Positions 1-64,000 of a stretch of DNA of 64,000 bases are shown one piece after another. The notes below the pieces were generated by a model. That model saw nothing but the letters and a program-made list of their open reading frames with translations. It was not told the origin of the DNA and ran no database searches. How positions within the stretch are numbered: position 1 is the stretch's first letter; each line of letters begins with the position of its first letter. The stretch comes from Lentisphaerota bacterium (GTDB taxonomy: Bacteria > Verrucomicrobiota > Kiritimatiellia > CAIQIC01 > Lenti-01): positions 31,077 through 95,076 of the forward strand of contig JAAZBB010000015.1 of assembly GCA_012514035.1 (NCBI GenBank), written 5' to 3'. The position numbers were made by a program, and so were the translations under genes.

Positions 1-2
1 TC

Positions 3-158
3 ACGCTCGCCGATTTTCACCGCCTGCTGGATTCGTCTTCCGCGCCTGAGCCCGTGAAACAGCGCCTGCGGAAACTGGACGTGTGCTCCTATACCGGACT
101 GGCCGCGCGCATCTGCCGCGATGTTGTGACCGCCGCCGAGCAGGAGGTTCCGGATTGA
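3..158 (+). CDS. 3' end of an unidentified upstream gene (partial; continues left of window)
   Basis: Open frame from the window edge to a TGA at 156-158 that overlaps the purD TTG start (TTGA). The 51-aa tail has no recognisable family. Confidence 0.3.
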   Translation, partial: TLADFHRLLDSSSAPEPVKQRLRKLDVCSYTGLAARICRDVVTAAEQEVPD

Positions 159-1396
159 AGATTGCCGTCATCGGCCGCGGCGGGCGGGAACACGCCCTCG
201 CCTGGAAGCTGGCGCAAAGCGCCGGAACCGGCAACGTGTACTGCTTGCCCGGCAACGGCGGGACCCCGAACAACCGCCCCGTCGCCGAACACGATTATCC
301 GGCCATCCGCGCATTTTGCGCGGCCGAGGGCGTCGAACTTGTCGTCGTGGGGCCCGAGGCCCCGCTGGCCGGCGGCATCGTGGACGCGCTGGGAGGCGGG
401 CGCTTCCGGATTTTCGGTCCGTCGCACGCGGCGGCCCGTCTGGAGGCATCCAAGACGTGGGCCAAGCAGTTCATGCTGCGCCACGGCATCGCCACCGCCG
501 TTGGCGCTTTTTTTTCGTCTCCGCGCGCCGCGAGCCCGCACGTCCGCGCTCAGCCGGGCGGCATGGTGGTCAAGTACAGCGGTCTCGCCGCCGGCAAGGG
601 TGTATTCATCTGCAGCACCCCCGGCGCCGCGCTTGACGCCTTGAAGAAAATCGAAGCCCGCCACGGCGCGGACGCCCCCGTCGTGGTCGAGGAATTGCTG
701 GAAGGTCCCGAGGTCTCCGTCATGGGTCTCACCGACGGCCGGACCATCCAGTTGCTTCCGCCGTCGCGCGACCACAAGCGCCTGCTCGACGGGGACCGCG
801 GCCCCAACACCGGCGGCATGGGGGCCTACACACCCGTGCCCGACGTGGACGCGGCCACCATGGCGGAAATCCACCGGACCATCATCGCCCCTACGCTCGC
901 GGGGCTGGCCAAGGACGGTATCGAGTACCGCGGCTTCCTGTATTTCGGCCTGATGCTGACTGCCGCGGGGCCGAAGCTGCTGGAGTACAACGCGCGGCTG
1001 GGCGATCCGGAAACCGAGGTGCTGCTGCCCGCGCTTGACGGCGATCTGCTGGCGCCGATTCTGGCCTGCTTCGACGGTACGCTGGAGAAGCACCCTTTGG
1101 CCGCCAGACCCGGCGCGGTTCTCGATGTCGTGCTCGCGGCCGGCGGCTATCCGGGCGACATCCGCAAGGGCGATCCAATCACCGGAATTGAACAGGCTGA
1201 CGCGCTGGTGTTCCACACGGGCACCGCAATCCAGAACGGCCAGCTCGTCACCTCCGGCGGGCGCGTGCTGAACGTGGTCGCCCACGGCGCCGACCTCGAA
1301 TCTGCACGCCGCAAGGTCTATGCCGCGTGCGGGAAAATCCATTTTGAAGGCATGCAGTATCGCACCGACATCGGGCAGGGGAGGGCGTCGGCGTGA
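155..1396 (+). CDS. purD: phosphoribosylamine--glycine ligase
   Basis: Translation LKIAVIGRGGREHALAWKLAQS... has the ATP-grasp PurD N-terminus. Start inferred as TTG 155 inside the longer track ORF 83..1396. The stop overlaps the purN start. Confidence 0.88.
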   Translation: MKIAVIGRGGREHALAWKLAQSAGTGNVYCLPGNGGTPNNRPVAEHDYPAIRAFCAAEGVELVVVGPEAPLAGGIVDALGGGRFRIFGPSHAAARLEASKTWAKQFMLRHGIATAVGAFFSSPRAASPHVRAQPGGMVVKYSGLAAGKGVFICSTPGAALDALKKIEARHGADAPVVVEELLEGPEVSVMGLTDGRTIQLLPPSRDHKRLLDGDRGPNTGGMGAYTPVPDVDAATMAEIHRTIIAPTLAGLAKDGIEYRGFLYFGLMLTAAGPKLLEYNARLGDPETEVLLPALDGDLLAPILACFDGTLEKHPLAARPGAVLDVVLAAGGYPGDIRKGDPITGIEQADALVFHTGTAIQNGQLVTSGGRVLNVVAHGADLESARRKVYAACGKIHFEGMQYRTDIGQGRASA

Positions 1397-2007
1397 TTCC
1401 GCGCATCGCCATCCTGATATCCGGCCGCGGCAGCAACATGGTCGCGCTGGCCGAAAGCGTGTGTAGCGGGGTGCTGGCCGGGTGCTGCGAAATCGCGGCT
1501 GTGATCTCGAGCCGCCCCGGCGTTCCGGGGCTTGCCAAGGCGCAGGAACTGGGCCTGCCGATCGTCGCGCTCGACGCCCGCGCCTTGGGCAAGGAAGCCT
1601 ATGACGCCGCCTTGCTGCTGGCCCTGGAACAGGCCCGCGCCGACGTGGTTGTGTTGGCCGGATACCTGCGCATTGTTTCGCCGCGGGTGGTCGCAAAATA
1701 CCGCGGCCGGATTTTGAACATCCACCCGGCCGACACGAAGCTCCACCAAGGACTCCACGGCTACGAGTGGGCCTTCGCCAACGAATTGGCTGCGACGAAA
1801 ATCACCGTCCATCTCGTGGACGAAGGCCTCGACACCGGCCCCGTCCTCGCGCAGCGCGAGGTGGATCTCCGCGGCACAGGCATCCTCGAAGAAGTCGAGC
1901 GCCGCGGCCTCGCCGTCGAACACCGGCTTTATCCCGAAGCCTTGAAAACCTTTTTAACTACGAATTACCCGAATTTCGCGAATGGAACCCCATCCTGTGA
2001 ATCCTGA
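1393..2007 (+). CDS. purN: phosphoribosylglycinamide formyltransferase
   Basis: IAILISGRGSNM...HPADTKLHQGLHGYEWA is the PurN family. GTG start overlaps the purD stop (GTGA). The last ~17 codons are encoded by the CGAATT/ATCCTG repeat element. Confidence 0.85.
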   Translation: MIPRIAILISGRGSNMVALAESVCSGVLAGCCEIAAVISSRPGVPGLAKAQELGLPIVALDARALGKEAYDAALLLALEQARADVVVLAGYLRIVSPRVVAKYRGRILNIHPADTKLHQGLHGYEWAFANELAATKITVHLVDEGLDTGPVLAQREVDLRGTGILEEVERRGLAVEHRLYPEALKTFLTTNYPNFANGTPSCES

Positions 2008-2042
2008 ACCATCCTGTAATCCTGTCTAAAAAAAATATAATT

Positions 2043-3476
2043 ATGTGTGGAATCCTGGGCATCATCGGACACGACGACATCGCCGGCACGCTGCTGGAGG
2101 GCCTGACAGCGATCCAGCACCGCGGCCAGGACGCCGCCGGCATTGTCACCTTCAACCACCGCTTTCACCTGCACAAGGCCGACGGGCTCGTCAGCCAGGC
2201 CTTCAAAAAGGTGGACCTGGCGCGGTTTTCCGGCCGGATCGGGCTGGGTCACGTGCGCTACGCCACGCAGGGCTCGACCGACGTGCTCGATGCGCAGCCG
2301 ACGGTGGTGATGTATCCCTTCGGCCTTGCGATGGTCCACAACGGCAACGTTGTCAACTTCAGCCAGCTCAAGCAGACGCTCTGCGAGGATGCCCACCGTC
2401 TGCTGGACACATCCAACGACGTGGCCCTGATCCTCTACGCCCTCGCTGCCGCGCTTGAAACCAAGAATCTGAAAGCTCTGACTCCCGACGCCATTTTCGA
2501 TTCGGTGCAGGCGGTGCAGGACAAGGTGCAGGGCGCGTATTCGGCGCTGACGATCATCGCTGGCCACGGTCTGCTGGCCTTCACCGATCCCCACGGCATC
2601 CGGCCGCTGGTGCTCGGCCGCAAGTACACCGACCGCGGCATGGTCTACGCCTTTGCCTCGGAAACCGACTGTTTCGATTATCTCGGCTTCGAGCTGATGC
2701 GCGACCTGCGGCCCGGCGAGGCCGTGCTGATCGACACCGCCGGCAAGGTCCACAGCCGGATCTGCCGCGCTGGACCGCAGGCCTTCTGCGTGTTCGAGTA
2801 CATCTACTTTGCGCGCGAGGATTCGGTGATCAACGGACGGCTGGTGGCCAGCGAACGCGTGTGCCTCGGCCGGCAGCTCGCCGAGCAGGTCCGCAAGGCG
2901 GGGCTCCAGCCCGACATTGTGATTGATGTGCCCGCGTCGGCCTATTTCTTCGCCTCCGGAATGGCAGAGGCGCTGGGCGTGCCTTACCGCCGCGGGCTCG
3001 CCAAGAACAACCACATCGGCCGCAGCTTCATCGTGCCGAACCAGGCGCGCCGCGAAAAAATCGTGCGCCAGAAGCTCAACCCGCTCAAGGATGTTGTGCG
3101 TGGCCGAAAGGTGGCGGTTGTGGACGACTCGATCGTGCGCGGCACGACCTCGAAGCACATCGTCAAGCTTCTGCGCGAGAGCGGCGCCGCCGAAATCTAC
3201 TTCGTTTCCGCGGCGCCGCCGATCACGTGCCCCTGCATCTACGGCATCGACATGTCCGTCAAACGGGAGATCATCGCCGCCCATTACGATCCCAGGCAGA
3301 TCGCCCGCTATCTCGAAGCCGACGCCGTCATCTACCAGTCGCTCGACGACCTGCGCGCGCGCTACTGCGATCTGCCCTGCTGCTATGCCTGCTTTTCGGG
3401 CGAGTATCCCACCGGCGCATCGGAGGAAGTCCTCAAGCAATTCGAACAGGAGAAGGAATGCTCCGCCCGGATCTAG
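2043..3476 (+). CDS. purF: amidophosphoribosyltransferase
   Basis: MCGILGIIGHDD... with Ntn-hydrolase Cys2 and a PRTase domain (VVDDSIVRGTT). Confidence 0.95.
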   Translation: MCGILGIIGHDDIAGTLLEGLTAIQHRGQDAAGIVTFNHRFHLHKADGLVSQAFKKVDLARFSGRIGLGHVRYATQGSTDVLDAQPTVVMYPFGLAMVHNGNVVNFSQLKQTLCEDAHRLLDTSNDVALILYALAAALETKNLKALTPDAIFDSVQAVQDKVQGAYSALTIIAGHGLLAFTDPHGIRPLVLGRKYTDRGMVYAFASETDCFDYLGFELMRDLRPGEAVLIDTAGKVHSRICRAGPQAFCVFEYIYFAREDSVINGRLVASERVCLGRQLAEQVRKAGLQPDIVIDVPASAYFFASGMAEALGVPYRRGLAKNNHIGRSFIVPNQARREKIVRQKLNPLKDVVRGRKVAVVDDSIVRGTTSKHIVKLLRESGAAEIYFVSAAPPITCPCIYGIDMSVKREIIAAHYDPRQIARYLEADAVIYQSLDDLRARYCDLPCCYACFSGEYPTGASEEVLKQFEQEKECSARI

Positions 3477-5329
3477 AACACATCGCCGTCCTCGATTTCG
3501 GCGGGCAGTACGCGCACCTGATCGCGAACCGCGTGCGCGGGCTGGGCGTCTACTGCACCGTGCTGCCGCCCGAGAATTTTCGGCCGGGCGCCGATCCGCG
3601 CCTCGCCGGCCTGATCCTCTCCGGCGGCCCGCAGTCGGTGTCCGCCGACCACGTGGCCCTGATGCAGCCCCGGCTCGCGGGCTTCACCAAGCCGATCCTC
3701 GGGATTTGCTTCGGCCACCAGTTGCTCGCCAAACTGTTCGGCGGCGGCCTCGCCCGCGGCCGCGAACGGCAGTACGGTCCCACACCCATCCGCTGCGATC
3801 CGAGGACGCGGCTCTTTCATGAATTGCCGGCGGAGCAATTGGTTTGGATGAGCCACGGCGACCACGTCGCCCAGCTGCCGGACGGCTTCCGTGCCACGGC
3901 GTCAGCCCCCACGTGCGCCATTGCGGCCTACGAGGCGGAAGGCCGCCCCGTCTTCGGCCTGCAGTTCCATCCCGAAGTCGTCCACACCCCCCATGGCAGC
4001 GCCATGCTCAGGAATTTCCTCGAATTGTGCGCCATCCGCACGCCATGGATCCCCGAAAGCATGAAGCAACGCGTCATCGGGCAGACCCGCCAGGCGGCCG
4101 GAGATGCCATGCTCTTCCTGCTGGTCTCCGGCGGCGTGGATTCGCTGGTGACGTTGCAGGTATGCATCGCGGCCGTCGGTGCCGACCGCGTCCGCTCACT
4201 GCACGTGGACACCGGCCTGATGCGCCTCGGCGAGTCGGATGACATCCTGAAATTCCTCGCCGCCGAAGGCTTCCGCAACATCGAAATCGAACGCGCCGAG
4301 CCGGTCTTTTTGCGCGAGCTCGCCGGCGTGGCCGACCCGGAGCAAAAGCGCGCCATCATCGGCCGCCTGTTTGTCGAAGTCCTGCGGAAGAAATTGCAGG
4401 CGCTGAACCTCGGCGACAACTGGAAACTGGTGCAGGGCACGATCTATCCCGACACCATCGAAAGCGGTGGCACCCCGAACGCCGCCAAGATCAAGACTCA
4501 CCACAACCGCGTGCCGGAAATCCAGGCCATGATCGAGCGCGGACTCGTCGTCGAACCCCTGCGCGAACTCTACAAGGACGAGGTCCGCCGGCTCGGCCGC
4601 GAACTCGGCTTGCCGCAGGCCCTGCTCGACCGCCATCCGTTCCCCGGCCCCGGCCTTGGCATCCGCCTGCTCTGCCACGACGGCCAAACGCCAGTGCCCC
4701 CGGAATTCGCCGATCAGCCGCGGCTTGACCACATTTTGCAGTCTGGAGCCGGGACGCCCTCGTCCCGGAAATCTAAATCCACCCGACGAGGGCGTCGGGT
4801 CTCCATTTTGCAAGGCCGCATCCTGCCGGTGAAGAGCGTCGGCGTGCAGGGCGACGAACGCTCCTACCGCCATCCGGCCGTGATCTGGAACCCGGCCGGC
4901 AAACTTCCGGATTGGCCAATGCTCAACACCCTCGCCAACCGGCTCGTCAACGAATTGGCCGACATCAACCGCGTCGTGCTCTGCCTCGACGACCTGACCC
5001 GCGAGCACTTCGAGCTGCGCAAAATGTTCGTCACCCGCGAAGGACTTGATCGGTTGCGCCGGGTGGACGACCTCCTGCACAGTTGCATCGCGCACATCCC
5101 GGAAATCTGGCAGGCGCCGGTCATATCGCTGCCGCTGTTCGACCGGCAGGGCAACCAGGCTTTCGTGCTGCGTCCGGTCTGCTCGAAGGATGCCATGACG
5201 GCCGACGTGTATCCCATCGCTTTCGATTTGCTGGCCGAGCTGGCTGAAAAAGTCCGCGCCGTGCCTGGCGCCGGGCACCTCTTCTACGACCTGACCACCA
5301 AACCGCCGGGGACCATCGAATGGGAATGA
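3458..5329 (+). CDS. guaA: GMP synthase (glutamine-hydrolysing), long form with duplicated C-terminal dimerisation-like region
   Basis: Class I GATase (GICFGHQLL, HPEV), PP-loop SGGVDS, C-terminal KPPGTIEWE. ATG 3458 overlaps the purF 3' end by 19 nt. 623 aa against a typical ~520. Confidence 0.88.
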   Translation: MLRPDLEHIAVLDFGGQYAHLIANRVRGLGVYCTVLPPENFRPGADPRLAGLILSGGPQSVSADHVALMQPRLAGFTKPILGICFGHQLLAKLFGGGLARGRERQYGPTPIRCDPRTRLFHELPAEQLVWMSHGDHVAQLPDGFRATASAPTCAIAAYEAEGRPVFGLQFHPEVVHTPHGSAMLRNFLELCAIRTPWIPESMKQRVIGQTRQAAGDAMLFLLVSGGVDSLVTLQVCIAAVGADRVRSLHVDTGLMRLGESDDILKFLAAEGFRNIEIERAEPVFLRELAGVADPEQKRAIIGRLFVEVLRKKLQALNLGDNWKLVQGTIYPDTIESGGTPNAAKIKTHHNRVPEIQAMIERGLVVEPLRELYKDEVRRLGRELGLPQALLDRHPFPGPGLGIRLLCHDGQTPVPPEFADQPRLDHILQSGAGTPSSRKSKSTRRGRRVSILQGRILPVKSVGVQGDERSYRHPAVIWNPAGKLPDWPMLNTLANRLVNELADINRVVLCLDDLTREHFELRKMFVTREGLDRLRRVDDLLHSCIAHIPEIWQAPVISLPLFDRQGNQAFVLRPVCSKDAMTADVYPIAFDLLAELAEKVRAVPGAGHLFYDLTTKPPGTIEWE

Positions 5330-6663
5330 AGTTTCAAATCCGAAATGCCTGCTGGCTCGGCGACGACGCCTGGTTCCACCACGGCACAATTTCCATCGCG
5401 AACGGTCGCATCATGAAGCTGGAGAGCGACTTTGCCAGCGACACGCCATCCGCCGGCGAATTCATTGTGCCGGGGCTGATCGATGCCCACGTCCACCTGC
5501 GCGAGCCGGGGCAACCCTACAAGGAAGGCATCGCCAACGGGACGCTCGCCGCGCTCAAGGGCGGCGTGACCACCGTGCTCAACATGCCCAACAACGTGCC
5601 GCCGACCGCCTCCCTCGCGCGGCTCGAAGCCAAGCGCGCGCTGTTCGCCCAAAAATCGCGCGTCAACTACGGCCTGTTTTTGCAGGCCCGCATCGGCGGC
5701 CCGCGCGCGCCGGAGAGTGCCGCCGGCGTCAAGATCTACATGGCCAAATCGTCCGCCCTGGCCGCGGTCCGCGACCCCGCCGCTCTCGCCCAGATCTTCC
5801 GCCTTCAGAACCGCGTGGTCGTCCACGCCGAGGACGAGCGGGAGTTTTCCACAGGGTGGAAAAAAAGTTTCCACAGGGTGGAAAAAACGGGCGAAATTTT
5901 CCACAGTGTGGAAAAAAGTTTTCCACAGTGTGGAAAACTTCCCCATCACCTGCGCCGGCCGCGGGCGGCGGTGGTTGCGGCCTTGCAGAGCATCGCCACG
6001 GCCTGGCGGCGGGTGCCACCGAAAGAGCGGCCGCGGCTGGTCATCGCCCATTGCAGCACCGTCGAGGAAATCGACTGGGTGCGGAAGATGAAGCGGCAAG
6101 GCCACGACGTTTGGGCCGAAACCTGCCCGCACTATTTCCTGTTCACCGAACAGGATGATCGCGCGCGCGGCCCGGCATTGCAGGTGAATCCGCCGCTGCG
6201 GACCGAAGAAGACCGCGCGGCGGTTTTTGCGGCGGTGCAAGACGGCGGCATTGATTTCATCTCGACCGATCACGCGCCGCATTTGCCGAAGGAAAAGGCG
6301 GCGGACTCGCCGCCGTCGGGCATCGCGGGCCTGGAATGGTTCGGGCCGGTTTTGCTGACGCTGACCATGCGCGGGGAAATCTCGTGGCAGCGCTACCTAA
6401 AGCTGGCCGGCCAAAAGGCCGCGCAGTGCTACGGGATCGAAGGCCGCGGGCTGGTGCGCGAAGGCGCTTGGGCCGATCTGGCGATCGTGGCGAACAAGCC
6501 GCCGGCGGCGGCCCAGGAAAAAATCGTGACCCGTGCAGCGGTTCACCCCTATCCGCAGTTCGAATTCGCCGTCGGCATTCGGGCTACGCTGGTCAACGGA
6601 CGGCTGGCATGGACGGATGGGCGCGTGCGACCCGGCGTACACGGCAGGGAGGTGTATGGGTGA
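5320..6663 (+). CDS. pyrC: dihydroorotase (amidohydrolase superfamily)
   Basis: DAHVHLREPG HxH motif, VHAEDE, TCPHYF, STDHAPH. Sits in pyrimidine gene context. Carries an in-frame AT-rich tandem repeat at 5845-5938. Confidence 0.8.
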   Translation: MGMKFQIRNACWLGDDAWFHHGTISIANGRIMKLESDFASDTPSAGEFIVPGLIDAHVHLREPGQPYKEGIANGTLAALKGGVTTVLNMPNNVPPTASLARLEAKRALFAQKSRVNYGLFLQARIGGPRAPESAAGVKIYMAKSSALAAVRDPAALAQIFRLQNRVVVHAEDEREFSTGWKKSFHRVEKTGEIFHSVEKSFPQCGKLPHHLRRPRAAVVAALQSIATAWRRVPPKERPRLVIAHCSTVEEIDWVRKMKRQGHDVWAETCPHYFLFTEQDDRARGPALQVNPPLRTEEDRAAVFAAVQDGGIDFISTDHAPHLPKEKAADSPPSGIAGLEWFGPVLLTLTMRGEISWQRYLKLAGQKAAQCYGIEGRGLVREGAWADLAIVANKPPAAAQEKIVTRAAVHPYPQFEFAVGIRATLVNGRLAWTDGRVRPGVHGREVYG

Positions 6664-7280
6664 AGACCGACACGCGGCAATTTGTTCAGTTTCTCGTGGA
6701 CAGCGGCTGCCTGAAGTTTGGCGACTTCCAGCTCAAGTCCGGCGACCGTTCGCCGTTCTTCGTCAATCTCGGTCAGGCCGACAGCGGGGCCAAGCTGGAC
6801 GTACTCGGCCGTGCGCTGGCCGCGGCGGCGGCCGCGGCGTTTCCGCAGGCGACGCTGCTGTTCGGGCCGGCCTATAAGGGCATTGCGCTGGCGGTGGCCA
6901 CGGCGGCCGCGGCGTGGCGGCACCACAACCGCGATTTCCGGTTTTTCTACGACCGCAAGGAGGCCAAGACGCACGGTGAGCGCGGGCTGTTCATCGGGCA
7001 TCTGCCCCAGCCCGGCGAGGCGGTGGTGTTGGTGGACGACGTGCTGAGCGACGGCGGTACCAAGGTGGCGGCCATGGCGGCGATCGAAGCCGCGTTCCAG
7101 ACCCGCCCCGTCGGCATCGTGGTGGCCGTAGACCGGCGCCGGCGCGCCACGCCGCTGCCCACAGGCCTGCCTCCCGTGGCGGCGGTCGTTACGCTGCCCG
7201 ACCTGTGCGACTACCTCGCCGAGACCGGCGACGCCGTCCGCCTGAACGCCATGCAAAAATTTTACGAAGGAGAAAAGTGA
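6660..7280 (+). CDS. pyrE: orotate phosphoribosyltransferase
   Basis: FVQFLVDSGCLKFGDFQLKSGDRSPFFVN...VLVDDVLSDGGT PRTase motif. Start inferred as GTG 6660 overlapping the pyrC stop. Confidence 0.82.
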   Translation: MKTDTRQFVQFLVDSGCLKFGDFQLKSGDRSPFFVNLGQADSGAKLDVLGRALAAAAAAAFPQATLLFGPAYKGIALAVATAAAAWRHHNRDFRFFYDRKEAKTHGERGLFIGHLPQPGEAVVLVDDVLSDGGTKVAAMAAIEAAFQTRPVGIVVAVDRRRRATPLPTGLPPVAAVVTLPDLCDYLAETGDAVRLNAMQKFYEGEK

Positions 7281-8032
7281 TGGCCAAGCAATACAAAATC
7301 ATTCCTGCGCTCGACACGGCCGACCTCGGCGCGGCGCTGCGGCTGGTGTGCCGCGTGGCGGGGCGCGAATCCGTCTACGGTTTCAAGCTGGGCTTCGCGC
7401 TGGGGCTGGGCCATGGCCTGCCCGAGACCGTCCGGCGCATTCGCGAGTGGACCGACAAGCCCCTGATCTACGACCACCAGAAGGCGGCCACCGACATTCC
7501 AGACACGGGTGCGCTTTTCGGCGACGTGATGAAAACGGCCGGCATCAACGAGGTGATCCTGTTTCCGCATACGGGCCCGCGCACGCTCGCGGCGTGGACG
7601 CAGGCGCTGCAGGAACGGGATCTCAAGGTCATTGTCGGCGCGGTGATGACGCATCCGGCCTATCTGGTATCGGAAGGCGGGTTCATCGCCGACGCGGCCG
7701 CGGCGGCGATCTGCAAGCAAGCGGCGGGATTGGGTGTAGCGGCGTTCGTGGTGCCGCTGACCAAGCCGGAAGTCGTGGCCAAATTGGCGCAGGAGGTGCC
7801 CTTCACGGTCCAGCAGGAATTCTACTCGCCGGGCTTCGGCGCGCAGAAAGGCGACCCGGCGCGGTTTCCAATGCTGGCCAGGCATTACCTGATCATGGGC
7901 CGGTCGCTGCTTGCCGCCGCGGACCCGGCGAAGGAACTGGCCAACACCGAAAAACAACTGGGAATAGGAGAGGCGACAGGATCCACAGGATGGACAGGGA
8001 TAAAAGCAGGATCGAAATCCTGTACATCCTGA
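7280..8032 (+). CDS. pyrF: orotidine 5'-phosphate decarboxylase
   Basis: IIPALDTADL...LIYDHQKAATDIPDTG (D-x-K-x-x-D-I-P-x-T motif). ATG overlaps the pyrE stop. C-terminal tail is encoded by the CAGGAT/ATCCTG repeat block. Confidence 0.75.
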   Translation: MAKQYKIIPALDTADLGAALRLVCRVAGRESVYGFKLGFALGLGHGLPETVRRIREWTDKPLIYDHQKAATDIPDTGALFGDVMKTAGINEVILFPHTGPRTLAAWTQALQERDLKVIVGAVMTHPAYLVSEGGFIADAAAAAICKQAAGLGVAAFVVPLTKPEVVAKLAQEVPFTVQQEFYSPGFGAQKGDPARFPMLARHYLIMGRSLLAAADPAKELANTEKQLGIGEATGSTGWTGIKAGSKSCTS

Positions 8033-8060
8033 TCATCCTGCAATCCTGTCTAGAACGAAT

Positions 8061-8996
8061 ATGAAAAAAGACCTGATCTCGATTGACGACCTGCGGCTGG
8101 AGCAGATTCTGAACTATCTCGACCTCGCGGCGCGGGTGGCGGCGATTCCGGACGCGGAAAAGTTCCGTTTCCTGCCGGGGCGGATTCTGGCGACGCTGTT
8201 CTTCGAGCCCAGCACGCGCACACGGCTGAGCTTTGAATCGGCCATGACCCGGCTCGGGGGACGGGTCATCGGGTTTTCGGAGGCGGCGGGCTCCTCGACG
8301 GCCAAGGGCGAATCGTTCTCCGACACGATCCGGACAGTGGAGCAGTATGCCGATATCATCGCAGTGCGGCACCCGAAGGAGGGCACAGCGCGGCGGGCGG
8401 CCGAGATCAGCCGCCTGCCGATCCTCAACGCCGGCGACGGCGCGAACCAGCACCCGACCCAGACGCTGCTGGACCTCTACACGATACGCAAGTTCTTCGG
8501 CCAGGTGGACGGCCTGCGGATCGCATTGGTGGGGGATTTGAAATATTCGCGCACGATCCATTCGCTGTGCCGGGCGCTGCTGATGTTCGACGGGGTGGCC
8601 ATGACCCTGGTGTCGCCCGAGAGCTTGAAACTGCCCGGCTACCTGCTGAAGGCGGCCAAAGGAACAACGGCCACCTTCCGCGAGACCAGCAGCCTGGAGG
8701 AGGCCATCCGCGAAACCGATCTCGTCTACATGACCCGCATTCAGAAGGAGCGTTTTCCCGACGTGGTGGAGTACGAAAAGGTCAAGGATGCCTATGTGCT
8801 GGAGGCCGGAATGCTCGCCGGCGTACCGGCCCGCTTCAAGGTGCTGCATCCGCTGCCGCGGGTGAACGAGATTTCGCCGGACGTGGACGCCACGCCGCAT
8901 GCGGGCTATTTCGAGCAGGCCCGCAACGGCGTGATCATGCGCGAGGCCCTGATCCTCGACTTGCTCGATGCCCGGCCGGCAAGGAGCACGCCATGA
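8061..8996 (+). CDS. pyrB: aspartate carbamoyltransferase catalytic subunit
   Basis: STRTRLSFE, HPTQTLLDLYTI and HPLP motifs. Confidence 0.95.
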   Translation: MKKDLISIDDLRLEQILNYLDLAARVAAIPDAEKFRFLPGRILATLFFEPSTRTRLSFESAMTRLGGRVIGFSEAAGSSTAKGESFSDTIRTVEQYADIIAVRHPKEGTARRAAEISRLPILNAGDGANQHPTQTLLDLYTIRKFFGQVDGLRIALVGDLKYSRTIHSLCRALLMFDGVAMTLVSPESLKLPGYLLKAAKGTTATFRETSSLEEAIRETDLVYMTRIQKERFPDVVEYEKVKDAYVLEAGMLAGVPARFKVLHPLPRVNEISPDVDATPHAGYFEQARNGVIMREALILDLLDARPARSTP

Positions 8997-9472
8997 CTCC
9001 CCAGAGCCAGATTCTCCTGATTCCCAAGATCGAATGCGGCTATGTGATCGACCACATCCCGGCCGGGCTCGGCATCCAGGTCATGGCGCTGATCGGGTGC
9101 CATCCGGAGCTGGAGGCAGCCGTGGTGACGCTGGGCCTGAACTACAAGAGCACGCGGATGGGCCGCAAGGACATGATCAAGCTGCAGACGAAATCCCTGC
9201 CGCCGCGGCTGCTGCAAATGCTGGCGCTGGTGAGCCCTGGCGTGACCATCAAGCGCATCGCCAACTATGAGGTGGTCGAGAAGGTCGTGATCCAGGTGCC
9301 GGAGCTGTTTGACAATCTGGCGCGCTGCATCAACCCCAACTGCATCACCAACGTCGAGCCGCACATCGGGACGCGCTTCAAGCGGCTGGAATCCGGTTCG
9401 CGGCATTTCAAGTGTGCGCACTGCGAGCGCGTCTGCACGCTCGACGAACTGGCGGGGCACCTCAAGGCATGA
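8993..9472 (+). CDS. pyrI: aspartate carbamoyltransferase regulatory subunit
   Basis: MTPQSQILLIPKIECGYVIDHIPAG... and a C-terminal Zn-binding Cys cluster (CINPNCITN...CAHCER). ATGA overlap with pyrB. Confidence 0.9.
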   Translation: MTPQSQILLIPKIECGYVIDHIPAGLGIQVMALIGCHPELEAAVVTLGLNYKSTRMGRKDMIKLQTKSLPPRLLQMLALVSPGVTIKRIANYEVVEKVVIQVPELFDNLARCINPNCITNVEPHIGTRFKRLESGSRHFKCAHCERVCTLDELAGHLKA

Positions 9473-10401
9473 ATCCGCTAGCCGTCCGGATTGCCGGAAT
9501 CGCGCTTGAATCGCCGCTGGTGCTGGCGTCGGGGGTGCTGGGTACGACAGCATCCTCGCTGCGGCGGGTGGCGCAGGCGGGCGCGGGGGCGGTCACGACG
9601 AAGTCGTGCAGCCTTGCGCCGCGCCCGGGGCATCCGGCCCCGTGCATCCTGCCGTGGAAGGGCGGGATGCTCAACGCCGTCGGGCTGTCCAATCCGGGCA
9701 TCGAGGGCGCGCTGGAGGAAATTACCGAATACCGGCGGACCTGCCGGACGCCGCTGTTCGTCTCGATCTTCGCGGGCAGCCCGGCGGAGTTCGGGGAATT
9801 GGCGCAGCGGGTTGCGGCGGCCAAACCGGATTTGATCGAAGTCAACGTGTCCTGCCCGAACGTGGAATCCGAATTCGGCGCGCCCTTCGCCGCGGACCCC
9901 GCCGCCTGCGCGGCGGTGACGCGGGCGGTGAAGGAGAACGCCGGCGGCATTCCGGTTTCCATCAAGCTCGCGTCGCAGTGTGCCTCCATCGCGAAAATGG
10001 CGGAGGTCTGCCAGCGGAGCGGGGCGGACGTGCTCACGGCCATCAACACGGTCGGCCCGGGGATGTGGATTGATCCCGGCGCCGGCCGGCCGGTGCTGTC
10101 GAATCTTGTCGGCGGCGTTTCCGGAACGGCCATCCTGCCCATCGCGGTGCGGGCGGTCTACGAAATCCGCCGCGCGGTGGATTTGCCGATCATCGGCACG
10201 GGCGGGGTGTCGTGTGCGGCGGATGCGCTGCAACTGATCATGGCCGGGGCGGACGCCGTCGGCCTCGGCAGCGCCATCTACGGCGGCGGAATCGGCTTGT
10301 TCGACGAGATCAATCGAGGATTGGCCGATTTCCTCCAGAGCCGGGGATATCAGTCCCTGCACGAGGTTCATGGAATGGCGCACGAAAAAGGCAAGCCATG
10401 A
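9469..10401 (+). CDS. pyrD: dihydroorotate dehydrogenase catalytic subunit (class 1B)
   Basis: TIM-barrel DHODH motifs (GVLGTT, NTVGPG, IGTGGV). Followed by a pyrK-like gene. ATGA overlap with pyrI. Confidence 0.9.
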   Translation: MNPLAVRIAGIALESPLVLASGVLGTTASSLRRVAQAGAGAVTTKSCSLAPRPGHPAPCILPWKGGMLNAVGLSNPGIEGALEEITEYRRTCRTPLFVSIFAGSPAEFGELAQRVAAAKPDLIEVNVSCPNVESEFGAPFAADPAACAAVTRAVKENAGGIPVSIKLASQCASIAKMAEVCQRSGADVLTAINTVGPGMWIDPGAGRPVLSNLVGGVSGTAILPIAVRAVYEIRRAVDLPIIGTGGVSCAADALQLIMAGADAVGLGSAIYGGGIGLFDEINRGLADFLQSRGYQSLHEVHGMAHEKGKP

Positions 10402-11195
10402 AAAGTTTGGCATTGCCCAGTCATGAAATGCACACGCTGCCGATCGAGGACATCGTCGTCCACCACGAAGGGCTGAAGAGTTACCTGTTCCGCCAGACGT
10501 TCGATATCGAGCCGGGGCAGTTTGTGATGCTGTGGCTGCCGGGCGGGGACGAGAAGCCGTTTTCGGTGTCCGATGTGCGAGACGGGCGGATCGAAATCAC
10601 CGCCCGGGCGGTCGGACCGTTTTCACGCGCGCTGATGGCCTGCAAGGTCGGCGGTTTTCTCGGCTTGCGCGGGCCGTTCGGACGCGGTTTCCGTCCGCGC
10701 GGGCGCGGGCTGATCGTGGGCGGCGGCATAGGCATCGCGCCGCTGCGCTATCTGGTCCACCGGCTGGCGCAGGACGGTATGGAATGCCAAATCGCCCTTG
10801 GCGCGCGCACGGCCCGGGAGTTGATGTTTGCCGCCGACTTTGTACGCCGGGGGGCGCGGCTGGCGACGGATGACGGGAGTTTGGGCGAAAAAGTCATGGT
10901 GCTGGCGCTGGCCGAACGGCTGTGTGCCGCCGAAAAGTTTGACGTGATCTACGGTTGCGGGCCGGAGGTCCTGTTGGTCGGGCTTCATCAGTTGGCGGCG
11001 ACAGTTGGCTGCGACTGCCAGCTTGCGCTGGAACGCCACATGAAGTGCGGGATCGGCATCTGCGGAAGCTGTTGCGTGGACGGCAGCGGCATCTGCATCT
11101 GCCGCGAAGGGCCCGTGCTAGATCGCGCGGAGCTGGACCAGGTGGCGGATTTCGGCCGGCCGCATCGCGACGCCACCGGAGCCCGGAAGAATTGA
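10398..11195 (+). CDS. pyrK: dihydroorotate dehydrogenase electron-transfer subunit
   Basis: FAD/NAD-binding fold plus a C-terminal 2Fe-2S Cys cluster (CGIGICGSCCVDGSGICICREGP). ATGA overlap with pyrD. Confidence 0.85.
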   Translation: MKSLALPSHEMHTLPIEDIVVHHEGLKSYLFRQTFDIEPGQFVMLWLPGGDEKPFSVSDVRDGRIEITARAVGPFSRALMACKVGGFLGLRGPFGRGFRPRGRGLIVGGGIGIAPLRYLVHRLAQDGMECQIALGARTARELMFAADFVRRGARLATDDGSLGEKVMVLALAERLCAAEKFDVIYGCGPEVLLVGLHQLAATVGCDCQLALERHMKCGIGICGSCCVDGSGICICREGPVLDRAELDQVADFGRPHRDATGARKN

Positions 11196-11233
11196 CCGAC
11201 CAACCTGCTCCCGATGCAGTCCGGGAACTGGCG

Positions 11234-12109
11234 TTATGTCAGCCGGAGCATGCGGAGCCAGTCGCGGAAATCGCGCGGGAGGGGGGCGGCGGCCGAGACG
11301 GTTCGGCCGGTGACAGGATGCCCGAAATGCAGTTCCGAGGCATGCAGCATCTGGCGGGGCACGCCGGGAAAATCGGCGCTGCGGGCGCTGAAGTATTGCC
11401 GGTCGCCCAGGATCGGGTGCCCGATGTGGTGCAGATGGATCCGGATCTGGTGGGTGCGGCCGGTTTCGATGGCAACCGTGACATGCGCGCTGCGCGGCGG
11501 ACGTGTTTGCACGGCAACCTGTCGCACGTGGCTGACGGCGGGCAAGTGGTCCACGGGTACGCGGATGTCCAGTTGAGGTTCAGGCAGGTTGCCGGCGACC
11601 AGCGCATGATACCGCTTGCGGACCCGGCCTTGCTCGAACTGGGCGATCAACGCGCGGCGGGTGTCTTCGTCCTTGGCAAAAAGCACGCACCCGGAGGTGT
11701 CCTTGTCGAGACGGTGGACGGCCCGCAGGGCGGGCAGGCCAAGCTGATCGCGCAGGCGGGCTTCCAGGGATTTTTCGCCGGTGGTGAGCAGTCGCGGCGG
11801 CTTCTCGGCCACGAGAAAAAGCGGATCGTCCAGCAGGATGCGGACGGCGGCGGCCGTGGCCGGCTGGGGGGCCAGGGCGGCGGCGAGCACTTCGACCGCG
11901 TCGCGGGTCTGGAGCAAATGCCTGGCCATCCAGATGCGCCGGCCGTTGACGAACACCAGGCGGTCATCGAGCAGACTTTTGGCTGCGCGTCGCGAAAGGC
12001 CGAGGTGTTCCGCCAAATGAGCCAGCAATTCCGTCCCGTTGCGCCGCGCGGGCGGCAGGCGGCGAAGGGCGGGGGTGCGGGGTGCCGGGCGTTTCATGCG
12101 GGGCAACAT
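11234..12109 (-). CDS. RluA-family 23S rRNA pseudouridine synthase (S4 domain plus catalytic domain)
   Basis: HRLDKDTSG catalytic motif and an N-terminal S4-like region. Confidence 0.85.
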   Translation of the reverse strand: MLPRMKRPAPRTPALRRLPPARRNGTELLAHLAEHLGLSRRAAKSLLDDRLVFVNGRRIWMARHLLQTRDAVEVLAAALAPQPATAAAVRILLDDPLFLVAEKPPRLLTTGEKSLEARLRDQLGLPALRAVHRLDKDTSGCVLFAKDEDTRRALIAQFEQGRVRKRYHALVAGNLPEPQLDIRVPVDHLPAVSHVRQVAVQTRPPRSAHVTVAIETGRTHQIRIHLHHIGHPILGDRQYFSARSADFPGVPRQMLHASELHFGHPVTGRTVSAAAPLPRDFRDWLRMLRLT

Positions 12110-12123
12110 AGCGCGGCGCAGGG

Positions 12124-12828
12124 TCAGCCGTCGAGGCGGAAGGGGGAGAAGCGAGTGCGGGTGTCGTAGGGATCGGACTGTTCGGCGCGCTTGAGGCGGT
12201 GCACGATCCAGTAGGTCAGCGGAGTCGCCAGGACTTCATAAGCGGTCTTGAGCAGGAAGTTCCAGCAGGCGACCCGGACCACGAGTTGGACCGGCCAGAC
12301 GCCGCCGAAGGCAAGGACGGTGAAGAGGAGCGAATCCAGGCCTTCGCCGGCGATGGTGCTGCCGATGGTACGCATCCAGAGATGGCGGCCGGTCATCCAG
12401 ACCTTCATCTTGGCCATGACCCAGGCATTCAGAAACGAGCCGCACCAGAAGGCAACGAGACTGCCGAACACGACCCGCGGAGTTTGAAGAAGAATAGCGG
12501 CAAAGGCGTCCTGCATCTCCCAGCCGGGGGCCGGGGGCAGCAGCGCAACCAGCGAAAAAGCGGCTGCCGCGAAGAAGTTCAGGGCAAACCCCAGCCAGAT
12601 GACGCGTCGGGCCTGGGCGTATCCGTACACTTCAACCAGGATGTCGCCGAAAATGTAGGAGACCGGAAACAGCAGGTTGCCGCCATCCATCGTGATGAAC
12701 GGCAACCCGGGAAGAGTCAGGGGCTTGATGGCGCTGACGTTGGAAACGACCAGCACGGTGCAGAACACCGCGCTGATCGGTCCCAGCCAGCGCCGGGCGG
12801 AAACGGGGAAGGATTCCCCGGAGGGCAT
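12124..12828 (-). CDS. yhhQ: queuosine precursor transporter (YhhQ/Vut_1 family)
   Basis: FPVSYIFGDILVEVYG signature in a polytopic membrane protein. Confidence 0.78.
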   Translation of the reverse strand: MPSGESFPVSARRWLGPISAVFCTVLVVSNVSAIKPLTLPGLPFITMDGGNLLFPVSYIFGDILVEVYGYAQARRVIWLGFALNFFAAAAFSLVALLPPAPGWEMQDAFAAILLQTPRVVFGSLVAFWCGSFLNAWVMAKMKVWMTGRHLWMRTIGSTIAGEGLDSLLFTVLAFGGVWPVQLVVRVACWNFLLKTAYEVLATPLTYWIVHRLKRAEQSDPYDTRTRFSPFRLDG

Positions 12829-13712
12829 TATTTCCCGAACGGATTGATGTTTTTCAGCGCGCCGCCGACGGCGTCGCCGACGGCCTTCCCGGCATCCACC
12901 GCGCCGCCGACGACAGCCTTGCCCGCGTCGGTTGCGCCGCCAACGACGGCCTTCCCGGCATCCACGGCCCCTTCGCCGACGGCCAGGGCGCCTTCGCCGA
13001 CGGCCTTGCCGGCATCGCCGATCAGGTTGCCCGCACCGGCAATGGCGGTGCCGGCGGCTCCGGCGACGGCATTGAGGATTTCACGGATGGCCTCGGGAAT
13101 GCTGACGCCTTCCTTTTCCTTGCCCAGATCCGTCAGGGTAATGGGGGGCAGGGGAATGGGAATGGCCCCGCCGCCGGTCAGGGCCGCCGCTCCGGTGATG
13201 GAGAAGTTCATCTTGCTGCCGGTGATGGAGAGTTTTTCAATGACGACCTTCTTGCCGGGCTTTTCATCTTTGGGCGGCTCTGCCTTGGCTTCGCCTTCTT
13301 CTTCAGGTTTCTCTTCCTTGCCGGCCGAGAGCTGGTCGATCAAGGCGCCGAGATTGCTGTTGAGCAGGCCCTTTTCATAGGTCAGTTCAAGGCCTTCGAT
13401 GGTGATTTCCCGGATGACCATGGTGTCTGAAAGCAGGGTGGAGTTGTCGATATCCACCCGGACCGACCCGAGGTCAAACAGGCCCGGGGTGTTGAAGCCC
13501 TCGGGATTGCCGATGTGGAGGCCGCTGAGGGCGGCTTTGCCGCGCAGGAGAGAAATGTCGGCGTTGGCCAGGGTGGCCTCCACGCCGAGGGCGCCGGGTG
13601 CGGCGGCGTTGAAGCCCTTCAGGATCATTTTGTCCAGGGACAATTCCAGGACGACGAACAGAACGGCCAGGACGACGAGGACGCCAACCAGGATCTTCAA
13701 CAGCGTTTTCAT
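12828..13712 (-). CDS. membrane-anchored hypothetical protein with Gly/Ala-rich C-terminal repeats (AsmA-like?)
   Basis: Start set at MKTLLKILVGVLVVLAVLF (transmembrane anchor, AAGGAA ribosome-binding site 8 nt upstream). About five 11-aa DAGKAVxGGAx repeats at the C-terminus, encoded by 33-bp tandem DNA repeats. Confidence 0.5.
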   Translation of the reverse strand: MKTLLKILVGVLVVLAVLFVVLELSLDKMILKGFNAAAPGALGVEATLANADISLLRGKAALSGLHIGNPEGFNTPGLFDLGSVRVDIDNSTLLSDTMVIREITIEGLELTYEKGLLNSNLGALIDQLSAGKEEKPEEEGEAKAEPPKDEKPGKKVVIEKLSITGSKMNFSITGAAALTGGGAIPIPLPPITLTDLGKEKEGVSIPEAIREILNAVAGAAGTAIAGAGNLIGDAGKAVGEGALAVGEGAVDAGKAVVGGATDAGKAVVGGAVDAGKAVGDAVGGALKNINPFGK

Positions 13713-13892
13713 GGGCTCGATTCCTTGGATACCGCCGGATTTCACCTGGGCGCCGGGTACGGGGCCTGCAGGAATCCAGCGCCATAAACATAGCGCGGCG
13801 GACGGTGGCAATTCCAGCAAATTTCCGCAAACACTTGCCTGGCGCCAGGGGGGCGGGTTGCTTCTGCACGCGGGCCGGAGCCGGAGGAATGC

Positions 13893-14942
13893 TTATTTCA
13901 CGAATGTGAAGCGGGCGCCGATGGGGAAATGGTCGCTGTAGCCGCCGCGGTAGACTTCCTGGCCCACAAAAGAGGGCACGGGGGCGCCTTTGCGGCGGCC
14001 GCGGGGTTCGGTCATGAAGGCGGGCTGGAGAATCCAGAGGGAATCGTCGTCGTATTCGATGCGAGTGCTGTCGAGGAGGGCGCCGGAGGCGATGATTTGG
14101 TCATACATGCGCCAATCGGTGCGTCCGCGGAAGGAGTGGAAGAAGGTGCCCCGGCCCTGCTCGGACTTGGCGGTGGTGAGATTGTAAAGCGCGTCGGGCT
14201 TGTAGCCGGAGGGCGAGGGATAGGGTTTGACATCGAGGACGATCCGGATAGAGCGGCTGGCGGGTTCGTCGTTGAAATCGCCCAGGATAAGGATGTGGGC
14301 GGCGCGGTCGCGGTCAAGGAGGCCGCCAATGGCGCGCTGCAGGGTGCGGGCGGCAGCGAAACGGTCGGGATCGGATTCCTCGACGCCGGCGCCGCGGGAG
14401 GGCCAGTGGTTGACGAAGACATGCAGGGGTTTTCCGCGCGGGTCCTGGAAGGTGGCTTGGAGAATGTCACGGGTTTCACGCCGCCACTTCAGCCGGACGG
14501 GGTGGGTCATGGAATGGCGCAGGGTGAAGGTGTCCCGGTTGTAGAGCAGGGCGGTATCAATGCCGCGGGGGTCGGGGGAATCGTAGTGAACAATGCCGTA
14601 CGGCTGGGCCGGGAGGCGTTGGATCAGTTCTTCCAGCACCTGGCGGTTTTCGATTTCCTGCAGGCCGAGGAGGTCGGGGCCTGCGCCATGGTTCATGTCC
14701 GAAATGACCCGGGCGAGGTTGTCGAGCTTGGTTTCGAAGCGGACACGGGTCCAGCGGGTGGTCGGGTTGTGCGGCAGAAATTCGTCGTCGTAGGGGTTGT
14801 CCGGATCGTCGTCGGTGTCATAGAGGTTTTCGACATTCCAGTTGGCCACGTGAAACGCATCGGGCGCCGCCGGCCCGGAGAGGGGCAGGAGGAGAAAAAC
14901 ACCGAGCCAGCCGATGAGAACCGGTTGCCGTTTCGGGGCCAT
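13893..14942 (-). CDS. endonuclease/exonuclease/phosphatase (EEP) family protein, secreted
   Basis: N-terminal signal peptide MAPKRQPVLIGWLGVFLLLPLSG. EEP motifs (LGLQE, GDFND, SDHFP). Start trimmed from the 469-aa track ORF to ATG 14942 with an AAGAGG ribosome-binding site. Confidence 0.75.
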   Translation of the reverse strand: MAPKRQPVLIGWLGVFLLLPLSGPAAPDAFHVANWNVENLYDTDDDPDNPYDDEFLPHNPTTRWTRVRFETKLDNLARVISDMNHGAGPDLLGLQEIENRQVLEELIQRLPAQPYGIVHYDSPDPRGIDTALLYNRDTFTLRHSMTHPVRLKWRRETRDILQATFQDPRGKPLHVFVNHWPSRGAGVEESDPDRFAAARTLQRAIGGLLDRDRAAHILILGDFNDEPASRSIRIVLDVKPYPSPSGYKPDALYNLTTAKSEQGRGTFFHSFRGRTDWRMYDQIIASGALLDSTRIEYDDDSLWILQPAFMTEPRGRRKGAPVPSFVGQEVYRGGYSDHFPIGARFTFVK

Positions 14943-14949
14943 CCGCCTC

Positions 14950-16671
14950 TTAAATCCGCTCAGGGGTTTCGATGCCGAGCAGGTCCAGCCCGTGGCGGAG
15001 GACCTTGGCCGCGAGATCGCACAGGCGCACGCGGCTTTCGCGGAGGCCGGCGTCGGCCTTGAGGAAGGGAACGTTCTGGTAGAAGGAAGAGTACGCCTGC
15101 GACAGGTCGTAGAGGGCATCGGCGAGGAGCGAGGGTTTTTCCTGTTCGGCGGCATCGCGCACGGCGTCGGGATAGCGCGCGAGGCGCAGGGCCAGGCGGC
15201 GGGCCTGCGGAGTATCGAGGTCGAGGGGCACGCGCATGAAGTCGATGCCGGGGAAGCGCTCGGCATGCTTGTCGATGACGGAGGCGATGCGGGCGTGGGC
15301 ATATTGCAGGTACGGCGCGGAGTTGCCGTCCATGGCCAGGGCTTTCTCCCACGTGAAGGTCACGGCCGACTGCGGATTCTGCGAGAGGTCGGCGTATTTG
15401 ACGGCGCCGATGCCGACGGCACGGGCAACGGCCTGCTGCTGGCTGGCGGGCATGTCGGGAGAGGCGGTTTTGACGATCTCCAGAGCGCGCTTTTCGGCTT
15501 CGTCGAGCAGCAGGTCGAGCTTGATGGCGTTGCCCATGCGCGTGGAGAGCAGTCCGTCGGGAAGGCGCATCAGGCCGAACCAGACATGGCGCAGCGGGGT
15601 TCGCACGCCGGCTTTTTGCGCCACGGCGAAAAACTGGCGGAAATGGAGTTGCTGGCGCTCATCGGTCACATAGATGATGGCATCGGGACGAAATTCCTCG
15701 ACGCGCGAGAAGACGGTGGCGAGGTCTGTGGTGGCGTAGTTGTAGCCGCCGTCGGACTTGCGGACGATGCAGGGCGGGAGCTTTTCATCATCGAGGAAGG
15801 CGACCAGGGCGCCTTCGGATTCGCGGACGAGCCCGAGGGCCTGCAGTTTCTCGATCAGGGCGGGGAGCGCATCGTGGTAATAGGATTCGCCGCGGGTCAG
15901 TTCGAAGGAGACGCCCAGGCGCCCGTAGATGCGAGCGAGGTCGGCAAGCGACACCTCCATGAACTTGCGCCAGAGGGCACGGTTTTCCGAGTCGCCGGCT
16001 TGCAGCTTCACGAGTTCGGCCCGGCACTGGTCCTCCCAGGCGGGGTCGGCCTCGGCCTTTTGGCTCGACAGCACATAGATGCGTTCCAGTTCGTGAACCG
16101 GAGCGGCCGCGAATTGGGCGGGGTCGAGGAAGTGGCGGTAGCCCATGATGAGTTTGCCGAACTGGGTGCCCCAGTCGCCGAGATGGTTGTCGCTGATGAC
16201 GGTGCAGCCCAGGGCGCGGTGGATGCGCTTGAGGGCGTCGCCAATGACCGTGGAGCGGATGTGGGCGACGTGCATCGGCTTGGCGACGTTCGGCGAGGAG
16301 TAGTCGAGGATCAGCGTCTGGCCGGCACCCGGTTGCGGGATGCCGAGGAGGGGATCGGCCTGCATGGCTTCGAGATGGCGCGCCAGGGCGGATTCGGAAA
16401 GCGTCAGGTTGATGAAGCCGGGCCCGGCGATCTCCGCCCTGGCGCTCAGGCCATCAGCGGGAATCCGGGCGGCAACCTGTTCGGCGATTTTGCGCGGCGG
16501 CAGGCGCAGGACCTTCGCGGCGGCCATGGCGCCGTTGCACTGGTAGTCGCCGAAGGCTTCGTCGCCGGCGGGCAGGGCGTCCAGCGGCAGGCCGGAGAGG
16601 TCCGCGCCGGGAAACGCCGCTTGAAACGCAGCCCGAAGGTGCGCGGACAGGATTTCTTTGAGCGTCTGCAT
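14950..16671 (-). CDS. argS: arginine--tRNA ligase
   Basis: Class I aaRS HIGH-like PMHVAHIRSTVIGD, a KMS-like region, and a 573-aa length typical of ArgS. Confidence 0.95.
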   Translation of the reverse strand: MQTLKEILSAHLRAAFQAAFPGADLSGLPLDALPAGDEAFGDYQCNGAMAAAKVLRLPPRKIAEQVAARIPADGLSARAEIAGPGFINLTLSESALARHLEAMQADPLLGIPQPGAGQTLILDYSSPNVAKPMHVAHIRSTVIGDALKRIHRALGCTVISDNHLGDWGTQFGKLIMGYRHFLDPAQFAAAPVHELERIYVLSSQKAEADPAWEDQCRAELVKLQAGDSENRALWRKFMEVSLADLARIYGRLGVSFELTRGESYYHDALPALIEKLQALGLVRESEGALVAFLDDEKLPPCIVRKSDGGYNYATTDLATVFSRVEEFRPDAIIYVTDERQQLHFRQFFAVAQKAGVRTPLRHVWFGLMRLPDGLLSTRMGNAIKLDLLLDEAEKRALEIVKTASPDMPASQQQAVARAVGIGAVKYADLSQNPQSAVTFTWEKALAMDGNSAPYLQYAHARIASVIDKHAERFPGIDFMRVPLDLDTPQARRLALRLARYPDAVRDAAEQEKPSLLADALYDLSQAYSSFYQNVPFLKADAGLRESRVRLCDLAAKVLRHGLDLLGIETPERI

Positions 16672-16690
16672 AACAGCCGGGGAACCTTAA

Positions 16691-17101
16691 CTACGAATTA
16701 ATCGAATTGCACGAATGGGAAGGGGCTAGAAAACGTTCATATTCCAATTTGGGATAGTGACTGAAATTGACCAGCAAAGCCAGTATCTTGCCGGTAGCTT
16801 TCAGGTAATTGATGACTTGGGCGCGGTGTTCGTCGCTCAAGTTCTTTGCCGACTTGATTTCCACGATGATTTTATCGAAACAGAGAAAATCCGGTTGATA
16901 AGTTTGTTTGAGGGATTTCGTTTTGTAGCACAGTTTCAGTTGGGGATGCTCGATAAATGGGATGCCTTGATCTCTGAACTCCATTGCCAGGCATTCCTGA
17001 TAGACCGCTTCCAGGAATCCGTGTCCCAATTGATTGTAGACTTCGAAACAGGCTCCAACGATCTTGAAGCTTTCTTCCTTGAACAGGATTTCGGTTTTCA
17101 T
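16691..17101 (-). CDS. GxxExxY protein (PDDEXK_3 nuclease-superfamily-like)
   Basis: GACFEVYNQLGHGFLEAVYQECL matches the GxxExxY signature. Local GC is roughly 40% against ~65% in the flanks. Its ATG lies inside a 27-bp terminal inverted repeat. Confidence 0.7.
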   Translation of the reverse strand: MKTEILFKEESFKIVGACFEVYNQLGHGFLEAVYQECLAMEFRDQGIPFIEHPQLKLCYKTKSLKQTYQPDFLCFDKIIVEIKSAKNLSDEHRAQVINYLKATGKILALLVNFSHYPKLEYERFLAPSHSCNSINS

Positions 17102-17141
17102 TCGTTTAATTCGCGCAATTCGTAGTGGGTCTTCCGGCGGT

Positions 17142-17927
17142 TCAGCACTCGCCGAATTCGCTGGGCCGGTCGGGATGGGTGGGCAGGACGCGGATGCGGT
17201 CGAGGCCGGCGGCGGCCAGGCGGTTGCGGACGATCTGCATGGCCAGCTCGAGGGTGTTGCACTCGCGGCTGAGATGGGCCAGGAAGACTTGCTGGAGGGT
17301 CTCGCCGGCGATTTCAGTCAAGAGCATCGCGGCGGTTTCGTTGGAGAGATGTCCCTGGCGGCCACGGATCCGCTTTTTGAGGGCCCAGGGCCGGAAGGAA
17401 TTCTGCAGGAGGGTTTCATCGTGGTTGGCCTCCAGCACCAGGAGCTGGCAGCCGCGCAGGCGCTCGCGGGTCACCTGGGTGGGGATGCCGAGGTCGGTGG
17501 CCACGCCCAGGCGGGAGGTGCCGCAGGTCAGGACGAATCCGACGGGATCGTAGGCGTCGTGAGGCAGGGGGAAGGGCAGGATTTCGATGTCGCCGATGGC
17601 GAAGCGCGAGCCGGAACTGAAAAGGTTCCAGGGCAGATCCTGGGCGTTCCGGATGGCGAGAGCGGTATCGCGGTTGGCATACAGGCCCAGACCGAGCCGC
17701 TTGTGAAGCTGGAGCAAGCCGGCGATGTGATCGGCATGCTCGTGCGAGATGCAGATGGCGCGCAGCTTGGCGGGATCGAGGCCGGCCGCGGCCATCCGGC
17801 GCAGGGTTTCCCGCGCGGACAGCCCGGCGTCGATGAGGAGTGCCGTGGTCGGGCTTTCCACATGGATGCAATTGCCGCTGCTGCCGGAGGCGAGCACGCA
17901 AACGCGGAGTTGGGTGGCAGGGGGCAT
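17142..17927 (-). CDS. MBL-fold metallo-hydrolase
   Basis: HEHADH metal-binding motif. Start set at MPPATQLRVCVLASGSSGNC. Confidence 0.75.
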   Translation of the reverse strand: MPPATQLRVCVLASGSSGNCIHVESPTTALLIDAGLSARETLRRMAAAGLDPAKLRAICISHEHADHIAGLLQLHKRLGLGLYANRDTALAIRNAQDLPWNLFSSGSRFAIGDIEILPFPLPHDAYDPVGFVLTCGTSRLGVATDLGIPTQVTRERLRGCQLLVLEANHDETLLQNSFRPWALKKRIRGRQGHLSNETAAMLLTEIAGETLQQVFLAHLSRECNTLELAMQIVRNRLAAAGLDRIRVLPTHPDRPSEFGEC

Positions 17928-17991
17928 GGGGGCTTCGGAAACAGAATATTCAATATCCAACATTCAATGTCCAATGTCCAGGCGGGGACGG

Positions 17992-18864
17992 TCAGGAGGG
18001 GGCGCCATCGGGAAGGGCCTCGGCGGCGGGCGGGGCCGGTTCCGGCGCGGCCGGCGCCTCGGCCGGCGCCTCGGCGGGCGCGGCTTCGGCGGCCTTGCGG
18101 CGTTTCAGAAATTCCCGGGCCAGCTGGCGATAGGCGGCGGCCCCGGTGCAATTGGGGTCGTAGGCGAGGATGGGCAGGCCGTGGGAGGGGGCTTCCGCCA
18201 GGCGCACGGAGCGGGGAATGACCGATTCGTAGATCTGGGCGGGGAAGTGCGTGCGGATTTCGTTGACGACCTGTTGGGAGAGATTGGTGCGCACGTCAAA
18301 CATGGTCATGACGATGCCTTCGACGGCCAGGCGGGGCGCGGCGCCGGTGTCGTGAAGCTTCTTGACCAGATTCAGGATGATGCTGATGCCTTCGAGCGCG
18401 TAGTATTCGCATTGCATGGGGATCAGCAATCCATCGGCGGCGCACAAGGCGTTCATGGTGAGAATGCCCAGGGATGGCGGGCAGTCCACGAGGATGAAAT
18501 CGTAGCGCGATTCGGCTGCCAGCGGCTCGAGGGCCAGCGCCAGGCGCTGCAGGTAGTGGTCGGCGCGGGCGACGTCGATCTCCGCCCCCGCCAGGTCCAC
18601 TTCCGAAGCGACCAGATCCAGGCGGTCCATGGCCGTTTTCTGGATGACGCTGGTCAACGGCTTGTCGCTCAACAGGATGTCGTAGATGCTGGCGCCTGCG
18701 GTCTTGGCCAGGCCCAGCCCGCTGGTGGCGTTGGCCTGGGGATCGAGATCGATCAGCAGCACCTTCTTGCGCCGCTCGGCCAGGCAGGCGGCCAGGTTGA
18801 CGGCTGTGGTCGTCTTGCCGACGCCGCCTTTCTGGTTGGCAATCGCGATGACGGGAGTGGGCAT
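17992..18864 (-). CDS. parA: ParA/Soj-family ATPase with Pro/Ala/Glu-rich C-terminal tail
   Basis: Deviant Walker [22 protein letters not shown] ribosome-binding site before ATG 18864. No parB adjacent. Confidence 0.85.
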
Positions 18865-18987
18865 TGAGGGGTATCCTTGTGCAACGGGTTTGGGGGGCAT
18901 TATAGCGGTTGGGATCGGCACGCAAACCTTTTTCGCCCGGGACCGTCCCCAGGAATAAAAGATGAAGCGCAGCGGAAATAAGGTAGA

Positions 18988-19698
18988 ATGGCCGCCGGGA
19001 TGAAGAAAGCGCGAAAACAATGGCTGGTGCTGTTCGACATCGACGGCACCCTGCTGGACACGCACGGGGCGGGGCGCGAGGCGTTCGTCCGGGGTCTGGC
19101 CCGGTGGTCGGGCGTCCGGGATGAACTGGCCGATGTGTCATTTGCGGGGAATACGGATCGCAACGTGCTGGATCAGGTGGCGGCAACCCGCGGATGGCGG
19201 CTGGGCCCGGCGGACATCCAGCGGATTTTCGGTTTCATTGCCGAGGAATTGCGGCAGCTCCTGCAGGACAGCCCGGCCCGGGCCATTGCCGGGGCGCACG
19301 ACTTGCTCGGGCGGCTGACTACGGCCGGCGCCGCGCTGGGGCTGGTGACCGGGAACATCCGCGTGTGCGCCTATCTCAAGCTGGGCAGCGTCGGATTCGA
19401 CCGGTTTTTCCGCTTCGGCGGCTTCGGCGACGACCATCCCCAACGGACCCGGATCGTTCACGCGGCGCTGGCGGCCGCGCGCGCGGCCGGCATCGACCTG
19501 GCGACCACCGCCGCCTGCCTGGTGGGCGATACGCCGTTCGATGTCGCCGCCGGCCAGGCGGCCGGCATGCCGGTCATCGGCGTGGCCACGGGGGCCTACG
19601 ACGAGGAGGCATTGCGGGCGGCGGGGGCGCAGCGGGTCGCGGGGGATTTGTCCGGCCCGGACCGGTTCCTGCAATGGATGGATGAAGCCCTGCGTTGA
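18988..19698 (+). CDS. HAD-family hydrolase (phosphoglycolate-phosphatase-like)
   Basis: [10 protein letters not shown] (DxDGT) motif I. An alternative ATG at 19000 is possible. Confidence 0.72.
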
Positions 19699-19722
19699 AT
19701 TTATAGGGAGATCGTTCGAACC

Positions 19723-21138
19723 ATGAGAAACACCAAGATTGTCGGCACCATCGGCCCCGCTTCGGATACCCGGGAAATCCTGGGGCGGATGCTGGACGCC
19801 GGCCTGAACGTTGTCCGGCTGAATTTTTCACACGGCACGCGCGAAGCGCATGCCGCCAAGATTGCCCTGGTACGGGAACTGGCCGCCGGGAAAGGGCTGC
19901 CGATCGCCATTTTGCAGGATCTGGCCGGGCCCAAGATCCGGACCGGGGCCTTTGCCTGCGGCAGCATCGAACTGCACCCCGGCGACGAATTCATCCTGAC
20001 CGCCCGCGATGTCCCCGGCAGCTCCCGGGAAGTGGGCTTGACCTATCGGGAACTGCCCCGCGACGTGAGCCCCGGCGACACCCTGCTGCTGGCCGACGGC
20101 GCGTTGGAATTGCGCGTGGAACAGGTGACCGGTCCCGACATCCATTGCCGCGTGATCCTGGGCGGCCGCCTGAGCAGCCACAAGGGCATCAACCTGCCCT
20201 CCCGCAGCGTGCGCGCGCCGATCCTGACCCCGAAGGATCACGAGGATCTCGCGTTCGGACTGGCCCAGGGCGTGGACTATGTCGCGCTCTCGTTCGTGCG
20301 CTCGGCGGCCGACATCGAAGTGGCGCGCGCCTTCATGCGCGCTCAGGGCCGCCAGTGCCCGCTCATCGCCAAGATCGAGAAGCATGAAGCCCTGGACCAA
20401 CTGGATGCGATCATCGCCGCGGTGGATGGCGTCATGGTCGCCCGCGGGGACCTCGGCGTGGATATCCCCCCGGAACAGGTGCCCACGGCGCAGCGGAAAA
20501 TCATTGAGAAAGCCAACTTCGCCGGCAAGCCGGTCATCACGGCCACGCAGATGCTCAAGAGCATGACCGAAGCGCCGCGGCCGACCCGCGCGGAAGTGAC
20601 CGATGTCACCAACGCCGTTCTGGAAGGCACCGACGCGGTGATGTTGTCGGAGGAGACCGCCATGGGCCGTTTTCCCGTGGAGGCGGTCGCCACCATGGCC
20701 CGGATCGCGGCGGAAGCGGAAAGATGGTATTCCCGGGAAGCCTGGCGCCACCGTCTCCAGCAGGCGCCTCCGGAGGATGATTCCGAGGCAATCGCCCGCT
20801 CCGCCTGTGCCCTGGCGGAAACGATCGGGGCGAAGGCGCTGGTGATTGCCACCCAGACCGGCGGTACTGCGCGCCTGGCGGCAAAAACGCGGCCGCGCCA
20901 GCCCATCCTGGCCGGGACGGCGGATCCGGAAGTCTATCGCCGCCTGGCGCTGGTCCGCGGCGTGCGCCCCGCACTGATCCGGCCTGTCGATCACCTGCGG
21001 GATTTATTGGCGGAACTCCACCGCGCCGGCAAGGCATCCGGATGCATGGTTCCGGGCGATATCGTCGTTTGCACGGCCGGCTTTCCCCTCGGCCAGGCCG
21101 GAGCCAGCAATCTCATCAAGGTCGAGATGGTCCCCTGA
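19723..21138 (+). CDS. pyk: pyruvate kinase
   Basis: KIVGTIGPAS...NFSHG, MVARGDLG, and a 471-aa length. Confidence 0.95.
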   Translation: MRNTKIVGTIGPASDTREILGRMLDAGLNVVRLNFSHGTREAHAAKIALVRELAAGKGLPIAILQDLAGPKIRTGAFACGSIELHPGDEFILTARDVPGSSREVGLTYRELPRDVSPGDTLLLADGALELRVEQVTGPDIHCRVILGGRLSSHKGINLPSRSVRAPILTPKDHEDLAFGLAQGVDYVALSFVRSAADIEVARAFMRAQGRQCPLIAKIEKHEALDQLDAIIAAVDGVMVARGDLGVDIPPEQVPTAQRKIIEKANFAGKPVITATQMLKSMTEAPRPTRAEVTDVTNAVLEGTDAVMLSEETAMGRFPVEAVATMARIAAEAERWYSREAWRHRLQQAPPEDDSEAIARSACALAETIGAKALVIATQTGGTARLAAKTRPRQPILAGTADPEVYRRLALVRGVRPALIRPVDHLRDLLAELHRAGKASGCMVPGDIVVCTAGFPLGQAGASNLIKVEMVP

Positions 21139-21158
21139 CATGGTGGATGGGATCGGGG

Positions 21159-21557
21159 CGCATCTCCGTTTCATTGACTTGCATTCCATTTTCCCCCTTC
21201 CTGTGGCCAGAGCCGGCCAGAGACCTCTCCAGAAACCCAACCGTCCGGGCATTGAGCCAACGCGCCCTGCCAACGACCAACAGCCGGCCCGGTCACCGCC
21301 CGGGCCTACAGCAAAACCAAGCCGCCCGCCCGCTGTCCGCAGGACCTGCATACCGGCGGTTGCTTTGGAATTTGCATAAGTAGGTTATGGTTCGGGCGGG
21401 CCCCACCACCTTGTGTGGTGGGGGAGCAAACTTTGCCTCCCATGGCGCAAGGCCATGGGGGGGCGAAACAACCAAGTTCATCACCCATATTAGCAAGGCT
21501 CAATAAAGAAACCGCCATCCCTTGCCCCACGGTCGCTGCCACTCATGTCAATGAACC
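21159..21557. repeat. mosaic interspersed repeat block (modules B', A, D')
   Basis: 21159-21363 is the reverse complement of 49312-49521. 21380-21483 is about 95% identical to 43422-43532. 21506-21557 is the reverse complement of 49244-49294. Confidence 0.85.
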
Positions 21558-21634
21558 GAAGAGGCGGCCCATGAGATCGTTGATTGATTGGTTCTGATTG
21601 AGTTCTGCGCCGGGGATTGGCATGATGCCGCCCT

Positions 21635-22327
21635 ATGTCGCACAAGCGCACGCACGAGATTGCCTGTCCCTTCTGCGGGCGGGAGCAGCGGGTGGACCTG
21701 TGGGATTCCATCTGCGCGGACGAGCAGCCGGAACTGCGCGAGGCCCTGCTGCTGAACCGGGTCAACCGCGTGGAGTGCGCCGGCTGCGGGAAGAGTTTCC
21801 GCATCGACAAGCCCCTGGTCTATCGCGATGGGCGGCGGAATATTTTCATTCACTTCGATCCGCTGATCGGCGGTCGCACCTTGGCCGACGTGGAGGAATC
21901 CTTCCGCCAGGCGCAGGCGGAACTGAATGGTCTGCTGCCCGCGGATGTTGCCCCCCTCCAGGTCCACCTCGTGGTGGAATGGAGCGAGCTGATCGAACGG
22001 ATTTTTCTGCTGGAAGCCGGTCTGGATGCGCGCCTGGTGGAACACATCAAGTACCTCATGTATCGGCAGAACGCCGGCAAGCTCCCCGCCGACCGGAAAG
22101 GTCTCCTGTTCGATGCCCAGGACTCGACCGTTGATCAGCTCTGCTTTGTGGTCCAGGACCGCGCCACCCGGAAACTGGAAGCCGTTTTGAATTTCGCGCG
22201 GGCGGACTACGCGGCGCTGGCCAACGTGTTTCAAGCGGACGGTCAAGGGGGCCTGCTGGCAGAGCAGTTTCCAGGACCCTATCTGAATGGTCGCCTTCGT
22301 TTCCTGCAGGATCAGGCGGAACAATAA
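21635..22327 (+). CDS. CpXC domain-containing protein
   Basis: CPFCG...CAGCG paired Cys motifs typical of CpXC proteins. Confidence 0.55.
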   Translation: MSHKRTHEIACPFCGREQRVDLWDSICADEQPELREALLLNRVNRVECAGCGKSFRIDKPLVYRDGRRNIFIHFDPLIGGRTLADVEESFRQAQAELNGLLPADVAPLQVHLVVEWSELIERIFLLEAGLDARLVEHIKYLMYRQNAGKLPADRKGLLFDAQDSTVDQLCFVVQDRATRKLEAVLNFARADYAALANVFQADGQGGLLAEQFPGPYLNGRLRFLQDQAEQ

Positions 22328-23008
22328 GTGGGCGGCGCCATGGCCAGGGAATCGCTTGAACACCAGCAGGCCCGCGCCCGACTCATTCTGCGGAGGCTGA
22401 AAAAAAACTATCCGGATGCCAAATGCGAGTTGGACTGGTCAACGCCTCTCGAACTGGCGGTCGCCGCCATCCTGTCCGCGCAATGCACCGACCGGCGCGT
22501 GAATCTGGTGACCCCGGCGCTGTTCCGGAAATACCGTTCCGCCCGCGACTGGGCGCAGGCGTCGCCCGTCACCCTGGAACGGGAATTTCATTCCACGGGC
22601 TTCTTTCGCAACAAGGCCAAAAACGTGCGCGCCTTGATGGCGCGGCTGGAGGCGGAATTCTCCGGTGACCTGCCGGGCGACTTCGACACCCTGGTTTCAT
22701 TGCCGGGCATTGGCCGCAAAACCGCCAACCTGCTGATGGCGACGGTGTTCGGGGTGCCGGGTCTGGTGGTGGATACCCATTTTATCCGGCTTTCCAACCG
22801 GCTGGGGTTTGTGCGCAATGAGCAGGATGCGGTGAAGATCGAACGGGCCATGGGCCGGATCGTGCCGGAAAAAGACTGGACGGACTGGTCGCATGCCATG
22901 GTGTTCCACGGGCGGCGTTGCTGTTTCGCGCGGAATCCCGATTGCACGGGCTGCTCGATCCGGATGCAGTGCCCTGCGGCGCCATCCGGCGGGAAATCGC
23001 CGAAGTAG
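22328..23008 (+). CDS. nth: endonuclease III
   Basis: Helix-hairpin-helix LPGIGRKTANLL and a FeS cluster motif CxxxxxxCxxCxxxxxC at the C-terminus. Confidence 0.9.
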   Translation: MGGAMARESLEHQQARARLILRRLKKNYPDAKCELDWSTPLELAVAAILSAQCTDRRVNLVTPALFRKYRSARDWAQASPVTLEREFHSTGFFRNKAKNVRALMARLEAEFSGDLPGDFDTLVSLPGIGRKTANLLMATVFGVPGLVVDTHFIRLSNRLGFVRNEQDAVKIERAMGRIVPEKDWTDWSHAMVFHGRRCCFARNPDCTGCSIRMQCPAAPSGGKSPK

Positions 23009-23012
23009 CGGG

Positions 23013-24614
23013 ATGGATAACCGCAACGTCATCCGGTTTGCGTTCACGGTGGGGGGATTCACGATGCTCAGCCGCGTGCTGGGCATGGTGCGCGACATCC
23101 TGACCGCGGGCGTGTTCGGCACGTCCCTGGCCATGTCGTCGTTCGTGGTGGCCTTCCGCATTCCCAACCTGTTTCGGGCGCTGTTCGGCGAAGGAGCCCT
23201 TTCATCGGCCTTCATTCCGGTGTTCATGGACTCGCGCCGCAAGGAGGGGGAAGAAGCGGCCTGGCGGCTGGCCCGCCGGGTTGTCACGCTGGTGGGTGCG
23301 GTGCTGATCGGGATCGTGGTCCTGGGCATTGCCGGGATGAGCGCGGCGCTGCTGTGGCCGGGGCTCAACGCCAAGGCCGCCGCGGTGCTCCCGCTGGCGC
23401 GCATCATGCTCCCGTACGTCTTTTTCATCTGCATGGCGGCCCTGGCCATGGCCGTCCTGAATTCTTATCGCAAATTTTCGGTTTCGGCCTTCACGCCGGC
23501 CCTGCTGAACATCACCTGGATCCTGGCGGTGCTGTTCATCATCCCGCTGACCGGAAGCAGCCCCGCCCGCCGGATCCAGGCGCTCGCCTGGACGGTCTTT
23601 GTCGCCGGCGCGGTTCAATTGGCCTATCAACTGCCCTCGCTCTGGCGCGTGGGCTGGCGGCCGGGGGTGGATACGGACTGGCGCGATCCCCGGGTAAAGC
23701 AGGTCTTTCTGCTGATGGGCCCGTCCGCCCTGGGCCTTGCGGTGAACCAGATCAACGTCATGGTCAACAGCATGATCGCCCTGTGGGTGGGTGTCTGGGC
23801 GCCCTCTGCGCTCTTCTATGCGGAACGCCTGATCTACTTTCCCCAAGGGATTCTGGCCACCGCACTGGGGACGGTGCTGCTGCCGGTGCTCTCGGATTTC
23901 GCGGCGCAGAACAAGCATCGCGAGATGCGCGCCGCCATTCACCACGGCCTGCGCACGCTGCTGTTCGTGATGACGCCCGCCGCCGTCGGGCTGTTTGTAC
24001 TGGCCGGCCCCATTGTCCAGATGTTGCTGGAGCGCGGGGCGTTCGACCCCAGGAGTACCGTCCTGACCGCCCGCGCTCTCTCGTTCTATGCCCCTGGCCT
24101 GATGGTGTTCTGCCTGGCCAAGGTGTTCGTTCCTGCGTTCTACGCCCTGCAGGACACCCGCACGCCCGTCAAGATCGGCGTCTGCGGGGTCATGCTGAAC
24201 CTGACTCTCAACGTGGCCTCCGCCTTGACGCTTCCCGAAGAATGGCGTCACGCGGGCATGGCGTTTTCCACGGTGATCGCCGAAGGCTTCAACGGCCTGA
24301 TGCTGGCCTGGTTCCTGCGACGCGCGCTGGGACCGTTCGGCCTGCGCGGAATCCTCCTGGGCCTGGCCCGTGCCCTTGGGGCGGCGGCGGCCATGGGCGC
24401 GGTGGCGTACGGGGCCGAACGGGCACTGACGACCTGGCTCTACATCTATTTGCCGCACAAGATCGCCCAGATCATCGGCGTGCCCGCCGCCATCGTCCTC
24501 GGCGCCGCGGTCTATTTCGGCCTGGCCCGCATCTTTCGATTTCCCGAGCTGGGCTATGTGCTGGATGCCCTGCGGAGCAGGCGGAAGCCGCCCGTACCGG
24601 AGCCGGTCCTGTGA
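23013..24614 (+). CDS. murJ: murein biosynthesis lipid II flippase MurJ
   Basis: IRFAFTVGGFTMLSRVLGMVRDILTAGVFG N-terminal MurJ signature in a 14-TM-type protein. Confidence 0.9.
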   Translation: MDNRNVIRFAFTVGGFTMLSRVLGMVRDILTAGVFGTSLAMSSFVVAFRIPNLFRALFGEGALSSAFIPVFMDSRRKEGEEAAWRLARRVVTLVGAVLIGIVVLGIAGMSAALLWPGLNAKAAAVLPLARIMLPYVFFICMAALAMAVLNSYRKFSVSAFTPALLNITWILAVLFIIPLTGSSPARRIQALAWTVFVAGAVQLAYQLPSLWRVGWRPGVDTDWRDPRVKQVFLLMGPSALGLAVNQINVMVNSMIALWVGVWAPSALFYAERLIYFPQGILATALGTVLLPVLSDFAAQNKHREMRAAIHHGLRTLLFVMTPAAVGLFVLAGPIVQMLLERGAFDPRSTVLTARALSFYAPGLMVFCLAKVFVPAFYALQDTRTPVKIGVCGVMLNLTLNVASALTLPEEWRHAGMAFSTVIAEGFNGLMLAWFLRRALGPFGLRGILLGLARALGAAAAMGAVAYGAERALTTWLYIYLPHKIAQIIGVPAAIVLGAAVYFGLARIFRFPELGYVLDALRSRRKPPVPEPVL

Positions 24615-25114
24615 ACATCATCCTGACCGGTTCCATTGGCGCGGGCAAAAGCACCGTGGTCCGCGCCGCGATGAACCGGCTGGGCTGGCGCGAGCCCGCC
24701 GGCTACTTCACCCGCTGGGGGGATCCCGGGCGAACCCTCTTCATCGAAACCTGGAATGGCCGGGCCACCCCGGTGGCCCGCCCCGCGGCCGCCGCCCCCG
24801 ATGCCCTCTCTCCGCCCCTGGTATTTGACCGGGCGCGGTTTACTCGCGAGGCCATGGCCGCTCTGACGCCGGGTTCTGGAAATCCGGTGGTTGTGGATGA
24901 ACTGGGCGTGTTGGAATTAGGCGCCGACGATCTGGCCCGCCGTCTGGCCGCGGTGTTCCAGGGGCCGGCAGGCGTCCTGGCCGTGATTCAGCAGCGCGCA
25001 TTTGAACGCTGGATGGCCATCCTCGATCCCCGCACCCTCACGCACGTCTTCACCGTGGATTCCTCCACCCGCAACGATCTGCCTGCCCGAATCGCCGCGC
25101 TCTTCCAGGCCTGA
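24611..25114 (+). CDS. small P-loop NTPase (THEP1/NTPase_1-like)
   Basis: GTG start overlapping the murJ stop. Walker A GSIGAGKST and Walker B-like VVVDELG. Confidence 0.5.
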   Translation: MNIILTGSIGAGKSTVVRAAMNRLGWREPAGYFTRWGDPGRTLFIETWNGRATPVARPAAAAPDALSPPLVFDRARFTREAMAALTPGSGNPVVVDELGVLELGADDLARRLAAVFQGPAGVLAVIQQRAFERWMAILDPRTLTHVFTVDSSTRNDLPARIAALFQA

Positions 25115-25304
25115 GCTCCAGCCGGAAGGCCGCCCTGCAAACACGCTCCGTTCGCAGTCCACGCTTCAGCGTGCGGAAATTCCTGCGCCCAGCCACCAAG
25201 CCCGCGCCCCGCGAAGACCTTTACATCCCCGAAATCATCTGTCAGTCTCATCTTGATGTATTTGCCGGTGGAATAGCCCCGGGCGGCAGGGAGAATGGGC
25301 CCCA

Positions 25305-26081
25305 ATGGTTCGATGGTGGCGCGAAATCTTTTCAAAGCGGGAGTTGGTCTGGATCCTGATCGAGCGGAATCTCAAGATCCGCTATAAAAACTCCTTTCTG
25401 GGCTTTTTCTGGTCGTTGCTCGGCCCGCTGTCCCTGATTGCCATCTACAGCATTTTCCTGTCCCTGATCCGCATACCGATTGCCCTGCCCACCCTGGTCA
25501 GCGGCATCATCATCTGGCAGTTTCTGGCCATGTGCATGGGCGATGCCCTGCACAGCATCGTCGGCAATGCCAACCTGGTCACCAAGGCGGCCTTTCCCCG
25601 TCTGATTTTGCCCCTGTCCATGGTGGGGGCGAATGCCGTCAATTTCCTGTTTTCGTTTGCCGTGCTGCTGGCCTATCTGTTGGCGGCGGGGGCGGACTTC
25701 GGGCCGGTCCTGATGCTGCCGGTGATCCTGCTTACCCAGACCGCCCTGTGCCTGGGCATGGCGCTCATGATTGGAGCCGCCAACGTGTTCTTCCGCGACA
25801 CCGAGCATGTGCTGTCCGTCGTCATGCTGGCGTGGTTCTTCCTTTCTCCCGTCATCTACGGGCCGGAACTCGTCATGACGTCCTTCCCCCGATGGGTTCA
25901 TATCCTGTTTTTCCTGAATCCAATGAGCGGCATTCTGACGGCCTACCGCGGGGCGCTGCTCTCGCAGCAGGCCGCGGGTTTTGGCCTGGTCGCCCTGTCC
26001 TTTGGGGTCGCCTGGGCGATTTTCCTGATCGGCCTGGGGGTGTTCCGCGCCGTGGAACCGCGTTTTGGAGATGAACTGTGA
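25305..26081 (+). CDS. ABC-2 type polysaccharide/O-antigen exporter permease (Wzm/TagG-like)
   Basis: RNLKIRYKNSFLGFFWSLLGPL ABC-2 signature with six transmembrane segments. Confidence 0.8.
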   Translation: MVRWWREIFSKRELVWILIERNLKIRYKNSFLGFFWSLLGPLSLIAIYSIFLSLIRIPIALPTLVSGIIIWQFLAMCMGDALHSIVGNANLVTKAAFPRLILPLSMVGANAVNFLFSFAVLLAYLLAAGADFGPVLMLPVILLTQTALCLGMALMIGAANVFFRDTEHVLSVVMLAWFFLSPVIYGPELVMTSFPRWVHILFFLNPMSGILTAYRGALLSQQAAGFGLVALSFGVAWAIFLIGLGVFRAVEPRFGDEL

Positions 26082-27292
26082 CAGACCCGGTCCAGGACAA
26101 TCGCGCGATTGTCGTCGAACAGATGGGCAAATGCTTCCGCCTCCAACGGTCGGGAACCCGCACCGTCAAATCCGCCGTCCTGGATCTCGTGCGGAACCGG
26201 GGCGCCGGGAAAAACGCCTTCTGGGCCCTGCGGGATATTGATTTTTCGGTGGGCCGCGGCGAGACGCTGGGGATTGTCGGCGCCAACGGCGCCGGTAAAA
26301 GCACTCTGCTTTCCCTGCTGGCGGGCACGAAAGTTCCGACCACCGGCCGGATCCGGACCTCCGGCACCGTCTCTTCCCTGCTGGAGCTCGGGGCCGGCTT
26401 TCATCCCGACCTCACAGGCCGCGAAAACGTCTTCCTGGCCGGCGCGATCATGGGCCTGAGCCGTCGGCAGATGCGCGAGCGCTTCGAGGCCATCGTCGAT
26501 TTTGCCGGTCTCCGGGATTTCATCGACCAGCCCGTCAAACACTATTCCTCCGGCATGTACGTGCGCCTTGGGTTTGCCGTGGCTGTCGAGGTCGATCCCG
26601 ACATCCTCCTGATCGATGAAGTCCTGGCCGTCGGCGATGACAACTTCCAGAAGAAATGCCTCGGCAAGATTGACGCCTTTCGCCGGGCCGGCAAAACCAT
26701 GCTGATCATCTCCCACGATCTTCCGACGATCCAGTCCATCAGCGATCGCATTCTATTCCTGGAAGAAGGCCGCATGGCCGGCCTGGGCGACCCGCATGAA
26801 GTGGTCGGCCGCTACCGGGCCTCTGCGCGGGCACGCCAGGCCGGCGGCCATGAGCGGGAGTGGGGCACCGGCGAGGCGCGCATCGCAGACGTGGTGTTCG
26901 AAGACGAAGCCGGCCGGAAAACCGACACGTTTTCTTCGGGCGGCCTCCTCCGTTGCCGCATCCGCTTCCAGTCGCAAATCCGCATCGAGGATCCCGTTTT
27001 TGGTTTTGCGCTGGCCGATGCCAATGCCCGGCTTGTTTTCGGCAGCAATACGCAGATCGAGGGGTTCCGCATCCCCGCCATCGAAGGTGAAGGCGAAGTG
27101 GTGCTCATCTTGCGGGATCTGCCGATGGGCACCGGCAACTACCTGTTCTCGTTTTCGCTCCACTCCGCCGACCACCGGACCAATTACCACCGGCTGGACC
27201 ATTGTTTCTCCATCTCCGTATTGAGCCCCAGCCGGTTTGAAGGCGTCTGCCGCATTCCCTGCCAGTGGCAACTGCCGCCGGCAACTACCTAA
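26078..27292 (+). CDS. ABC transporter ATP-binding protein with C-terminal extension (Wzt/TagH-like)
   Basis: Walker A GANGAGKST, signature YSSGM, Walker B LLIDEV. The roughly 150-aa C-terminal extension is typical of O-antigen-binding Wzt. Confidence 0.85.
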   Translation: MTDPVQDNRAIVVEQMGKCFRLQRSGTRTVKSAVLDLVRNRGAGKNAFWALRDIDFSVGRGETLGIVGANGAGKSTLLSLLAGTKVPTTGRIRTSGTVSSLLELGAGFHPDLTGRENVFLAGAIMGLSRRQMRERFEAIVDFAGLRDFIDQPVKHYSSGMYVRLGFAVAVEVDPDILLIDEVLAVGDDNFQKKCLGKIDAFRRAGKTMLIISHDLPTIQSISDRILFLEEGRMAGLGDPHEVVGRYRASARARQAGGHEREWGTGEARIADVVFEDEAGRKTDTFSSGGLLRCRIRFQSQIRIEDPVFGFALADANARLVFGSNTQIEGFRIPAIEGEGEVVLILRDLPMGTGNYLFSFSLHSADHRTNYHRLDHCFSISVLSPSRFEGVCRIPCQWQLPPATT

Positions 27293-27738
27293 CCGCAGAG
27301 GACCGCAGAGGAACACAGAGAAATATCCCGTGCTTAGCAGGAAAACAGGAAACCCAGGAAAACAGGAAGGGAATGATAGCCATTTTTCTATCACGCGAAG
27401 GCATGAAACCACCGGCTGCGGACAGGGAAGGCAGGGACGCCACTGAAACCTTCTCACGCTGAAGCGGGTACTAATAACGAGTTGTGTTTGTAGTCCAGCC
27501 TTTCAGGCTGCAAATTCGGCTTTTTATCGCGAAAAACGCCCCTTTTTGATGAAAATTTCAATAAATTGCCGGATTTTTGATTATTTTGCCTAAAAAATGC
27601 CTAAAAAATGCCAAAAATATGCCAAATTTTCCTGTTTTCCTGTTTTTCCTGCTTTCTTGCTTCGGTTTTGGGCTGTTCCTCCTGTAAATTTTGAAAAATT
27701 CTGTTCCTCCTGTCTAAATTCTTAGTAATTTGACCAAA
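27293..27738. promoter_or_regulatory. AT-rich structured intergenic region with inverted (CAGGAAAA)x3 / (TTTTCCTG)x3 arrays and TGCC-A6 tandem repeats
   Basis: 27338-27369 CAGGAAAACAGGAAACCCAGGAAAACAGGAAGG and 27627-27652 TTTTCCTGTTTTCCTGTTTTTCCTGC are inverted. TGCCTAAAAAA appears twice in tandem. TTCCTCCTGTCTAAATT appears twice before the ATG at 27739. Confidence 0.5.
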
Positions 27739-28812
27739 ATGCGGGCGATTCATCAAATTGTGGCCGGATTTGCCAATGGCGACGCCATCAGCAACGAGGC
27801 GCGGACGATGCGCGATTTGTTCCGCTCCTGGGGCCATGAATCGCACATTTACTCGGAATTGAAGCGCATCCTGCCTGAACTACGGGGCGACGCCCGTGAT
27901 CTGACGGCCTGCAAGGGCGATTTCCGCCCCGACGACATCGTTCTGCTCCATTTATCCATCGGTTCGGACGTCAATGACATCTTTCCCGCCCTGCCAGGGC
28001 GAAAGGCCATTCTGTACCATAATATCACCCCGCCCGAGTATTTCCGCGGCGTACAGGAGCAAACGGCGCACTTGCTGGCCCGCGGACGCCAGCAGGCCGC
28101 CGCCTTGGCCGGCACCGCCGAGGTCGTCATGGCCGATAGCCGGTTCAATGCCGAAGAAATCGCCGCCATGGGCCATGCCAATCCGCAGGTCCTGCCGTTG
28201 ATGCTGGATTTTTCCCGGCTGCGTGCCAAGGCCGACCGGCGCATCCTGCGGCAATATCGCGACGGCCTGGTGAACATCCTGTTTGTCGGCCGCTGCGCAC
28301 CCAACAAGCGCATTGAAGACCTGCTCAACGCCTTCTACTATTTCCAGCGCTATGTCCAGCCCGCCTCTCGCCTGATCCATGTTGGGTCCTACGCCGGAAT
28401 GGAGCAGTATCATGCGCTGCTGTTGACCCGGAAACGCGAACTGCAGCTCAAGAACGTGGAACTGGTCGGCGCCGTCCGGCAGGATGAATTGAATGCCTAT
28501 TACGCGGTGTCCCGCGCATTCCTGTGCCTGAGCGAGCACGAGGGCTTCTGCATCCCCCTGCTCGAAGCCATGACCCATGATGTGCCCGTCATCGCCTATG
28601 CCGCCGGGGCCGTCCCCGAAACCCTCGACGGTGCCGGCGTCCTCCTCCACGAAAAACGCTTCGACCTCATTGCTGAAACCCTCGGCCGCATCACCGAGGA
28701 CGAACCCCTCCGCAACGCCCTCCTCACCGCCCAGCGCGCCCGCCTCGACCGATATGAGAAGCAAGACCTCGCGGCTAATCTCAGACGCCATTTCGGAGCG
28801 CTGCTTGCTTGA
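27739..28812 (+). CDS. glycosyltransferase family 4
   Basis: EX7E-type motif EGFCIPLLEAMTHDVPVIAYAAGAVPE. First ATG at 27739; the track ORF opens at TTG 27730. Confidence 0.85.
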   Translation: MRAIHQIVAGFANGDAISNEARTMRDLFRSWGHESHIYSELKRILPELRGDARDLTACKGDFRPDDIVLLHLSIGSDVNDIFPALPGRKAILYHNITPPEYFRGVQEQTAHLLARGRQQAAALAGTAEVVMADSRFNAEEIAAMGHANPQVLPLMLDFSRLRAKADRRILRQYRDGLVNILFVGRCAPNKRIEDLLNAFYYFQRYVQPASRLIHVGSYAGMEQYHALLLTRKRELQLKNVELVGAVRQDELNAYYAVSRAFLCLSEHEGFCIPLLEAMTHDVPVIAYAAGAVPETLDGAGVLLHEKRFDLIAETLGRITEDEPLRNALLTAQRARLDRYEKQDLAANLRRHFGALLA

Positions 28813-28838
28813 AATTCAGGCCGGCGGGTCGCGGCGAA

Positions 28839-30059
28839 TCAAGCAGATTCGCTTCGCGATGCCTTGATCCAGGAGCGCAGCAACTTCCGCGCTTTCCCAA
28901 TGCCGCGTACCCACAGGGATGGAGCCGGAGAAATGGGGTATTTCTTCATCAGAACTGGCAATTTCCGGCGAAAGGCATCGCGCAAGAACTTCCGGCGCAG
29001 GGGCGGGCGGGCAAAGGAAAAACGAATGGGCGGGTTTTTGCCGATCGCAGACTCGAAATCCACTTCCGCCAGGAACAGGCGATCGGCAATGTCCTCGATG
29101 GCCTTGAATCCTTTATTGGTCATCAGCACAACCAGCGATGTGCCCCGGTCATCGGTGTCGAATTCGGAATGCAGTGATCCCACGCCCCAGAAATCGGCCA
29201 GTAAAATATCCGCCGGCATGTTGTCCCCCTTGTAGCGGCATTCATAGCAGGTATAGCGGAGGCAAAGGTTCCGCAGGAATGACCACATGAAATAGTTGTG
29301 TCCAAAATACTCTTGGAGCACCTGTCCATTCCGGAGCACCTGCCGGATTTGAAATTTTTTCCAGCCTTTGGCCTTGTTGCGGAAGGAAAAATCGACCACC
29401 GGGGATTCCCGCGCGATATCGCATTGCGCGCGATAGTGCTGAAACCAACCCGGAGAGGAGATGCCGTGGCACGCAACCGCACAGGTCAGTAAATTCGGAT
29501 AATCCGATTGCAGGAACAGGCGCAGGCCTGCCACTTGGCATGGGCATCCGGAAAACAAGACCGTGTGGCCTGCATCCAATGCCTGCCGGATGCCATGATA
29601 GGTTTCAGTTCCGATATCGCTTTGGACATATTTGCTGGTGCGGAAAAGGGGTAACTCCCTGGCGGTGGAAGCCAGCAGGTGGCGGACACCCGTAAAATCC
29701 GGATTGAAGATGGCGCCCGAAACCAACCCGCCCCCGGCGACGACCTGCTCCGCCAAGGCCGTAAATACTCCGCCGGATGAACTGGCCGCGCGGATTTGCG
29801 GATCCAGGTGCCAAGCGGCATACGCCCGGGAGTCATACGGGGGTTCCGGTGCAGGCGGGCGTTCAATCCATGGGCAAACCCGCCGGCATTGGCCGCACCG
29901 CACGCATTTTGCGGAATCGACTTTCGGATAGTCAAACCCCTCCTGGTTGCGAACCATGCCGATGGCTTGTACCGGACAGATCGCCAGGCACGCGCCGCAT
30001 CCGCAGCAAGCGGCCGGATCGCTCGGTTGAATGTGCACAGACTGATGCGCAGGCTTCAA
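28839..30059 (-). CDS. coenzyme F420 hydrogenase/dehydrogenase beta-subunit-like protein (FrhB/FdhB family) with N-terminal 2x[4Fe-4S] ferredoxin domain
   Basis: CCGCGACLAICP and CVRCGQCRRVCP ferredoxin motifs. Divergent from a pyruvyl transferase, as commonly seen in polysaccharide pyruvylation loci. Confidence 0.62.
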   Translation of the reverse strand: MKPAHQSVHIQPSDPAACCGCGACLAICPVQAIGMVRNQEGFDYPKVDSAKCVRCGQCRRVCPWIERPPAPEPPYDSRAYAAWHLDPQIRAASSSGGVFTALAEQVVAGGGLVSGAIFNPDFTGVRHLLASTARELPLFRTSKYVQSDIGTETYHGIRQALDAGHTVLFSGCPCQVAGLRLFLQSDYPNLLTCAVACHGISSPGWFQHYRAQCDIARESPVVDFSFRNKAKGWKKFQIRQVLRNGQVLQEYFGHNYFMWSFLRNLCLRYTCYECRYKGDNMPADILLADFWGVGSLHSEFDTDDRGTSLVVLMTNKGFKAIEDIADRLFLAEVDFESAIGKNPPIRFSFARPPLRRKFLRDAFRRKLPVLMKKYPISPAPSLWVRGIGKARKLLRSWIKASRSESA

Positions 30060-30106
30060 TGTGTGAGTCTATTGCCAAACGCCGGGGTCGGTGGCAAGAT
30101 GTTTCC

Positions 30107-31321
30107 ATGCCGAGGCGCACGAATCAGATTATGAAAGCCCATGGGATTTTGATTTACCGGCACTTCGGCAGTCTGAATCGTGGCAACGAAGCCATTGTGC
30201 GCGGAACCAGCTCCTTGCTGAAAGAAATCTGCGGTCCCGAGCTCCGGATTCGGGTTGCCAGCCGTGCACCCCGGGAGGACCAGCGGGTCTTCCTGCCCGC
30301 GGTGGATGCCATGATGGGCATTGGCAATCCGTGGTCCGGCCATCCGCTGTTGTGGAGACTGCATGCGGCAGTGGAATGGCGGTTGCGGAAGCCAGAACAT
30401 CGCGTAGTCTGGGACAGTCTTCAAACCCTCCGCTGGGCCAGGCGATCGGATGTGTGCCTGTCGGTGGGCGGAGATCTCTATTGTTATAACACTTCACACT
30501 ATTCTTATCCTTTGCAGCGCATTATGCGACGGCTCACGCGCAAGATGGTGCTGTGGGGTTGCTCGATCGAACCGGACCGGGTCGATGAACCCATGCTGGC
30601 AGACTTGCGCCGGTTCGACCTGATTACGGCGCGCGAATCGATTACCCTGGCCGCGTTGCGGGACAAAGGGCTGTTACGGGTGCGGTGGTATCCGGATTCG
30701 GCGTTCCTCATGGAAGAGGACCGACAACCCTTGCCGGCGGGATGGCGGGACGGACAGATGGTCGGGCTTAACGTCAGTCCGCTGATTGAGAGTTATGAAA
30801 GCCAACCCGGAGCCTCGTTGACGGCCTGTCGGGAATTGGTGAGGCACATTCTGGACCATACCGACATGGGGGTCGTGCTGGTGCCTCATGTGACCAAACG
30901 GGAGTCTGACGATCAAATTCCGCTGCGGAAGATATGGGAGGCATTCGCCGCCACTGGCCGGGTTTTTGCATTGTCAGGCGATCTGAATGCACCTCAAATC
31001 AAAGGCTATATCTCCCGTTGTCGCTTTTTCGTGGGTGCGCGCACCCACGCCACCATCGCAGCGTATTCCACGGGCGTGCCCACCCTGGTGTTGGGATACA
31101 GCGTCAAAGCGCGTGGCATTGCCCGGGATTTATTCGGGAACGAACAGGGGCTGGTATTGCCGGTTCAAGATCTGACCGAGCCCCGTTTGTTGGTGCGCCT
31201 GTTCGCGGGATTGCAGCAAAGGGAGACAGCACTCCGGGCACATTTGGCAGCTGTCTTGCCGGGCTATATCCGTGCGGCAAGAGAAGCCGGGTGGGAAATC
31301 TGCCGGCTCCTGCACGAATAG
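30107..31321 (+). CDS. polysaccharide pyruvyl transferase family protein (WcaK/CsaB-like)
   Basis: N-terminal LIYRHFGSLNRGNEAIVRGT. Start set at ATG 30107. The longer track ORF from 29777 overlaps the divergent gene. Confidence 0.68.
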   Translation: MPRRTNQIMKAHGILIYRHFGSLNRGNEAIVRGTSSLLKEICGPELRIRVASRAPREDQRVFLPAVDAMMGIGNPWSGHPLLWRLHAAVEWRLRKPEHRVVWDSLQTLRWARRSDVCLSVGGDLYCYNTSHYSYPLQRIMRRLTRKMVLWGCSIEPDRVDEPMLADLRRFDLITARESITLAALRDKGLLRVRWYPDSAFLMEEDRQPLPAGWRDGQMVGLNVSPLIESYESQPGASLTACRELVRHILDHTDMGVVLVPHVTKRESDDQIPLRKIWEAFAATGRVFALSGDLNAPQIKGYISRCRFFVGARTHATIAAYSTGVPTLVLGYSVKARGIARDLFGNEQGLVLPVQDLTEPRLLVRLFAGLQQRETALRAHLAAVLPGYIRAAREAGWEICRLLHE

Positions 31322-31389
31322 GGGGGGCTGTGCCGGCTTGCCGCGGCATGCATTCTGCCGGCGCTGCGGCGGAAGGAATGTGATGGAAA

Positions 31390-31608
31390 TCAGTTGCTGG
31401 CGTGGGCGGCTCTCCACGCCCCGTGGATTTCATGCCGGGCGAAGATTCTTCCGGGCTGGCGGCCCAGCAGCAGGACGCGCTCGCCGTCCTTGTCGGTCCA
31501 TTCCGTGTTGTTTTGCTCGCACTTTTCGAAGGGCTTGAGCGTGGCGGGATCCGGCAGCCCTTCGACGATGGTGTCAGTCATGACATCCGGGCCCGTGTTG
31601 TAGAGCAC
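31390..31608 (-). pseudogene. duplicated 3' fragment of the GT32 glycosyltransferase gene at 34800-35582
   Basis: The 72-aa ORF is more than 90% identical to the C-terminal 70 aa of the 34800-35582 protein. The underlying 235-bp DNA (31418-31652) is about 96% identical to 34825-35059. Confidence 0.7.
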
Positions 31609-31778
31609 GCCATACTGCGACAGCGGGGCATGGGCGTTGCGCCCCAGGCGTTATAATGGGCCATCTGGCCATTTGTTCTTGGATCCTCGGCGGGCGGAAT
31701 TGAGTGTCCGCCGCGGCAGGCCAACATGCCGCTAGCTTATATTAAGAAACACCCATGGGGTGGCGGGAGGCCGCGATT

Positions 31779-33494
31779 CTATTCATATTTTAGAAACAGC
31801 GGAGTGCCCTTATCGGGTCCACCAGTGATGATGCCGCGATCCACTTGGACTTTGCAGACTTCATCAGCGAGGGTGAGCGGCTCAATCCGGGCATCGAGGA
31901 TGGAGGCATCCTGAAAGAGATGCGCGAAAATCACGGGAAATATGTCCTGCAGGATTTGGATGCCGCCGGCGGACGCTAATTGGGGATCCGGCCAACGTAT
32001 GGCCAGAAAACTGCCATAGCGGTCCTGAATGTCGAGTCTATTGATTTCACTTGCCGGGTACCCTTCCAGGTTAAAGCAGTTTTTTGTGAGATAAGGGCCG
32101 TGGTCTCCCGCCAAGATGATAATGGCATCGGGATGATGCTGGAGGATCGTTTGAACATCCACTTGCATTTCTTGGTTGGCCTTGACGACATCCATTAGAT
32201 AGAGTTGCGTTTCGTCAGGCCGGCATATCCCGGAGTTTTGGCTATGTCCAGGCAGGCGATTATGGCAGTAACAGAAGATGGGCGCTGGATATGGCCGAGA
32301 GAGCGCATCTCTTTTTTCAGCAAGGAAAGAGTCATATGGGGTGGCGTCAAAGGAAATGTCAAATCTGAATTCTCCCTCCCATATCGCCCGGCTGATGATG
32401 TGGGCCGGTTTTGATGTCACCTTGGGATAGTAATAATCGTAGGCGGGAAAGGTGCGCTGGAATACATAGCCCTGGCCGATGATAGCGGTGGTTTGGTACC
32501 CCTGTTCTTTGAAAATGGCAGGTACGGCCGAGTACCCCGCCGTGAACAGCCGGTAATTGCTGTGCGGCAATATACGCACCGGATGCAACACGCGGCTCAT
32601 GGATTTGAGAGTATCGGCGCCAACTGTGTAGGTTCCTTCGTAGATATGAAACCCGTGGCTTTCAAGGAAATCGGTCTGCGGGGAGTTGTCGAATCCATAC
32701 GCATCCAAGGTTTCACGGTTGGCGTATGATTCGTAGATCAGCAAGAAAACATCTGGGCGGTGCAACATGTGTTTGCCGGCAAGAAATGAAAGAAGGGGGG
32801 CCGGCGGGACTTCCGCGGTTGCCGCCCGGTCGGAGCCGTCGCGTGCGCCGGTCTTCCATCCCGCGATTAGGCTGACGGAAAACATGCCAACGACCATGGC
32901 GTAGCATGTTTTTCTGCTGGCCGCGTAGACGCCGGTCAAGGCTGCGATGGTGACAAGCAGAATGGGGCCTTGAACCTTGAAGATTCCTGCTTGATACCAT
33001 CCGAATGCCGAGGAGTACGAGCCCATGTTGAACATGGTGTGGGCGAGTCCCACGCTCGTCAGCATGATGATGTGATTGGGCCATCGCGGAAATGCCAGAG
33101 AAAGCAGCCCCGGACAGGCGATGCAGCAAGCCCCAATAATTGCGGAAAAAAACAGGAAAACGAGAGCCGAATCCATGATTGATAGCATATCTTGATTTGC
33201 CAAAATATACTGAACAATCGGCGTGAGAGGCAGGAGGAGGAGAAGGAGGTCGCCCCAAATGGTTTGTTCGGCTTGGCAGCGGGGTTGAGGTGCGCCCTTA
33301 GGACGGTGAATCCTGCGGACGGTTTGAATAAGCCCTACCCCGATCAGGCCCGCGGCAACGGGCAACAACGCCTTGGACACAAATACCCTGTTGACACCTG
33401 AAGGCAGGAGAAACATGCCAATCGCCATCCAGGCCCCAAGCGTGCACAGCATCGCGAGCCCGCTTATAATCAATTTGTTGTAAGACGGAACCAT
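31779..33494 (-). CDS. membrane-anchored sulfatase-like protein (alkaline-phosphatase superfamily; LTA-synthase/phospho-transferase-like)
   Basis: Five N-terminal transmembrane helices, then a sulfatase-type domain (LLIYESYAN...LAGDHGP). Noticeably lower GC than the surroundings. Confidence 0.58.
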   Translation of the reverse strand: MVPSYNKLIISGLAMLCTLGAWMAIGMFLLPSGVNRVFVSKALLPVAAGLIGVGLIQTVRRIHRPKGAPQPRCQAEQTIWGDLLLLLLPLTPIVQYILANQDMLSIMDSALVFLFFSAIIGACCIACPGLLSLAFPRWPNHIIMLTSVGLAHTMFNMGSYSSAFGWYQAGIFKVQGPILLVTIAALTGVYAASRKTCYAMVVGMFSVSLIAGWKTGARDGSDRAATAEVPPAPLLSFLAGKHMLHRPDVFLLIYESYANRETLDAYGFDNSPQTDFLESHGFHIYEGTYTVGADTLKSMSRVLHPVRILPHSNYRLFTAGYSAVPAIFKEQGYQTTAIIGQGYVFQRTFPAYDYYYPKVTSKPAHIISRAIWEGEFRFDISFDATPYDSFLAEKRDALSRPYPAPIFCYCHNRLPGHSQNSGICRPDETQLYLMDVVKANQEMQVDVQTILQHHPDAIIILAGDHGPYLTKNCFNLEGYPASEINRLDIQDRYGSFLAIRWPDPQLASAGGIQILQDIFPVIFAHLFQDASILDARIEPLTLADEVCKVQVDRGIITGGPDKGTPLFLKYE

Positions 33495-33759
33495 GTCCTG
33501 GCCGGTGATGGTTGTGAAGCTGCGCCCCCGTTTTGCATCAAAGAATGCCCGAACCTGATCCTCGATGGAGAGATCTTGGATCCTGGTGATCTTTTAGAAC
33601 AATCGGTAGATCAATTGGCATTCGAACGCTATGTTTCTTCTGACAAATCAATATGTCATATCCCGATGGCAAGTCAAGCGGGCGGCGACAGTCAAGCGGG
33701 CGGCCGGGCGGCGAGAATGGGTCCTGTCCAGCTCGTCGGAGCCGGTCTGGGCGGGCACC

Positions 33760-34522
33760 CGCCCGGCGCCGCACCTCTTCAAAGAACCGCCCCTTGACGG
33801 GCACCCACGTCTACGTGTGGCTGGACGCGATCTGGCTGAAGCGCAGCTGGGCCGGCGAGGTCCGCAATGTGTCGGTGCTGGTGGCCATCGGCGTGGGGGA
33901 CGAAGGCTACCGGGAAGTGCTGGGCGTGCAGGAAGGGATGAAGGAGGACAAGGAGAGCTGGTCGGACTTCCTGAAGAACCTGCGGGGCCGCGGCCTGAAG
34001 GGCACGGAACTGTTCGTCACGGACAAGTGCCAGGGCCTGGTGGAGTCCGTCGGGGAGATCTTTCCCGAAGCCCGCTGGCAGCCATGCGTGGTGCATTGGT
34101 ACCGCAACGTGCTGCGGACCGTCCCCAAGACGAAGTGGCGGGAGGTGGCGGCCATGCTCAAGGCCATCCACGCCCAGGAAGACCGCCGCGCGGCGCTGCG
34201 CAAGGCGCACGACGTGCACAAGAAGCTGTTGGCCATGAAGCTGGCGAAGGCGGCGCAGATCATGCGCGAAGGCGTCGAGGAGGCCTTGGCCTACATGTCG
34301 TTCCCCCGGGAACACTGGCTCAAGATCCGCACGACCAATCCGCTGGAACGGATCAACCGGGAGATCCGGCGCCGGACCCGCGTGGTGGGCGCCTTCCCCG
34401 ACGGAAACGCGGCCGTTCTGCTGGTGGTAGTCCGATTGCGACATATTGCCGGCACCCGCTGGGGCACGAAAATGTACATGGACGTGAAACGCCTGGAAAA
34501 CCGGAAGGAGACCGCCGCCTGA
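33760..34522 (+). mobile_element. IS256-family transposase, N-terminally truncated remnant
   Basis: NRPLTGTHVYVWLDAIWLKRSWAGEVRNVSVLVAIGV...DGYREVLG matches the DDE region of the IS256/mutator family from the first Asp onward. The roughly 150 N-terminal residues are missing and no intact inverted repeats were seen. Confidence 0.8.
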
Positions 34523-34799
34523 CCTGGCGAAAATTTCCTCGGGGGGATTCCCCCCGGGAAGGAAGAAGAGAGCAAGCCATGCCTCAACCGAGAACCTGTC
34601 TCAAACCAAAGTGCGAAATATTCTGGACACTACCCTTGGTAACAATGAGGGCGCGGTAACTTATTTGAAGCCAAAACAGCTTCCTCGAATGCTTAATGCG
34701 TGACGCAAGACCCAGAAGGCCAACTTGTGCAAGTAAACGTTTCCCCAGCTGATATAATGTCATGAGATATCTCGAGTGATCGGTCTGCAAATTGGAATG

Positions 34800-35582
34800 C
34801 TATTTTGCATGCGCCTCGCGCCATGCCCCGTGGATTTCATGCCGGGCGAAGGTTTTGCCGGGCTGGCGGCCCAGCAGCAGGACGCGCTCGCCGTCCTTGT
34901 CGATCCATTCCGTATTGTTGTGCTCGCACTTTTCGAAGGGCTTGAGCGTGGCGGGATCCGGCAGCCCTTCGACGATGGTGTCAGTCATGACATCCGGCCC
35001 CGTGTTGTAGAGCACGCCATACTGCGACAGCGGGGCATGGGCGTTGCGCCCCAGGCGTTCCTGAATCCGGTTCAGGCACCGGGCCAGAATGGGCGAGTGG
35101 GGACGGCGGCTCCAGAAGACATAGTTGGCGATCCGCACGTTGTATTCCGGAACCTCCCCGCGAAACTCCCGGGTCATGGCCATGTTTTTCTGGACGGCCT
35201 CGTCGCTGTTTACGAATTCCGTCCAAGCCACGAAATCGGGTCCAGTTGGCACGGGCTTGCGTCCCCATTCAATATCGTGGTCGGAATAGATGCCCGCGCG
35301 GTCGTAGATCAGCAGCAAACGCAGGATGTCGGATCGCATCACCGGCGACGTGTAGGGTGCCCAGAAAAGTTCATAAATTCCCGGGAATTGGTCTTGATGC
35401 CGGGCCAAAAGGGCCCGGGTCTCGGCTTGACTGGACCACAGGATGACTTTTGCGCCCCGCGGCTTCCGTTTGTCCAGCGATCGCAAGTACCCGGTCGGAA
35501 TCGGATTGCCGTCGTTTTCCAGCCAGATCTTGTAAACTAGAACGACTGACTGAGGGGCAAAAGGCCAGCGGAAGAATTTCAT
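34800..35582 (-). CDS. glycosyltransferase family 32-like (DXD sugar-binding region)
   Basis: LLLIYDRAGIYSDHDIEW resembles the Gly_transf_sug DxD region. Start set at MKFFRWPF (ATG 35582). Confidence 0.58.
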   Translation of the reverse strand: MKFFRWPFAPQSVVLVYKIWLENDGNPIPTGYLRSLDKRKPRGAKVILWSSQAETRALLARHQDQFPGIYELFWAPYTSPVMRSDILRLLLIYDRAGIYSDHDIEWGRKPVPTGPDFVAWTEFVNSDEAVQKNMAMTREFRGEVPEYNVRIANYVFWSRRPHSPILARCLNRIQERLGRNAHAPLSQYGVLYNTGPDVMTDTIVEGLPDPATLKPFEKCEHNNTEWIDKDGERVLLLGRQPGKTFARHEIHGAWREAHAK

Positions 35583-35854
35583 GATGGAATCCGTTCGAAG
35601 AACTGGTGTTGGGTTGTCTGCCGCTCTGGCGCGAATTCGCATGTCCAATCGGCGCGAGCCGGTTCATCTCTTGAAGCCAAGCAGATCGTCGGGCAAACCA
35701 CAAGACAGATGTCCAGGGCATGGAAATCCTCATGGCGCGCTCCCCAGGTTCCGCCGTCTTCATCAGCGGGACACAGAAGGGCGCCAAACGGAAAGAACCG
35801 GAGTCCGGTCCCCCGGCCGCTTCCATTGAACAAAGCATGTGTTGACCACCGGCC

Positions 35855-37678
35855 ATGCCCGGGATGACGGGGTTGCGAAATCTGAGCAGCCGACGGCGGT
35901 CATTTCACCTGCTCCGGCGGATGCATTTGGCGCTTTCTCTGCTTTGCGGTTCCCTTTACTATCACGGTGAAATGAACTGGGGAGTCACAATGGCCAGAAG
36001 AGCATCCGGCATAACGAATCTGATCCAGACGGCGCAGCATGGGCTCCGGGCCATAATCCGCCGCAGGTGGCTGCGATACGCGTGCTATGGTTCGGCCGGG
36101 GTGTTCATGTATCTGGCTCAGTGTTCCGCCTTGCATTTGAATCTGAACGGTGGAGATGCGTTCATGGGGGGGCATGACATAACCGCGCATTACATCGGAT
36201 GGCAATTTTATCGGGCAGAGCCATGGGGACTTCCTCTGGGAAGAATTCAGAGTTACATGCACCCTTTCGGAACAACAATTACCCAGACGGATTCCATTCC
36301 CTGGGTGGCGGCAATCGCCAAATTGTTTTCAAGATGGCTGCCGCAGAAGTTTCAGTATTTTGGGTGGTGGACCCTATTCTGCTTTATCATGCAGGGCGTG
36401 ATGGCCGGCCGGCTTTTCGACGCGCGTTTCAGGTCTTTCCTGGCAACGATGGCCGCCGTGACCCTCCTGCTGTTGAGCCCGCCCATGATGTACCGGCTGT
36501 TTTTCCACTCGGCGCTTGTGGCGCACTGGCTGCTGCTCTGGGCCGTTTATCTGTTTCTGGAAGCGTTGGATGGCCGTTCACACTGGCGGGAATGGGTCCT
36601 GAATCTGTCCCTCAGCATCGTCACCCATCCCTATCTGTTCGCCATGAATTTCATGATGGGATTTTGGTGCACGGTTCATGCGGTATGCGACCACCGTGCC
36701 CATCCCCTGAATAGATGGAGCCTGGTGCATGCGGCCCTGCCGTGCCTGTGCAGCCTCGCAGCGGGTTTCGTGTTCGGGGTGTTTTCTTCCATCGGGAAGG
36801 CCCCGGCCATCGGGCTGGGCGTTTGGTCTGCCAATTTGAATGCTTTTTTCAATCCCATGGATTGGTCCGTTTTTTTGAAGGGTCTCGATTACCTGAAAGG
36901 GCAATACGCGGGTTTTGCCTATCCGGGACTCGGGGTCCTCCTGGCGGGATTCATGGCGCTGATCTTGGTGGCGGCGCGCTGGCGGGCGCATGAGTTCCAG
37001 GCCGCAGGCAGGAAACTGATCTTTCTGGCGTTGGTTGTCCTGTCGCTGATGGCCTTTGCCGTCGGGCCGAAGGTGGCCTTCGGTTCGAGGGAGTTGTTCT
37101 CCTATGAGCTCCCGCATGGCCTCATGGAAATGTGGTCGATCTTCCGGGCCACAGGTCGCTTTGTCTGGCCCGTGTGCTACTTGTTGGTTTTTATCAGCCT
37201 GTTGCAGTACTGGCGCGGGTTGGATGTCCTGTCCCGTGGCCGTCAGAGCCGGAATGTCTTGGCGATGTGGCTGTTGGTGCTCATCCAGGTGGCGGATTTG
37301 TCATGGGCGGCGCGGATACGCAGGTGGCAGCATTCCCTGCCCCGGCAATATACGCCCACTCTGGTTGATTCCGCCTGGGAGCGCCTCGGCGATCGTTATA
37401 AGCATCTGATTGCATTGCCGCTTGACTACTCCCGATACGATGAACTGGCCCTGATTGCGGTGCGGAACGGCATGACACTCAATTATGGCTACGTATCCCG
37501 TGAACATCCTGACTACGTGGCCAAGGCCGAAGAAGACATTCGCAAATTGTGTCAGGGCGTGCCTGATGCCCAGACGGCGTACGTCATCAAGACAGAGGAC
37601 CTTCTGGCCCGGATCCAAACGGCCAATCCCCAATTAAATGCGACCTGCGCGGATGGCTTTTGGCTGGTGGCGCCGTGA
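35855..37678 (+). CDS. large polytopic membrane protein (possible GT-C-like glycosyl transferase/polymerase)
   Basis: More than 12 predicted transmembrane helices. Sits in a glycosyltransferase locus. Start uncertain: in-frame ATGs at 35855, 35921 and 35990. Confidence 0.45.
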   Translation: MPGMTGLRNLSSRRRSFHLLRRMHLALSLLCGSLYYHGEMNWGVTMARRASGITNLIQTAQHGLRAIIRRRWLRYACYGSAGVFMYLAQCSALHLNLNGGDAFMGGHDITAHYIGWQFYRAEPWGLPLGRIQSYMHPFGTTITQTDSIPWVAAIAKLFSRWLPQKFQYFGWWTLFCFIMQGVMAGRLFDARFRSFLATMAAVTLLLLSPPMMYRLFFHSALVAHWLLLWAVYLFLEALDGRSHWREWVLNLSLSIVTHPYLFAMNFMMGFWCTVHAVCDHRAHPLNRWSLVHAALPCLCSLAAGFVFGVFSSIGKAPAIGLGVWSANLNAFFNPMDWSVFLKGLDYLKGQYAGFAYPGLGVLLAGFMALILVAARWRAHEFQAAGRKLIFLALVVLSLMAFAVGPKVAFGSRELFSYELPHGLMEMWSIFRATGRFVWPVCYLLVFISLLQYWRGLDVLSRGRQSRNVLAMWLLVLIQVADLSWAARIRRWQHSLPRQYTPTLVDSAWERLGDRYKHLIALPLDYSRYDELALIAVRNGMTLNYGYVSREHPDYVAKAEEDIRKLCQGVPDAQTAYVIKTEDLLARIQTANPQLNATCADGFWLVAP

Positions 37679-37705
37679 CTCCAGCCGGAATGCAAAGGTT
37701 TGCGC

Positions 37706-38575
37706 TTAATTTCGGCGGCTGCCATGTGGGGGAACAAATTCCCTCAAAGACAGATCGATCTGGCCGGCATCGCCTGGAGGAAGAATCCGACCACCTCGCC
37801 AGGCAAGCAAAACCATTTCTTTGAATGAGGCAACCAGGTTTTTGGGTAATGCGCCCCGGCCAACGCCGCTTTTTCGGATTTGATCATCGAGCGGAGCCTC
37901 TTTCACCCGGGCATTCAACATGCGCGCCATGGCCAGCATCTCCGTGTCCACGAACGGGCTGCGGCATTGTACGGTCATCCGGTCAAGAAGTGACCTGCGG
38001 AAAAAGCGGATCCAGTGCAGATCACGTACTTGTATTCCAAAAAGAAACCGGACCAGCAGGCGATCACAAGCGGATATGGCCTTGCGGTACATGGGCTCCT
38101 TCCGTGACCTGGGATCGCGATAGGTAATCAGCGCATCGCAATCGGTCAGGCCCGCTGCCAGCCGGGGCAGTTCATTCAAGTCGGCTTGCAGGTCCGCGGG
38201 AAACCAAGTTGACCATTCGCCCCGGCTTGTAAAGTAACAGGTACGGATGCCTTCCCCGATTCCCAGATTACGCCGGTGAAGCACCGCTCGGCAGTGCGGG
38301 AGCACCTCGACCAGGTGCGTAATCAGATTGCGGGACCCGTCGGATGAGCCGTCATCCACCAATACAATTTCGTGAGTGACTCCCATTAGGGCCAAGACCC
38401 GGGCAGCCGTCCGGGCGGCTTCTTCCAGCGTGTGGATTTCGTTGTAGTTTAATATGGCCACGCTGAGAAAAGGGTTGATTCCTGGCGGGTTTGGCTGGGG
38501 CTGACAGGACGGTGGCCGGGGCGGATCAGGGATGTCTTCCTGGTGGCCTGTTTCGGCATGTTGGGGTTTCATCAT
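37706..38575 (-). CDS. glycosyltransferase family 2 (Dpm1/polyprenyl-phosphate sugar transferase-like)
   Basis: LSVAILNYNE...VLVDDGSSDGS GT-A signature. Start set at ATG 38575. Confidence 0.8.
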   Translation of the reverse strand: MMKPQHAETGHQEDIPDPPRPPSCQPQPNPPGINPFLSVAILNYNEIHTLEEAARTAARVLALMGVTHEIVLVDDGSSDGSRNLITHLVEVLPHCRAVLHRRNLGIGEGIRTCYFTSRGEWSTWFPADLQADLNELPRLAAGLTDCDALITYRDPRSRKEPMYRKAISACDRLLVRFLFGIQVRDLHWIRFFRRSLLDRMTVQCRSPFVDTEMLAMARMLNARVKEAPLDDQIRKSGVGRGALPKNLVASFKEMVLLAWRGGRILPPGDAGQIDLSLREFVPPHGSRRN

Positions 38576-39043
38576 CGCTATGCAATATGATTCCCTTGAA
38601 AGCGTTGGCTGTCGAGTCAGGAATAGATCAGGGATCAGATATCCGCACGGATCTGGCTGAATGTTGTCCGGTTGAGGATGGCATCCTGCGCGGGCCGTCC
38701 CCCAAGGATACGTTCCGGCGCAGCGATGGTTCATGGCATGCAGGGGGGCTGCGGGCCGATGGATTGGCGGCACTCACCGGTTGTGACGGGATCGACGATG
38801 GTGCTGATGCCCTTCCCGCCTTGATTCCATTCCGCCATCAACCAGCGCGCTTTTCAATGGAAATGCAGTGGCAAAAATAATTCCGAAAAGGACTTGCTAT
38901 GGGAATGGCTTTGCAGTCCAATTTGCATCGTCCTCTTCTTCTGGAAACGATGGGAGGGCCGCGGGCCGACTCAGGTACGGGAGGGAATCCATGCCCCGAC
39001 CGGTCGGCTTGTTATTCGAAAAAAACACAGCGAAAGGAATGGC

Positions 39044-40285
39044 ATGAAACATACGAGACTCCTCGCCGGGACGCTGTGCGTCGCGGCAGCTTTGGCCGCG
39101 CAGGGTGTGTTCGGCGCGGGTTTTGGCATCTATGAAGGTTCCGCCCGCGGCAACGCCATGGGCACGGAAGTCACGGCCGATCCGGCCTCGCCCTCGGTGT
39201 TGTACAACAATGCTGCGGCCATGACGGAACTGGAGGGCACCCAGGTCGAAGCGGGGGCCACGTTCATTCGGCCGCATGTGACGGTGGTCACGCTGACGCC
39301 GGCGGGCGCCGTGGACAACAAGGCTGAAAGCCGGTGGTGGACGCCTCCGCATGCCTACGTGACCCATCAGGTCAACGACAAGATCTGGGCGGGCCTGGGC
39401 GTGTTCAGCCGTTTCGGACTGGGCGTGGACCACGATGATGACTGGCTTGGACGCTACAACTGCCAGGAAGCCACCATCCAGAGCATTGACGTCAATCCCT
39501 CCGTGGCCTTCAAGGTGATGGATACCCTTTCGCTGGCCGCCGGCCTGCGCGCCGAATGGTTCGAGTTTGCCCTGGATCAGGCTCTGCCCACGGGTACCCC
39601 GTTCGTCGATCCGGACCTGCAGTTCCACATGAAAGGAGACAGCTGGGGCATCGGTTACAATCTGGGCGCCTTTTTCCAGGCCAGTGAATGGCTGGCTTTC
39701 GGCCTGGCGTATGAAAGCGAAGTCGACCAGGAGGTCGAAGGCACCTATCATGTCAGCCATCCGAATCCCGCGGTGGCCAGCGGCGACGGCGAGGGCGACG
39801 TTACCACGCCCTCGATTCTGCGTTTCGGGGCCTCGGCCAAGGCCACGGACAAGCTGACGGTCAACGCCGGCCTTGTCTACACGATGTGGAGTTCTTATGA
39901 GGACCTGACCATTGATTTCAATCCTGCGCTGCTGGGCGCAGTGCCGCGCAGCTCCAAGGTGAAGGATTGGGACGATGCGTTCCGCTATCAGATTGGCGCG
40001 GAATATGCGTTGGATGAGACCTGGGCGCTGCGCGCCGGCTACATCTATGATGAAACCCCGATTCCCGATGCGCACGTGGATTACATTGTGCCGGCCAATG
40101 ACCGCAATTTGTTCTCGCTGGGCGTCGGCTACAAGAAGGGCGATTTCTTCTGCGACCTGGCCTACACCTATCTGTTGATCAAGGATCGCGACGTGGCCGC
40201 CCGGGTTGCCGATGGCGTGCTGCCCGGCGAGTTCAAGGACGGCGATGCCCACATGATCGGCCTGTCGCTCGGCTACAAACTCTAA
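39044..40285 (+). CDS. outer-membrane transport protein, FadL/OmpP1/TodX family
   Basis: Signal peptide MKHTRLLAGTLCVAAALAAQG, then GIYEGSARGNAMGTEVTAD and beta-barrel periodicity. C-terminal ...GLSLGYKL. Confidence 0.72.
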   Translation: MKHTRLLAGTLCVAAALAAQGVFGAGFGIYEGSARGNAMGTEVTADPASPSVLYNNAAAMTELEGTQVEAGATFIRPHVTVVTLTPAGAVDNKAESRWWTPPHAYVTHQVNDKIWAGLGVFSRFGLGVDHDDDWLGRYNCQEATIQSIDVNPSVAFKVMDTLSLAAGLRAEWFEFALDQALPTGTPFVDPDLQFHMKGDSWGIGYNLGAFFQASEWLAFGLAYESEVDQEVEGTYHVSHPNPAVASGDGEGDVTTPSILRFGASAKATDKLTVNAGLVYTMWSSYEDLTIDFNPALLGAVPRSSKVKDWDDAFRYQIGAEYALDETWALRAGYIYDETPIPDAHVDYIVPANDRNLFSLGVGYKKGDFFCDLAYTYLLIKDRDVAARVADGVLPGEFKDGDAHMIGLSLGYKL

Positions 40286-40307
40286 AATTCCAGTTCATCT
40301 GGGCTGA

Positions 40308-40338
40308 AGCCCCGAAACTCCCGTTTCGGGGCTTTTTG
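40308..40338 (+). terminator. rho-independent terminator after the FadL-like gene
   Basis: AGCCCCGAAAC-tccc-GTTTCGGGGCT, an 11-bp stem followed by TTTTTGT. Confidence 0.75.
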
Positions 40339-40610
40339 TCGCCCGTTGAGGGATTGTGCAGGATGCTCAAAGTGCATGCGGACGCATAGAGACGCATGGA
40401 ATGAACATTGTGCCTGCCGGAACTGGGCCGGGAAAAGGGGCGCTCGGGGGGGGGCGCGAAGGCTCTCTTGCCACGCAGACGGCTTGCAGAAATTGCCGCC
40501 GAATTGTTGCTTTGGGGCGGGGGAGCCGGGAGCGGTACGCATTTCGATGAATCCGCCTCCGGAACAAGAATCCAGGTGGAGATCAGGGACGCGAGGGCGG
40601 AGATATCCGT

Positions 40611-42068
40611 TTACCGGGGGGCAAAGGGGAAAAGCAGGGCTTTCTTCACGGCCTCCTCGTTGTGGACGTGGGCCAGCACAGTCACTTGGTCGCCGCCCCG
40701 GAGGCGGGTCGAGCCGTTGGGACTGACGACCTGCGGTCCCCGGCTGACCAAGGTGATGACGCTGTCGGGCGGCAGGCGCAGATCTTGAATGCGCAGTTCC
40801 GGGTTAGGCCCGTGTTCGGGAAGATCGACGACCACGAGATCCATGTCACTGGGGGCCATGGTGACGAGTTCGAGGCTGTACATCGGTTCGGGCCGGGTGC
40901 GTCGGGCCAGGAGGCGAAAGAGCCGGGCGACGGGCCCGAGCGTGGAACCCTGGATCAGGACGGAGAGGATCACGGCGAAAAAGACCAGGTTGAATATGTC
41001 TTGGCTGCCGGGGAGATTGGCGGCGGCGGGATAGGTGGCCAGTACGATCGGAACGGCGCCGCGGAGACCCGCCCAGCTCATGAAAACAAGGTGAGGAATG
41101 CGGATTCCCATGCCGAGGGTGCTGAGGGCAACGGCGAGCGGGCGGGAGATGAAGGTCAAGGTCAGGAAGAGAATCAGGCCGTCCGCCCAGATGTGGGTCC
41201 ATTGCCGGGGAAAAACAAGCAGGCCGAGAAGAATGAAGGTGCAGATGTTCGCAACGCTGGCGAAAGCGGCCGAAAACTGGGCGACGCCCTGCTTGTGGAC
41301 GAAGGAGTGGTTGCCCATGACGTGGCCGGCGATGAAAACGGCCAGCATGCCGCTGGAATGCATGAGTTCGGCCAGCCCGTAGGTGAGCAGGACGATGCCG
41401 AAGAACAGGACGTAGTAGTAGCCGCGATCCTGGAAGCGGAGCTTGTTGAACAGCCAAACCGAGGCGCGGCCCATGAGCCAGCCGAGAAGGGGACCGGCGG
41501 CAAACTTCCAGGCGGATGCAAGTGCCGTCCAGAAATTCGGAACCTGGCCGGCGGCGAGGGTTTGGACGGCCACGACCGTGAGCAGCACCGCCATCGGATC
41601 GTTCGCGGCGCTTTCGATGACGAGCGTGCTGGAAAGTCGTTTGGGGAGCGCGTATCGGCGGAGAATCGAGAAGGTGGCGGCCGCGTCGGTGGAAGAAATG
41701 ATGGCGGCCAGCAGGCAAGCCTTTTCGAACGGCCAGCCCAGCACTTTCCAGAGGAACGCCAAGGTGATGCCGGCGGTGAGCATGACGCCCCAGACAGCCA
41801 GCCCTCCGGCGGGAAGGGCAACGGCCCTGAAATCGTTGCGCTTGATGCCGAAGCCCCCCTGGAAAAGAATGAAAACCAGGGCGAAATTGGCAATCCGGTT
41901 GGCGAGCAGCGCGTTGTCGAAATGCCACAGGTTGAGGACGTCGCTGCCAAACAGGATGCCGCCGCCAAGGGCAACGAGAATGACGGGCACGCTCCAGCGG
42001 TCGAGCCAGACCGCGGCGAGCACGACCGAAATCAAAATCATGGGACTGACGATGTAAACGAGGTCCAT
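40611..42068 (-). CDS. cation:proton antiporter (CPA1; NhaP2-like) with C-terminal TrkA-C domain
   Basis: Twelve to thirteen transmembrane helices and a C-terminal regulatory domain (LVVVDLPEHG...VTVLAHV). Start set at ATG 42068. Confidence 0.78.
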   Translation of the reverse strand: MDLVYIVSPMILISVVLAAVWLDRWSVPVILVALGGGILFGSDVLNLWHFDNALLANRIANFALVFILFQGGFGIKRNDFRAVALPAGGLAVWGVMLTAGITLAFLWKVLGWPFEKACLLAAIISSTDAAATFSILRRYALPKRLSSTLVIESAANDPMAVLLTVVAVQTLAAGQVPNFWTALASAWKFAAGPLLGWLMGRASVWLFNKLRFQDRGYYYVLFFGIVLLTYGLAELMHSSGMLAVFIAGHVMGNHSFVHKQGVAQFSAAFASVANICTFILLGLLVFPRQWTHIWADGLILFLTLTFISRPLAVALSTLGMGIRIPHLVFMSWAGLRGAVPIVLATYPAAANLPGSQDIFNLVFFAVILSVLIQGSTLGPVARLFRLLARRTRPEPMYSLELVTMAPSDMDLVVVDLPEHGPNPELRIQDLRLPPDSVITLVSRGPQVVSPNGSTRLRGGDQVTVLAHVHNEEAVKKALLFPFAPR

Positions 42069-42228
42069 GGGCGTTATTCCACAGGCGGAACGCAGCACTT
42101 TAGCGGCGTTCAAGCGAACAAATGACCCATAAGTATGGCGGCAAGGATGCGTTTTAGGCAAACGTATTTTGGCGGTTTAGATCTGGCGATCGGGCGCAGC
42201 CCGGTTCCATTGACAACGATTGGCCAAA

Positions 42229-42440
42229 TTTGGAGTGCGGCGGGAAGCGAGGCTCGGCGATCGCCACGCCGCTTTTTGTTTTTGGGGAGGCAGCCGAACG
42301 GTCAGCCATAACAGCCGGAACAGCCAAAGCGGGGCCGCCTCCCGTTGGTCGTTGTCCCCGCACTCCAAACCGATCCGCGCAATTTGGAGTGCGGCGGGAA
42401 GCGAGGCTCGGCGATCGCCACGCCGTTTTGGGGGGTGCCC
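42229..42440. repeat. interspersed repeat module C (one full and one partial tandem copy)
   Basis: 42229-42369 is about 90% identical to 49522-49664, with TTTGGAGTGCGG...CCGCACTCCAAA terminal inverted ends. A second partial copy sits at 42381-42425. Confidence 0.85.
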
Positions 42441-42571
42441 GGTTTTGAGCGTGTGTGTTTTTGGCCTTGCAACCGGCGGGAATTTGAAGTAATGAAGATT
42501 AGATCGCCGAGTCACTCAGCGGGCATTCCGTGTAACGGCCGAGTTGCGGATATGCCCAAGGAGGTGCCACC

Positions 42572-43387
42572 ATGAAACAAAGCACGAAAGCCCCGGCCAA
42601 GCACGTCAGCCGCACGGTCCAGTCGCCTCGGTTGCTCGGCAGCAAAAGCGACATGCCCCGGATGTTGCTGGTCGACGTTTCCAGGCCCATGCGCCGGCTT
42701 CTGGTCAAAATGCTGAAGAAATCGTCGCCCGACATTGTCGTGGCCGCAGCCGGTTCCGTAGCCGAGGCCGTGCGTATCATCGATGCACTGAGGCCCCAGA
42801 CCATCCTGCTGAGCCTGGACCTTCCGGACGGCAGCGGGTTGGAAATCCTGCGCCACGCCATGGCGTTGGACCCCTATTGCATGGTCGTCGTCCTGACGGG
42901 CCGTACGGATGCGGAAACCCGGCTGGAGTGCTTCGAGGAAGGCGCGGATTTCGTGTTCGACAAATCGGCCTCTTTTGAGCGCGCCATCGAAACGGCGGGA
43001 CAGGCTTCGCGCCGGCAGTTGTTCAGAATTCCGCGTCAGCCGATCTCGCGACAATTCATCAGCGAGGATTTCGTGTTGGCGAACAAATCGGGGTTGCATG
43101 TTTTGCCCGCGGCCCGGCTGGTGAAGCTGGCCAGCGGGTACCATGCGGCCATCGAGATTGCCTATGGTGACCAGAAAGCCAATGCCAAGGCCATGATGGA
43201 AGTCATGGCCCTCGGCGCCGAATGCGGCGCCCGTATAACCGTGACGGCTGCGGGCCAGGATGCGGACCAGGCGCTGGCGGGAATCCGCAGCCTCGTCGCG
43301 AAAAACTTTCATGACGAGGCTTGTTCGCGCCGCCGCCGAAACAGGGCAAGCCGGAGCCCCCGGCCGAATAATGGCCCGCCGAAATAG
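42572..43387 (+). CDS. response-regulator receiver (REC) domain fused to HPr phosphocarrier domain
   Basis: N-terminal REC (LLVDVS..., LLSLDLPDGSG, VVLTGRTD, FVFDKS). C-terminal HPr fold (GLHVLPAARLVKLASGYHAAIEI...MEVMALGAECGARITVTAAG) with His15 retained and the Ser46 position occupied by Ala. Confidence 0.75.
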   Translation: MKQSTKAPAKHVSRTVQSPRLLGSKSDMPRMLLVDVSRPMRRLLVKMLKKSSPDIVVAAAGSVAEAVRIIDALRPQTILLSLDLPDGSGLEILRHAMALDPYCMVVVLTGRTDAETRLECFEEGADFVFDKSASFERAIETAGQASRRQLFRIPRQPISRQFISEDFVLANKSGLHVLPAARLVKLASGYHAAIEIAYGDQKANAKAMMEVMALGAECGARITVTAAGQDADQALAGIRSLVAKNFHDEACSRRRRNRASRSPRPNNGPPK

Positions 43388-43421
43388 GAAGTCCGGCCCA
43401 TCTCTATTGAGTTTTTCAAAA

Positions 43422-43532
43422 GTAGGTTGCGGTTATGGTTCGGGCGGGCCCCGCCACCTTGTGTGGTGGGGGAGCTAACTTTGCCTCCCATGGCGCAAGG
43501 CCATGGGGGGGGCGAAACAGCCAAGTTCATCA
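43422..43532. repeat. interspersed repeat module A (solo copy), two GC-rich hairpins
   Basis: About 95% identical to 21380-21483. The hairpins are CCCC(A/G)CCACC-ttgtg-TGGTGGGGG and CCCATGGC-gcaag-GCCATGGG. Confidence 0.85.
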
Positions 43533-43609
43533 ATTTGGATGCGTCCGAGAAACTCGGCTGATCAAAATGGACTGGATTCGAAAGGCGCGCGGCGGCTAGA
43601 CTGCGCGCC

Positions 43610-44767
43610 ATGGACCCGGTTCGGGCAAAACGGATTGCAGTGGATGCGCGGTGGGTGTTCCGTGAATTGAGCGGGATCGGCCGCTACACACTCGAACTGT
43701 TGCGGGAACTGGGGGAAATCGGCGGGGCATTCCATTTCCTGGTGCTGGTGCGCGACGCGGAGCGGCGGGCATTCATCGCGCGGGAGGCCGGGCTGGCGGA
43801 CCGGGCGAATTTCGAGTTTGCGGAGCTGCCCCATGGCGTGTTTTCGCCGCTGGGCCAGTTCGCCGCAGCGCGACTGCTGCGCGAACGCATGGTGGACATC
43901 TACCACTCGACGAATTTCATGATTCCGCTACCGGCCTTTCCCCGGCACCGGCCGCATGCGATCCGCTGCGTCTGCAACATCCACGATTTGATTCCCCTGG
44001 TGCATCCGGAATTCACGCCGCGCGCGCTGAAGACGCGGTTTTACCCGGTGTACAAGGCGCTGATGCATCAAATTGCGCGGCGGGTGGATACGGTGGTGAC
44101 GGGCAGTGAATCGGCCCGTCGTGACATTGTCCGCCTGCTGGGGATTCCCGGGGAACGCATCGTGGTGGCGCCGGATGGCGTGGCGGCGCACTATGGGCCC
44201 GCCGGCGAGAAGCCGTCGGCCCGGGGCGGGCCGAAGACCGTGCTCTATGTGGGCCGGAGCGATCCTTACAAGAACCTGCCCGGGCTGGTTGCGGTCTTTG
44301 CACGGCTGGTGCGCGAGACCGGGATGGACGTCCGCCTGCGCATCGTGGGCTCTCCGGACGCGCGCTATCCGGAGGCCGGGGAGGCGGCGCGGCGGCTAGG
44401 GGTGGCCGACCGGGTGGAATGGTCGGGTTATCTCGACGAGGCCGGACTGCTGAAGGCTTATCAGGAGGCCGATGTGCTGGCGCTGTTGTCGCGCTACGAG
44501 GGATTCGGCCTGCCGGTGCTGGAGGCCATGGCCTGCGGCACACCCGTGGTTTGTTCCGATGCGGCCAGCCTGCCGGAAGTGGTCGGCGGCGCGGCTTGGC
44601 TGGTCAATCCGGATGACCAGGCGGAGGCCGTGGCGGCCCTGCGCGAGGTGCTGACCAATCCGGCGGCGGCGGAGCGCTTGCGGACCGCCGGACTGGAACG
44701 GGCGCGGCAATTCACCTGGCAGGCGGCGGCGGCGGCCGTTCTGCGCGTGTATGGCGGGGCACCATGA
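43610..44767 (+). CDS. glycosyltransferase family 4
   Basis: EGFGLPVLEAMACGTPVVCSDAASLPEVVG EX7E motif. Confidence 0.85.
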   Translation: MDPVRAKRIAVDARWVFRELSGIGRYTLELLRELGEIGGAFHFLVLVRDAERRAFIAREAGLADRANFEFAELPHGVFSPLGQFAAARLLRERMVDIYHSTNFMIPLPAFPRHRPHAIRCVCNIHDLIPLVHPEFTPRALKTRFYPVYKALMHQIARRVDTVVTGSESARRDIVRLLGIPGERIVVAPDGVAAHYGPAGEKPSARGGPKTVLYVGRSDPYKNLPGLVAVFARLVRETGMDVRLRIVGSPDARYPEAGEAARRLGVADRVEWSGYLDEAGLLKAYQEADVLALLSRYEGFGLPVLEAMACGTPVVCSDAASLPEVVGGAAWLVNPDDQAEAVAALREVLTNPAAAERLRTAGLERARQFTWQAAAAAVLRVYGGAP

Positions 44768-45873
44768 GCCGTGTGCGGAAGGTGGTGCTCGCCCATGACT
44801 GGCTGAACGGCATGCGCGGAGGCGAACGATGCCTCGATTTGATCTGCCAGGAATATCCGCAGGCGGATCTGTACACGCTGCTCTTTCGCCCCGAACTGGT
44901 GTCGGATGCAATCCGGAACCGCAAGGTCCATGTCTCAGGCCTTCAGCGCGTGCCGGGATTCCGGGCGCATTACCGGTGGTTTCTGCCGTTGTTCCCGATG
45001 GCGATCGAGTCGTTTCGGGTGCCCGCGGACGTGGATCTGGTGTTGAGCACAAGCCATTGCGTGGCCAAGGGGCTGGTGCCGCCGCCAGGCGCGAGGCACC
45101 TGTGCTATTGCTTCACGCCGATGCGCTACGCCTGGTCCATGCAGGCGGATTATTTCGGGCGGAACCGCTTCAAGCGGGCCGTGATCGACCGGATGCTGGC
45201 GCGCCTGCGCACGTGGGATCGGACGGCCAGCGAGCGGGTGGACCGGTTCGTGGCCATCAGCCGGCACGTGCAACGGCGCATCGAAAAATACTATGGCCGC
45301 GAATCCACGGTGGTCTATCCGCCGGTGGCCACCCGGTTCTTCACCCCGGACGAACGCGGGGGACACGACGGCTTCGATCTGATCGTGTCTGCCCTGGTCC
45401 CGTACAAGCGGGTGGATTTGGCGGTGCGGGCCTATTCGCAGACGGGGCGTCCGCTGAAAATCGCGGGCGTGGGCACCGATTTGGCGGTTTTGAAAGACAT
45501 CGCGGCGCCCAACGTGGCATTTCTCGGACATGTGCCCGACGAACACATCCGCGAACTGTACCGCCGCTGCCGGTTCCTGGTGTTCCCGGGCGAAGAGGAC
45601 TTCGGGATTGTGCCGCTCGAAGCGCAGGCCTGCGGCAAACCCGTCGTGGCCTACGGCCAGGGAGGCTTGCTGGAAACAGTGGTGGCCGGCCAGACCGGCC
45701 TGTTCTTCGATCAACAAACGCCGGAAGCGCTGGCGGACGCCGTGGGGCGTGCGGAGCATGTCGCATGGGATCCGGCTGCCATCCGCCGGCATGCCGAGGA
45801 ATTCAGCGAAGCGCGTTTTCTTGCCGGATTGCGCGCGGAAATTGCGAAGGTGATGGAAGGGCCGGGGCGATGA
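44764..45873 (+). CDS. glycosyltransferase family 4
   Basis: EDFGIVPLEAQACGKPVVAYGQGGLLETVV. ATGA overlap with the upstream GT4. Confidence 0.85.
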   Translation: MSRVRKVVLAHDWLNGMRGGERCLDLICQEYPQADLYTLLFRPELVSDAIRNRKVHVSGLQRVPGFRAHYRWFLPLFPMAIESFRVPADVDLVLSTSHCVAKGLVPPPGARHLCYCFTPMRYAWSMQADYFGRNRFKRAVIDRMLARLRTWDRTASERVDRFVAISRHVQRRIEKYYGRESTVVYPPVATRFFTPDERGGHDGFDLIVSALVPYKRVDLAVRAYSQTGRPLKIAGVGTDLAVLKDIAAPNVAFLGHVPDEHIRELYRRCRFLVFPGEEDFGIVPLEAQACGKPVVAYGQGGLLETVVAGQTGLFFDQQTPEALADAVGRAEHVAWDPAAIRRHAEEFSEARFLAGLRAEIAKVMEGPGR

Positions 45874-46583
45874 TGGCCCCCCATGCCCTTCGTTCCCCCG
45901 CCGGAGCTGGCGCGCCCCGGGCGGTCGCGCCTGGCGACGCGGCCCGGTTGATGCGCATGTCGCGCGGATTTTCCTGCCTGTTCTGGAGTATGCCGCTGCT
46001 CTCCGCGGCGCATGCCGCGGCCTGGAGATCCGTCCTTCCGGTACATTGGATGATCGGCGTGCTGCTGGCCGGCTTTCTGCCCCTCGGGTGCGGCTTGGGA
46101 ATGTTCCGGGCGTGCGGGAATATTGCCCCGCAATGGAACACCCGGACCGGCCGCGTGTTGCTGCTGGCACTGGTTGGAGCCAGTCTCTCGCCGTTTCTGG
46201 TGTGGTGGCGCAACGCCCCGACCCGGGGGTATTTGGCGGCGAACGCGGCCGCCCATTATCTGGTCATGATTGCCCTGCTGGGGGGCTTGAACCGGCTGGC
46301 CGGGGCCGCGGCGCGCCGGATGAAGGACGTGCCGCTGGAGCGGGAAGCGCGGGCCGGTCTGATCATGGTGCTGTGGCTGGGCTTCTGTACCCTCGGGGCT
46401 CTGGTTTGGTTGTATTACCGCAGTGGCGTGATCGAGGCAGGGGTGACGACCGTCTTGATCCATCTGGCCCAGCTCCCGACCGAGGCCCACATGCTCTTTG
46501 TGCTGCCCTATGCCATGACCGCCTATGTGATGTGGCGGGCCAAGGAGACCGGCTTCCGCGGTGCGGTTCGTCCCGGCCCTTGA
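45870..46583 (+). CDS. hypothetical integral membrane protein
   Basis: ATG overlaps the GT4 stop. Five to six hydrophobic segments. No recognisable family. Confidence 0.45.
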   Translation: MMAPHALRSPAGAGAPRAVAPGDAARLMRMSRGFSCLFWSMPLLSAAHAAAWRSVLPVHWMIGVLLAGFLPLGCGLGMFRACGNIAPQWNTRTGRVLLLALVGASLSPFLVWWRNAPTRGYLAANAAAHYLVMIALLGGLNRLAGAAARRMKDVPLEREARAGLIMVLWLGFCTLGALVWLYYRSGVIEAGVTTVLIHLAQLPTEAHMLFVLPYAMTAYVMWRAKETGFRGAVRPGP

Positions 46584-46596
46584 ATGGGCGACGGCC

Positions 46597-49008
46597 TCAT
46601 TCCCAAGGAAATCGGCGCGCGGATTTTTCTTCGGGGGGCTCGGTAACCGGTTCCGGTTCGCTGGGCAGTTTGGCTTGAATCCGGGCCTGGAGGGCAAGGC
46701 CTTCCGGATCGTGCGGCATGAAGGTCAGATAGCGGGAGATTTGGATGTTGGCTCGCTTATACTGCCGGAGGCGATACATCGCTTCGGCCCATTTCAAATA
46801 CCGGTCATACCGGTAGGGGGCGATGTCCGAGACCTTGTTGTAGCACCTGGTTGCGATTTGCCAGTCATTGCCCCGGGAGCGCAGCGTGTACAGGACGGCC
46901 AGTTTCTCCCAAAGAAGGGGATTGTCCGGATTGCGCTTGATGGCCTGCTGTAAAAACTCGATGGCGTACCCCTCGGGTTTGAGCTGCTTCAAGGCTTCGC
47001 GCAGGAAAACACTTGTCCATGACAGGCGCTGCCGAGGGTCCTGTTCCAAGCGATTTACCAGATTTTCCAACGCCAGATTGCGACCTTCCAGTTGATGGTA
47101 GACTTCCGCCAGCAGGACGCTGGCCTCGGAGTTCCACGCATCGCGCTCCAATGCCTGAGTCAGCCAGAGACGCGCATCGGCCGGCCGTTTCCGGGCGAGT
47201 AGTTCCCGGCCGATGGCGACGGCCAGTTCAACTTCTTGATCACCGTTGTCCGAGTCCCCCTGGAGAAAGGGGAAGCCATCCCGGGCGTCCTGGCCCTGGA
47301 GTGCGCGGATCAGGCAAAGCAGGGCGCGGATATCCAGGCGGTGGGGCCACTGGCGTTGGGCTGCCTGCGCGGCCGCCTCGGCCCGGTCAAAGTCATTCGC
47401 CTCCAGCAAAAGCCAGGCCCCTCGCGCTGCCAGCCAGGGATCATTTGGGCGCCCCGCCAGTTGGCGTGACACAATCGCGCGGGTACTGGCGGGGGAAAGC
47501 GCCGCGGCATGGGCGTCCCAGGTCGTTTTTTCCTCGTTCAGCCGGGCAATGGTTTCCGGATGGGTGAGCTGCCGGCGGAAAGGCAGGCGGAGCTGCTGTT
47601 TCAGCACCGCCTCCATCTGGGCGGCGCGGCCCCAGGGATGATAGAACAGTTCGCCCGCCAGTGATTTGGAATCCGTCTCGGACGGGGCCGGACCGATGGC
47701 TTGGGCGGCTTCCAGGCGGGCCAGCAGCGCGTTGGCGAGCAGGCGGCTGGCATCGAAGGTGAAATGAATATGATCCAGAAACAGGTTGTTCCCCGGGATC
47801 CCCTCGGGCGAGGTATCGGCAAAAAGCGCCTCGGCGTCAACCAGCAACACCCCGGCCTCCGCGGCGGTGGCCCGAATGATGCCGTTCAGGCGTGAATCGG
47901 CCCGCAGGCGCAGAGCGTCGGCATCCCGCGCCCGGAGGAACAGAGCCGCCGCTTCTGCGGCCTGGTCCTGCTGCAGGGCCAGCCGGGCCGCCCGGTACAG
48001 TCCCTCGGCGTGGACCGGATCGAGCCGAATGGCCTCGGCGTAGAGCCGCGCAGCCTCCACCTGGTTGGTGGCGGTTTCGGCGACCCGGGCCATCCGCAGG
48101 ATTTCACGCACCTGCTGGGCCGCGGTTTCATCCTCCAGATAACTGGTTGAAAATGGCGCGCAGTCCCGCAGGTTGACCGGCACCGTGCAGGCCATGACGA
48201 CCGGCGCCGCGCGGCGGGCCTCCTGGAGAATCGCCGTCAGGTTTTTGCTGAACGAACGATAAACCTCTTCCAGTCGTGGATCCGCCGGCGACATCCGGCC
48301 CGCCAGCGTGGGATTCTCCTCGTGGCGCCAGGCCAGGACATCGGCCCGGGCCGGGAACAGCCGGGTCATGCCAGCCCGGTAGAGCTGCATCAGGCGGGTG
48401 CGTGAAATGACAGCCAGCGCACGCGCCAGGCGGAACCCAGGCGTGAATCCGCCTGCGCCGGAAGCAGGGCCAAAGGGTCCACTCACTTCGTGGTTTCCGA
48501 TGGACACGATCACCGCATCGGGCTTGAGCCGCCGGAGATCGCGGACTGCCTCGCGCAGCACATGGGAATTACCCTCTTCCACCCAGCCCATGGGAATCAC
48601 TTCCACGGGTCGCTCCGGATAACGGATCTGGAGCAGGCGTTCCAGTTGCCGCCCGACACCGAACGCCGCGTTGGGCGCGCCCATGAGCGCGGAATCGCCG
48701 ACCAGGCAGACGCGCAGGGCGCCGGCCGGCGGCTCTTTCCGCGCCACGACCGGAATGGGGGCCGGGGCCGTCCGCTCGGCCAGGAACCGATACGGGAAAA
48801 ACCGGTTGTCGATCCAAACCGGCTGTCCGTCGGAAATGCCCTCGCACAGGAACCGGCCGGATCGTTCCGGGTACAGCAGGAAGGCAACGGCTTCCAGCAG
48901 CAGCATGCTGCCGGCCAGCAGGGTCACCGTGATCGCCAGCCGCCGCATCCAGCGCCATCCTGGCGCCAGCCAAGGCGGATGATCGGATGGGCGGGGCGGG
49001 GTGTTCAT
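46597..49008 (-). CDS. membrane-anchored SGNH/GDSL-hydrolase-like domain protein with C-terminal TPR repeats
   Basis: N-terminal transmembrane helix. VCLVGDSALMG (GDS motif) and HEV (SGNH His). The C-terminal roughly 350 aa are TPR-like. Confidence 0.6.
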   Translation of the reverse strand: MNTPPRPSDHPPWLAPGWRWMRRLAITVTLLAGSMLLLEAVAFLLYPERSGRFLCEGISDGQPVWIDNRFFPYRFLAERTAPAPIPVVARKEPPAGALRVCLVGDSALMGAPNAAFGVGRQLERLLQIRYPERPVEVIPMGWVEEGNSHVLREAVRDLRRLKPDAVIVSIGNHEVSGPFGPASGAGGFTPGFRLARALAVISRTRLMQLYRAGMTRLFPARADVLAWRHEENPTLAGRMSPADPRLEEVYRSFSKNLTAILQEARRAAPVVMACTVPVNLRDCAPFSTSYLEDETAAQQVREILRMARVAETATNQVEAARLYAEAIRLDPVHAEGLYRAARLALQQDQAAEAAALFLRARDADALRLRADSRLNGIIRATAAEAGVLLVDAEALFADTSPEGIPGNNLFLDHIHFTFDASRLLANALLARLEAAQAIGPAPSETDSKSLAGELFYHPWGRAAQMEAVLKQQLRLPFRRQLTHPETIARLNEEKTTWDAHAAALSPASTRAIVSRQLAGRPNDPWLAARGAWLLLEANDFDRAEAAAQAAQRQWPHRLDIRALLCLIRALQGQDARDGFPFLQGDSDNGDQEVELAVAIGRELLARKRPADARLWLTQALERDAWNSEASVLLAEVYHQLEGRNLALENLVNRLEQDPRQRLSWTSVFLREALKQLKPEGYAIEFLQQAIKRNPDNPLLWEKLAVLYTLRSRGNDWQIATRCYNKVSDIAPYRYDRYLKWAEAMYRLRQYKRANIQISRYLTFMPHDPEGLALQARIQAKLPSEPEPVTEPPEEKSARRFPWE

Positions 49009-49084
49009 GTTCTGCAGGTTGTCCCGACTATAGGGGAGGCTGCGTCATGCTGTAAAGAAGCTCCGCCCGCCCGGCGCGGCAGAA

Positions 49085-49160
49085 TGGAGCCAAAGGTCGG
49101 ATTCGAACCGACGACCGTCGCATTACGAATGCGGTGCTCTGCCAGCTGAGCTACTTTGGC
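49085..49160 (-). tRNA. tRNA-Thr (anticodon CGU)
   Basis: Reverse complement folds as a cloverleaf: acceptor GCCAAAG/CTTTGGC, D-arm GCTC-AGCTGGCA-GAGC, anticodon loop TTCGTAA (CGT), T-arm GTCGG-TTCGAAT-CCGAC, encoded CCA. Closely resembles canonical tRNA-Thr(CGU). Confidence 0.9.
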
Positions 49161-49216
49161 GCCAACGGAGGCGGACTATGCCAAACAGGTCGCGGGCAAG
49201 TCAAGGGTCTGCATGG

Positions 49217-49735
49217 TGCGCGGTTGTTTCCGGGCGTCTCTCCGGTTCATGGACATGAGTGGCAGGGACCGTGGGGCAAGGGATGGCGGTTTCTTCAGGA
49301 TTTTGACGGCGCGAAAACCAACCGCCGGCATGCAGGTCCTGCGGACAGCGGGCGGGCGGCTTGGTTTTGCTGTAGGCCCGGGCGGTGACCGGGCGGGCTG
49401 TTGGTCGTTTGGCAGGGTGCGTTGGCCAAATGCCCGGACAGTTGGATTTCTGGAGAGGTTTCTGGCCGGCTCTGGCCACAGGAAGGGGGGGGATGCAAGT
49501 CAATGAAACGGAGATGCGCCCTTTGGAGTGCGGCGGGAAGCGAGGCTTGGCGAGCGCCACACCGCTTTTTCTGGGTGCAGCCGAACCGGCGGCGGAACAG
49601 CCAACAGCCGGAACAGCCAAAGCGGGGCCGCCTCCCGTTGGTCGTTGTCCCCGCACTCCAAAAAGGCCGGCCGATGGGAGTCAGATATTTCATGTCCGGT
49701 CGGTCAATGACACAGAGATGCGCGGTTGTTTCCGG
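49217..49735. repeat. composite repeat element (modules D-B-C) bounded by 17-bp direct repeats TGCGCGGTTGTTTCCGG
   Basis: Direct repeats at 49217-49233 and 49719-49735. D at 49244-49294, B at 49312-49521 and C at 49522-49664 match the copies at 21159-21557 and 42229-42369. Confidence 0.85.
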
Positions 49736-49788
49736 CCGTAATCCGAAAATGGCCAATTTGACGGCACAAAGCCGGCTTGCGCCGGATC

Positions 49789-52700
49789 TCATAACTCGAT
49801 GGCGTCGCCGGTGCGGACAAAAAGCAGCGTGCAGACGATCTGGCCTGGGGGCAGGCCAAAGAGCCGGGCGACGGCCTGGCGGTAATCATCCATCTGCAGG
49901 CGGTGGCGTCCGGGATCCGGCGTGCGGTCGGTCTTGAAATCCAGAACCCGCGCACGGACCGGCAGGCCCGCGGCGTCGCGCTCCAGATGCAGGCGATCGA
50001 TTTTGCCCGAAAGCCACCGGCCGTCCAGAACGGCTTCGAAAGCTTGCTCGCGCAGCAGTTCGACTGCGCCGCCGGGATGTTCCAAAACGGCGTGGGCGTC
50101 GGGATGCTGCAGGAATTCGGTCACCAGCCCCGCCGCGAGAGGGTCGCGGGTCTCAAGCTTGGGCAGTTCTCCGGCCGCCAGCCATTCGATCTGTTCGAAC
50201 AGGGCATGAACCCGGGTGCCGAGATCGCGGGCTTCGGCACCTTCGGGGCGGAAATACCGGCCATCCAGGCCTTCGCCTCCGGCGTGGTCCTCCGAGGCAA
50301 TATGCGATTCCATGGGCCGTTCGAAGGGCGCCCGCGGCAGGGTTTCGAACCGGAGCGGGGCGCATGGCGCGTCGGCGGGCTTTTCGTCGCCCGTCTTGCG
50401 CCGCCACCATTCGCGCTCACCGGCTTCCCAGGCGGGGATTTCCGGATCGGCCTCCGCCCCCGGAGCCAAGGTGTTCTGCAGCACATTGTCCAGGCGCAGG
50501 GTGCTGCTTTTTTCGGCGGGGGCGGTCGTGATCAGGTAAAGTGCGCGCTTGGCGCGGGTCATGGCGACATAGAGCAGGCGCAGCTCCTCCAGCGCGTTAT
50601 GGCGGCGGTCCTCGGCATATTGTGCGGCCAGGACCGGATCGGCCTCGAGCGCCTTGGTCTCGGGGGAGGACAGGATCCAGTCCACGGGCGGAAGGGGTTC
50701 GTCGCCGGCCCTCTCGTGCACCAGCAGCGGCTCCTTGCTGTGCGCGGTGATGCCGTTGCTTCCCAGGGCCGGCAGGATGACGATGTCATATTCCAGCCCC
50801 TTGGCCTTGTGCATGGTCAGGATGTGGATGTTGGACCCGCTTTGCTCGGCGGGAATTTCCTGCGCCTGCACGTGGGAGCAGAAGAGCAGGGCGTTGCCGC
50901 CCGGCATCCGGTCGAAATCGGCCGCAATGGAGATCAGCAGGCGCAGGCGGTTTTGCTCCAGCGGAGCCTGGCTCAGGTCCAGCCGGGCGGCCAGGCGGGT
51001 GACGAATCCGGCATAGCCTTGTTCGCGGATCAGCCGCGCCCATGCAGTCAGTTCGACGGGTTCGAGCGAAACGACGGGCGCCAGCGCCGACATCAATACA
51101 TGCTGTCGGGCGAACTCATCGCCGGGATGCTCGCTGAGCCTGGCCAAAGAAAGCACCGCCGGGATCAGGGTGTTGTCGAGCAGTTCGGAATTGCCGGCCC
51201 AGACGGCGTGGATGCCCTTGGCGGCCAGCGCCCCGAGCATGTTCCGCCCGTCGGGGTTGCTGCGGGTCAGGATGGCCACCGAATGCCGGTCGAAATCCGG
51301 AATCTCCCCGCGGAGTTGTTCCACCAGCCTGGCCGCGCGCTGGATGGCCGGCGGATAGGATGCTTCTGCTTCTTCGGGTTCTTCCTGCCCGGGCCGGGGC
51401 AGCACATGCAGGGCAACGTGGCCGGACAGGTCCTTGTTTGGATCGGCCGCCCGGTGCGCCGTCCATTCCGGCTGCCAGCGGCCGGCGATCTCGATCCAAT
51501 CGCCATGAAGCTGTTCGTTACGGGGCAGCGGCATGCCGGCCAGCGCATTGAAAACGCGGTTCACGGCCTCGAGCACCACCGGGCTGGAGCGCCATGAGGC
51601 GACGAGCGGCTCGGATACGTCAATGGCCGGTGCGGCACCGGGCCGGTTGTATTTCGCCAGGATGCGCCGGAACAGGCGCGGATCGCCCCCGCGCCATTCA
51701 TAGATGGCCTGTTTCACGTCCCCCACATAGAAAAACGTGCGCCCGCCCTCCGCATCCTGGATGACCTCGTCCACCAGGTTCTCGATGACGGACCACTGCA
51801 CCAGCGAGGTGTCCTGGAATTCGTCGAGCAACCAATGCCGGAAGCGGGCGTCGAGGCGGTAATCCATTCGCGCCCGGAGGTCGGCCACCGCCGCGCCCGC
51901 CGCGGGGCTGAGCAGGTGGGCGATGTCGCTGAACGCCACCTGTCCGCTGCCGCGGATATGTTCGCTGCGGCTCCGCCCATAGGCGGACAGCAACTGGAAC
52001 AGACCGCGCGTCCGGGCGATCTGCCGCCCGAGGATGGCGTGGCGGATATGCGCGAACACCCCGGCCAACGTGTGTCGCGTTTCCGCCGACAACTTGACCT
52101 CGGACTTGCGGATCTGGATGGAAGCGCCGGTTTCCCCCGGCGCGGCGAAGGCTTGGTACAGGCGGTTGGCCAGGGTGTTTCCAAAATCAAAGTCGCCGGT
52201 TTGCCGGCAGGCCCGTAGAACGCCGATGAACCGCCGCCAATCATTCTGGGCCTGGCCGGGGGGGATGGACTCCGCCTGGTCTTCCAGGGTGGAAAAGACT
52301 GTCGGCCAATCGGGCTGCGCGGGGGCGGGCAGGCCGCCCGGCCAAATCCGGGAGGCATCGCCCCACAGTTCCGACCGGGGCGCGCGGCGATAGAGTTCAT
52401 ACTGGTTCCCGATCAGGTCTTGCAGGGCTCCATAGACGCTTTTCTTCTCTTCCCCGAAGGTGGCCCGCTGGAAGGCCTCCATCAGCTCGCGGCGGTGCGG
52501 CTCCGTCGCGGCCACCTGTCCCAGCAGCCGTTGCAGGACGAGATCCTCCTCGGCGGCTTGCACGTCCGGCGCAATGCCCGGCTCCGCCGCAATCCCGTAT
52601 TCCAGGCGGAACTGGCGCAGAATCTGCAAAAAGAACGAATCCAGCGTGCCGATCCGCAGGCCCGGCAGCGCATGCACCAGGGCGTGCAAGGCGGCCTGTG

Positions 52701-52977
52701 CGGCGGCGTGGCTGGCGAATTCCGGCAGACCGCCGTCGGCCAGGTGGCGGTTCAAATCCGCGAATTCCTTTGCGCTGGCGGCTGCCTGCGCCAGCCGCGT
52801 CAGGATGCGCGCCAGGATTTCGCCCGCCGCCTTGCGCGTGAAGGTCAGCGCGACGATGGAGGCCGGGTCCGCCCCGCCGGCCAGCAGGGCCAGGTAGCGG
52901 CTGCTCAGCGCAAAGGTTTTCCCGGTGCCGGCGGATGCCGCCATCGCCGCGCTGCGGATGGAACAAGCGGTGTTCAT
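49789..52977 (-). CDS. addA: ATP-dependent helicase/nuclease subunit A (UvrD-like helicase plus C-terminal PD-(D/E)XK nuclease)
   Basis: N-terminal AGTGKTFAL Walker A of the UvrD/Rep family. C-terminal LDFKTD nuclease motif. 1062 aa. Overlaps the addB stop by 4 nt. Confidence 0.85.
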   Translation of the reverse strand: MNTACSIRSAAMAASAGTGKTFALSSRYLALLAGGADPASIVALTFTRKAAGEILARILTRLAQAAASAKEFADLNRHLADGGLPEFASHAAAQAALHALVHALPGLRIGTLDSFFLQILRQFRLEYGIAAEPGIAPDVQAAEEDLVLQRLLGQVAATEPHRRELMEAFQRATFGEEKKSVYGALQDLIGNQYELYRRAPRSELWGDASRIWPGGLPAPAQPDWPTVFSTLEDQAESIPPGQAQNDWRRFIGVLRACRQTGDFDFGNTLANRLYQAFAAPGETGASIQIRKSEVKLSAETRHTLAGVFAHIRHAILGRQIARTRGLFQLLSAYGRSRSEHIRGSGQVAFSDIAHLLSPAAGAAVADLRARMDYRLDARFRHWLLDEFQDTSLVQWSVIENLVDEVIQDAEGGRTFFYVGDVKQAIYEWRGGDPRLFRRILAKYNRPGAAPAIDVSEPLVASWRSSPVVLEAVNRVFNALAGMPLPRNEQLHGDWIEIAGRWQPEWTAHRAADPNKDLSGHVALHVLPRPGQEEPEEAEASYPPAIQRAARLVEQLRGEIPDFDRHSVAILTRSNPDGRNMLGALAAKGIHAVWAGNSELLDNTLIPAVLSLARLSEHPGDEFARQHVLMSALAPVVSLEPVELTAWARLIREQGYAGFVTRLAARLDLSQAPLEQNRLRLLISIAADFDRMPGGNALLFCSHVQAQEIPAEQSGSNIHILTMHKAKGLEYDIVILPALGSNGITAHSKEPLLVHERAGDEPLPPVDWILSSPETKALEADPVLAAQYAEDRRHNALEELRLLYVAMTRAKRALYLITTAPAEKSSTLRLDNVLQNTLAPGAEADPEIPAWEAGEREWWRRKTGDEKPADAPCAPLRFETLPRAPFERPMESHIASEDHAGGEGLDGRYFRPEGAEARDLGTRVHALFEQIEWLAAGELPKLETRDPLAAGLVTEFLQHPDAHAVLEHPGGAVELLREQAFEAVLDGRWLSGKIDRLHLERDAAGLPVRARVLDFKTDRTPDPGRHRLQMDDYRQAVARLFGLPPGQIVCTLLFVRTGDAIEL

Positions 52978-55787
52978 CGTTGGCCCGGCTCCCGGATCAG
53001 CGGCCGCCCCCCGGAAAACAGCGGCCCGAAATCGTCAAACCGGATGCTTCGATCCGTCGGCGGCCAGAACGTTCCGGCCTGGATGCGGGCAATGACTTCG
53101 CGGGCCTTGGCCAGGGCTGCGGGGTAGAGGTCTTCCCCGCCCTTGGAGCGCAGGTCCCACTCGAGGATTCCGGTCCGCCCGGTGGCCTGGGGCAGATTGA
53201 AATAGCCCACGGTGATGTCCGCGGCCGGAACATGCAACTGTTCGTAGATGAAGCGATAGAGCGGCAACTGCAGATCGGCCCAGCGCTCTTCCGAATTCGG
53301 CCGGAAGTGCGTTTTGAGGGGCGCATCCCCGCTGTCGGACGTCTTGTAGTCGAGGATGCGGATGCGCCCGGTTTCCAGATGCCGGTCAATCCGGTCTATG
53401 CGCGCCCGCAGAAGCATGCCGTCGAGTTCAGCCTCATGGTTCTCCTCGGCGGAGATGATTCGCCACCCCTCCCGAACCGCGGCCGCGTGGATGCGCGCAG
53501 CCGCGATCAGCCGCCGCCGCAGGGATTCCAGCTGGACGATCGCCGCAACCGGCGGCTGCGGCCCGAATCGCCGCCCCGCCAATTCGTCGAGTTCATGCAG
53601 CAGCCGGGCGCTGAGTTCTTCTTCATCGGCCAGCGCGGGGTGCTGCTTGAGGATGCGCAGGACCTCGTGCGCCAGGGTCCCGAAATCCATGATGCTGATT
53701 TCCCGGGCGCGGTCGTCTTCGGCCTGCATGCCGAACACCTCGGCCAGATAGAAGCGGAACGGACAGGTGAGATAGGTCTTGAACGCCGTCACGGACAACC
53801 GGCGTGGAATCCGCTCCGGCGGACAGGCCGGTGGCGTCAGTGGGAGTACCGGCCGCGCCGGAACCGCGGCGGCCGTCCCGCGCCATCCGGGCCGCCCGAA
53901 AATCAGGTTCACACGCCCGGGCAGAGCGGAATCCGGGCACGCCAGCAGGAGGCGGGAAGGCAATTGCGGGTCCTGGTTTGCGGCCCGCCGGCTGTACAGG
54001 AAACGCACCCCCCCGGCCGGGCGCGATTCCAGCAACGTGCGGGCCAGATACAGGTCCCGGGCATGCAACTCGCGGTTCCCGGCCATGCCCGCCTTGGCGC
54101 GGATGGAATCCGGCAGGAAGGCATCGCCCATCCGGGTTTCCGGAATGACGCCTTCACGCATGTCCGCCAGCAGGACTGCCGGCGACGTTTCCCATTGCAC
54201 TTCCAGCCAGCCGATGGTCTCCCGTGTGGCGGACCGGTTGGGCTTGGGAAACACCGTTTCGTTGCCCATCGCCGCCAGCAGCAGATCAATGGCATCTTCC
54301 CTGGTCAGTTTCAGGAGGCGGGCAGTCTCTGCGGTTGTCCCGATCAAGTCGGCCAGGCGGGCGGCCGCCTCGGCAAACAGCGGATCGGGAGGGAAATCCG
54401 CCGCCGGCCGGCGCGCATCATGGACATCGGCCAGGAAACGCGGCAGGGCATCCCCGAAATGTTTGCTCAATTCGTCCAGGGCACTGGCCAGCACCCGCCC
54501 ATCCGGGTCCTGCTGCGCAAACCGGCGCAGGTCATCGAAGGTCATCGGCAGGTGTCGGGCCTGGCATTGATCCAGTTGGGACAGCAACTCCACCGCGTCC
54601 TGCAGCCCCAGCCGGCCGCAGAGCCAGGCCTGGGCGTCGGGATGCCGGAGAAAAGCGGCGGTGGCGGCATAATCCCGCCGTCGCAGCAGCGACAGCCAGT
54701 CGGCCAACAGCCGGCCCGGCGCGGTAGCGGCCAGCGGCACCCCGTTGGGCAGGTACAGCGCGACATTCTCCGCCTGCAGGCGGCGGGCGAGGGCCTGGGC
54801 GTTTCCGGGATCAGGTGTGCAGACCGTCAGCGCCTGCTTCTTCCGGTGCGCTTCCAGCACCATGGCTGCCAGCGTTTCCGTTTCGTCGGGAGCCTGTTCA
54901 AAGACATGAATCTGGTGTTCCGGCAAGGGCAGGGGCTGGTTTTCCCAGTGCGCGGGGAGGGGTCGCCCCCAATCGTCGAACCGGTTCCCCTCCGCGGCCG
55001 GCGCCAGGATATGCAGCTCAATCTCACATGGCGCGGCCAGCGTTTGGATCCGGTGCACGGCCAGGGCCGGCAAATCCGGAACGAACAGAACCAACACCCG
55101 CTGAAAAGGCGCCGGCGGCGATGCCTGCCCCGCCGCTTCGCGGCGGGCCTGGAACGGATCCCGCAATCCCTGCCGCGCGATATCCTGCAACAAGCCCTGT
55201 TCCAGTGCGGCGATCTCGCTCCAGCGTTCCCGTTCCTCGTCCGGCACCAGCGCGATCATGTCGGCGGCCGCACGATCCGCCTGGGTCAACTGCCGCCGGA
55301 CCTCCTGGAGCTGCGCGGCGATTCCGAGGGCAAAGGCAAAGTCCCATGGCGTGCCATGGGTGGGCAGCAACGCCGGAAGTTGGTTGTGCTGGTTGAGCAG
55401 CCGCCGCGCCAGCAGCGCCAGCACCAGGGTTTCGTCCGCCACTCCATCCGGCAGCGAACCCATATGCTCCGGCGTCACAATGGAACCACCCAGGACAGCC
55501 GTCCCTCTCGCCGCAGCCGTTCGGGCCAGTTCCGCGCGTAACCGCCGCCCTGCGTGGCGCGTCGGCACCACGATCAGGCAACTCCGCAGATCCAGCGGCC
55601 CCGGCCCCGGCCAGTCCCGCGACAGCACCTCCACCGCCGCTCGCAGGACCGGGGTTTTCCAGTCGTGGAAATGCCGGGAAATGCTCACCCCCGAACCCTG
55701 ACGGAAAGAACCGTAAAAATCAATTTCAACCCGGCATGCGCCGGCGGCCATGCCCGGCCATTGCCATCCCGGGTTTTCCAGGCTCAT
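52974..55787 (-). CDS. addB: helicase/nuclease subunit B-like PD-(D/E)XK nuclease family protein
   Basis: 937 aa. N-terminal degenerate ATPase region (LIVVPTRHAGRRL). C-terminal RecB-type nuclease region (YLTCPFRFY). Co-operonic with addA. Confidence 0.68.
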   Translation of the reverse strand: MSLENPGWQWPGMAAGACRVEIDFYGSFRQGSGVSISRHFHDWKTPVLRAAVEVLSRDWPGPGPLDLRSCLIVVPTRHAGRRLRAELARTAAARGTAVLGGSIVTPEHMGSLPDGVADETLVLALLARRLLNQHNQLPALLPTHGTPWDFAFALGIAAQLQEVRRQLTQADRAAADMIALVPDEERERWSEIAALEQGLLQDIARQGLRDPFQARREAAGQASPPAPFQRVLVLFVPDLPALAVHRIQTLAAPCEIELHILAPAAEGNRFDDWGRPLPAHWENQPLPLPEHQIHVFEQAPDETETLAAMVLEAHRKKQALTVCTPDPGNAQALARRLQAENVALYLPNGVPLAATAPGRLLADWLSLLRRRDYAATAAFLRHPDAQAWLCGRLGLQDAVELLSQLDQCQARHLPMTFDDLRRFAQQDPDGRVLASALDELSKHFGDALPRFLADVHDARRPAADFPPDPLFAEAAARLADLIGTTAETARLLKLTREDAIDLLLAAMGNETVFPKPNRSATRETIGWLEVQWETSPAVLLADMREGVIPETRMGDAFLPDSIRAKAGMAGNRELHARDLYLARTLLESRPAGGVRFLYSRRAANQDPQLPSRLLLACPDSALPGRVNLIFGRPGWRGTAAAVPARPVLPLTPPACPPERIPRRLSVTAFKTYLTCPFRFYLAEVFGMQAEDDRAREISIMDFGTLAHEVLRILKQHPALADEEELSARLLHELDELAGRRFGPQPPVAAIVQLESLRRRLIAAARIHAAAVREGWRIISAEENHEAELDGMLLRARIDRIDRHLETGRIRILDYKTSDSGDAPLKTHFRPNSEERWADLQLPLYRFIYEQLHVPAADITVGYFNLPQATGRTGILEWDLRSKGGEDLYPAALAKAREVIARIQAGTFWPPTDRSIRFDDFGPLFSGGRPLIREPGQR

Positions 55788-55896
55788 GCGGCCACCGTCC
55801 GTTCGCGGCCAAAGTAAAAAAGGGGGCGTTTATTCTTTCCGGCCCACCGGACCCGTGGCACAATGCAACTGGCAAACGCAACAGGAGCATTCAGCC

Positions 55897-56460
55897 ATGC
55901 AAACCGCACTGCCGGCGGAATTCAAACGGGGCCAGGTGTTGCAGCTCGACGGCGTGCCGTACCTCATCGAAGAACTGCACGTCACGGGAACGGCGAAGAC
56001 CAAGCACAAGCTGCATGTCCAGGTCCGGAATCTCCACAACGGCCACGTGTTCGAACGGACGTTCCCGGACAACGAGCGGGTGCCGACGGCGGAACTGGAA
56101 TACCGGCGCGCCAGTTACAGCTATGCCAGGGATAACGTCTTCATGTTCCTCGACGCGGAAACCTTCGTAGAACTCTCGCTGACCGGCGACCAGCTCGGCC
56201 CCCGCCGCTATTTCCTCAAGGAGAACGAGGAATACCGCACGGTAGTCCTGGAAGGCCGGCTGCTGGATATCGTTTTACCCGACATCGTGACCCTGAAGGT
56301 GCGGGAGACCGCCCCGGCGCAGCACGGCGGCGGCGATTCCGCCTGGAAATCCGCGGTCATGGAAGGCGGCCTGGAAATCCAGGTGCCGCTGTTCATCGCC
56401 CCCGGCGAATCCCTCCTGGTCGACACTAAGACCCGCAAATACGTCGGCAAGTCCGGATGA
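55897..56460 (+). CDS. efp: elongation factor P family protein
   Basis: KRGQVLQLDGVPYLIEELHVTGTAKTKHKLHVQVRNL (KOW-like domain I) and a three-domain length of 187 aa. ACAGGAG ribosome-binding site. Confidence 0.82.
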   Translation: MQTALPAEFKRGQVLQLDGVPYLIEELHVTGTAKTKHKLHVQVRNLHNGHVFERTFPDNERVPTAELEYRRASYSYARDNVFMFLDAETFVELSLTGDQLGPRRYFLKENEEYRTVVLEGRLLDIVLPDIVTLKVRETAPAQHGGGDSAWKSAVMEGGLEIQVPLFIAPGESLLVDTKTRKYVGKSG

Positions 56461-56632
56461 GAGGTGGCGGTGGCTGGCTGTATATTGTAGAACCTGTTTC
56501 GACCCCGACTTTGCCACGCGAAGCCTGTAGCCGCGCACGGTGGGCGCGGGGCTGTTGACGAACCGCTGAAACACTTGCCATGACTCCAAATTTACCTTAG
56601 TAATATAGAACTAGCCCGGTTGCACGCAGCGT

Positions 56633-58315
56633 GTGAAAGCTACAGCAGAACGCCTTTACTGGATTATGATTGTTGTATTGCCGTGCGCTTTTGTGTTAGC
56701 GGCGGGAGCCATGGGGGTATGGGCCTTGATGGATATGCCCGTGATGGGAATCAAGCTGGCCTTTGCGGATCATGGCATTCGGGTTGCGGCGATTGAGGAC
56801 GATGGACCCCTGGCGGGGCTGATTGTGCCAGGGGAATATGTGCGCGCCATCGGGAACGTACAATTGGAGCGTGACGACATCCTGCGTTATCCCGAATTTG
56901 TTGAGCGGAGGGATGAAAACGCCTGGTGGAACCGGCAGAGAGCCATATACGACGAATTGAAAAATAACAATCCGGTTGATCTGGCCATCGTTTCGTCCGC
57001 TCAGGAAGAAAGAACCATCCAGATCAAAACCATTCAGTGGCCGCTGCGGTCGGTGATGACGCGCGGATTTCCCGTCTTCCTGTCCGGCGCGATCCTGGCC
57101 GTCATGTCGCTCGTCATATATGCCTTGAGTCGCAGTCCGGTGCACCGCACCTGCCAGGTGTTTTTCGTGTCGCTGGGACTTTACCACATGGTGACGGCCC
57201 CCATGGCCTTGCGGGAGATTGCGCTGTGCCCCTGGATGGAGCGGGGGATGGCTTACGTGGCTTTCATCTCCGCGGGGGCTTGCATTGCCTTGGCCCATTT
57301 TTCGTTGATTTTTCCCAGGCGCAAGAAGTGGGTGGTGACGCACCCCTGGCTGCTTGGACTCCCCTATCTGTATTTTGCGGTGTCGGTTGGCCTGTATCTG
57401 GCCGGCATCACGGCGTTTGGCTCCACCTGCCTGTGGGTCGTGTTCTGGGCTCTGCTGATCGTGGGGGCTACCCTGCATGCCTATGTGACCGAGGAAGACC
57501 TGTTGCTGAAGCGCCAGATTCTGCTGTTCCTGATGATTCCCGTCTTGCTGGCCATTTTCTTCTGCATGTACATCATCATTCCCGGCGTCATGCGCACCAA
57601 CATGTTTCAATATTCGTATTTTGCGATTCTATCGATCGCCTCGGTCTTTTCAATGGCGCTGGCGGTGGAAAACCAGCGCATCTATCAAGCGGCGCTCGCA
57701 AAGGAGCAGGCCGATCTGCGGGACCGGCTGCAGATGGTGCGCGAGGTGCACGACAACTTCGGCAACGTGTTGTCCGGCATCGTGCGACTGGCAGACCGGG
57801 GGCATTTGCCTGACGGCGCGGATTCGGCCGCCTCCGCGGTGCTGCCCCAGATCCACGGGGTCGCCCAACACTGTCTGACGGAGATGCGGGACTTTATGGT
57901 GGCGATTGATCCGGTGTCGTCCCGTTGGGAAGACTACGTGGTCCAATGCCGCGAACATTTCGCAGACTATCTAGCCGCTTTCAACATCCGGCTGACCTTG
58001 CATGCGGCGATCGATGCGGCTTGCGAAACCATCCGTCCGTCGGTGCAGTACCATTTGACCGGAATTTTACGGGAGGCGCTTGGAAATGTGATCAAGCATG
58101 CGGGGGCGGATGAAGTCCATGTCGAACTGGTGGTTCGCCATGGGGGATCGGAACTGACGATTGAAGACAATGGCGCGGGGTGCCGGGAGCCCGCGCGGAC
58201 CTTCGATGCCTATGGGCTGTCCAACATGGAAGGTCGGGCCAAAGAGCTGGGCGGGAGTTTCCGCATGGAATCGACCGCCGGAGGGTGCCGGTTGCGGGTT
58301 GGATTTTCTCCCTAA
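56633..58315 (+). CDS. membrane sensor histidine kinase (HisKA_3/HATPase_c, NarL-partner type)
   Basis: Six to seven transmembrane helices. H-box VREVHDNFGN. ATPase motifs REALGNVIKHA and EDNGAGC. Start codon uncertain: GTG 56633 or ATG 56666. Confidence 0.78.
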   Translation: MKATAERLYWIMIVVLPCAFVLAAGAMGVWALMDMPVMGIKLAFADHGIRVAAIEDDGPLAGLIVPGEYVRAIGNVQLERDDILRYPEFVERRDENAWWNRQRAIYDELKNNNPVDLAIVSSAQEERTIQIKTIQWPLRSVMTRGFPVFLSGAILAVMSLVIYALSRSPVHRTCQVFFVSLGLYHMVTAPMALREIALCPWMERGMAYVAFISAGACIALAHFSLIFPRRKKWVVTHPWLLGLPYLYFAVSVGLYLAGITAFGSTCLWVVFWALLIVGATLHAYVTEEDLLLKRQILLFLMIPVLLAIFFCMYIIIPGVMRTNMFQYSYFAILSIASVFSMALAVENQRIYQAALAKEQADLRDRLQMVREVHDNFGNVLSGIVRLADRGHLPDGADSAASAVLPQIHGVAQHCLTEMRDFMVAIDPVSSRWEDYVVQCREHFADYLAAFNIRLTLHAAIDAACETIRPSVQYHLTGILREALGNVIKHAGADEVHVELVVRHGGSELTIEDNGAGCREPARTFDAYGLSNMEGRAKELGGSFRMESTAGGCRLRVGFSP

Positions 58316-58333
58316 ACAGCGGGCCGGTCCGAT

Positions 58334-58993
58334 TCAATCGTCGATTTCCTTGGTGCGCCGGTAAATGGCCCACCGCACGAGATCGGTTTGACTGTCGATG
58401 TCGAGCTTGCGGCGGATGTTCAAACGGTGGGTTTCCACTGTTTTCACGCTGATATCCAATGCCAGCGCGATGCGGGCGGTGGTGAGTCCCTCCGCAAGCA
58501 AATCGAGAATTTGCTGTTCCTTCTTCGACAATGACGCGCGGATGGGCGGGGAGAGACGGTGGGGAAGGCGACAAGATTGGATCCGCCAGCGTTTCTCCAG
58601 TTGGGGGGATTGATAGATCTGTCCGTTGAGAACCGTACGGATGGCATGGACGATTTCGTCTTCCGGCTGATCCTTCCTGACCAGACCCCGGGCGCCGACG
58701 GAAAAGGCGGCCGGAGCGCTGATCATTTCGTCGTGGCAGGTGAAAATCAGTATTGGAATGGCAGGGAACGCCGCCGTCAGATGTCGGGTGGCGACCAAAC
58801 CATTGGTACCATTCATGGAGATGTCCATGATGATCAGATCGGGCATATGCGTTTGCAAAAAGGCGCTGGCCGATTCAGGGGTCGGGCAAGCACCTACAAT
58901 GGATAAATCCGGGTGCCGGGCCAGCAGGATGCGCAATCCCTCGTGCACGATCGGGTGGTCATCCACCAGGAGAATATGACGGGTTCGGCTCAC
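58334..58993 (-). CDS. response regulator, NarL/LuxR family
   Basis: REC domain (ILLVDDHPIV, DLIIMDISM) plus a LuxR helix-turn-helix (LTTARIALALDISVKTVETHRLNIRRKL). Confidence 0.88.
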   Translation of the reverse strand: MSRTRHILLVDDHPIVHEGLRILLARHPDLSIVGACPTPESASAFLQTHMPDLIIMDISMNGTNGLVATRHLTAAFPAIPILIFTCHDEMISAPAAFSVGARGLVRKDQPEDEIVHAIRTVLNGQIYQSPQLEKRWRIQSCRLPHRLSPPIRASLSKKEQQILDLLAEGLTTARIALALDISVKTVETHRLNIRRKLDIDSQTDLVRWAIYRRTKEIDD

Positions 58994-59008
58994 GGCGCGG
59001 GGACGGGA

Positions 59009-59653
59009 TCAACTGAGGTGATTTTCCCACAGAACGGCCTGCTGCATCAAGTGGGACAGGTCGCCCAGGCGCAGCTTTCTTTTGATCCGGAGTCGATAGG
59101 CATGCACGGTATATTCGCTCAAGTGCATCACTTCGGCAATATGCTGGGTTGTGTAGCCCTTGCCGAGGAATCGAAAGAGTTCCAATTCGCGATCCGACAG
59201 CAGGTCCCGGGGTGCCTCGGAGAAAGTCCGGGCGTTGCCTGATGCCACTGGGTCCGAACGCGCCTGACCGCTGAGCACGGTCTTTACGGTACTCAGCAGC
59301 TTCTCAGGTGAGGCAGATTTGGGAAGGAATTCGCACGCGCCCGAGCGGAAGAGCCGAGGGGCATACTCTTTTTCATCGAGGACACTGAAAACGAGAATGG
59401 GGGTTTGATGGTGAAATTTAGAAAAAAGCCAGACGAGTTTAAGACCGTCACAGTCTCTGATTGCCGGCTCCATGATGATCAGGTCGGGGTGGGGACGATG
59501 CAGCCACTGAAGGCATTCATCCCGAGTCGCGGCTACTCCGATAACCTCCAGTTGGGCTTGCCGAGTCAACCAGGCAGTCAATCCTCTGGAGACGGCAGGA
59601 TAAGGTTCCACCAGCAGAATCCGCCTCCGGCCAGGTTCAGAAGCACTCATCAT
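59009..59653 (-). CDS. response regulator, NarL/LuxR family
   Basis: REC domain (ILLVEPYPAV, DLIIMEPAIRDCDG) plus a LuxR helix-turn-helix (HIAEVMHLSEYTVHAYRLRIKRKL). Confidence 0.85.
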   Translation of the reverse strand: MMSASEPGRRRILLVEPYPAVSRGLTAWLTRQAQLEVIGVAATRDECLQWLHRPHPDLIIMEPAIRDCDGLKLVWLFSKFHHQTPILVFSVLDEKEYAPRLFRSGACEFLPKSASPEKLLSTVKTVLSGQARSDPVASGNARTFSEAPRDLLSDRELELFRFLGKGYTTQHIAEVMHLSEYTVHAYRLRIKRKLRLGDLSHLMQQAVLWENHLS

Positions 59654-59991
59654 GTTTACATGATTACTGCCAAATACATTCGAATATCAAGAAAACAGTA
59701 TCATGAATTCAGCCAGACTCGGAAACGCCGCGTCGTTACTGATTCCCAAAAGTATACAAAAAACCCCGATAGACTTAACGCCTGCGATTGTGCCAATTTC
59801 AAAACAAGCGGGAGTCTCATTATGTATAAGTATATACAATAAGAATATTGACTCACACATGTGAAGATGCTTGACGGCCTCTGTGTTCAGTAGTCAAACT
59901 ATTTATGGAAAAAGAACCTTACCAGACAGAATGTCATCCGGTGACATAATGAGCGGACCACAACTAGCGAATTCAAAAGGACAATCGAACG

Positions 59992-61101
59992 ATGAGCCAG
60001 GGCAAATCCAGGATAGCGGTGATGGTGCTTCTAATCGGTTCTGTTATCATGGCATCAGGGGCAACGCCATATGTGGAAACATGGAATGAGGATATTCAGG
60101 GATGGGGGGATCGGGACGCCGCGGGCTTAGCTGTCCAACATGATTCTGAATCGGGCATTCCCCCGGGAGCCCTCATGGGGATGTTTTCGCCGCAGGAAGT
60201 TCCAATGCCCGAGGCGGACGCATTCCATGCAACCGCGACTTCCTCTGCCGGGGCATATATTGGAAATTATTGGCAAATGCAAGACGGATTCTTCGGCTGG
60301 CGTTTCGATTTCTATGCCGCGCGGGTGTTACCTTCGGATTTGGTGGTGCGTTTCGGCGGCGCCGGAAATGTGTTTTTTACCAATGTGAAACCCCAAGTGG
60401 GTGGCACCGGGACATGGTATGCCGTACAAACGCCGGCGACATATGAGGGTTGGTTTGGCGGCACCGAAATTCAATGGTCCAATGCTCTTGCAAACGTGGA
60501 GTTTGTCGAGGTGCAATTGACCCGCAACACAACGCAAGAACAAATCTACTACATAGATAATTTCAGCAATACATCGGAAGATTCAAGCGGGGTTGTATTA
60601 TATTACTTTATCGCACGGGAGGAAAACGGCCATGTTGTGCTCCACTGGCGTACGGCCTCGGAAAATGACACGGTTGGATATTGGGTGGAACGTTGGGATC
60701 GGACCCATTGGGTTCGGGTGAATGACGAAATCATCTATGCTCGCGGTGATGACGGCATGGGTACCGCATATGCCCTGGTGGATGATAAGGCAAAAGCCGG
60801 TGTCGCTTATCGCTATCGATTGGTGGAGGAAGAGGTCGAGGGCGAACAGGTATATGGCCCATTTCACCGGATCGCAAGTGCACTGGCATTCCCTTGTCCG
60901 GTTATGCCAGCGCAGGAAGGAATGTGCATTCGTTGGTTAAGTCGTCAGGGCGAGAATTATAATATTCTGCGGACCAGTGACATGTGCGATGGATTTGTTC
61001 CGATCGCCATCGGCATCGCCGCCACGCCTCCAGAGAACGAATACATCGACAAAACGGCCGGAAGCAGAGGAATTTACCGGATCGAATTGCAGGAAGACTG
61101 A
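59992..61101 (+). CDS. secreted hypothetical protein (paralog family 1)
   Basis: Signal-peptide-like N-terminus MSQGKSRIAVMVLLIGSVIMASGA. About 52% GC. Roughly 45% identical over ~250 aa to the start of the next gene. Confidence 0.5.
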   Translation: MSQGKSRIAVMVLLIGSVIMASGATPYVETWNEDIQGWGDRDAAGLAVQHDSESGIPPGALMGMFSPQEVPMPEADAFHATATSSAGAYIGNYWQMQDGFFGWRFDFYAARVLPSDLVVRFGGAGNVFFTNVKPQVGGTGTWYAVQTPATYEGWFGGTEIQWSNALANVEFVEVQLTRNTTQEQIYYIDNFSNTSEDSSGVVLYYFIAREENGHVVLHWRTASENDTVGYWVERWDRTHWVRVNDEIIYARGDDGMGTAYALVDDKAKAGVAYRYRLVEEEVEGEQVYGPFHRIASALAFPCPVMPAQEGMCIRWLSRQGENYNILRTSDMCDGFVPIAIGIAATPPENEYIDKTAGSRGIYRIELQED

Positions 61102-61372
61102 CATTTACAAAAAGGCCCGATGGACAGCAAGCGGCAGCGGAGGCGCTTTGGCGCAGTTGAGAAAATCAAAGACGCCCATGTAGGGGCTTGAGATGTGGAT
61201 CAGGCATTTCATCATGAGCCATCTCGCCGGATCCCGACTCTCCATCATACGTTGGGTATTGCCATCGTGTGTTGATGTGCAGAAAACAACGCTGTGGTTG
61301 CCAAGTCAATGTGAAACGCCGACGTAGTCACAATGGCAGGCACATTGCGCTGTATGCAATATCGGAGAAGTC

Positions 61373-63282
61373 GTGAAAAGTATTAGTGAACTGCATGCAA
61401 TGTGGGCGGTTTTATCGCCCGCATATTCTTTCGAGGCGTCGCGCCATCTGAAAACATGGGTGGAATACGGAAAGCGGCGGCAGTTCAATGAAACAGGAGG
61501 AATGGCAGTTGCGCACGACGCTTCCGCGGGAACCCCAGCCGACTTACTCATGGGTTGGTTCGGCTTCCCGAAACATTCTGTGCCGGAAGTATATGCATTT
61601 CGGGCGGCTGAAGGTTCATCGGCCAGCGCATTCACAGGGAATGATGGGGGCCTTCCCCATGGTTATGAAGGCTGGCGATTTTCATGATCGTGCCGAACAT
61701 ATCCGTGCCGTCGGATGTTCTGGTTCGTATTGGAGGCGCGGGTTCCGTCTTTATTGTTCCTGTCAAACCGCATAATGGCGGAATTGGCGAGTGGTGTAAT
61801 TTGCACACCTTCGCATCGTATGTGGGGTGGATCGAGGGTACAGAAACGCAATGGTCCCATGCTCTCGTAAACGTGATGTACGCCGAAATTCATACCATGC
61901 GCAGCGGAACTGGTGAACAGATTTGCCGTGTGGATGGGTATGCCAACGCCGCCGATGGATTTGTCGTTCTGGAGATCAGCCAAACCTCCATCAAGATCCG
62001 CGAAAACGGCGAAGTTCGTTTCCACGTATGGTTGAACCTGGAGCCCGCATCGACGGTGGTGGTAACGGTGTCGCGCACATCCGGCAGTGAGAGCATTGTC
62101 GTTCAAAAAGGCGCGAAAATGGCGTTCGAGCCGATCCGTCGGGATGCTGGGCAGGAGGTGAGTCTTTCGCAGGCGTCGGACGCAAATTCGCCGAGCAAAG
62201 AGGCCACCTTATCGGCGTCCATAGAAGGGGGCGAGGATGTGACCAATGAAACCGTGGCCGTGGGCAGCGGTGTCGGCGTAAACCTTGCTTTCGCCTCGGC
62301 GGGAAGCGTCGCAACCGCACAGACGGGCTCTTGGTCCCGGACCGGACAGGTTAATGACGGAGTACATGCCGTTCGGACCAACGATGGTTGGACGGCGTGG
62401 ACGAACTTATCGGCGCCGGGGTTTATGGCGCTGGATCGCCAGCAAGCCTTGACGGTCTTGCGGGTGCGTTTGCTGAACTGGAACTGGTTCCGGCCGATCC
62501 AGCGGTATCAGATGGAGTTGTCGAGGGACAAAGAAACCTGGACGATCCTGGCGAATGCGAGTGTCAACGTCCGCGAAGGCGGCGCGCTATTCGAGAATCC
62601 CATCACCGGGATTCCGGCGGGCATGGCCTGGACCTGCGGGGATAAAAGGTTGGTGGGGCAGAGCGGCGTGACCTTTGAGTTCAAATCGGCCAACTGGAAT
62701 GTCTGGCGTCTGGTGACGGGGGCTCAGGCGGCGGACGAGAACCGCGACAACGAAACAGCGATGTTCATGCTGTCGATGCTGGGGTTCTCGCAGGACGCGA
62801 CAGTATTGGCAATGGCACTGGACAGGGACATTGGCGAGACTCTGGCTCTGGCCTCGCGAGGAACGACCATCGCGCGGAAGAAGGCGATCCGGGCGGTGCA
62901 GTTGATTGACGGCCTCCAGGCTTTGAGCCTGCTGAATTCCGAGTTGGAAGTCGACAGCTCCCCGTCTCCCCCGCAGGGGCAAGGACAGTCTTTGACCCTG
63001 AGTCGGGAGGGCAGTTCCATCTCGGCGCTGACCAGCGGCGGGCCGCAAAACGAGACCGATTGGCTGGCCGTGGAGGTGACCGAGGAATCGCGATCGGATG
63101 CCCGGATACTCTACAGCCAGGATTACGAGGACTGGCGGTCGTTGTCGGAGGACATGGAGGCGAATCCGGTTGCGCTGAACTTCCTGTGTCGGCTCTTCCC
63201 GGGCAATGGCGCCGCCGCCGTGTCCCATGTGGTGGATATTTGGGCGAATCCCAGCGGGATTAGGGCAGTGGAGGAATTGTGA
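61373..63282 (+). pseudogene. paralogous secreted protein with discoidin-like C-terminal region, split by a -1 frameshift in a T4 run
   Basis: Track ORFs 61373..61687 and 61684..63282 are collinear with the 59992 paralog (WRF|DFYAARVLPSDLVV against WRFS*/MIVPNISVPSDVLV). A single extra T at 61679-61682 would restore the frame. Confidence 0.5.
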
Positions 63283-63401
63283 TTGCGGGAGAAGAGTACC
63301 CGGATCATGCGGGGAAGACGGATGGATCGTCGCAATCGATAAACGGGTTAACGCGATGTGGAGCGGGTGTCGATGGGGGCGAAGGGGCGGAGGTTGTGAC
63401 G

Positions 63402-64000
63402 ATGAAGTCAAAGAACGCTGGCGGACGCGGATCGCGCTGCGGTTCTCTGGGGAACAAACTGAAGCGCGCCTCGTTGCTGATCGGGGCCTGCAGTGGATTG
63501 TGGACAGTGGCCGCCTCGGCCCAGGAATCCATCACGCATGTTGTTTTCGGTTATACCGGCAGCAATCAAACGTTCACGGTCCCGGCGAATGTGAACCAGG
63601 TCATGCTCACGATGTGGGGCGCGGGCGGCGGGGGGGGGGCGGGGACCGGCGGGGCGGGCGGTTATTCCAAGGGGTTGATTGCCGTCACGCCGGGGCAGGA
63701 GTTGACCGTCATTGTCGGCGGCGGCGGACAAGGGTGCCAATCCTTGGCACGGGGGGGCTGGCCCAACGGGGGGGATTCCGGGAATACGAACGCCGGATAC
63801 TATGGCGCGGGCGGCGGTGGCCGTTCGGCTGTGACGACGAGTGAAGGAGTTGATCTGATTGTGGCCGGCGGCGGCGGCGCGGCCGGGGCGCACCCCGAGA
63901 CGGCACAGCCGGGCGGCGCGGGCGGCGGGGAGACCGGCGAGGATGCGCCGGCCAGTCCGTGGTACGGCGACTCTGGCAAGGGCGGCACCCAATCCGCCGG
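63402..64000 (+). CDS. glycine-rich secreted protein (ALK-type glycine-rich-domain-like), 5' partial; continues beyond window
   Basis: Signal peptide MKSKNAGG...LLIGACSGLWTVAASAQE. Then TFTVPANVNQVMLTMWGAGGGGGAGTGGAGGYSKGLIAVTPGQELTVIVGGGGQG and further poly-Gly blocks. No stop before the window end. Confidence 0.55.
   Translation, partial: MKSKNAGGRGSRCGSLGNKLKRASLLIGACSGLWTVAASAQESITHVVFGYTGSNQTFTVPANVNQVMLTMWGAGGGGGAGTGGAGGYSKGLIAVTPGQELTVIVGGGGQGCQSLARGGWPNGGDSGNTNAGYYGAGGGGRSAVTTSEGVDLIVAGGGGAAGAHPETAQPGGAGGGETGEDAPASPWYGDSGKGGTQSA

Follow-up and report, generated by a model that had tools for sequence, protein, structure and literature searches.

A probable composite MITE between addA and the tRNA-Thr(CGU) gene of a Lentisphaerota bacterium

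Results and discussion

Analysis of a 64-kb stretch of DNA from a Lentisphaerota bacterium (hereafter the window) led us to conclude that the repeat block at positions 49232-49724 probably consists of a pair of MITEs (non-autonomous DNA transposons) that belong to one family and are arranged head to tail. The first part would be a complete 290-bp D-B element composed of a left terminal inverted repeat (TIR), the modules D and B and a right TIR, and the second part would be the right-hand portion of an X-type element with the hairpin module C, a linker and a right TIR of its own. The whole composite measures 493 bp and carries no gene. The family is defined by a terminus of about 23 nt, GGGCGCATCTCCGGTTCATTGAC, has 8-9-bp target-site duplications at its flanks and carries no gene. 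The insertion occupies the only dispensable DNA at this locus, between the 3' end of addA and the promoter of tRNA-Thr, both of which are left intact.

Location of the block

The tRNA-Thr(CGU) gene at 49085-49160, already recognised in the first-pass annotation, was confirmed by ARAGORN and by Rfam (66.6 bits); it lies on the minus strand and includes an encoded CCA. A consensus scan revealed a promoter-like site on the same strand (49175-49204), comprising a -35 box TTGACT (49204..49199), an N18 spacer with a TG and a -10 box CATAGT (49180..49175), with a predicted start near 49168. The same TTGACT-N18-CATAGT arrangement is kept upstream of tRNA-Thr(CGU) in the relative L002. On the other side of the block lie addA (49789-52977; UvrD helicase and PD-(D/E)XK nuclease domains by Pfam, homologues named Kiritimatiellia) and addB (52974-55787), both on the minus strand, with the 3' end of addA pointing toward the composite. 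As tRNA-Thr and addBA are all encoded on the minus strand, the block is situated 5' of the tRNA gene, just past its predicted promoter, and 3' of the addA stop codon. It had originally been described as lying on the 3' side of the tRNA gene, abutting it, and as occupying the addBA promoter region. These three statements proved to be incorrect: the block is on the upstream side, a 56-nt spacer carrying the promoter-like site separates it from the tRNA gene, and it follows the addA stop.

Between the composite and the addA stop, the sequence retains 53 nt of native spacer (49736-49788, minus strand) with a weak hairpin, CCGGC-GCAA-GCCGG, and a subsequent CTTTGTG, the fold of which is not distinctive (z = -1.5). 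The left flank GTCAAGGGTCTGCATGGTGCGCG was also considered as a relic right end and rejected, since its GTCAA corresponds to the tRNA -35 box that is kept in L002 and the remainder could not be aligned.

Architecture of the composite and copies of its modules in the window

The block opens with the left TIR GGGCGTCTCTCCGGTTCATGGAC (49232-49254, plus strand), a terminus also found in four other PVC MAGs, followed by the rest of module D (49255-49295, plus strand). Comparison of 49232-49295 with the inverted segment 21506-21569, part of a second copy at 21 kb, revealed 92% identity. A unique 19-nt spacer (49296-49314, plus strand) then separates D from B, at the position where the aligned 21-kb copy has module A of about 150 nt. 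Module B (49315-49498, plus strand) shares 87-97% identity with 21179-21366, and over its first two-thirds it matches the metagenome contigs L007/L008 at 93% identity. The D-B element ends with the inner right TIR (49499-49521, minus strand; GTCAATGAAACGGAGATGCGCCC on the plus strand).

Module C (49522-49662, plus strand) is a long hairpin (-70.5 kcal/mol, z = -2.6) with inverted ends of its own, TTTGGAGTGCGG...CCGCACTCCAAA; the z-scores of the long hairpins predicted for D-B and C range from -2.6 to -3.5. Parts of the linker of the X-type element (49663-49702, plus strand) recur in L007, L045 and L024, its start AAGGCCGGCCGATGGGAG being joined to C also in L007 and its end TCCGGTCG preceding the right TIR in L045 and L024. 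The block closes with the outer right TIR (49703-49724, minus strand; GTCAATGACACAGAGATGCGCG on the plus strand), homologous to the TIR at L024:4901-4923. The echo of the end of module B after module C, as noticed in the first pass, is indeed present.

The 23-nt TIR consensus is thus represented by three copies in the block and by two at the 21-kb copy (21156/21570). Mismatches to the consensus number two at 49232-49254, one at 49499-49521 and five at 49703-49724, the last being a degenerate copy with its final two bases off-consensus. The TIR at 49232 faces inward and the two right TIRs face the opposite way. Inner and outer right termini differ at 4/22 positions, compared with 92-97% identity among the other repeats.

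The repetitive nature of modules D, B and C was confirmed, with D and B (49232-49521) recurring inverted at 21156-21570 and C (49522-49662) at 42229-42369. The former is a second D-B element (minus strand) in which alignment shows module A nested between D and B, and it is flanked by a 9-bp duplication, ATGGGATCG (21147-21155) and ATGAGATCG (21571-21579), matching at 8/9 positions. The latter belongs to the left part of an X-type element (42190-42430, plus strand), of which L045 has the complete form, with a TIR-like GGGCGCAGCCCGGTTCCATTGAC, a 14-nt linker, C, 13 nt and a half copy of C (42383-42430). A free-standing module A with two GC hairpins (43431-43532, plus strand) is also present, giving two copies of D-B, 2.5 of C and two of A in the window.

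The 17-bp direct repeat

The direct repeat TGCGCGGTTGTTTCCGG was recovered as an exact match at both reported sites, 49217-49233 and 49719-49735. The concern that it might be a common genomic word was not borne out for the window, which contains these two occurrences only and no third match with up to two mismatches (0.03 expected by chance). It is absent from all other family loci examined, and such restriction to one locus is as expected of target DNA. The left copy is composed of TGCGCG in the flank (49217-49222), GTTGTTTCC as the duplication (49223-49231) and the GG that starts the TIR (49232-49233), and the right copy of the TGCGCG that ends the outer TIR (49719-49724), GTTGTTTCC again (49725-49733) and a GG in the flank. 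Since the 8-9-bp duplications of the family flank the outermost ends, the 17-mer is probably made up of a 9-bp target-site duplication, GTTGTTTCC, and of 8 further nt resembling the ends of the element itself.

In this reading, the left TIR and the outermost of the right TIRs would have been recognised by a DDE-type transposase whose gene lies elsewhere. The enzyme would have cut GTTGTTTCC with a 9-bp stagger, some 55-63 nt ahead of the predicted start of tRNA-Thr, and the insertion would then have generated the GTTGTTTCC duplication that forms the core of the 17-mer, and the original empty-site junction would read ...GGTCTGCATGGTGCGCGGTTGTTTCCGGCCGTAATCCG... The order in which the two elements were fused is not reconstructable from a single composite copy.

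Based on window k-mer frequencies, the chance of obtaining the extra TGCGCG and GG is about 9e-5 per element, and the direct repeat of 17 bp is therefore not fully accounted for by a 9-bp duplication. In other copies, too, the repeat overlaps the G/C-rich ends by 1-3 nt (12 nt in L016b, 10-12 nt in L013, 10 nt in L027), so some extension is to be expected. An allele of the empty site would be informative in this respect. If the 17-mer were element-borne and not target-derived, such an allele should read ...CATGG-CCGTAATCC..., without any 17-mer. If TGCGCG was already in the target, it should read ...CATGGTGCGCGGTTGTTTCCGGCCGTAATCC..., which would favour chance or end-like targeting, and an allele without TGCGCG would speak for a 17-bp event or for subsequent conversion.

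Conservation among strains

The block is present in each of 13 strain-level contigs (99.5-99.98% identity), within an intergenic region of the same 780-nt length. The 14 sequences contain three SNPs in the block, all in module B, at a density similar to that of the surrounding 23 kb. No empty site was found among these 13 contigs, and in the next AddA relatives (73-76% identity) synteny is lost, with different genes following addA. Identical structure without polymorphism in related strains, which had been named as a refuting outcome, was thus observed in 13/13 contigs; all that follows from it is fixation of the insertion in this population. The composite is fixed in the species, and the presence/absence polymorphism that characterises MITEs was not seen at this site. 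Among public contigs of the species, several break off within module C and one is chimeric across module B.

The family in other genomes

When 185,579 species genomes were scanned for the TIR pattern, 15 loci were returned, nine of them in PVC MAGs and about six being chance matches in coding DNA (about four expected). The nine PVC loci comprise six contigs of 'Lentisphaerae' VGWF01, two uncultured Verrucomicrobiota and Kiritimatiellia AnMBR.bin255, and at least 12 TIR-bounded units were counted across these four other PVC MAGs. Duplications were found at the 74-nt minimal element L016 (ACATGATTC, 9/9), at L027 (CCCCGGTCG, 9/9), at L013 (8/9) and at the 49-kb block (9/9). Flank pairs matched at 8/9 positions or better in 5/13 true pairs, compared with 0/156 mismatched pairs; under strict settings a clean duplication was seen for only 5/13 elements.

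In the relatives, as at the 21-kb copy, the duplications surround the outermost ends. L013, L018, L020, L023 and L027 each consist of a left TIR, a core, a right end, a module of about 165 nt and again a right end, with flanks that differ from site to site. Accordingly, reiterated right ends (R) are a family trait that recurs at independent sites: the VGWF01 arrays follow the order left TIR-core-R-M-R(-M-R), the present block the order D-B-R-C-R', and the duplication is always located around the outermost ends. This pattern raises the rather improbable option that the family grows by end bypass, in which the transposase would skip the proximal right end and use a distal one, thereby capturing and subsequently co-mobilising neighbouring modules. 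End bypass would provide PVC bacteria with a built-in route to modular MITE evolution, and in that case the 17-bp repeat would be the result of preferential insertion beside end-like sequences.

The X-type element (C, linker and right TIR) is a separate element type, of which L045 (343 nt) and L024 (197 nt) contain complete examples, where TIR and linker show 78-79% identity to 49663-49724. L007/L008 combine a TIR, C, a partial linker and a truncated B, indicating that modules are reshuffled. A search of metagenome contigs with a 21-mer from the B core yielded this one further locus (two contigs, L007 and L008) and one chance match, and a 165-aa spurious ORF over the composite retrieved its own locus, the low-coverage chimeric contig L044 and the X-type element in L045-47. 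The family elements are intergenic and occur in co-directional, divergent and other contexts; apart from the 49-kb block, none was found near a tRNA gene.

Other searches gave no relatives. A distant BLAST of the whole intergenic region against the plasmid collection returned no match, and neither did the composite when its six-frame translation was used as a chimeric query on 5.8 billion proteins. An exact 20-mer of the B core had zero matches in the genome contig collection, from which the species representative itself was not retrieved either. In viral contigs the TIR and the C core had zero matches and the 17-mer had three, which is chance level. At the Rfam 15 gathering threshold the window gave tRNA only and ten related loci gave nothing. 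No TIR pair at insertion-sequence distance, the arrangement of an autonomous element, was present in about 240 kb of loci examined, and no transposase, integrase or recombinase family was detected by Pfam among about 55 ORFs of the 64-kb window. We found no papers on MITEs in Kiritimatiellia or on the TIR string.

Prokaryotic MITEs measure about 50-800 bp, and their target duplications normally span 2-10 bp (PMC11602168). The elements described here are small and carry no gene (290 and 493 bp, relatives 74-415 bp, with spurious ORF calls only), their 23-nt TIRs exceed the usual minimum of 10-15 bp, and a target-site duplication of the usual length is present, although the repeat at the 49-kb block extends to 17 bp. 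Copies are dispersed at unrelated sites in the window, in L007/L008, in L045-47 and in the four PVC MAGs.

Alternative explanations

A footprint of nested MITE insertion had been suggested in the first-pass annotation, and in kind this was upheld by the 23-nt TIRs and 8-9-bp duplications. The specific step of C entering the B terminus is not the best fit, as the second terminus and its linker are homologous to an X-type right end. According to that scenario, which we consider unlikely, D-B would have inserted first, leaving the 17-mer as its footprint, and C would subsequently have entered the right terminus of B with duplication of about 22 nt. Right termini do occur on either side of C, C has inverted ends of its own and is present elsewhere, and nesting is known in the family from module A inside the 21-kb copy. 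However, a 22-nt duplication is ill-suited to a family with 8-9-bp duplications, the two termini are more divergent (4/22 positions) than the other repeats, C has no flanking duplication at any of its three sites, and the homologous terminus and linker in L024 and L045 both go with C. Alternatively, the 17 bp could be a genuine duplication created by another mechanism, such as short-homology insertion of a circular or linear intermediate or targeting beside a 'surrogate end'. The exactness of the repeat across all 17 bp, the low chance of eight extra bases, a length beyond the 2-10 bp norm of MITEs (PMC11602168) and the fact that the outer TIR ends unusually in ...GCGCG, exactly as the left flank does, would be in line with such an event. 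Against it, the central 9 bp are placed relative to GGGCG.../...GCGCC exactly as the duplications of the family are, overruns into the ends also occur in L016b, L013 and L027, and other copies have no consistent end-like motif left of the duplication, which leaves this possibility with little likelihood in our assessment.

It had further been proposed that the 17-bp repeats are att-like, that is, attL and attR of a small island integrated at tRNA-Thr. Apart from the presence of direct repeats near a tRNA gene, the data do not bear this out, and we regard it as highly improbable. The two copies are located 57 and 559 nt upstream of the tRNA 5' end, past the promoter, and have no sequence in common with the tRNA. 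The suggested search for an integrase found none among the approximately 55 ORFs scanned in the window, and the cargo amounts to 485 bp of dispersed repeats that do not code for protein and have inverted repeats at their boundaries. Furthermore, the same family duplicates unrelated sequence at other sites, where no member lies near a tRNA. A different type of explanation holds that the modules are kept as RNA or DNA signals, either as genes for small RNAs or because they terminate transcription or insulate addA from the tRNA promoter, their spread being secondary. The long hairpins of D-B and C would fit this idea, as would the near invariance of the block and the first half of C, where on the plus strand a GC hairpin precedes TTTTT and which in L007 lies in sense just after a gene; terminator-like MITEs such as SPRITE are known (PMC10969869). 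At the 49-kb locus, however, addA and tRNA-Thr are not encoded on the strand that bears the T-run hairpin of C, and a terminator scan was not above shuffled expectation, and a terminator role of C at this site was therefore rejected. Copies in co-directional, divergent and other intergenic contexts, the lack of an Rfam match and a SNP density like that of the surrounding 23 kb likewise argue against retained signals, so that we judge this origin to be quite unlikely. Inward-facing TTGACA/TTGACT motifs in the TIRs were also considered as promoters and discarded, as the scan gave no matching -10 box. The composite is most likely a neutral passenger, and a terminator or insulator effect of its hairpins is only putative.

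Relation to known repeats and implications

Comparison with described systems places the composite closest to bacterial MITEs such as Correia/NEMIS of Neisseria, ERIC and the QMITEs of Coxiella, with which the family shares non-coding units of 74-493 bp, 23-nt TIRs, short duplications, a multi-copy intergenic distribution and the capacity to form hairpins as single strands. Unlike known MITEs, its TIR and modules match nothing in Rfam, the plasmid and viral collections or the literature searched, and many copies carry a reiterated right end with extra modules and transpose in that form. Pneumococcal BOX, RUP and SPRITE are modular small repeats that cluster in intergenic DNA and insert into each other (PMC10969869). 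Here, too, modules cluster and nest, with A inside D-B and C beside D-B. In contrast to the pneumococcal repeats, all modules here have one terminus family and 8-9-bp duplications; BOX is not known to have a TIR and target-duplication structure of such kind. BIMEs/REP mosaics of enterobacteria and RIMEs of rhizobia are similar in being mosaics of few short palindromic intergenic modules whose order varies by locus. REP/BIME units are imperfect palindromes of 20-40 nt that are associated with RAYT (Y1) transposases and are not known to produce target duplications, whereas the present units span 74-490 bp and have 23-nt TIRs and 9-bp duplications. With tRNA-associated islands the block shares direct repeats near a tRNA gene. 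Such islands lie 3' of the tRNA, with a repeat within the tRNA gene, an integrase and kilobases of cargo, and the block has none of these; neither a repeat containing the 3' part of the tRNA nor an adjacent tyrosine or serine recombinase was found. The insertion sequence families IS256, ISL3, the IS5/IS903 group, IS1, IS1595 and IS6 have 8-9-bp duplications and ends beginning with GG according to the ISfinder family table. Our family would resemble them in duplication length and GG-starting ends, and as no transposase gene or full-length element was found, we made no assignment to an IS family.

Overall, the block represents selfish DNA of an ordinary sort, belonging to a MITE family that we did not find described in the literature searched. 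A false lead has thereby been removed: there is no integrase-type island at tRNA-Thr and nothing in the addBA promoter. The family helps to explain assembly breaks such as the contig ends in module C and the chimera across module B, and its modular composites, with their reiterated ends, may be of modest interest to studies of MITE diversification. More generally, a MITE family is now documented for Kiritimatiellia and related PVC bacteria, which are known almost solely from metagenomes and whose mobile DNA is essentially uncharted, and its 23-nt terminus offers a practical probe for the parent transposon.

Modular structure of the repeat block

Repeat finding bore out the repeat modules proposed in the first-pass annotation: D and B (49232-49521) have an inverted second copy at 21156-21570, in which an additional module A of ~150 nt separates D from B, while module C (49522-49662) recurs at 42229-42369 and as a half copy at 42383-42430. 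A 23-nt terminus with the consensus GGGCGCATCTCCGGTTCATTGAC is present three times in the block: once reading inward, at 49232-49254, and twice oppositely oriented, at 49499-49521 and 49703-49724. As the 21-kb copy bears one such terminus at each end, D-B represents a complete element with terminal inverted repeats (TIRs). In predicted folds, single-stranded D-B and C form long hairpins via their inverted ends (z = -2.6 to -3.5), and Rfam matched nothing in the window besides the tRNA. Module A, nested in the 21-kb D-B element at 21383-21483 and free-standing at 43431-43532, consists of two GC-rich hairpins (CCCCACCAC...GTGGTGGGG and CCCATGGC...GCCATGGG), with a weak relative on another contig (L024:1736-1825).

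Other repeats were also observed in the window. A 253-nt direct repeat (94% identical; 31400-31652 and 34807-35059) surrounds ~3.2 kb within a polysaccharide-synthesis cluster, comprising two ORFs of lower GC3 and without Pfam match (31779-33494, minus strand; 33631-34659, plus strand). A glycosyltransferase ORF (34800-35648, minus strand) has the second repeat copy as its 3' end, and the arrangement may reflect an insertion accompanied by partial duplication of a gene. Four copies of the palindrome TTTCCACAG(G/T)GTGGAAAA, arranged as two inverted pairs at 5840-5942 inside a called amidohydrolase ORF (5320-6663), suggest either an operator array or an erroneous ORF call. Finally, the short dispersed repeat AGCAGGAAAACAGGAAACCCAGGAAAACAGGAA at 27336-27368 has an inverted partner 260 nt away (27629-27661), and an identical 34-mer of it occurs in an unrelated contig (L008:3767-3800).

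Family members and target-site duplications

The B core was not found in the species-representative genome collection, and JGI metagenomes contained it at only one other locus (L007/L008), with the reshuffled module order TIR, 14 nt, C, partial linker and truncated B. Scanning for the TIR pattern returned 15 loci, nine of them in MAGs of the PVC group: six contigs of 'Lentisphaerae bacterium K_DeepCast_100m_m2_028' (VGWF01), two of uncultured Verrucomicrobiota and one of Kiritimatiellia AnMBR.bin255. The remaining six were in-frame chance matches in unrelated phyla (~4 expected). One VGWF01 locus, L016, holds a minimal 74-nt unit (GGGCGCATCTCCGGTTCATTGAC...CCGGCGATGCGCCC) with a perfect flanking 9-bp duplication (ACATGATTC). 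The five others (L013, L018, L020, L023 and L027) show a left TIR, core, right end, a module of ~165 nt (present twice, in tandem, in L020) and a second right end; their flanks are unrelated from site to site, and it is the outermost ends that the duplication flanks (9/9 in L027, 8/9 in L013). This ~165-nt module begins with CTCCGGCCATCAC, resembling the left TIR minus its first 8 nt, so that the VGWF01 composites may have arisen as head-to-tail dimers that lost bases at the junction.

Flanks matching at 8/9 positions or better at the predicted position were found for 5 of 13 elements versus 0 of 156 mismatched flank pairs, and shifting the end by one base added three further elements with matching flanks. 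The 21-kb copy is flanked by ATGGGATCG/ATGAGATCG, and the block by GTTGTTTCC/GTTGTTTCC, exactly bordering the left TIR on one side and the outer right TIR on the other. Together, TIRs and duplications are characteristic of a DDE transposon, cut-and-paste or copy-paste, that cuts its target with a 9-bp stagger, and the family falls within the usual definition of MITEs (no transposase, a length of 50-800 bp, target-site duplications of 2-10 bp and TIRs no shorter than 10-15 bp; PMC11602168). As a side observation, a family member in uncultured Verrucomicrobiota CAYODK01 (L022:1073-1210) lies ~50 nt past the stop codon of a gene; the C-terminus encoded there (...TMIYTHVLNRGPQGVLSPADSL) resembles a tyrosine recombinase, a single case in 1.5 kb of sequence.

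Origin of the composite

The linker and outer TIR of the block (49663-49724) share 78-79% identity with the TIR and linker of a complete element of 197 nt at L024, which encloses a C-like hairpin. A complete 343-nt element is contained in L045-L047, loci reached by protein search with a 165-aa ORF, spurious but annotated across the block by some pipelines; this element consists of a left TIR, AACGATCGGCCAAA, C, 13 nt and a second C-like hairpin, followed by a linker with the end ...TCCGGTCG and the right TIR. Judged by these structures, 42190-42430 is the left part and 49522-49724 the right part of an element of this build ('X-type'), and the block is thus a D-B element directly followed by an X-type element without left TIR and 14-nt linker. 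An in-situ fusion, by a second insertion into the same target and a subsequent 46-nt deletion, is possible; since movement as a unit is demonstrable for the VGWF01 composites that contain an internal right end, we regard insertion of the whole unit, from left TIR to outer right TIR, at GTTGTTTCC as the likeliest history.

The 17-bp direct repeats (TGCGCGGTTGTTTCCGG) described in the first-pass annotation are indeed exact at 49217 and 49719, with no further occurrence in the window at up to two mismatches (0.03 expected). Nine of their bases are the duplication; of the other eight, six (TGCGCG) precede it and two (GG) follow. In the right copy, TGCGCG forms the last bases of the outer TIR, and in the left copy GG is the start of the left TIR. 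Based on window k-mer frequencies, the chance of this extension is ~9e-5 per element. In several other family copies the repeats extend 1-3 nt into the G/C-rich ends, so the extension is in part compositional; candidate explanations for the bases beyond 9 bp are chance, insertion beside an end-like sequence, or short-patch conversion. The 17-mer is not a common genomic word, which the first-pass annotation had named as a refutation of its reading: it is absent from all other family loci, and in viral contigs its occurrence does not exceed chance level.

Gene setting and tRNA promoter

Pfam scans of ~55 ORFs identified the window as a housekeeping region encoding purine and pyrimidine synthesis, ArgRS, pyruvate kinase, MurJ, polysaccharide synthesis, AddAB and EF-P. 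As tRNA-Thr(CGU) (49085-49160; ARAGORN and Rfam in agreement), the AddA ORF (49789-52977; UvrD helicase and PD-(D/E)XK domains) and the AddB-like ORF (52974-55787; PD-(D/E)XK domain) are all encoded on the minus strand, the 628-nt intergenic stretch 49161-49788 follows the addA stop and precedes the tRNA in the direction of transcription. The proposed location of the block, 3' of the tRNA and in the addBA promoter region, was therefore reversed. An ARAGORN call of tRNA-SeC(UCA) at 55065-55143 (minus strand) is probably a false positive, because it lies within the AddB-like ORF and no Rfam tRNA or tRNA-Sec model reached threshold there.

A consensus scan placed a promoter-like site, TTGACT-N18(TG)-CATAGT (49204..49175, minus strand), ~8 nt upstream of the mature tRNA 5' end region. 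In L002, a relative with 76% AddA identity, tRNA-Thr(CGU) is likewise located downstream of addA in the same orientation, separated from it by three other genes, and carries an identical TTGACT-N18-CATAGT within 45 nt upstream. Homology between both loci ends immediately past the -35 box; the repeat block starts 12 nt further (17-mer at 49217) and the element proper at 49232, ~-64 relative to the predicted tRNA start. We take the predicted tRNA-Thr promoter to be intact and native. A second promoter-like site, TTTACA-N18-TATAGT (10/12; 49027-49056, minus strand), was noted in the interval from the tRNA 3' end to a GDSL/TPR gene (start at 49008), and a GC hairpin with UUCUUU directly follows tRNA-Thr.

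The suggestion of an att-like duplication left by an integrase at tRNA-Thr was not borne out: the repeated 17-mer lies 5' of the tRNA, the wrong side for an att site, and has no sequence in common with it, the Pfam scans revealed no recombinase or transposase in the window, and at none of 10 other loci was a tRNA found within 8 kb of the family member.

Fixation and functional implications

The AddA cluster includes strain-level variants from NCBI, ENA, JGI and Logan; 16 contigs from independent samples share 99.5-99.98% identity with the window. All 13 contigs spanning the region share an intergenic length of 780 nt and differ by three SNPs only, all within module B, with 17-mers and TIRs invariant; this species is thus fixed for the insertion. 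Such an identical structure among strains had been named in the first-pass annotation as speaking against its reading. Four public short-read contigs (L029, L030, L032 and L033) end at 49645, inside C, and the low-coverage contig L044 is a chimera joining the B copy at 49 kb to the 21-kb copy. The repeats thus cause assembly artefacts, as is typical of dispersed repeats.

Clusters of small, mutually inserting repeats have been described for pneumococcal BOX, RUP and SPRITE (PMC10969869), and the block is of the same well-known kind. As far as checked, the family itself is new in its TIR, modules, PVC hosts and reiterated right ends; the literature searched contained no paper combining Kiritimatiell* with MITE and none containing the TIR string.

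The block touches neither the tRNA promoter nor the 3' end of addA, its T-run hairpin lies on the strand opposite to addA and the tRNA, a terminator scan gave no signal over shuffled expectation, and family copies are found in all kinds of intergenic contexts. From this we conclude that the block is most likely a neutral, fixed passenger, with regulatory side effects being possible.

Follow-up and report, generated by a model that had tools for sequence, protein, structure and literature searches.

Two paralogous genes lie in tandem at positions 59992-63282 of a Lentisphaerota bacterium contig (positions are those of the window, the entire 64,000-nt stretch that was analysed), and the second of them, here denoted B, carries a frameshift that is real and fixed in the population. 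We consider B to be, more likely than not, a tandem paralog that was inactivated by this single frameshift and persists as a fixed pseudogene or gene remnant. The first copy, denoted A, is intact. As pointed out in the initial annotation, the GC content here is lower than in the surroundings (0.51-0.53 at 59-62 kb vs 0.58-0.69 in the flanks). An Rfam search of the region yielded nothing, and a scan for promoters and terminators showed no excess over the shuffled expectation.

Gene A (59992-61101, forward strand) is an open reading frame of 369 aa that consists of a signal peptide (aa 1-23), an N-terminal domain of about 170 aa with a predicted carbohydrate-binding module (CBM)-like jelly-roll fold (aa ~24-195; 60061-60576), and a C-terminal beta-sandwich module (aa ~200-369) made up of two beta-sandwich domains and devoid of a PEP-CTERM tail. 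The sequence matches that of P0009, which is annotated as 'hypothetical protein' in Kiritimatiellae MAGs and present on 98 contigs, with 100% identity; the reading frame of A is open in all 21 loci, with one SNP, which is synonymous. Searches of A against Pfam and NCBIfam produced zero matches. Cluster members of 308 and 274 aa, along with a variant of 45 aa, had hinted at a frameshift polymorphism in A, which was considered and, from the two longer forms, dropped. The 308-aa form reflects an alternative start call, because the DNA of all ten carrier loci contains intact A, and the 274-aa forms start at an internal ATG and are otherwise identical in sequence; the check at the DNA level covered the carriers of the 308-aa form.

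Gene B is the reading of 61373-63282 that is obtained when one T is added to the TTTT tract at 61679-61682, which yields a product of 636 aa. A and the repaired B are collinear: of 217 aligned columns, 39% are identical and 53% positive (E 6e-40), in an alignment that spans the break uninterrupted and contains the peptide stretches of both copies quoted in the initial annotation. The paralogy proposed there thus stands, with a shorter extent than the ~280 aa given: about 175 aa are solidly homologous, corresponding to the N-domain, and about 215 aa is the maximum.

As it stands, B is divided into two open reading frames on the forward strand, one base apart in frame. The upstream fragment, B1 (61373-61687; 104 codons with a GTG start), specifies the N-terminal half of this domain and terminates with G-W-R-F-S-TGA, one residue beyond the W-R-F followed by a stop that had been read initially. 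The downstream fragment, B2 (61684-63282; 532 aa), begins with the peptide MIVPNISVPSDVLVR, and its ATG overlaps the TGA of B1 in the ATGA at 61684-61687, an arrangement that may allow translational coupling of the two fragments. In tblastn searches with A, P0011 and six discoidin homologs, a single frame change was found, between 61681 and 61702; the HSPs of A and P0011 change frame once over B, those over B1 being in frame 2, and none of these queries revealed further frameshifts or stop codons in the 1.9 kb of B. The frame switch is confined to 61676-61684, where intact family members read G[WF]xFDF[YR]AA..[LF]PS. A fifth T does restore W-R-F-F-M-I-V, as had been noted, but this does not single out loss of a T as the lesion: the family profile gives much the same score to a 1-nt insertion, at ~100 bits, as to a 2-nt deletion, at 104-109 bits, so that, judging from the sequence, a change from T5 to T4 would be one possible lesion among others. 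A two-event lesion, consisting of a 5-nt deletion and a 1-nt insertion, was suggested by the resemblance of a third-frame 'DFH' to the family 'DFY', and was dropped because it needs more events and fits the length less well.

The N-domain shared by A and B belongs to a family of 296 representative clusters detected at E <=1e-3 in a profile search, for which there is no Pfam or NCBIfam model, leaving the family unmodelled. The usual layout is a signal peptide followed by the domain and a PEP-CTERM segment, most members are 200-300 aa long, and a (V/I/L/A/F/T)PEP motif is present near the C-terminus in 60 of 136 members. A and B resemble the PEP-CTERM/exosortase surface proteins (TIGR02595, PF07589) in that their N-domain is the body domain of this family. 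They differ in the absence of the tail: the PEP-CTERM sorting signal carried by the relatives was matched in neither A nor B, and the C-terminus is formed by two beta-sandwich domains in A and by Ig-like plus discoidin-like modules in B. Against an HMM of the family from which A and B had been left out, A scores 222 bits and the repaired B 100-109 bits, compared with 37 bits for B1 alone and 56 bits for B2 alone.

Structure prediction of the N-domain, suggested in the initial annotation, returned a confident jelly-roll (AF2 of A, pLDDT 96-98 for aa 30-195). The best Foldseek matches in the PDB are CBM11 (1v0a) and CBM30 (1wmx, 2c24), at E 4e-5 to 2e-4 and TM ~0.6, and the predicted domain accordingly has a CBM11/CBM30-like beta-jelly-roll fold. 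Across the type-B CBMs with jelly-roll folds (CBM11, CBM30, CBM16, CBM22), the predicted fold is similar at E 4e-5 to 1e-3 and target-normalised TM ~0.55-0.64, but the sequences are unlike (8-13% identity), the likeness being one of fold alone, and a profile search of the N-domain against PDB sequences gave zero matches. Glycan binding by the N-domain of A is only a guess from this predicted fold. In the model of A, the residues equivalent to the break in B, F105/D106, sit in the strand 102-109. The break would therefore fall inside a core beta-strand of a compact domain, and neither B1 nor B2 is expected to be able to form the domain alone.

The split of B recurs throughout the assemblies examined. 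TTTT is present at the break in 20 of 20 independent metagenome or MAG loci that reach the site; these were collected from ENA, NCBI, JGI and Logan, come from different studies and several assemblers, and lie on contigs of 4.7 kb to 1.67 Mb. In the public protein collections, the B1 cluster has 15 members, every one ending in EGWRFS (104 or 95 aa), and all 12 full-length members examined among the 22 of the B2 cluster are 532 aa long. The fused form of ~636 aa is absent among ~15 billion public protein sequences, where the full-length members of both clusters are all split. Variation in the length of the T tract was seen neither across the 20 loci nor in the members of either protein cluster, in a survey of assembled sequences. 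No ortholog of B with an identity between 36% and 97% is present in the searched collections, and the sole match in a DNA scan of genome contigs is a distant family member. Two DNA scans of a metagenome-contig collection gave no match to the site; the JGI contigs that carry the locus are evidently not part of that collection.

This uniformity bears on two explanations that had been offered at the outset, a sequencing error and a contingency switch, and neither survives well. Single-base homopolymer mistakes do occur in assemblies, but 20 independent assemblies are identical here and T4 is not an error-prone context, which makes an artefact scarcely credible. A site that does behave in this manner is found in the giant gene further downstream, where the run at 63630 reads G10 in 15 of 21 sequences. 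In five of the 21 loci, the G-rich stretch around it is garbled or marks the end of the contig, an example of an artefact-prone site in contrast to T4. This run was itself considered as a switch and rejected, since the deviations are contig ends or G-rich junk.

Slipped-strand phase variation at the T tract is hardly more plausible than an artefact. As in the contingency loci of the Campylobacter, Neisseria and Haemophilus phasomes, a homopolymer is located at the break of a gene for a surface-type protein, but the tract in B shows no length polymorphism, as T4 varies neither across the 20 loci nor among the members of the two clusters, and an ON (fused) allele has never been recorded. With 4 nt, the tract is also far below the PhasomeIt cut-offs for phase variation, which are at least 10 for poly-A/T and at least 7 for poly-G/C (PMC6321876).

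Programmed recoding, in which ribosomes would shift by -1 or the transcribing polymerase would slip on the U/T run to make the 636-aa protein from the T4 template, is compatible with a fixed split and two open reading frames, and a -1 shift at UUU would yield exactly W-R-F-F-M-I-V (junction GWRFFMIVPN). We nevertheless regard it as very unlikely. There is no X_XXY_YYZ heptamer; in CGA UUU UCA UGA, a -1 slip places tRNA-Phe on AUU with a first-position mismatch, and a +1 slip re-pairs on UUU but enters the third frame, which is closed at 61775. The predicted fold of 61660-61760 (-31 kcal/mol, z -0.78) is matched or exceeded in stability by 53 of 200 shuffles. Four T are below the length needed for efficient polymerase slippage. 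Moreover, even a fused B would have no signal peptide.

Downstream of the break, B2 encodes the second half of the N-domain, followed by two Ig-like modules, each succeeded by a truncated discoidin module, and by a truncated C-terminal domain. The N-domain portion extends over 61684-61953 (alignment and family profile). The first Ig/Calx-like module (61966-62283), with the motif VxVRENGE.RF..., is collinear with modules of the Kiritimatiellia discoidin-repeat proteins, and the discoidin-like module after it (62284-62562) is missing ~57 C-terminal residues (gap at columns 294-350). The second Ig/Calx-like module (62563-62838) is divergent in its first half and lacks the conserved GRFFVR, at a 6-aa gap; it is followed by a remnant of ~30 aa (62839-62928; LALASRGTTI...LIDGLQALS) of a second discoidin-like module, ~90 aa of which are missing (columns ~479-574). 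The C-terminal domain (63019-63252), common to P0002, P0003, P0004 and P0006, has lost an internal stretch of ~34 aa (columns 635-668). AF2 modelling of B2 from a five-sequence alignment was uninformative (pLDDT 29).

The discoidin-like region, which was recognised in the initial annotation, falls short by the Pfam score of B itself: F5_F8_type_C (PF00754) matches at 62323-62559 with 18.6 bits against a gathering cut-off of 28.2, over profile positions 9-83 of 127. Only by way of homologs in which the domain is present is the assignment secure. The Kiritimatiellia discoidin (F5/8 type C) repeat proteins P0002-P0007, with PF00754 or PF22633, match B at E 1e-78 to 1e-118, and over its last 440 aa B runs collinear with their final two (Ig-like plus discoidin) modules and C-terminal domain at 31-36% identity. 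They are unlike B in having no CBM-like N-domain at the start, and B is unlike them in the large in-frame deletions in its discoidin modules and C-terminal domain. No paper on Kiritimatiellae and discoidin was found in the literature.

Signs of degeneration and of constraint coexist in B. The best 10-residue hydrophobic window at the N-terminus scores 2.99 in A and 1.08 in B, compared with a family median of 2.43, and only nine of 136 members are as low as B; B1 thus lacks a hydrophobic signal-peptide core, and the description of both copies as secreted, made initially, applies to A but not to B. In B1, the near-invariant E29 and W38 are replaced by K and R, respectively, while B1 and B2 jointly retain nine of the 11 near-invariant family residues. 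The large deletions relative to the homologs (~57, ~90 and ~34 aa) are all in frame, and probably predate the inactivation, hence they are no proof of decay.

Within B2, a hyperdivergent tract on the forward strand (61701-62196) exists as two haplotypes, ~6% apart, although the loci hardly differ elsewhere; carriers of either haplotype all have T4. The locus alignment shows 31 differences in the tract, 15 synonymous and 16 non-synonymous, with no stop and no indel. In the B2 frame, pN/pS between the haplotypes is 0.33, and random placement would yield at least 15 synonymous changes with a probability of 0.028; the other two frames would have two and nine synonymous changes, and three to six stops. 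This pattern suggests coding constraint in the tract. Recombinant loci were also found (L011 and L022). Two origins of the divergent haplotype were considered and rejected. Gene conversion from A left no signal, A agreeing with haplotype 1 at 10 variant sites and with haplotype 2 at seven, and mutagenesis of the DGR type was dismissed as the substitutions, by our reading of the list, are not adenine-specific.

Some of these data would also fit a split gene in which both B1 and B2 are translated, B2 by termination-reinitiation at the ATGA, and either B2 alone or a non-covalent complex of B1 and B2 is functional. GAAGG lies 11 nt upstream of the ATGA (61684-61687) and resembles the AAGGA of A with its 10-nt spacing; B2 is open over 532 codons in every haplotype, its frame shows the synonymous bias, B has no additional frameshifts, and the split persists in all 20 loci despite the distance between the haplotypes. 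Against this, the break cuts through one of the core strands of a compact jelly-roll, B1 and B2 lack a signal peptide while the intact relatives are all exported proteins, and the discoidin-like modules are incomplete. The synonymous bias, in addition, is modest, and may stem from constraint that acted earlier than the frameshift, or may have been brought in by recombination from a donor, a possible source because recombinants exist. On balance, a functional split gene appears unlikely. Still less probable, in our assessment, is the stronger form of this explanation, that the split is maintained under purifying selection, with B2 translated via the ATGA or B1 and B2 reassembled, so that a trimmed CBM/Ig/discoidin protein without a signal peptide has acquired a new role. 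Such a protein would possibly be intracellular, or exported piggy-back, its gene being situated beside that of a giant Gly-rich/RHS protein.

We therefore return to B as an inactivated paralog, the reading of the initial annotation, a real pseudogene, that fits best: T4 is uniform, as such a reading envisages, and decay elsewhere in the gene is partial. The reading frame of B is disrupted relative to its intact homologs, as in a pseudogene; that B has ceased to function, and in what order the events took place, is what we infer. According to this scenario, a frameshift at or beside TTTT inactivated the tandem copy and left what would now be a non-functional remnant of a surface or secreted protein of a glycan-binding type. 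Both long reading frames would still be open because the inactivation was recent relative to the mutation rate. B resembles the frameshift pseudogenes that arise by ordinary bacterial decay of tandem paralogs in its single fixed disruption, in the loss of the export signal and in being more diverged from the family than its sister, and its truncated discoidin modules speak for the same interpretation. It is unlike them, and the pseudogene interpretation is countered, in that the frameshift is a lone lesion, the deletions are in frame, the reading frames are open, the haplotype changes are biased towards synonymous ones, and the ATGA combines stop and restart with GAAGG upstream.

The finding is an ordinary one, with little significance beyond annotation. 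The two 'hypothetical proteins' deposited from a population of Kiritimatiellae widespread in digesters and wastewater, HPC19359.1 and HPC19360.1 being one example, are the halves of one disrupted paralog, and an annotation flag is due; the T tract is unsuited to lists of phase-variation candidates. Should expression of B be demonstrated, the gene would illustrate, in a modest way, that a domain-splitting frameshift can be tolerated. As a by-product, the analysis delineates an unmodelled family of ~300 clusters, characteristic of PEP-CTERM surface proteins, whose fold is confidently predicted to be a CBM-like jelly-roll.

A gene at 59992-61101 on the forward strand (A, 369 aa) is followed by two overlapping forward-strand ORFs, B1 (104 codons; GTG at 61373 to TGA at 61685-61687) and B2 (532 codons; ATG at 61684 to 63282), the latter in a frame one base back from that of B1 and already open from 61669. 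The B1 frame ends as GGC TGG CGA TTT TCA TGA (G-W-R-F-S-stop), so that the break lies at TTTT (61679-61682), as described in the initial annotation, but with a serine missing from its reading, W-R-F-stop. An extra T in this tract joins the two ORFs into a 636-aa reading (...GWRFFMIVPNISVPSD...). This repaired B aligns with A at 39% identity and 53% positives over 217 columns (BLASTP, E 6e-40), the break being crossed without interruption; the proposed collinear paralogy holds, over ~175-215 aa and not the ~280 aa originally suggested. In tblastn searches of A, the homolog P0011 and six discoidin homologs against 61000-63500, a single frame change was located at 61681-61702, with no further one found downstream in B2. 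Both the paralogy and the frameshift are genuine. The GC content is 0.51-0.53 at 59-62 kb vs 0.58-0.69 around, in agreement with the island of lower GC noted previously.

The A protein is 100% identical to an entry labelled 'hypothetical protein' in Kiritimatiellae MAGs and is found on 98 contigs. The comparison set consisted of 21 A-carrying loci from independent ENA, NCBI, JGI and Logan assemblies; the contigs are 4.7 kb to 1.67 Mb long and are named in the style of SPAdes and MEGAHIT. Of the loci, 20 extend to the frameshift site, where every one has the sequence GGCTGGCGATTTTCATGATCG, containing four T. Identical copies of the B1 and B2 proteins occur in a public protein collection: the B1 cluster (15 members) ends in ...EGWRFS in 14/14 members reaching the C-terminus, the B2 cluster (22 members) has 532 aa in all 12 full-length members examined, and no fused ~636-aa protein is present. 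Given T4 in 20/20 loci and the split-form clusters, the break cannot be put down to a fault in this particular assembly, and no tract of another length has been recorded; the sequencing or assembly error initially considered is thereby ruled out. A slipped-strand contingency switch, also envisaged in the initial annotation, was rejected because the tract is invariant among these 20 loci and, at four T, is far under the lengths used for calling phase variation (poly-A/T, at least 10; poly-G/C, at least 7; PMC6321876). Exact-pattern scans of the metagenome_contigs collection gave no match to the frameshift site, which is uninformative for this organism because another index shows the locus in JGI samples 3300026290, 3300028593 and 3300026163.

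Downstream of B, a gene at 63402-64000 (running past the window edge; 8411 onwards in the locus L008) codes for a giant protein (5202 aa in L008) of polymorphic-toxin-like architecture, with an ALK/LTK-type glycine-rich domain, DUF2341, RHS/YD-shell repeats and a phospholipase-like domain. Within its glycine-rich coding region, a run at 63630-63639 has ten G (G10) in 15 of the 21 sequences compared; the contigs L019-L022 break off at the run or shortly past it, three of the four following G-rich junk, and a fifth contig (L016) is garbled there. This zone is an assembly and sequencing artefact rather than a demonstrated switch and, in contrast to the T4 site, shows an artefact-prone site in these data, with contigs that end or are garbled. 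Upstream, a histidine-kinase gene (56633-58315) has 10 non-synonymous vs 1 synonymous variants across the 21 loci; five are singletons clustered in one low-coverage contig (L021, 57372-57428) and are likely assembly errors.

The frame switch in B is confined to 61676-61684, between a conserved W (61673-61675) and the B1 stop. Under a family HMM made from 83 independent domains, any 1-nt insertion in 61676-61684 yields ~100 bits and 2-nt deletions yield 104-109 bits; the T5 reading is one residue longer than the family at the break. Because the lesions score similarly and the family is one residue shorter, a T5-to-T4 change is not the sole candidate; it would be a plausible origin among other possible ones. 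Programmed frameshifting is unlikely: no X_XXY_YYZ heptamer was found at the site, a -1 slip would place tRNA-Phe on AUU, a +1 slip re-pairs on UUU and enters the third frame, with a stop at 61775, and no stimulatory fold better than shuffles was detected in the 100 nt downstream (z -0.78).

With the T4 fixed and signs of decay in B, the real pseudogene listed among the initial options is the best explanation: B, a tandem paralog of A, is probably a pseudogene or gene remnant left by a frameshift that has become fixed. In the AF2 model, the site of the break corresponds to the strand of A residues 102-109, which lies in the core of one compact domain. The family HMM score of repaired B is under half that of A, and substitutions have removed 2 of the family's 11 near-invariant residues; both of these (E29 to K, W38 to R) fall in B1. 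The best 10-residue Kyte-Doolittle window at the N-terminus scores 1.08 in B, 2.99 in A and 2.43 in the family median; the hydrophobic core is absent from B, a score as low occurring in 9/136 family members, so that the secretion proposed for both paralogs does not extend to B, which lacks a signal peptide. An 11-bp terminator-like hairpin with a T-rich tail (61400-61424) lies within codons 1-20 of B1, the expected position of a signal peptide; terminator-like sites in the region are no more numerous than in shuffled sequence.

The rest of B (440 aa) is collinear with Kiritimatiellia discoidin-repeat proteins (P0002-P0007) over their last two modules (Ig-like plus discoidin) and their C-terminal domain; on B itself, the discoidin-like region previously pointed out is sub-threshold (PF00754, 18.6 bits; cut-off 28.2). 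Comparison with four homologs shows further losses in B that point to decay: discoidin module 1 is ~57 aa short at its end, ~90 aa are missing from discoidin module 2 and ~34 aa from the C-terminal domain, and Ig module 2 has no GRFFVR motif. Against simple decay, every deletion is in frame, and tblastn with homologs detected no second frameshift or stop in B. This single lesion favors the main rival explanation, which we consider rather improbable, namely, that B is a split gene whose translation continues. It also draws support from the ATGA in which the stop codon of B1 and the start codon of B2 overlap, with a GAAGG lying 11 nt upstream; reinitiation at the B2 start is therefore mechanistically possible and might occur.

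A modest synonymous bias in B2 also speaks for a translated split gene. Two haplotypes are present among the 21 loci (15 vs 5, plus a recombinant), with 31 differing sites in 61701-62196. Across this ~500-bp tract, they are about 6% apart, with synonymous divergence of 0.12; the surrounding 6 kb are nearly identical (at most ~0.3% difference; one SNP in the 1110 nt of A). In the B2 frame, 15 differences are synonymous and 16 non-synonymous (pN/pS 0.33; P = 0.028 for at least 15 synonymous changes when mutations of the same types are placed at random), and the other two frames show 2 and 9 synonymous changes and 3 and 6 stops. Both haplotypes carry T4; given the existence of recombinants (L011 and L022), the frameshift may precede or follow their divergence. 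Gene conversion with A as donor of the tract was ruled out, and no donor lineage was found in the searched databases.

The C-terminus of A (60577-61098; ~170 aa, two beta-sandwich domains) is 59% identical to the protein P0010, where such domains follow a different N-terminus of GYAWxENxGWI repeats, which suggests a shuffled module, possibly with an anchoring role. The ~170-aa domain opening A (60061-60576) and repaired B has no sequence match in Pfam, NCBIfam or PDB and represents an unmodelled family (proteins P0053-P0201; ~300 clusters at 50% identity). Its profile, run against 1.84 billion representatives, retrieved 296 clusters at E ≤1e-3 and 152 at ≤1e-10. Most members are 200-300 aa long, with a signal peptide, this domain and a PEP-CTERM tail; the tails match TIGR02595 and PF07589, and an xPEP motif is close to the end in 60/136. 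In several of the longer members, two separate stretches match the profile, and in some members the tail is replaced by TSP3 repeats, He_PIG Ig domains or SdrD-B-like domains. One member, 66% identical to the domain and followed by SdrD-B-like repeats, lies on a 3.1-kb contig assigned to 'Candidatus Saccharibacteria' (CAZXCI010000007.1, 1-2100), which is probably mis-binned and derived from a PVC-group organism.

Structure prediction for the shared domain, proposed at the outset, gave a confident beta-sandwich (AF2, 82-sequence alignment; A residues 30-195, pLDDT 96-98), for which the best Foldseek matches in PDB are beta-jelly-roll CBMs (CBM11 1v0a, CBM30 1wmx/2c24, CBM16, CBM22; E 4e-5 to 1e-3, TM about 0.6). 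The modeled fold is consistent with glycan binding, which we infer as its putative function. A frameshift-split paralog is an ordinary kind of feature, here in a poorly characterised lineage; of some value as a by-product is the definition, with a fold assigned, of the PEP-CTERM-associated, CBM-like domain family that A and B share.
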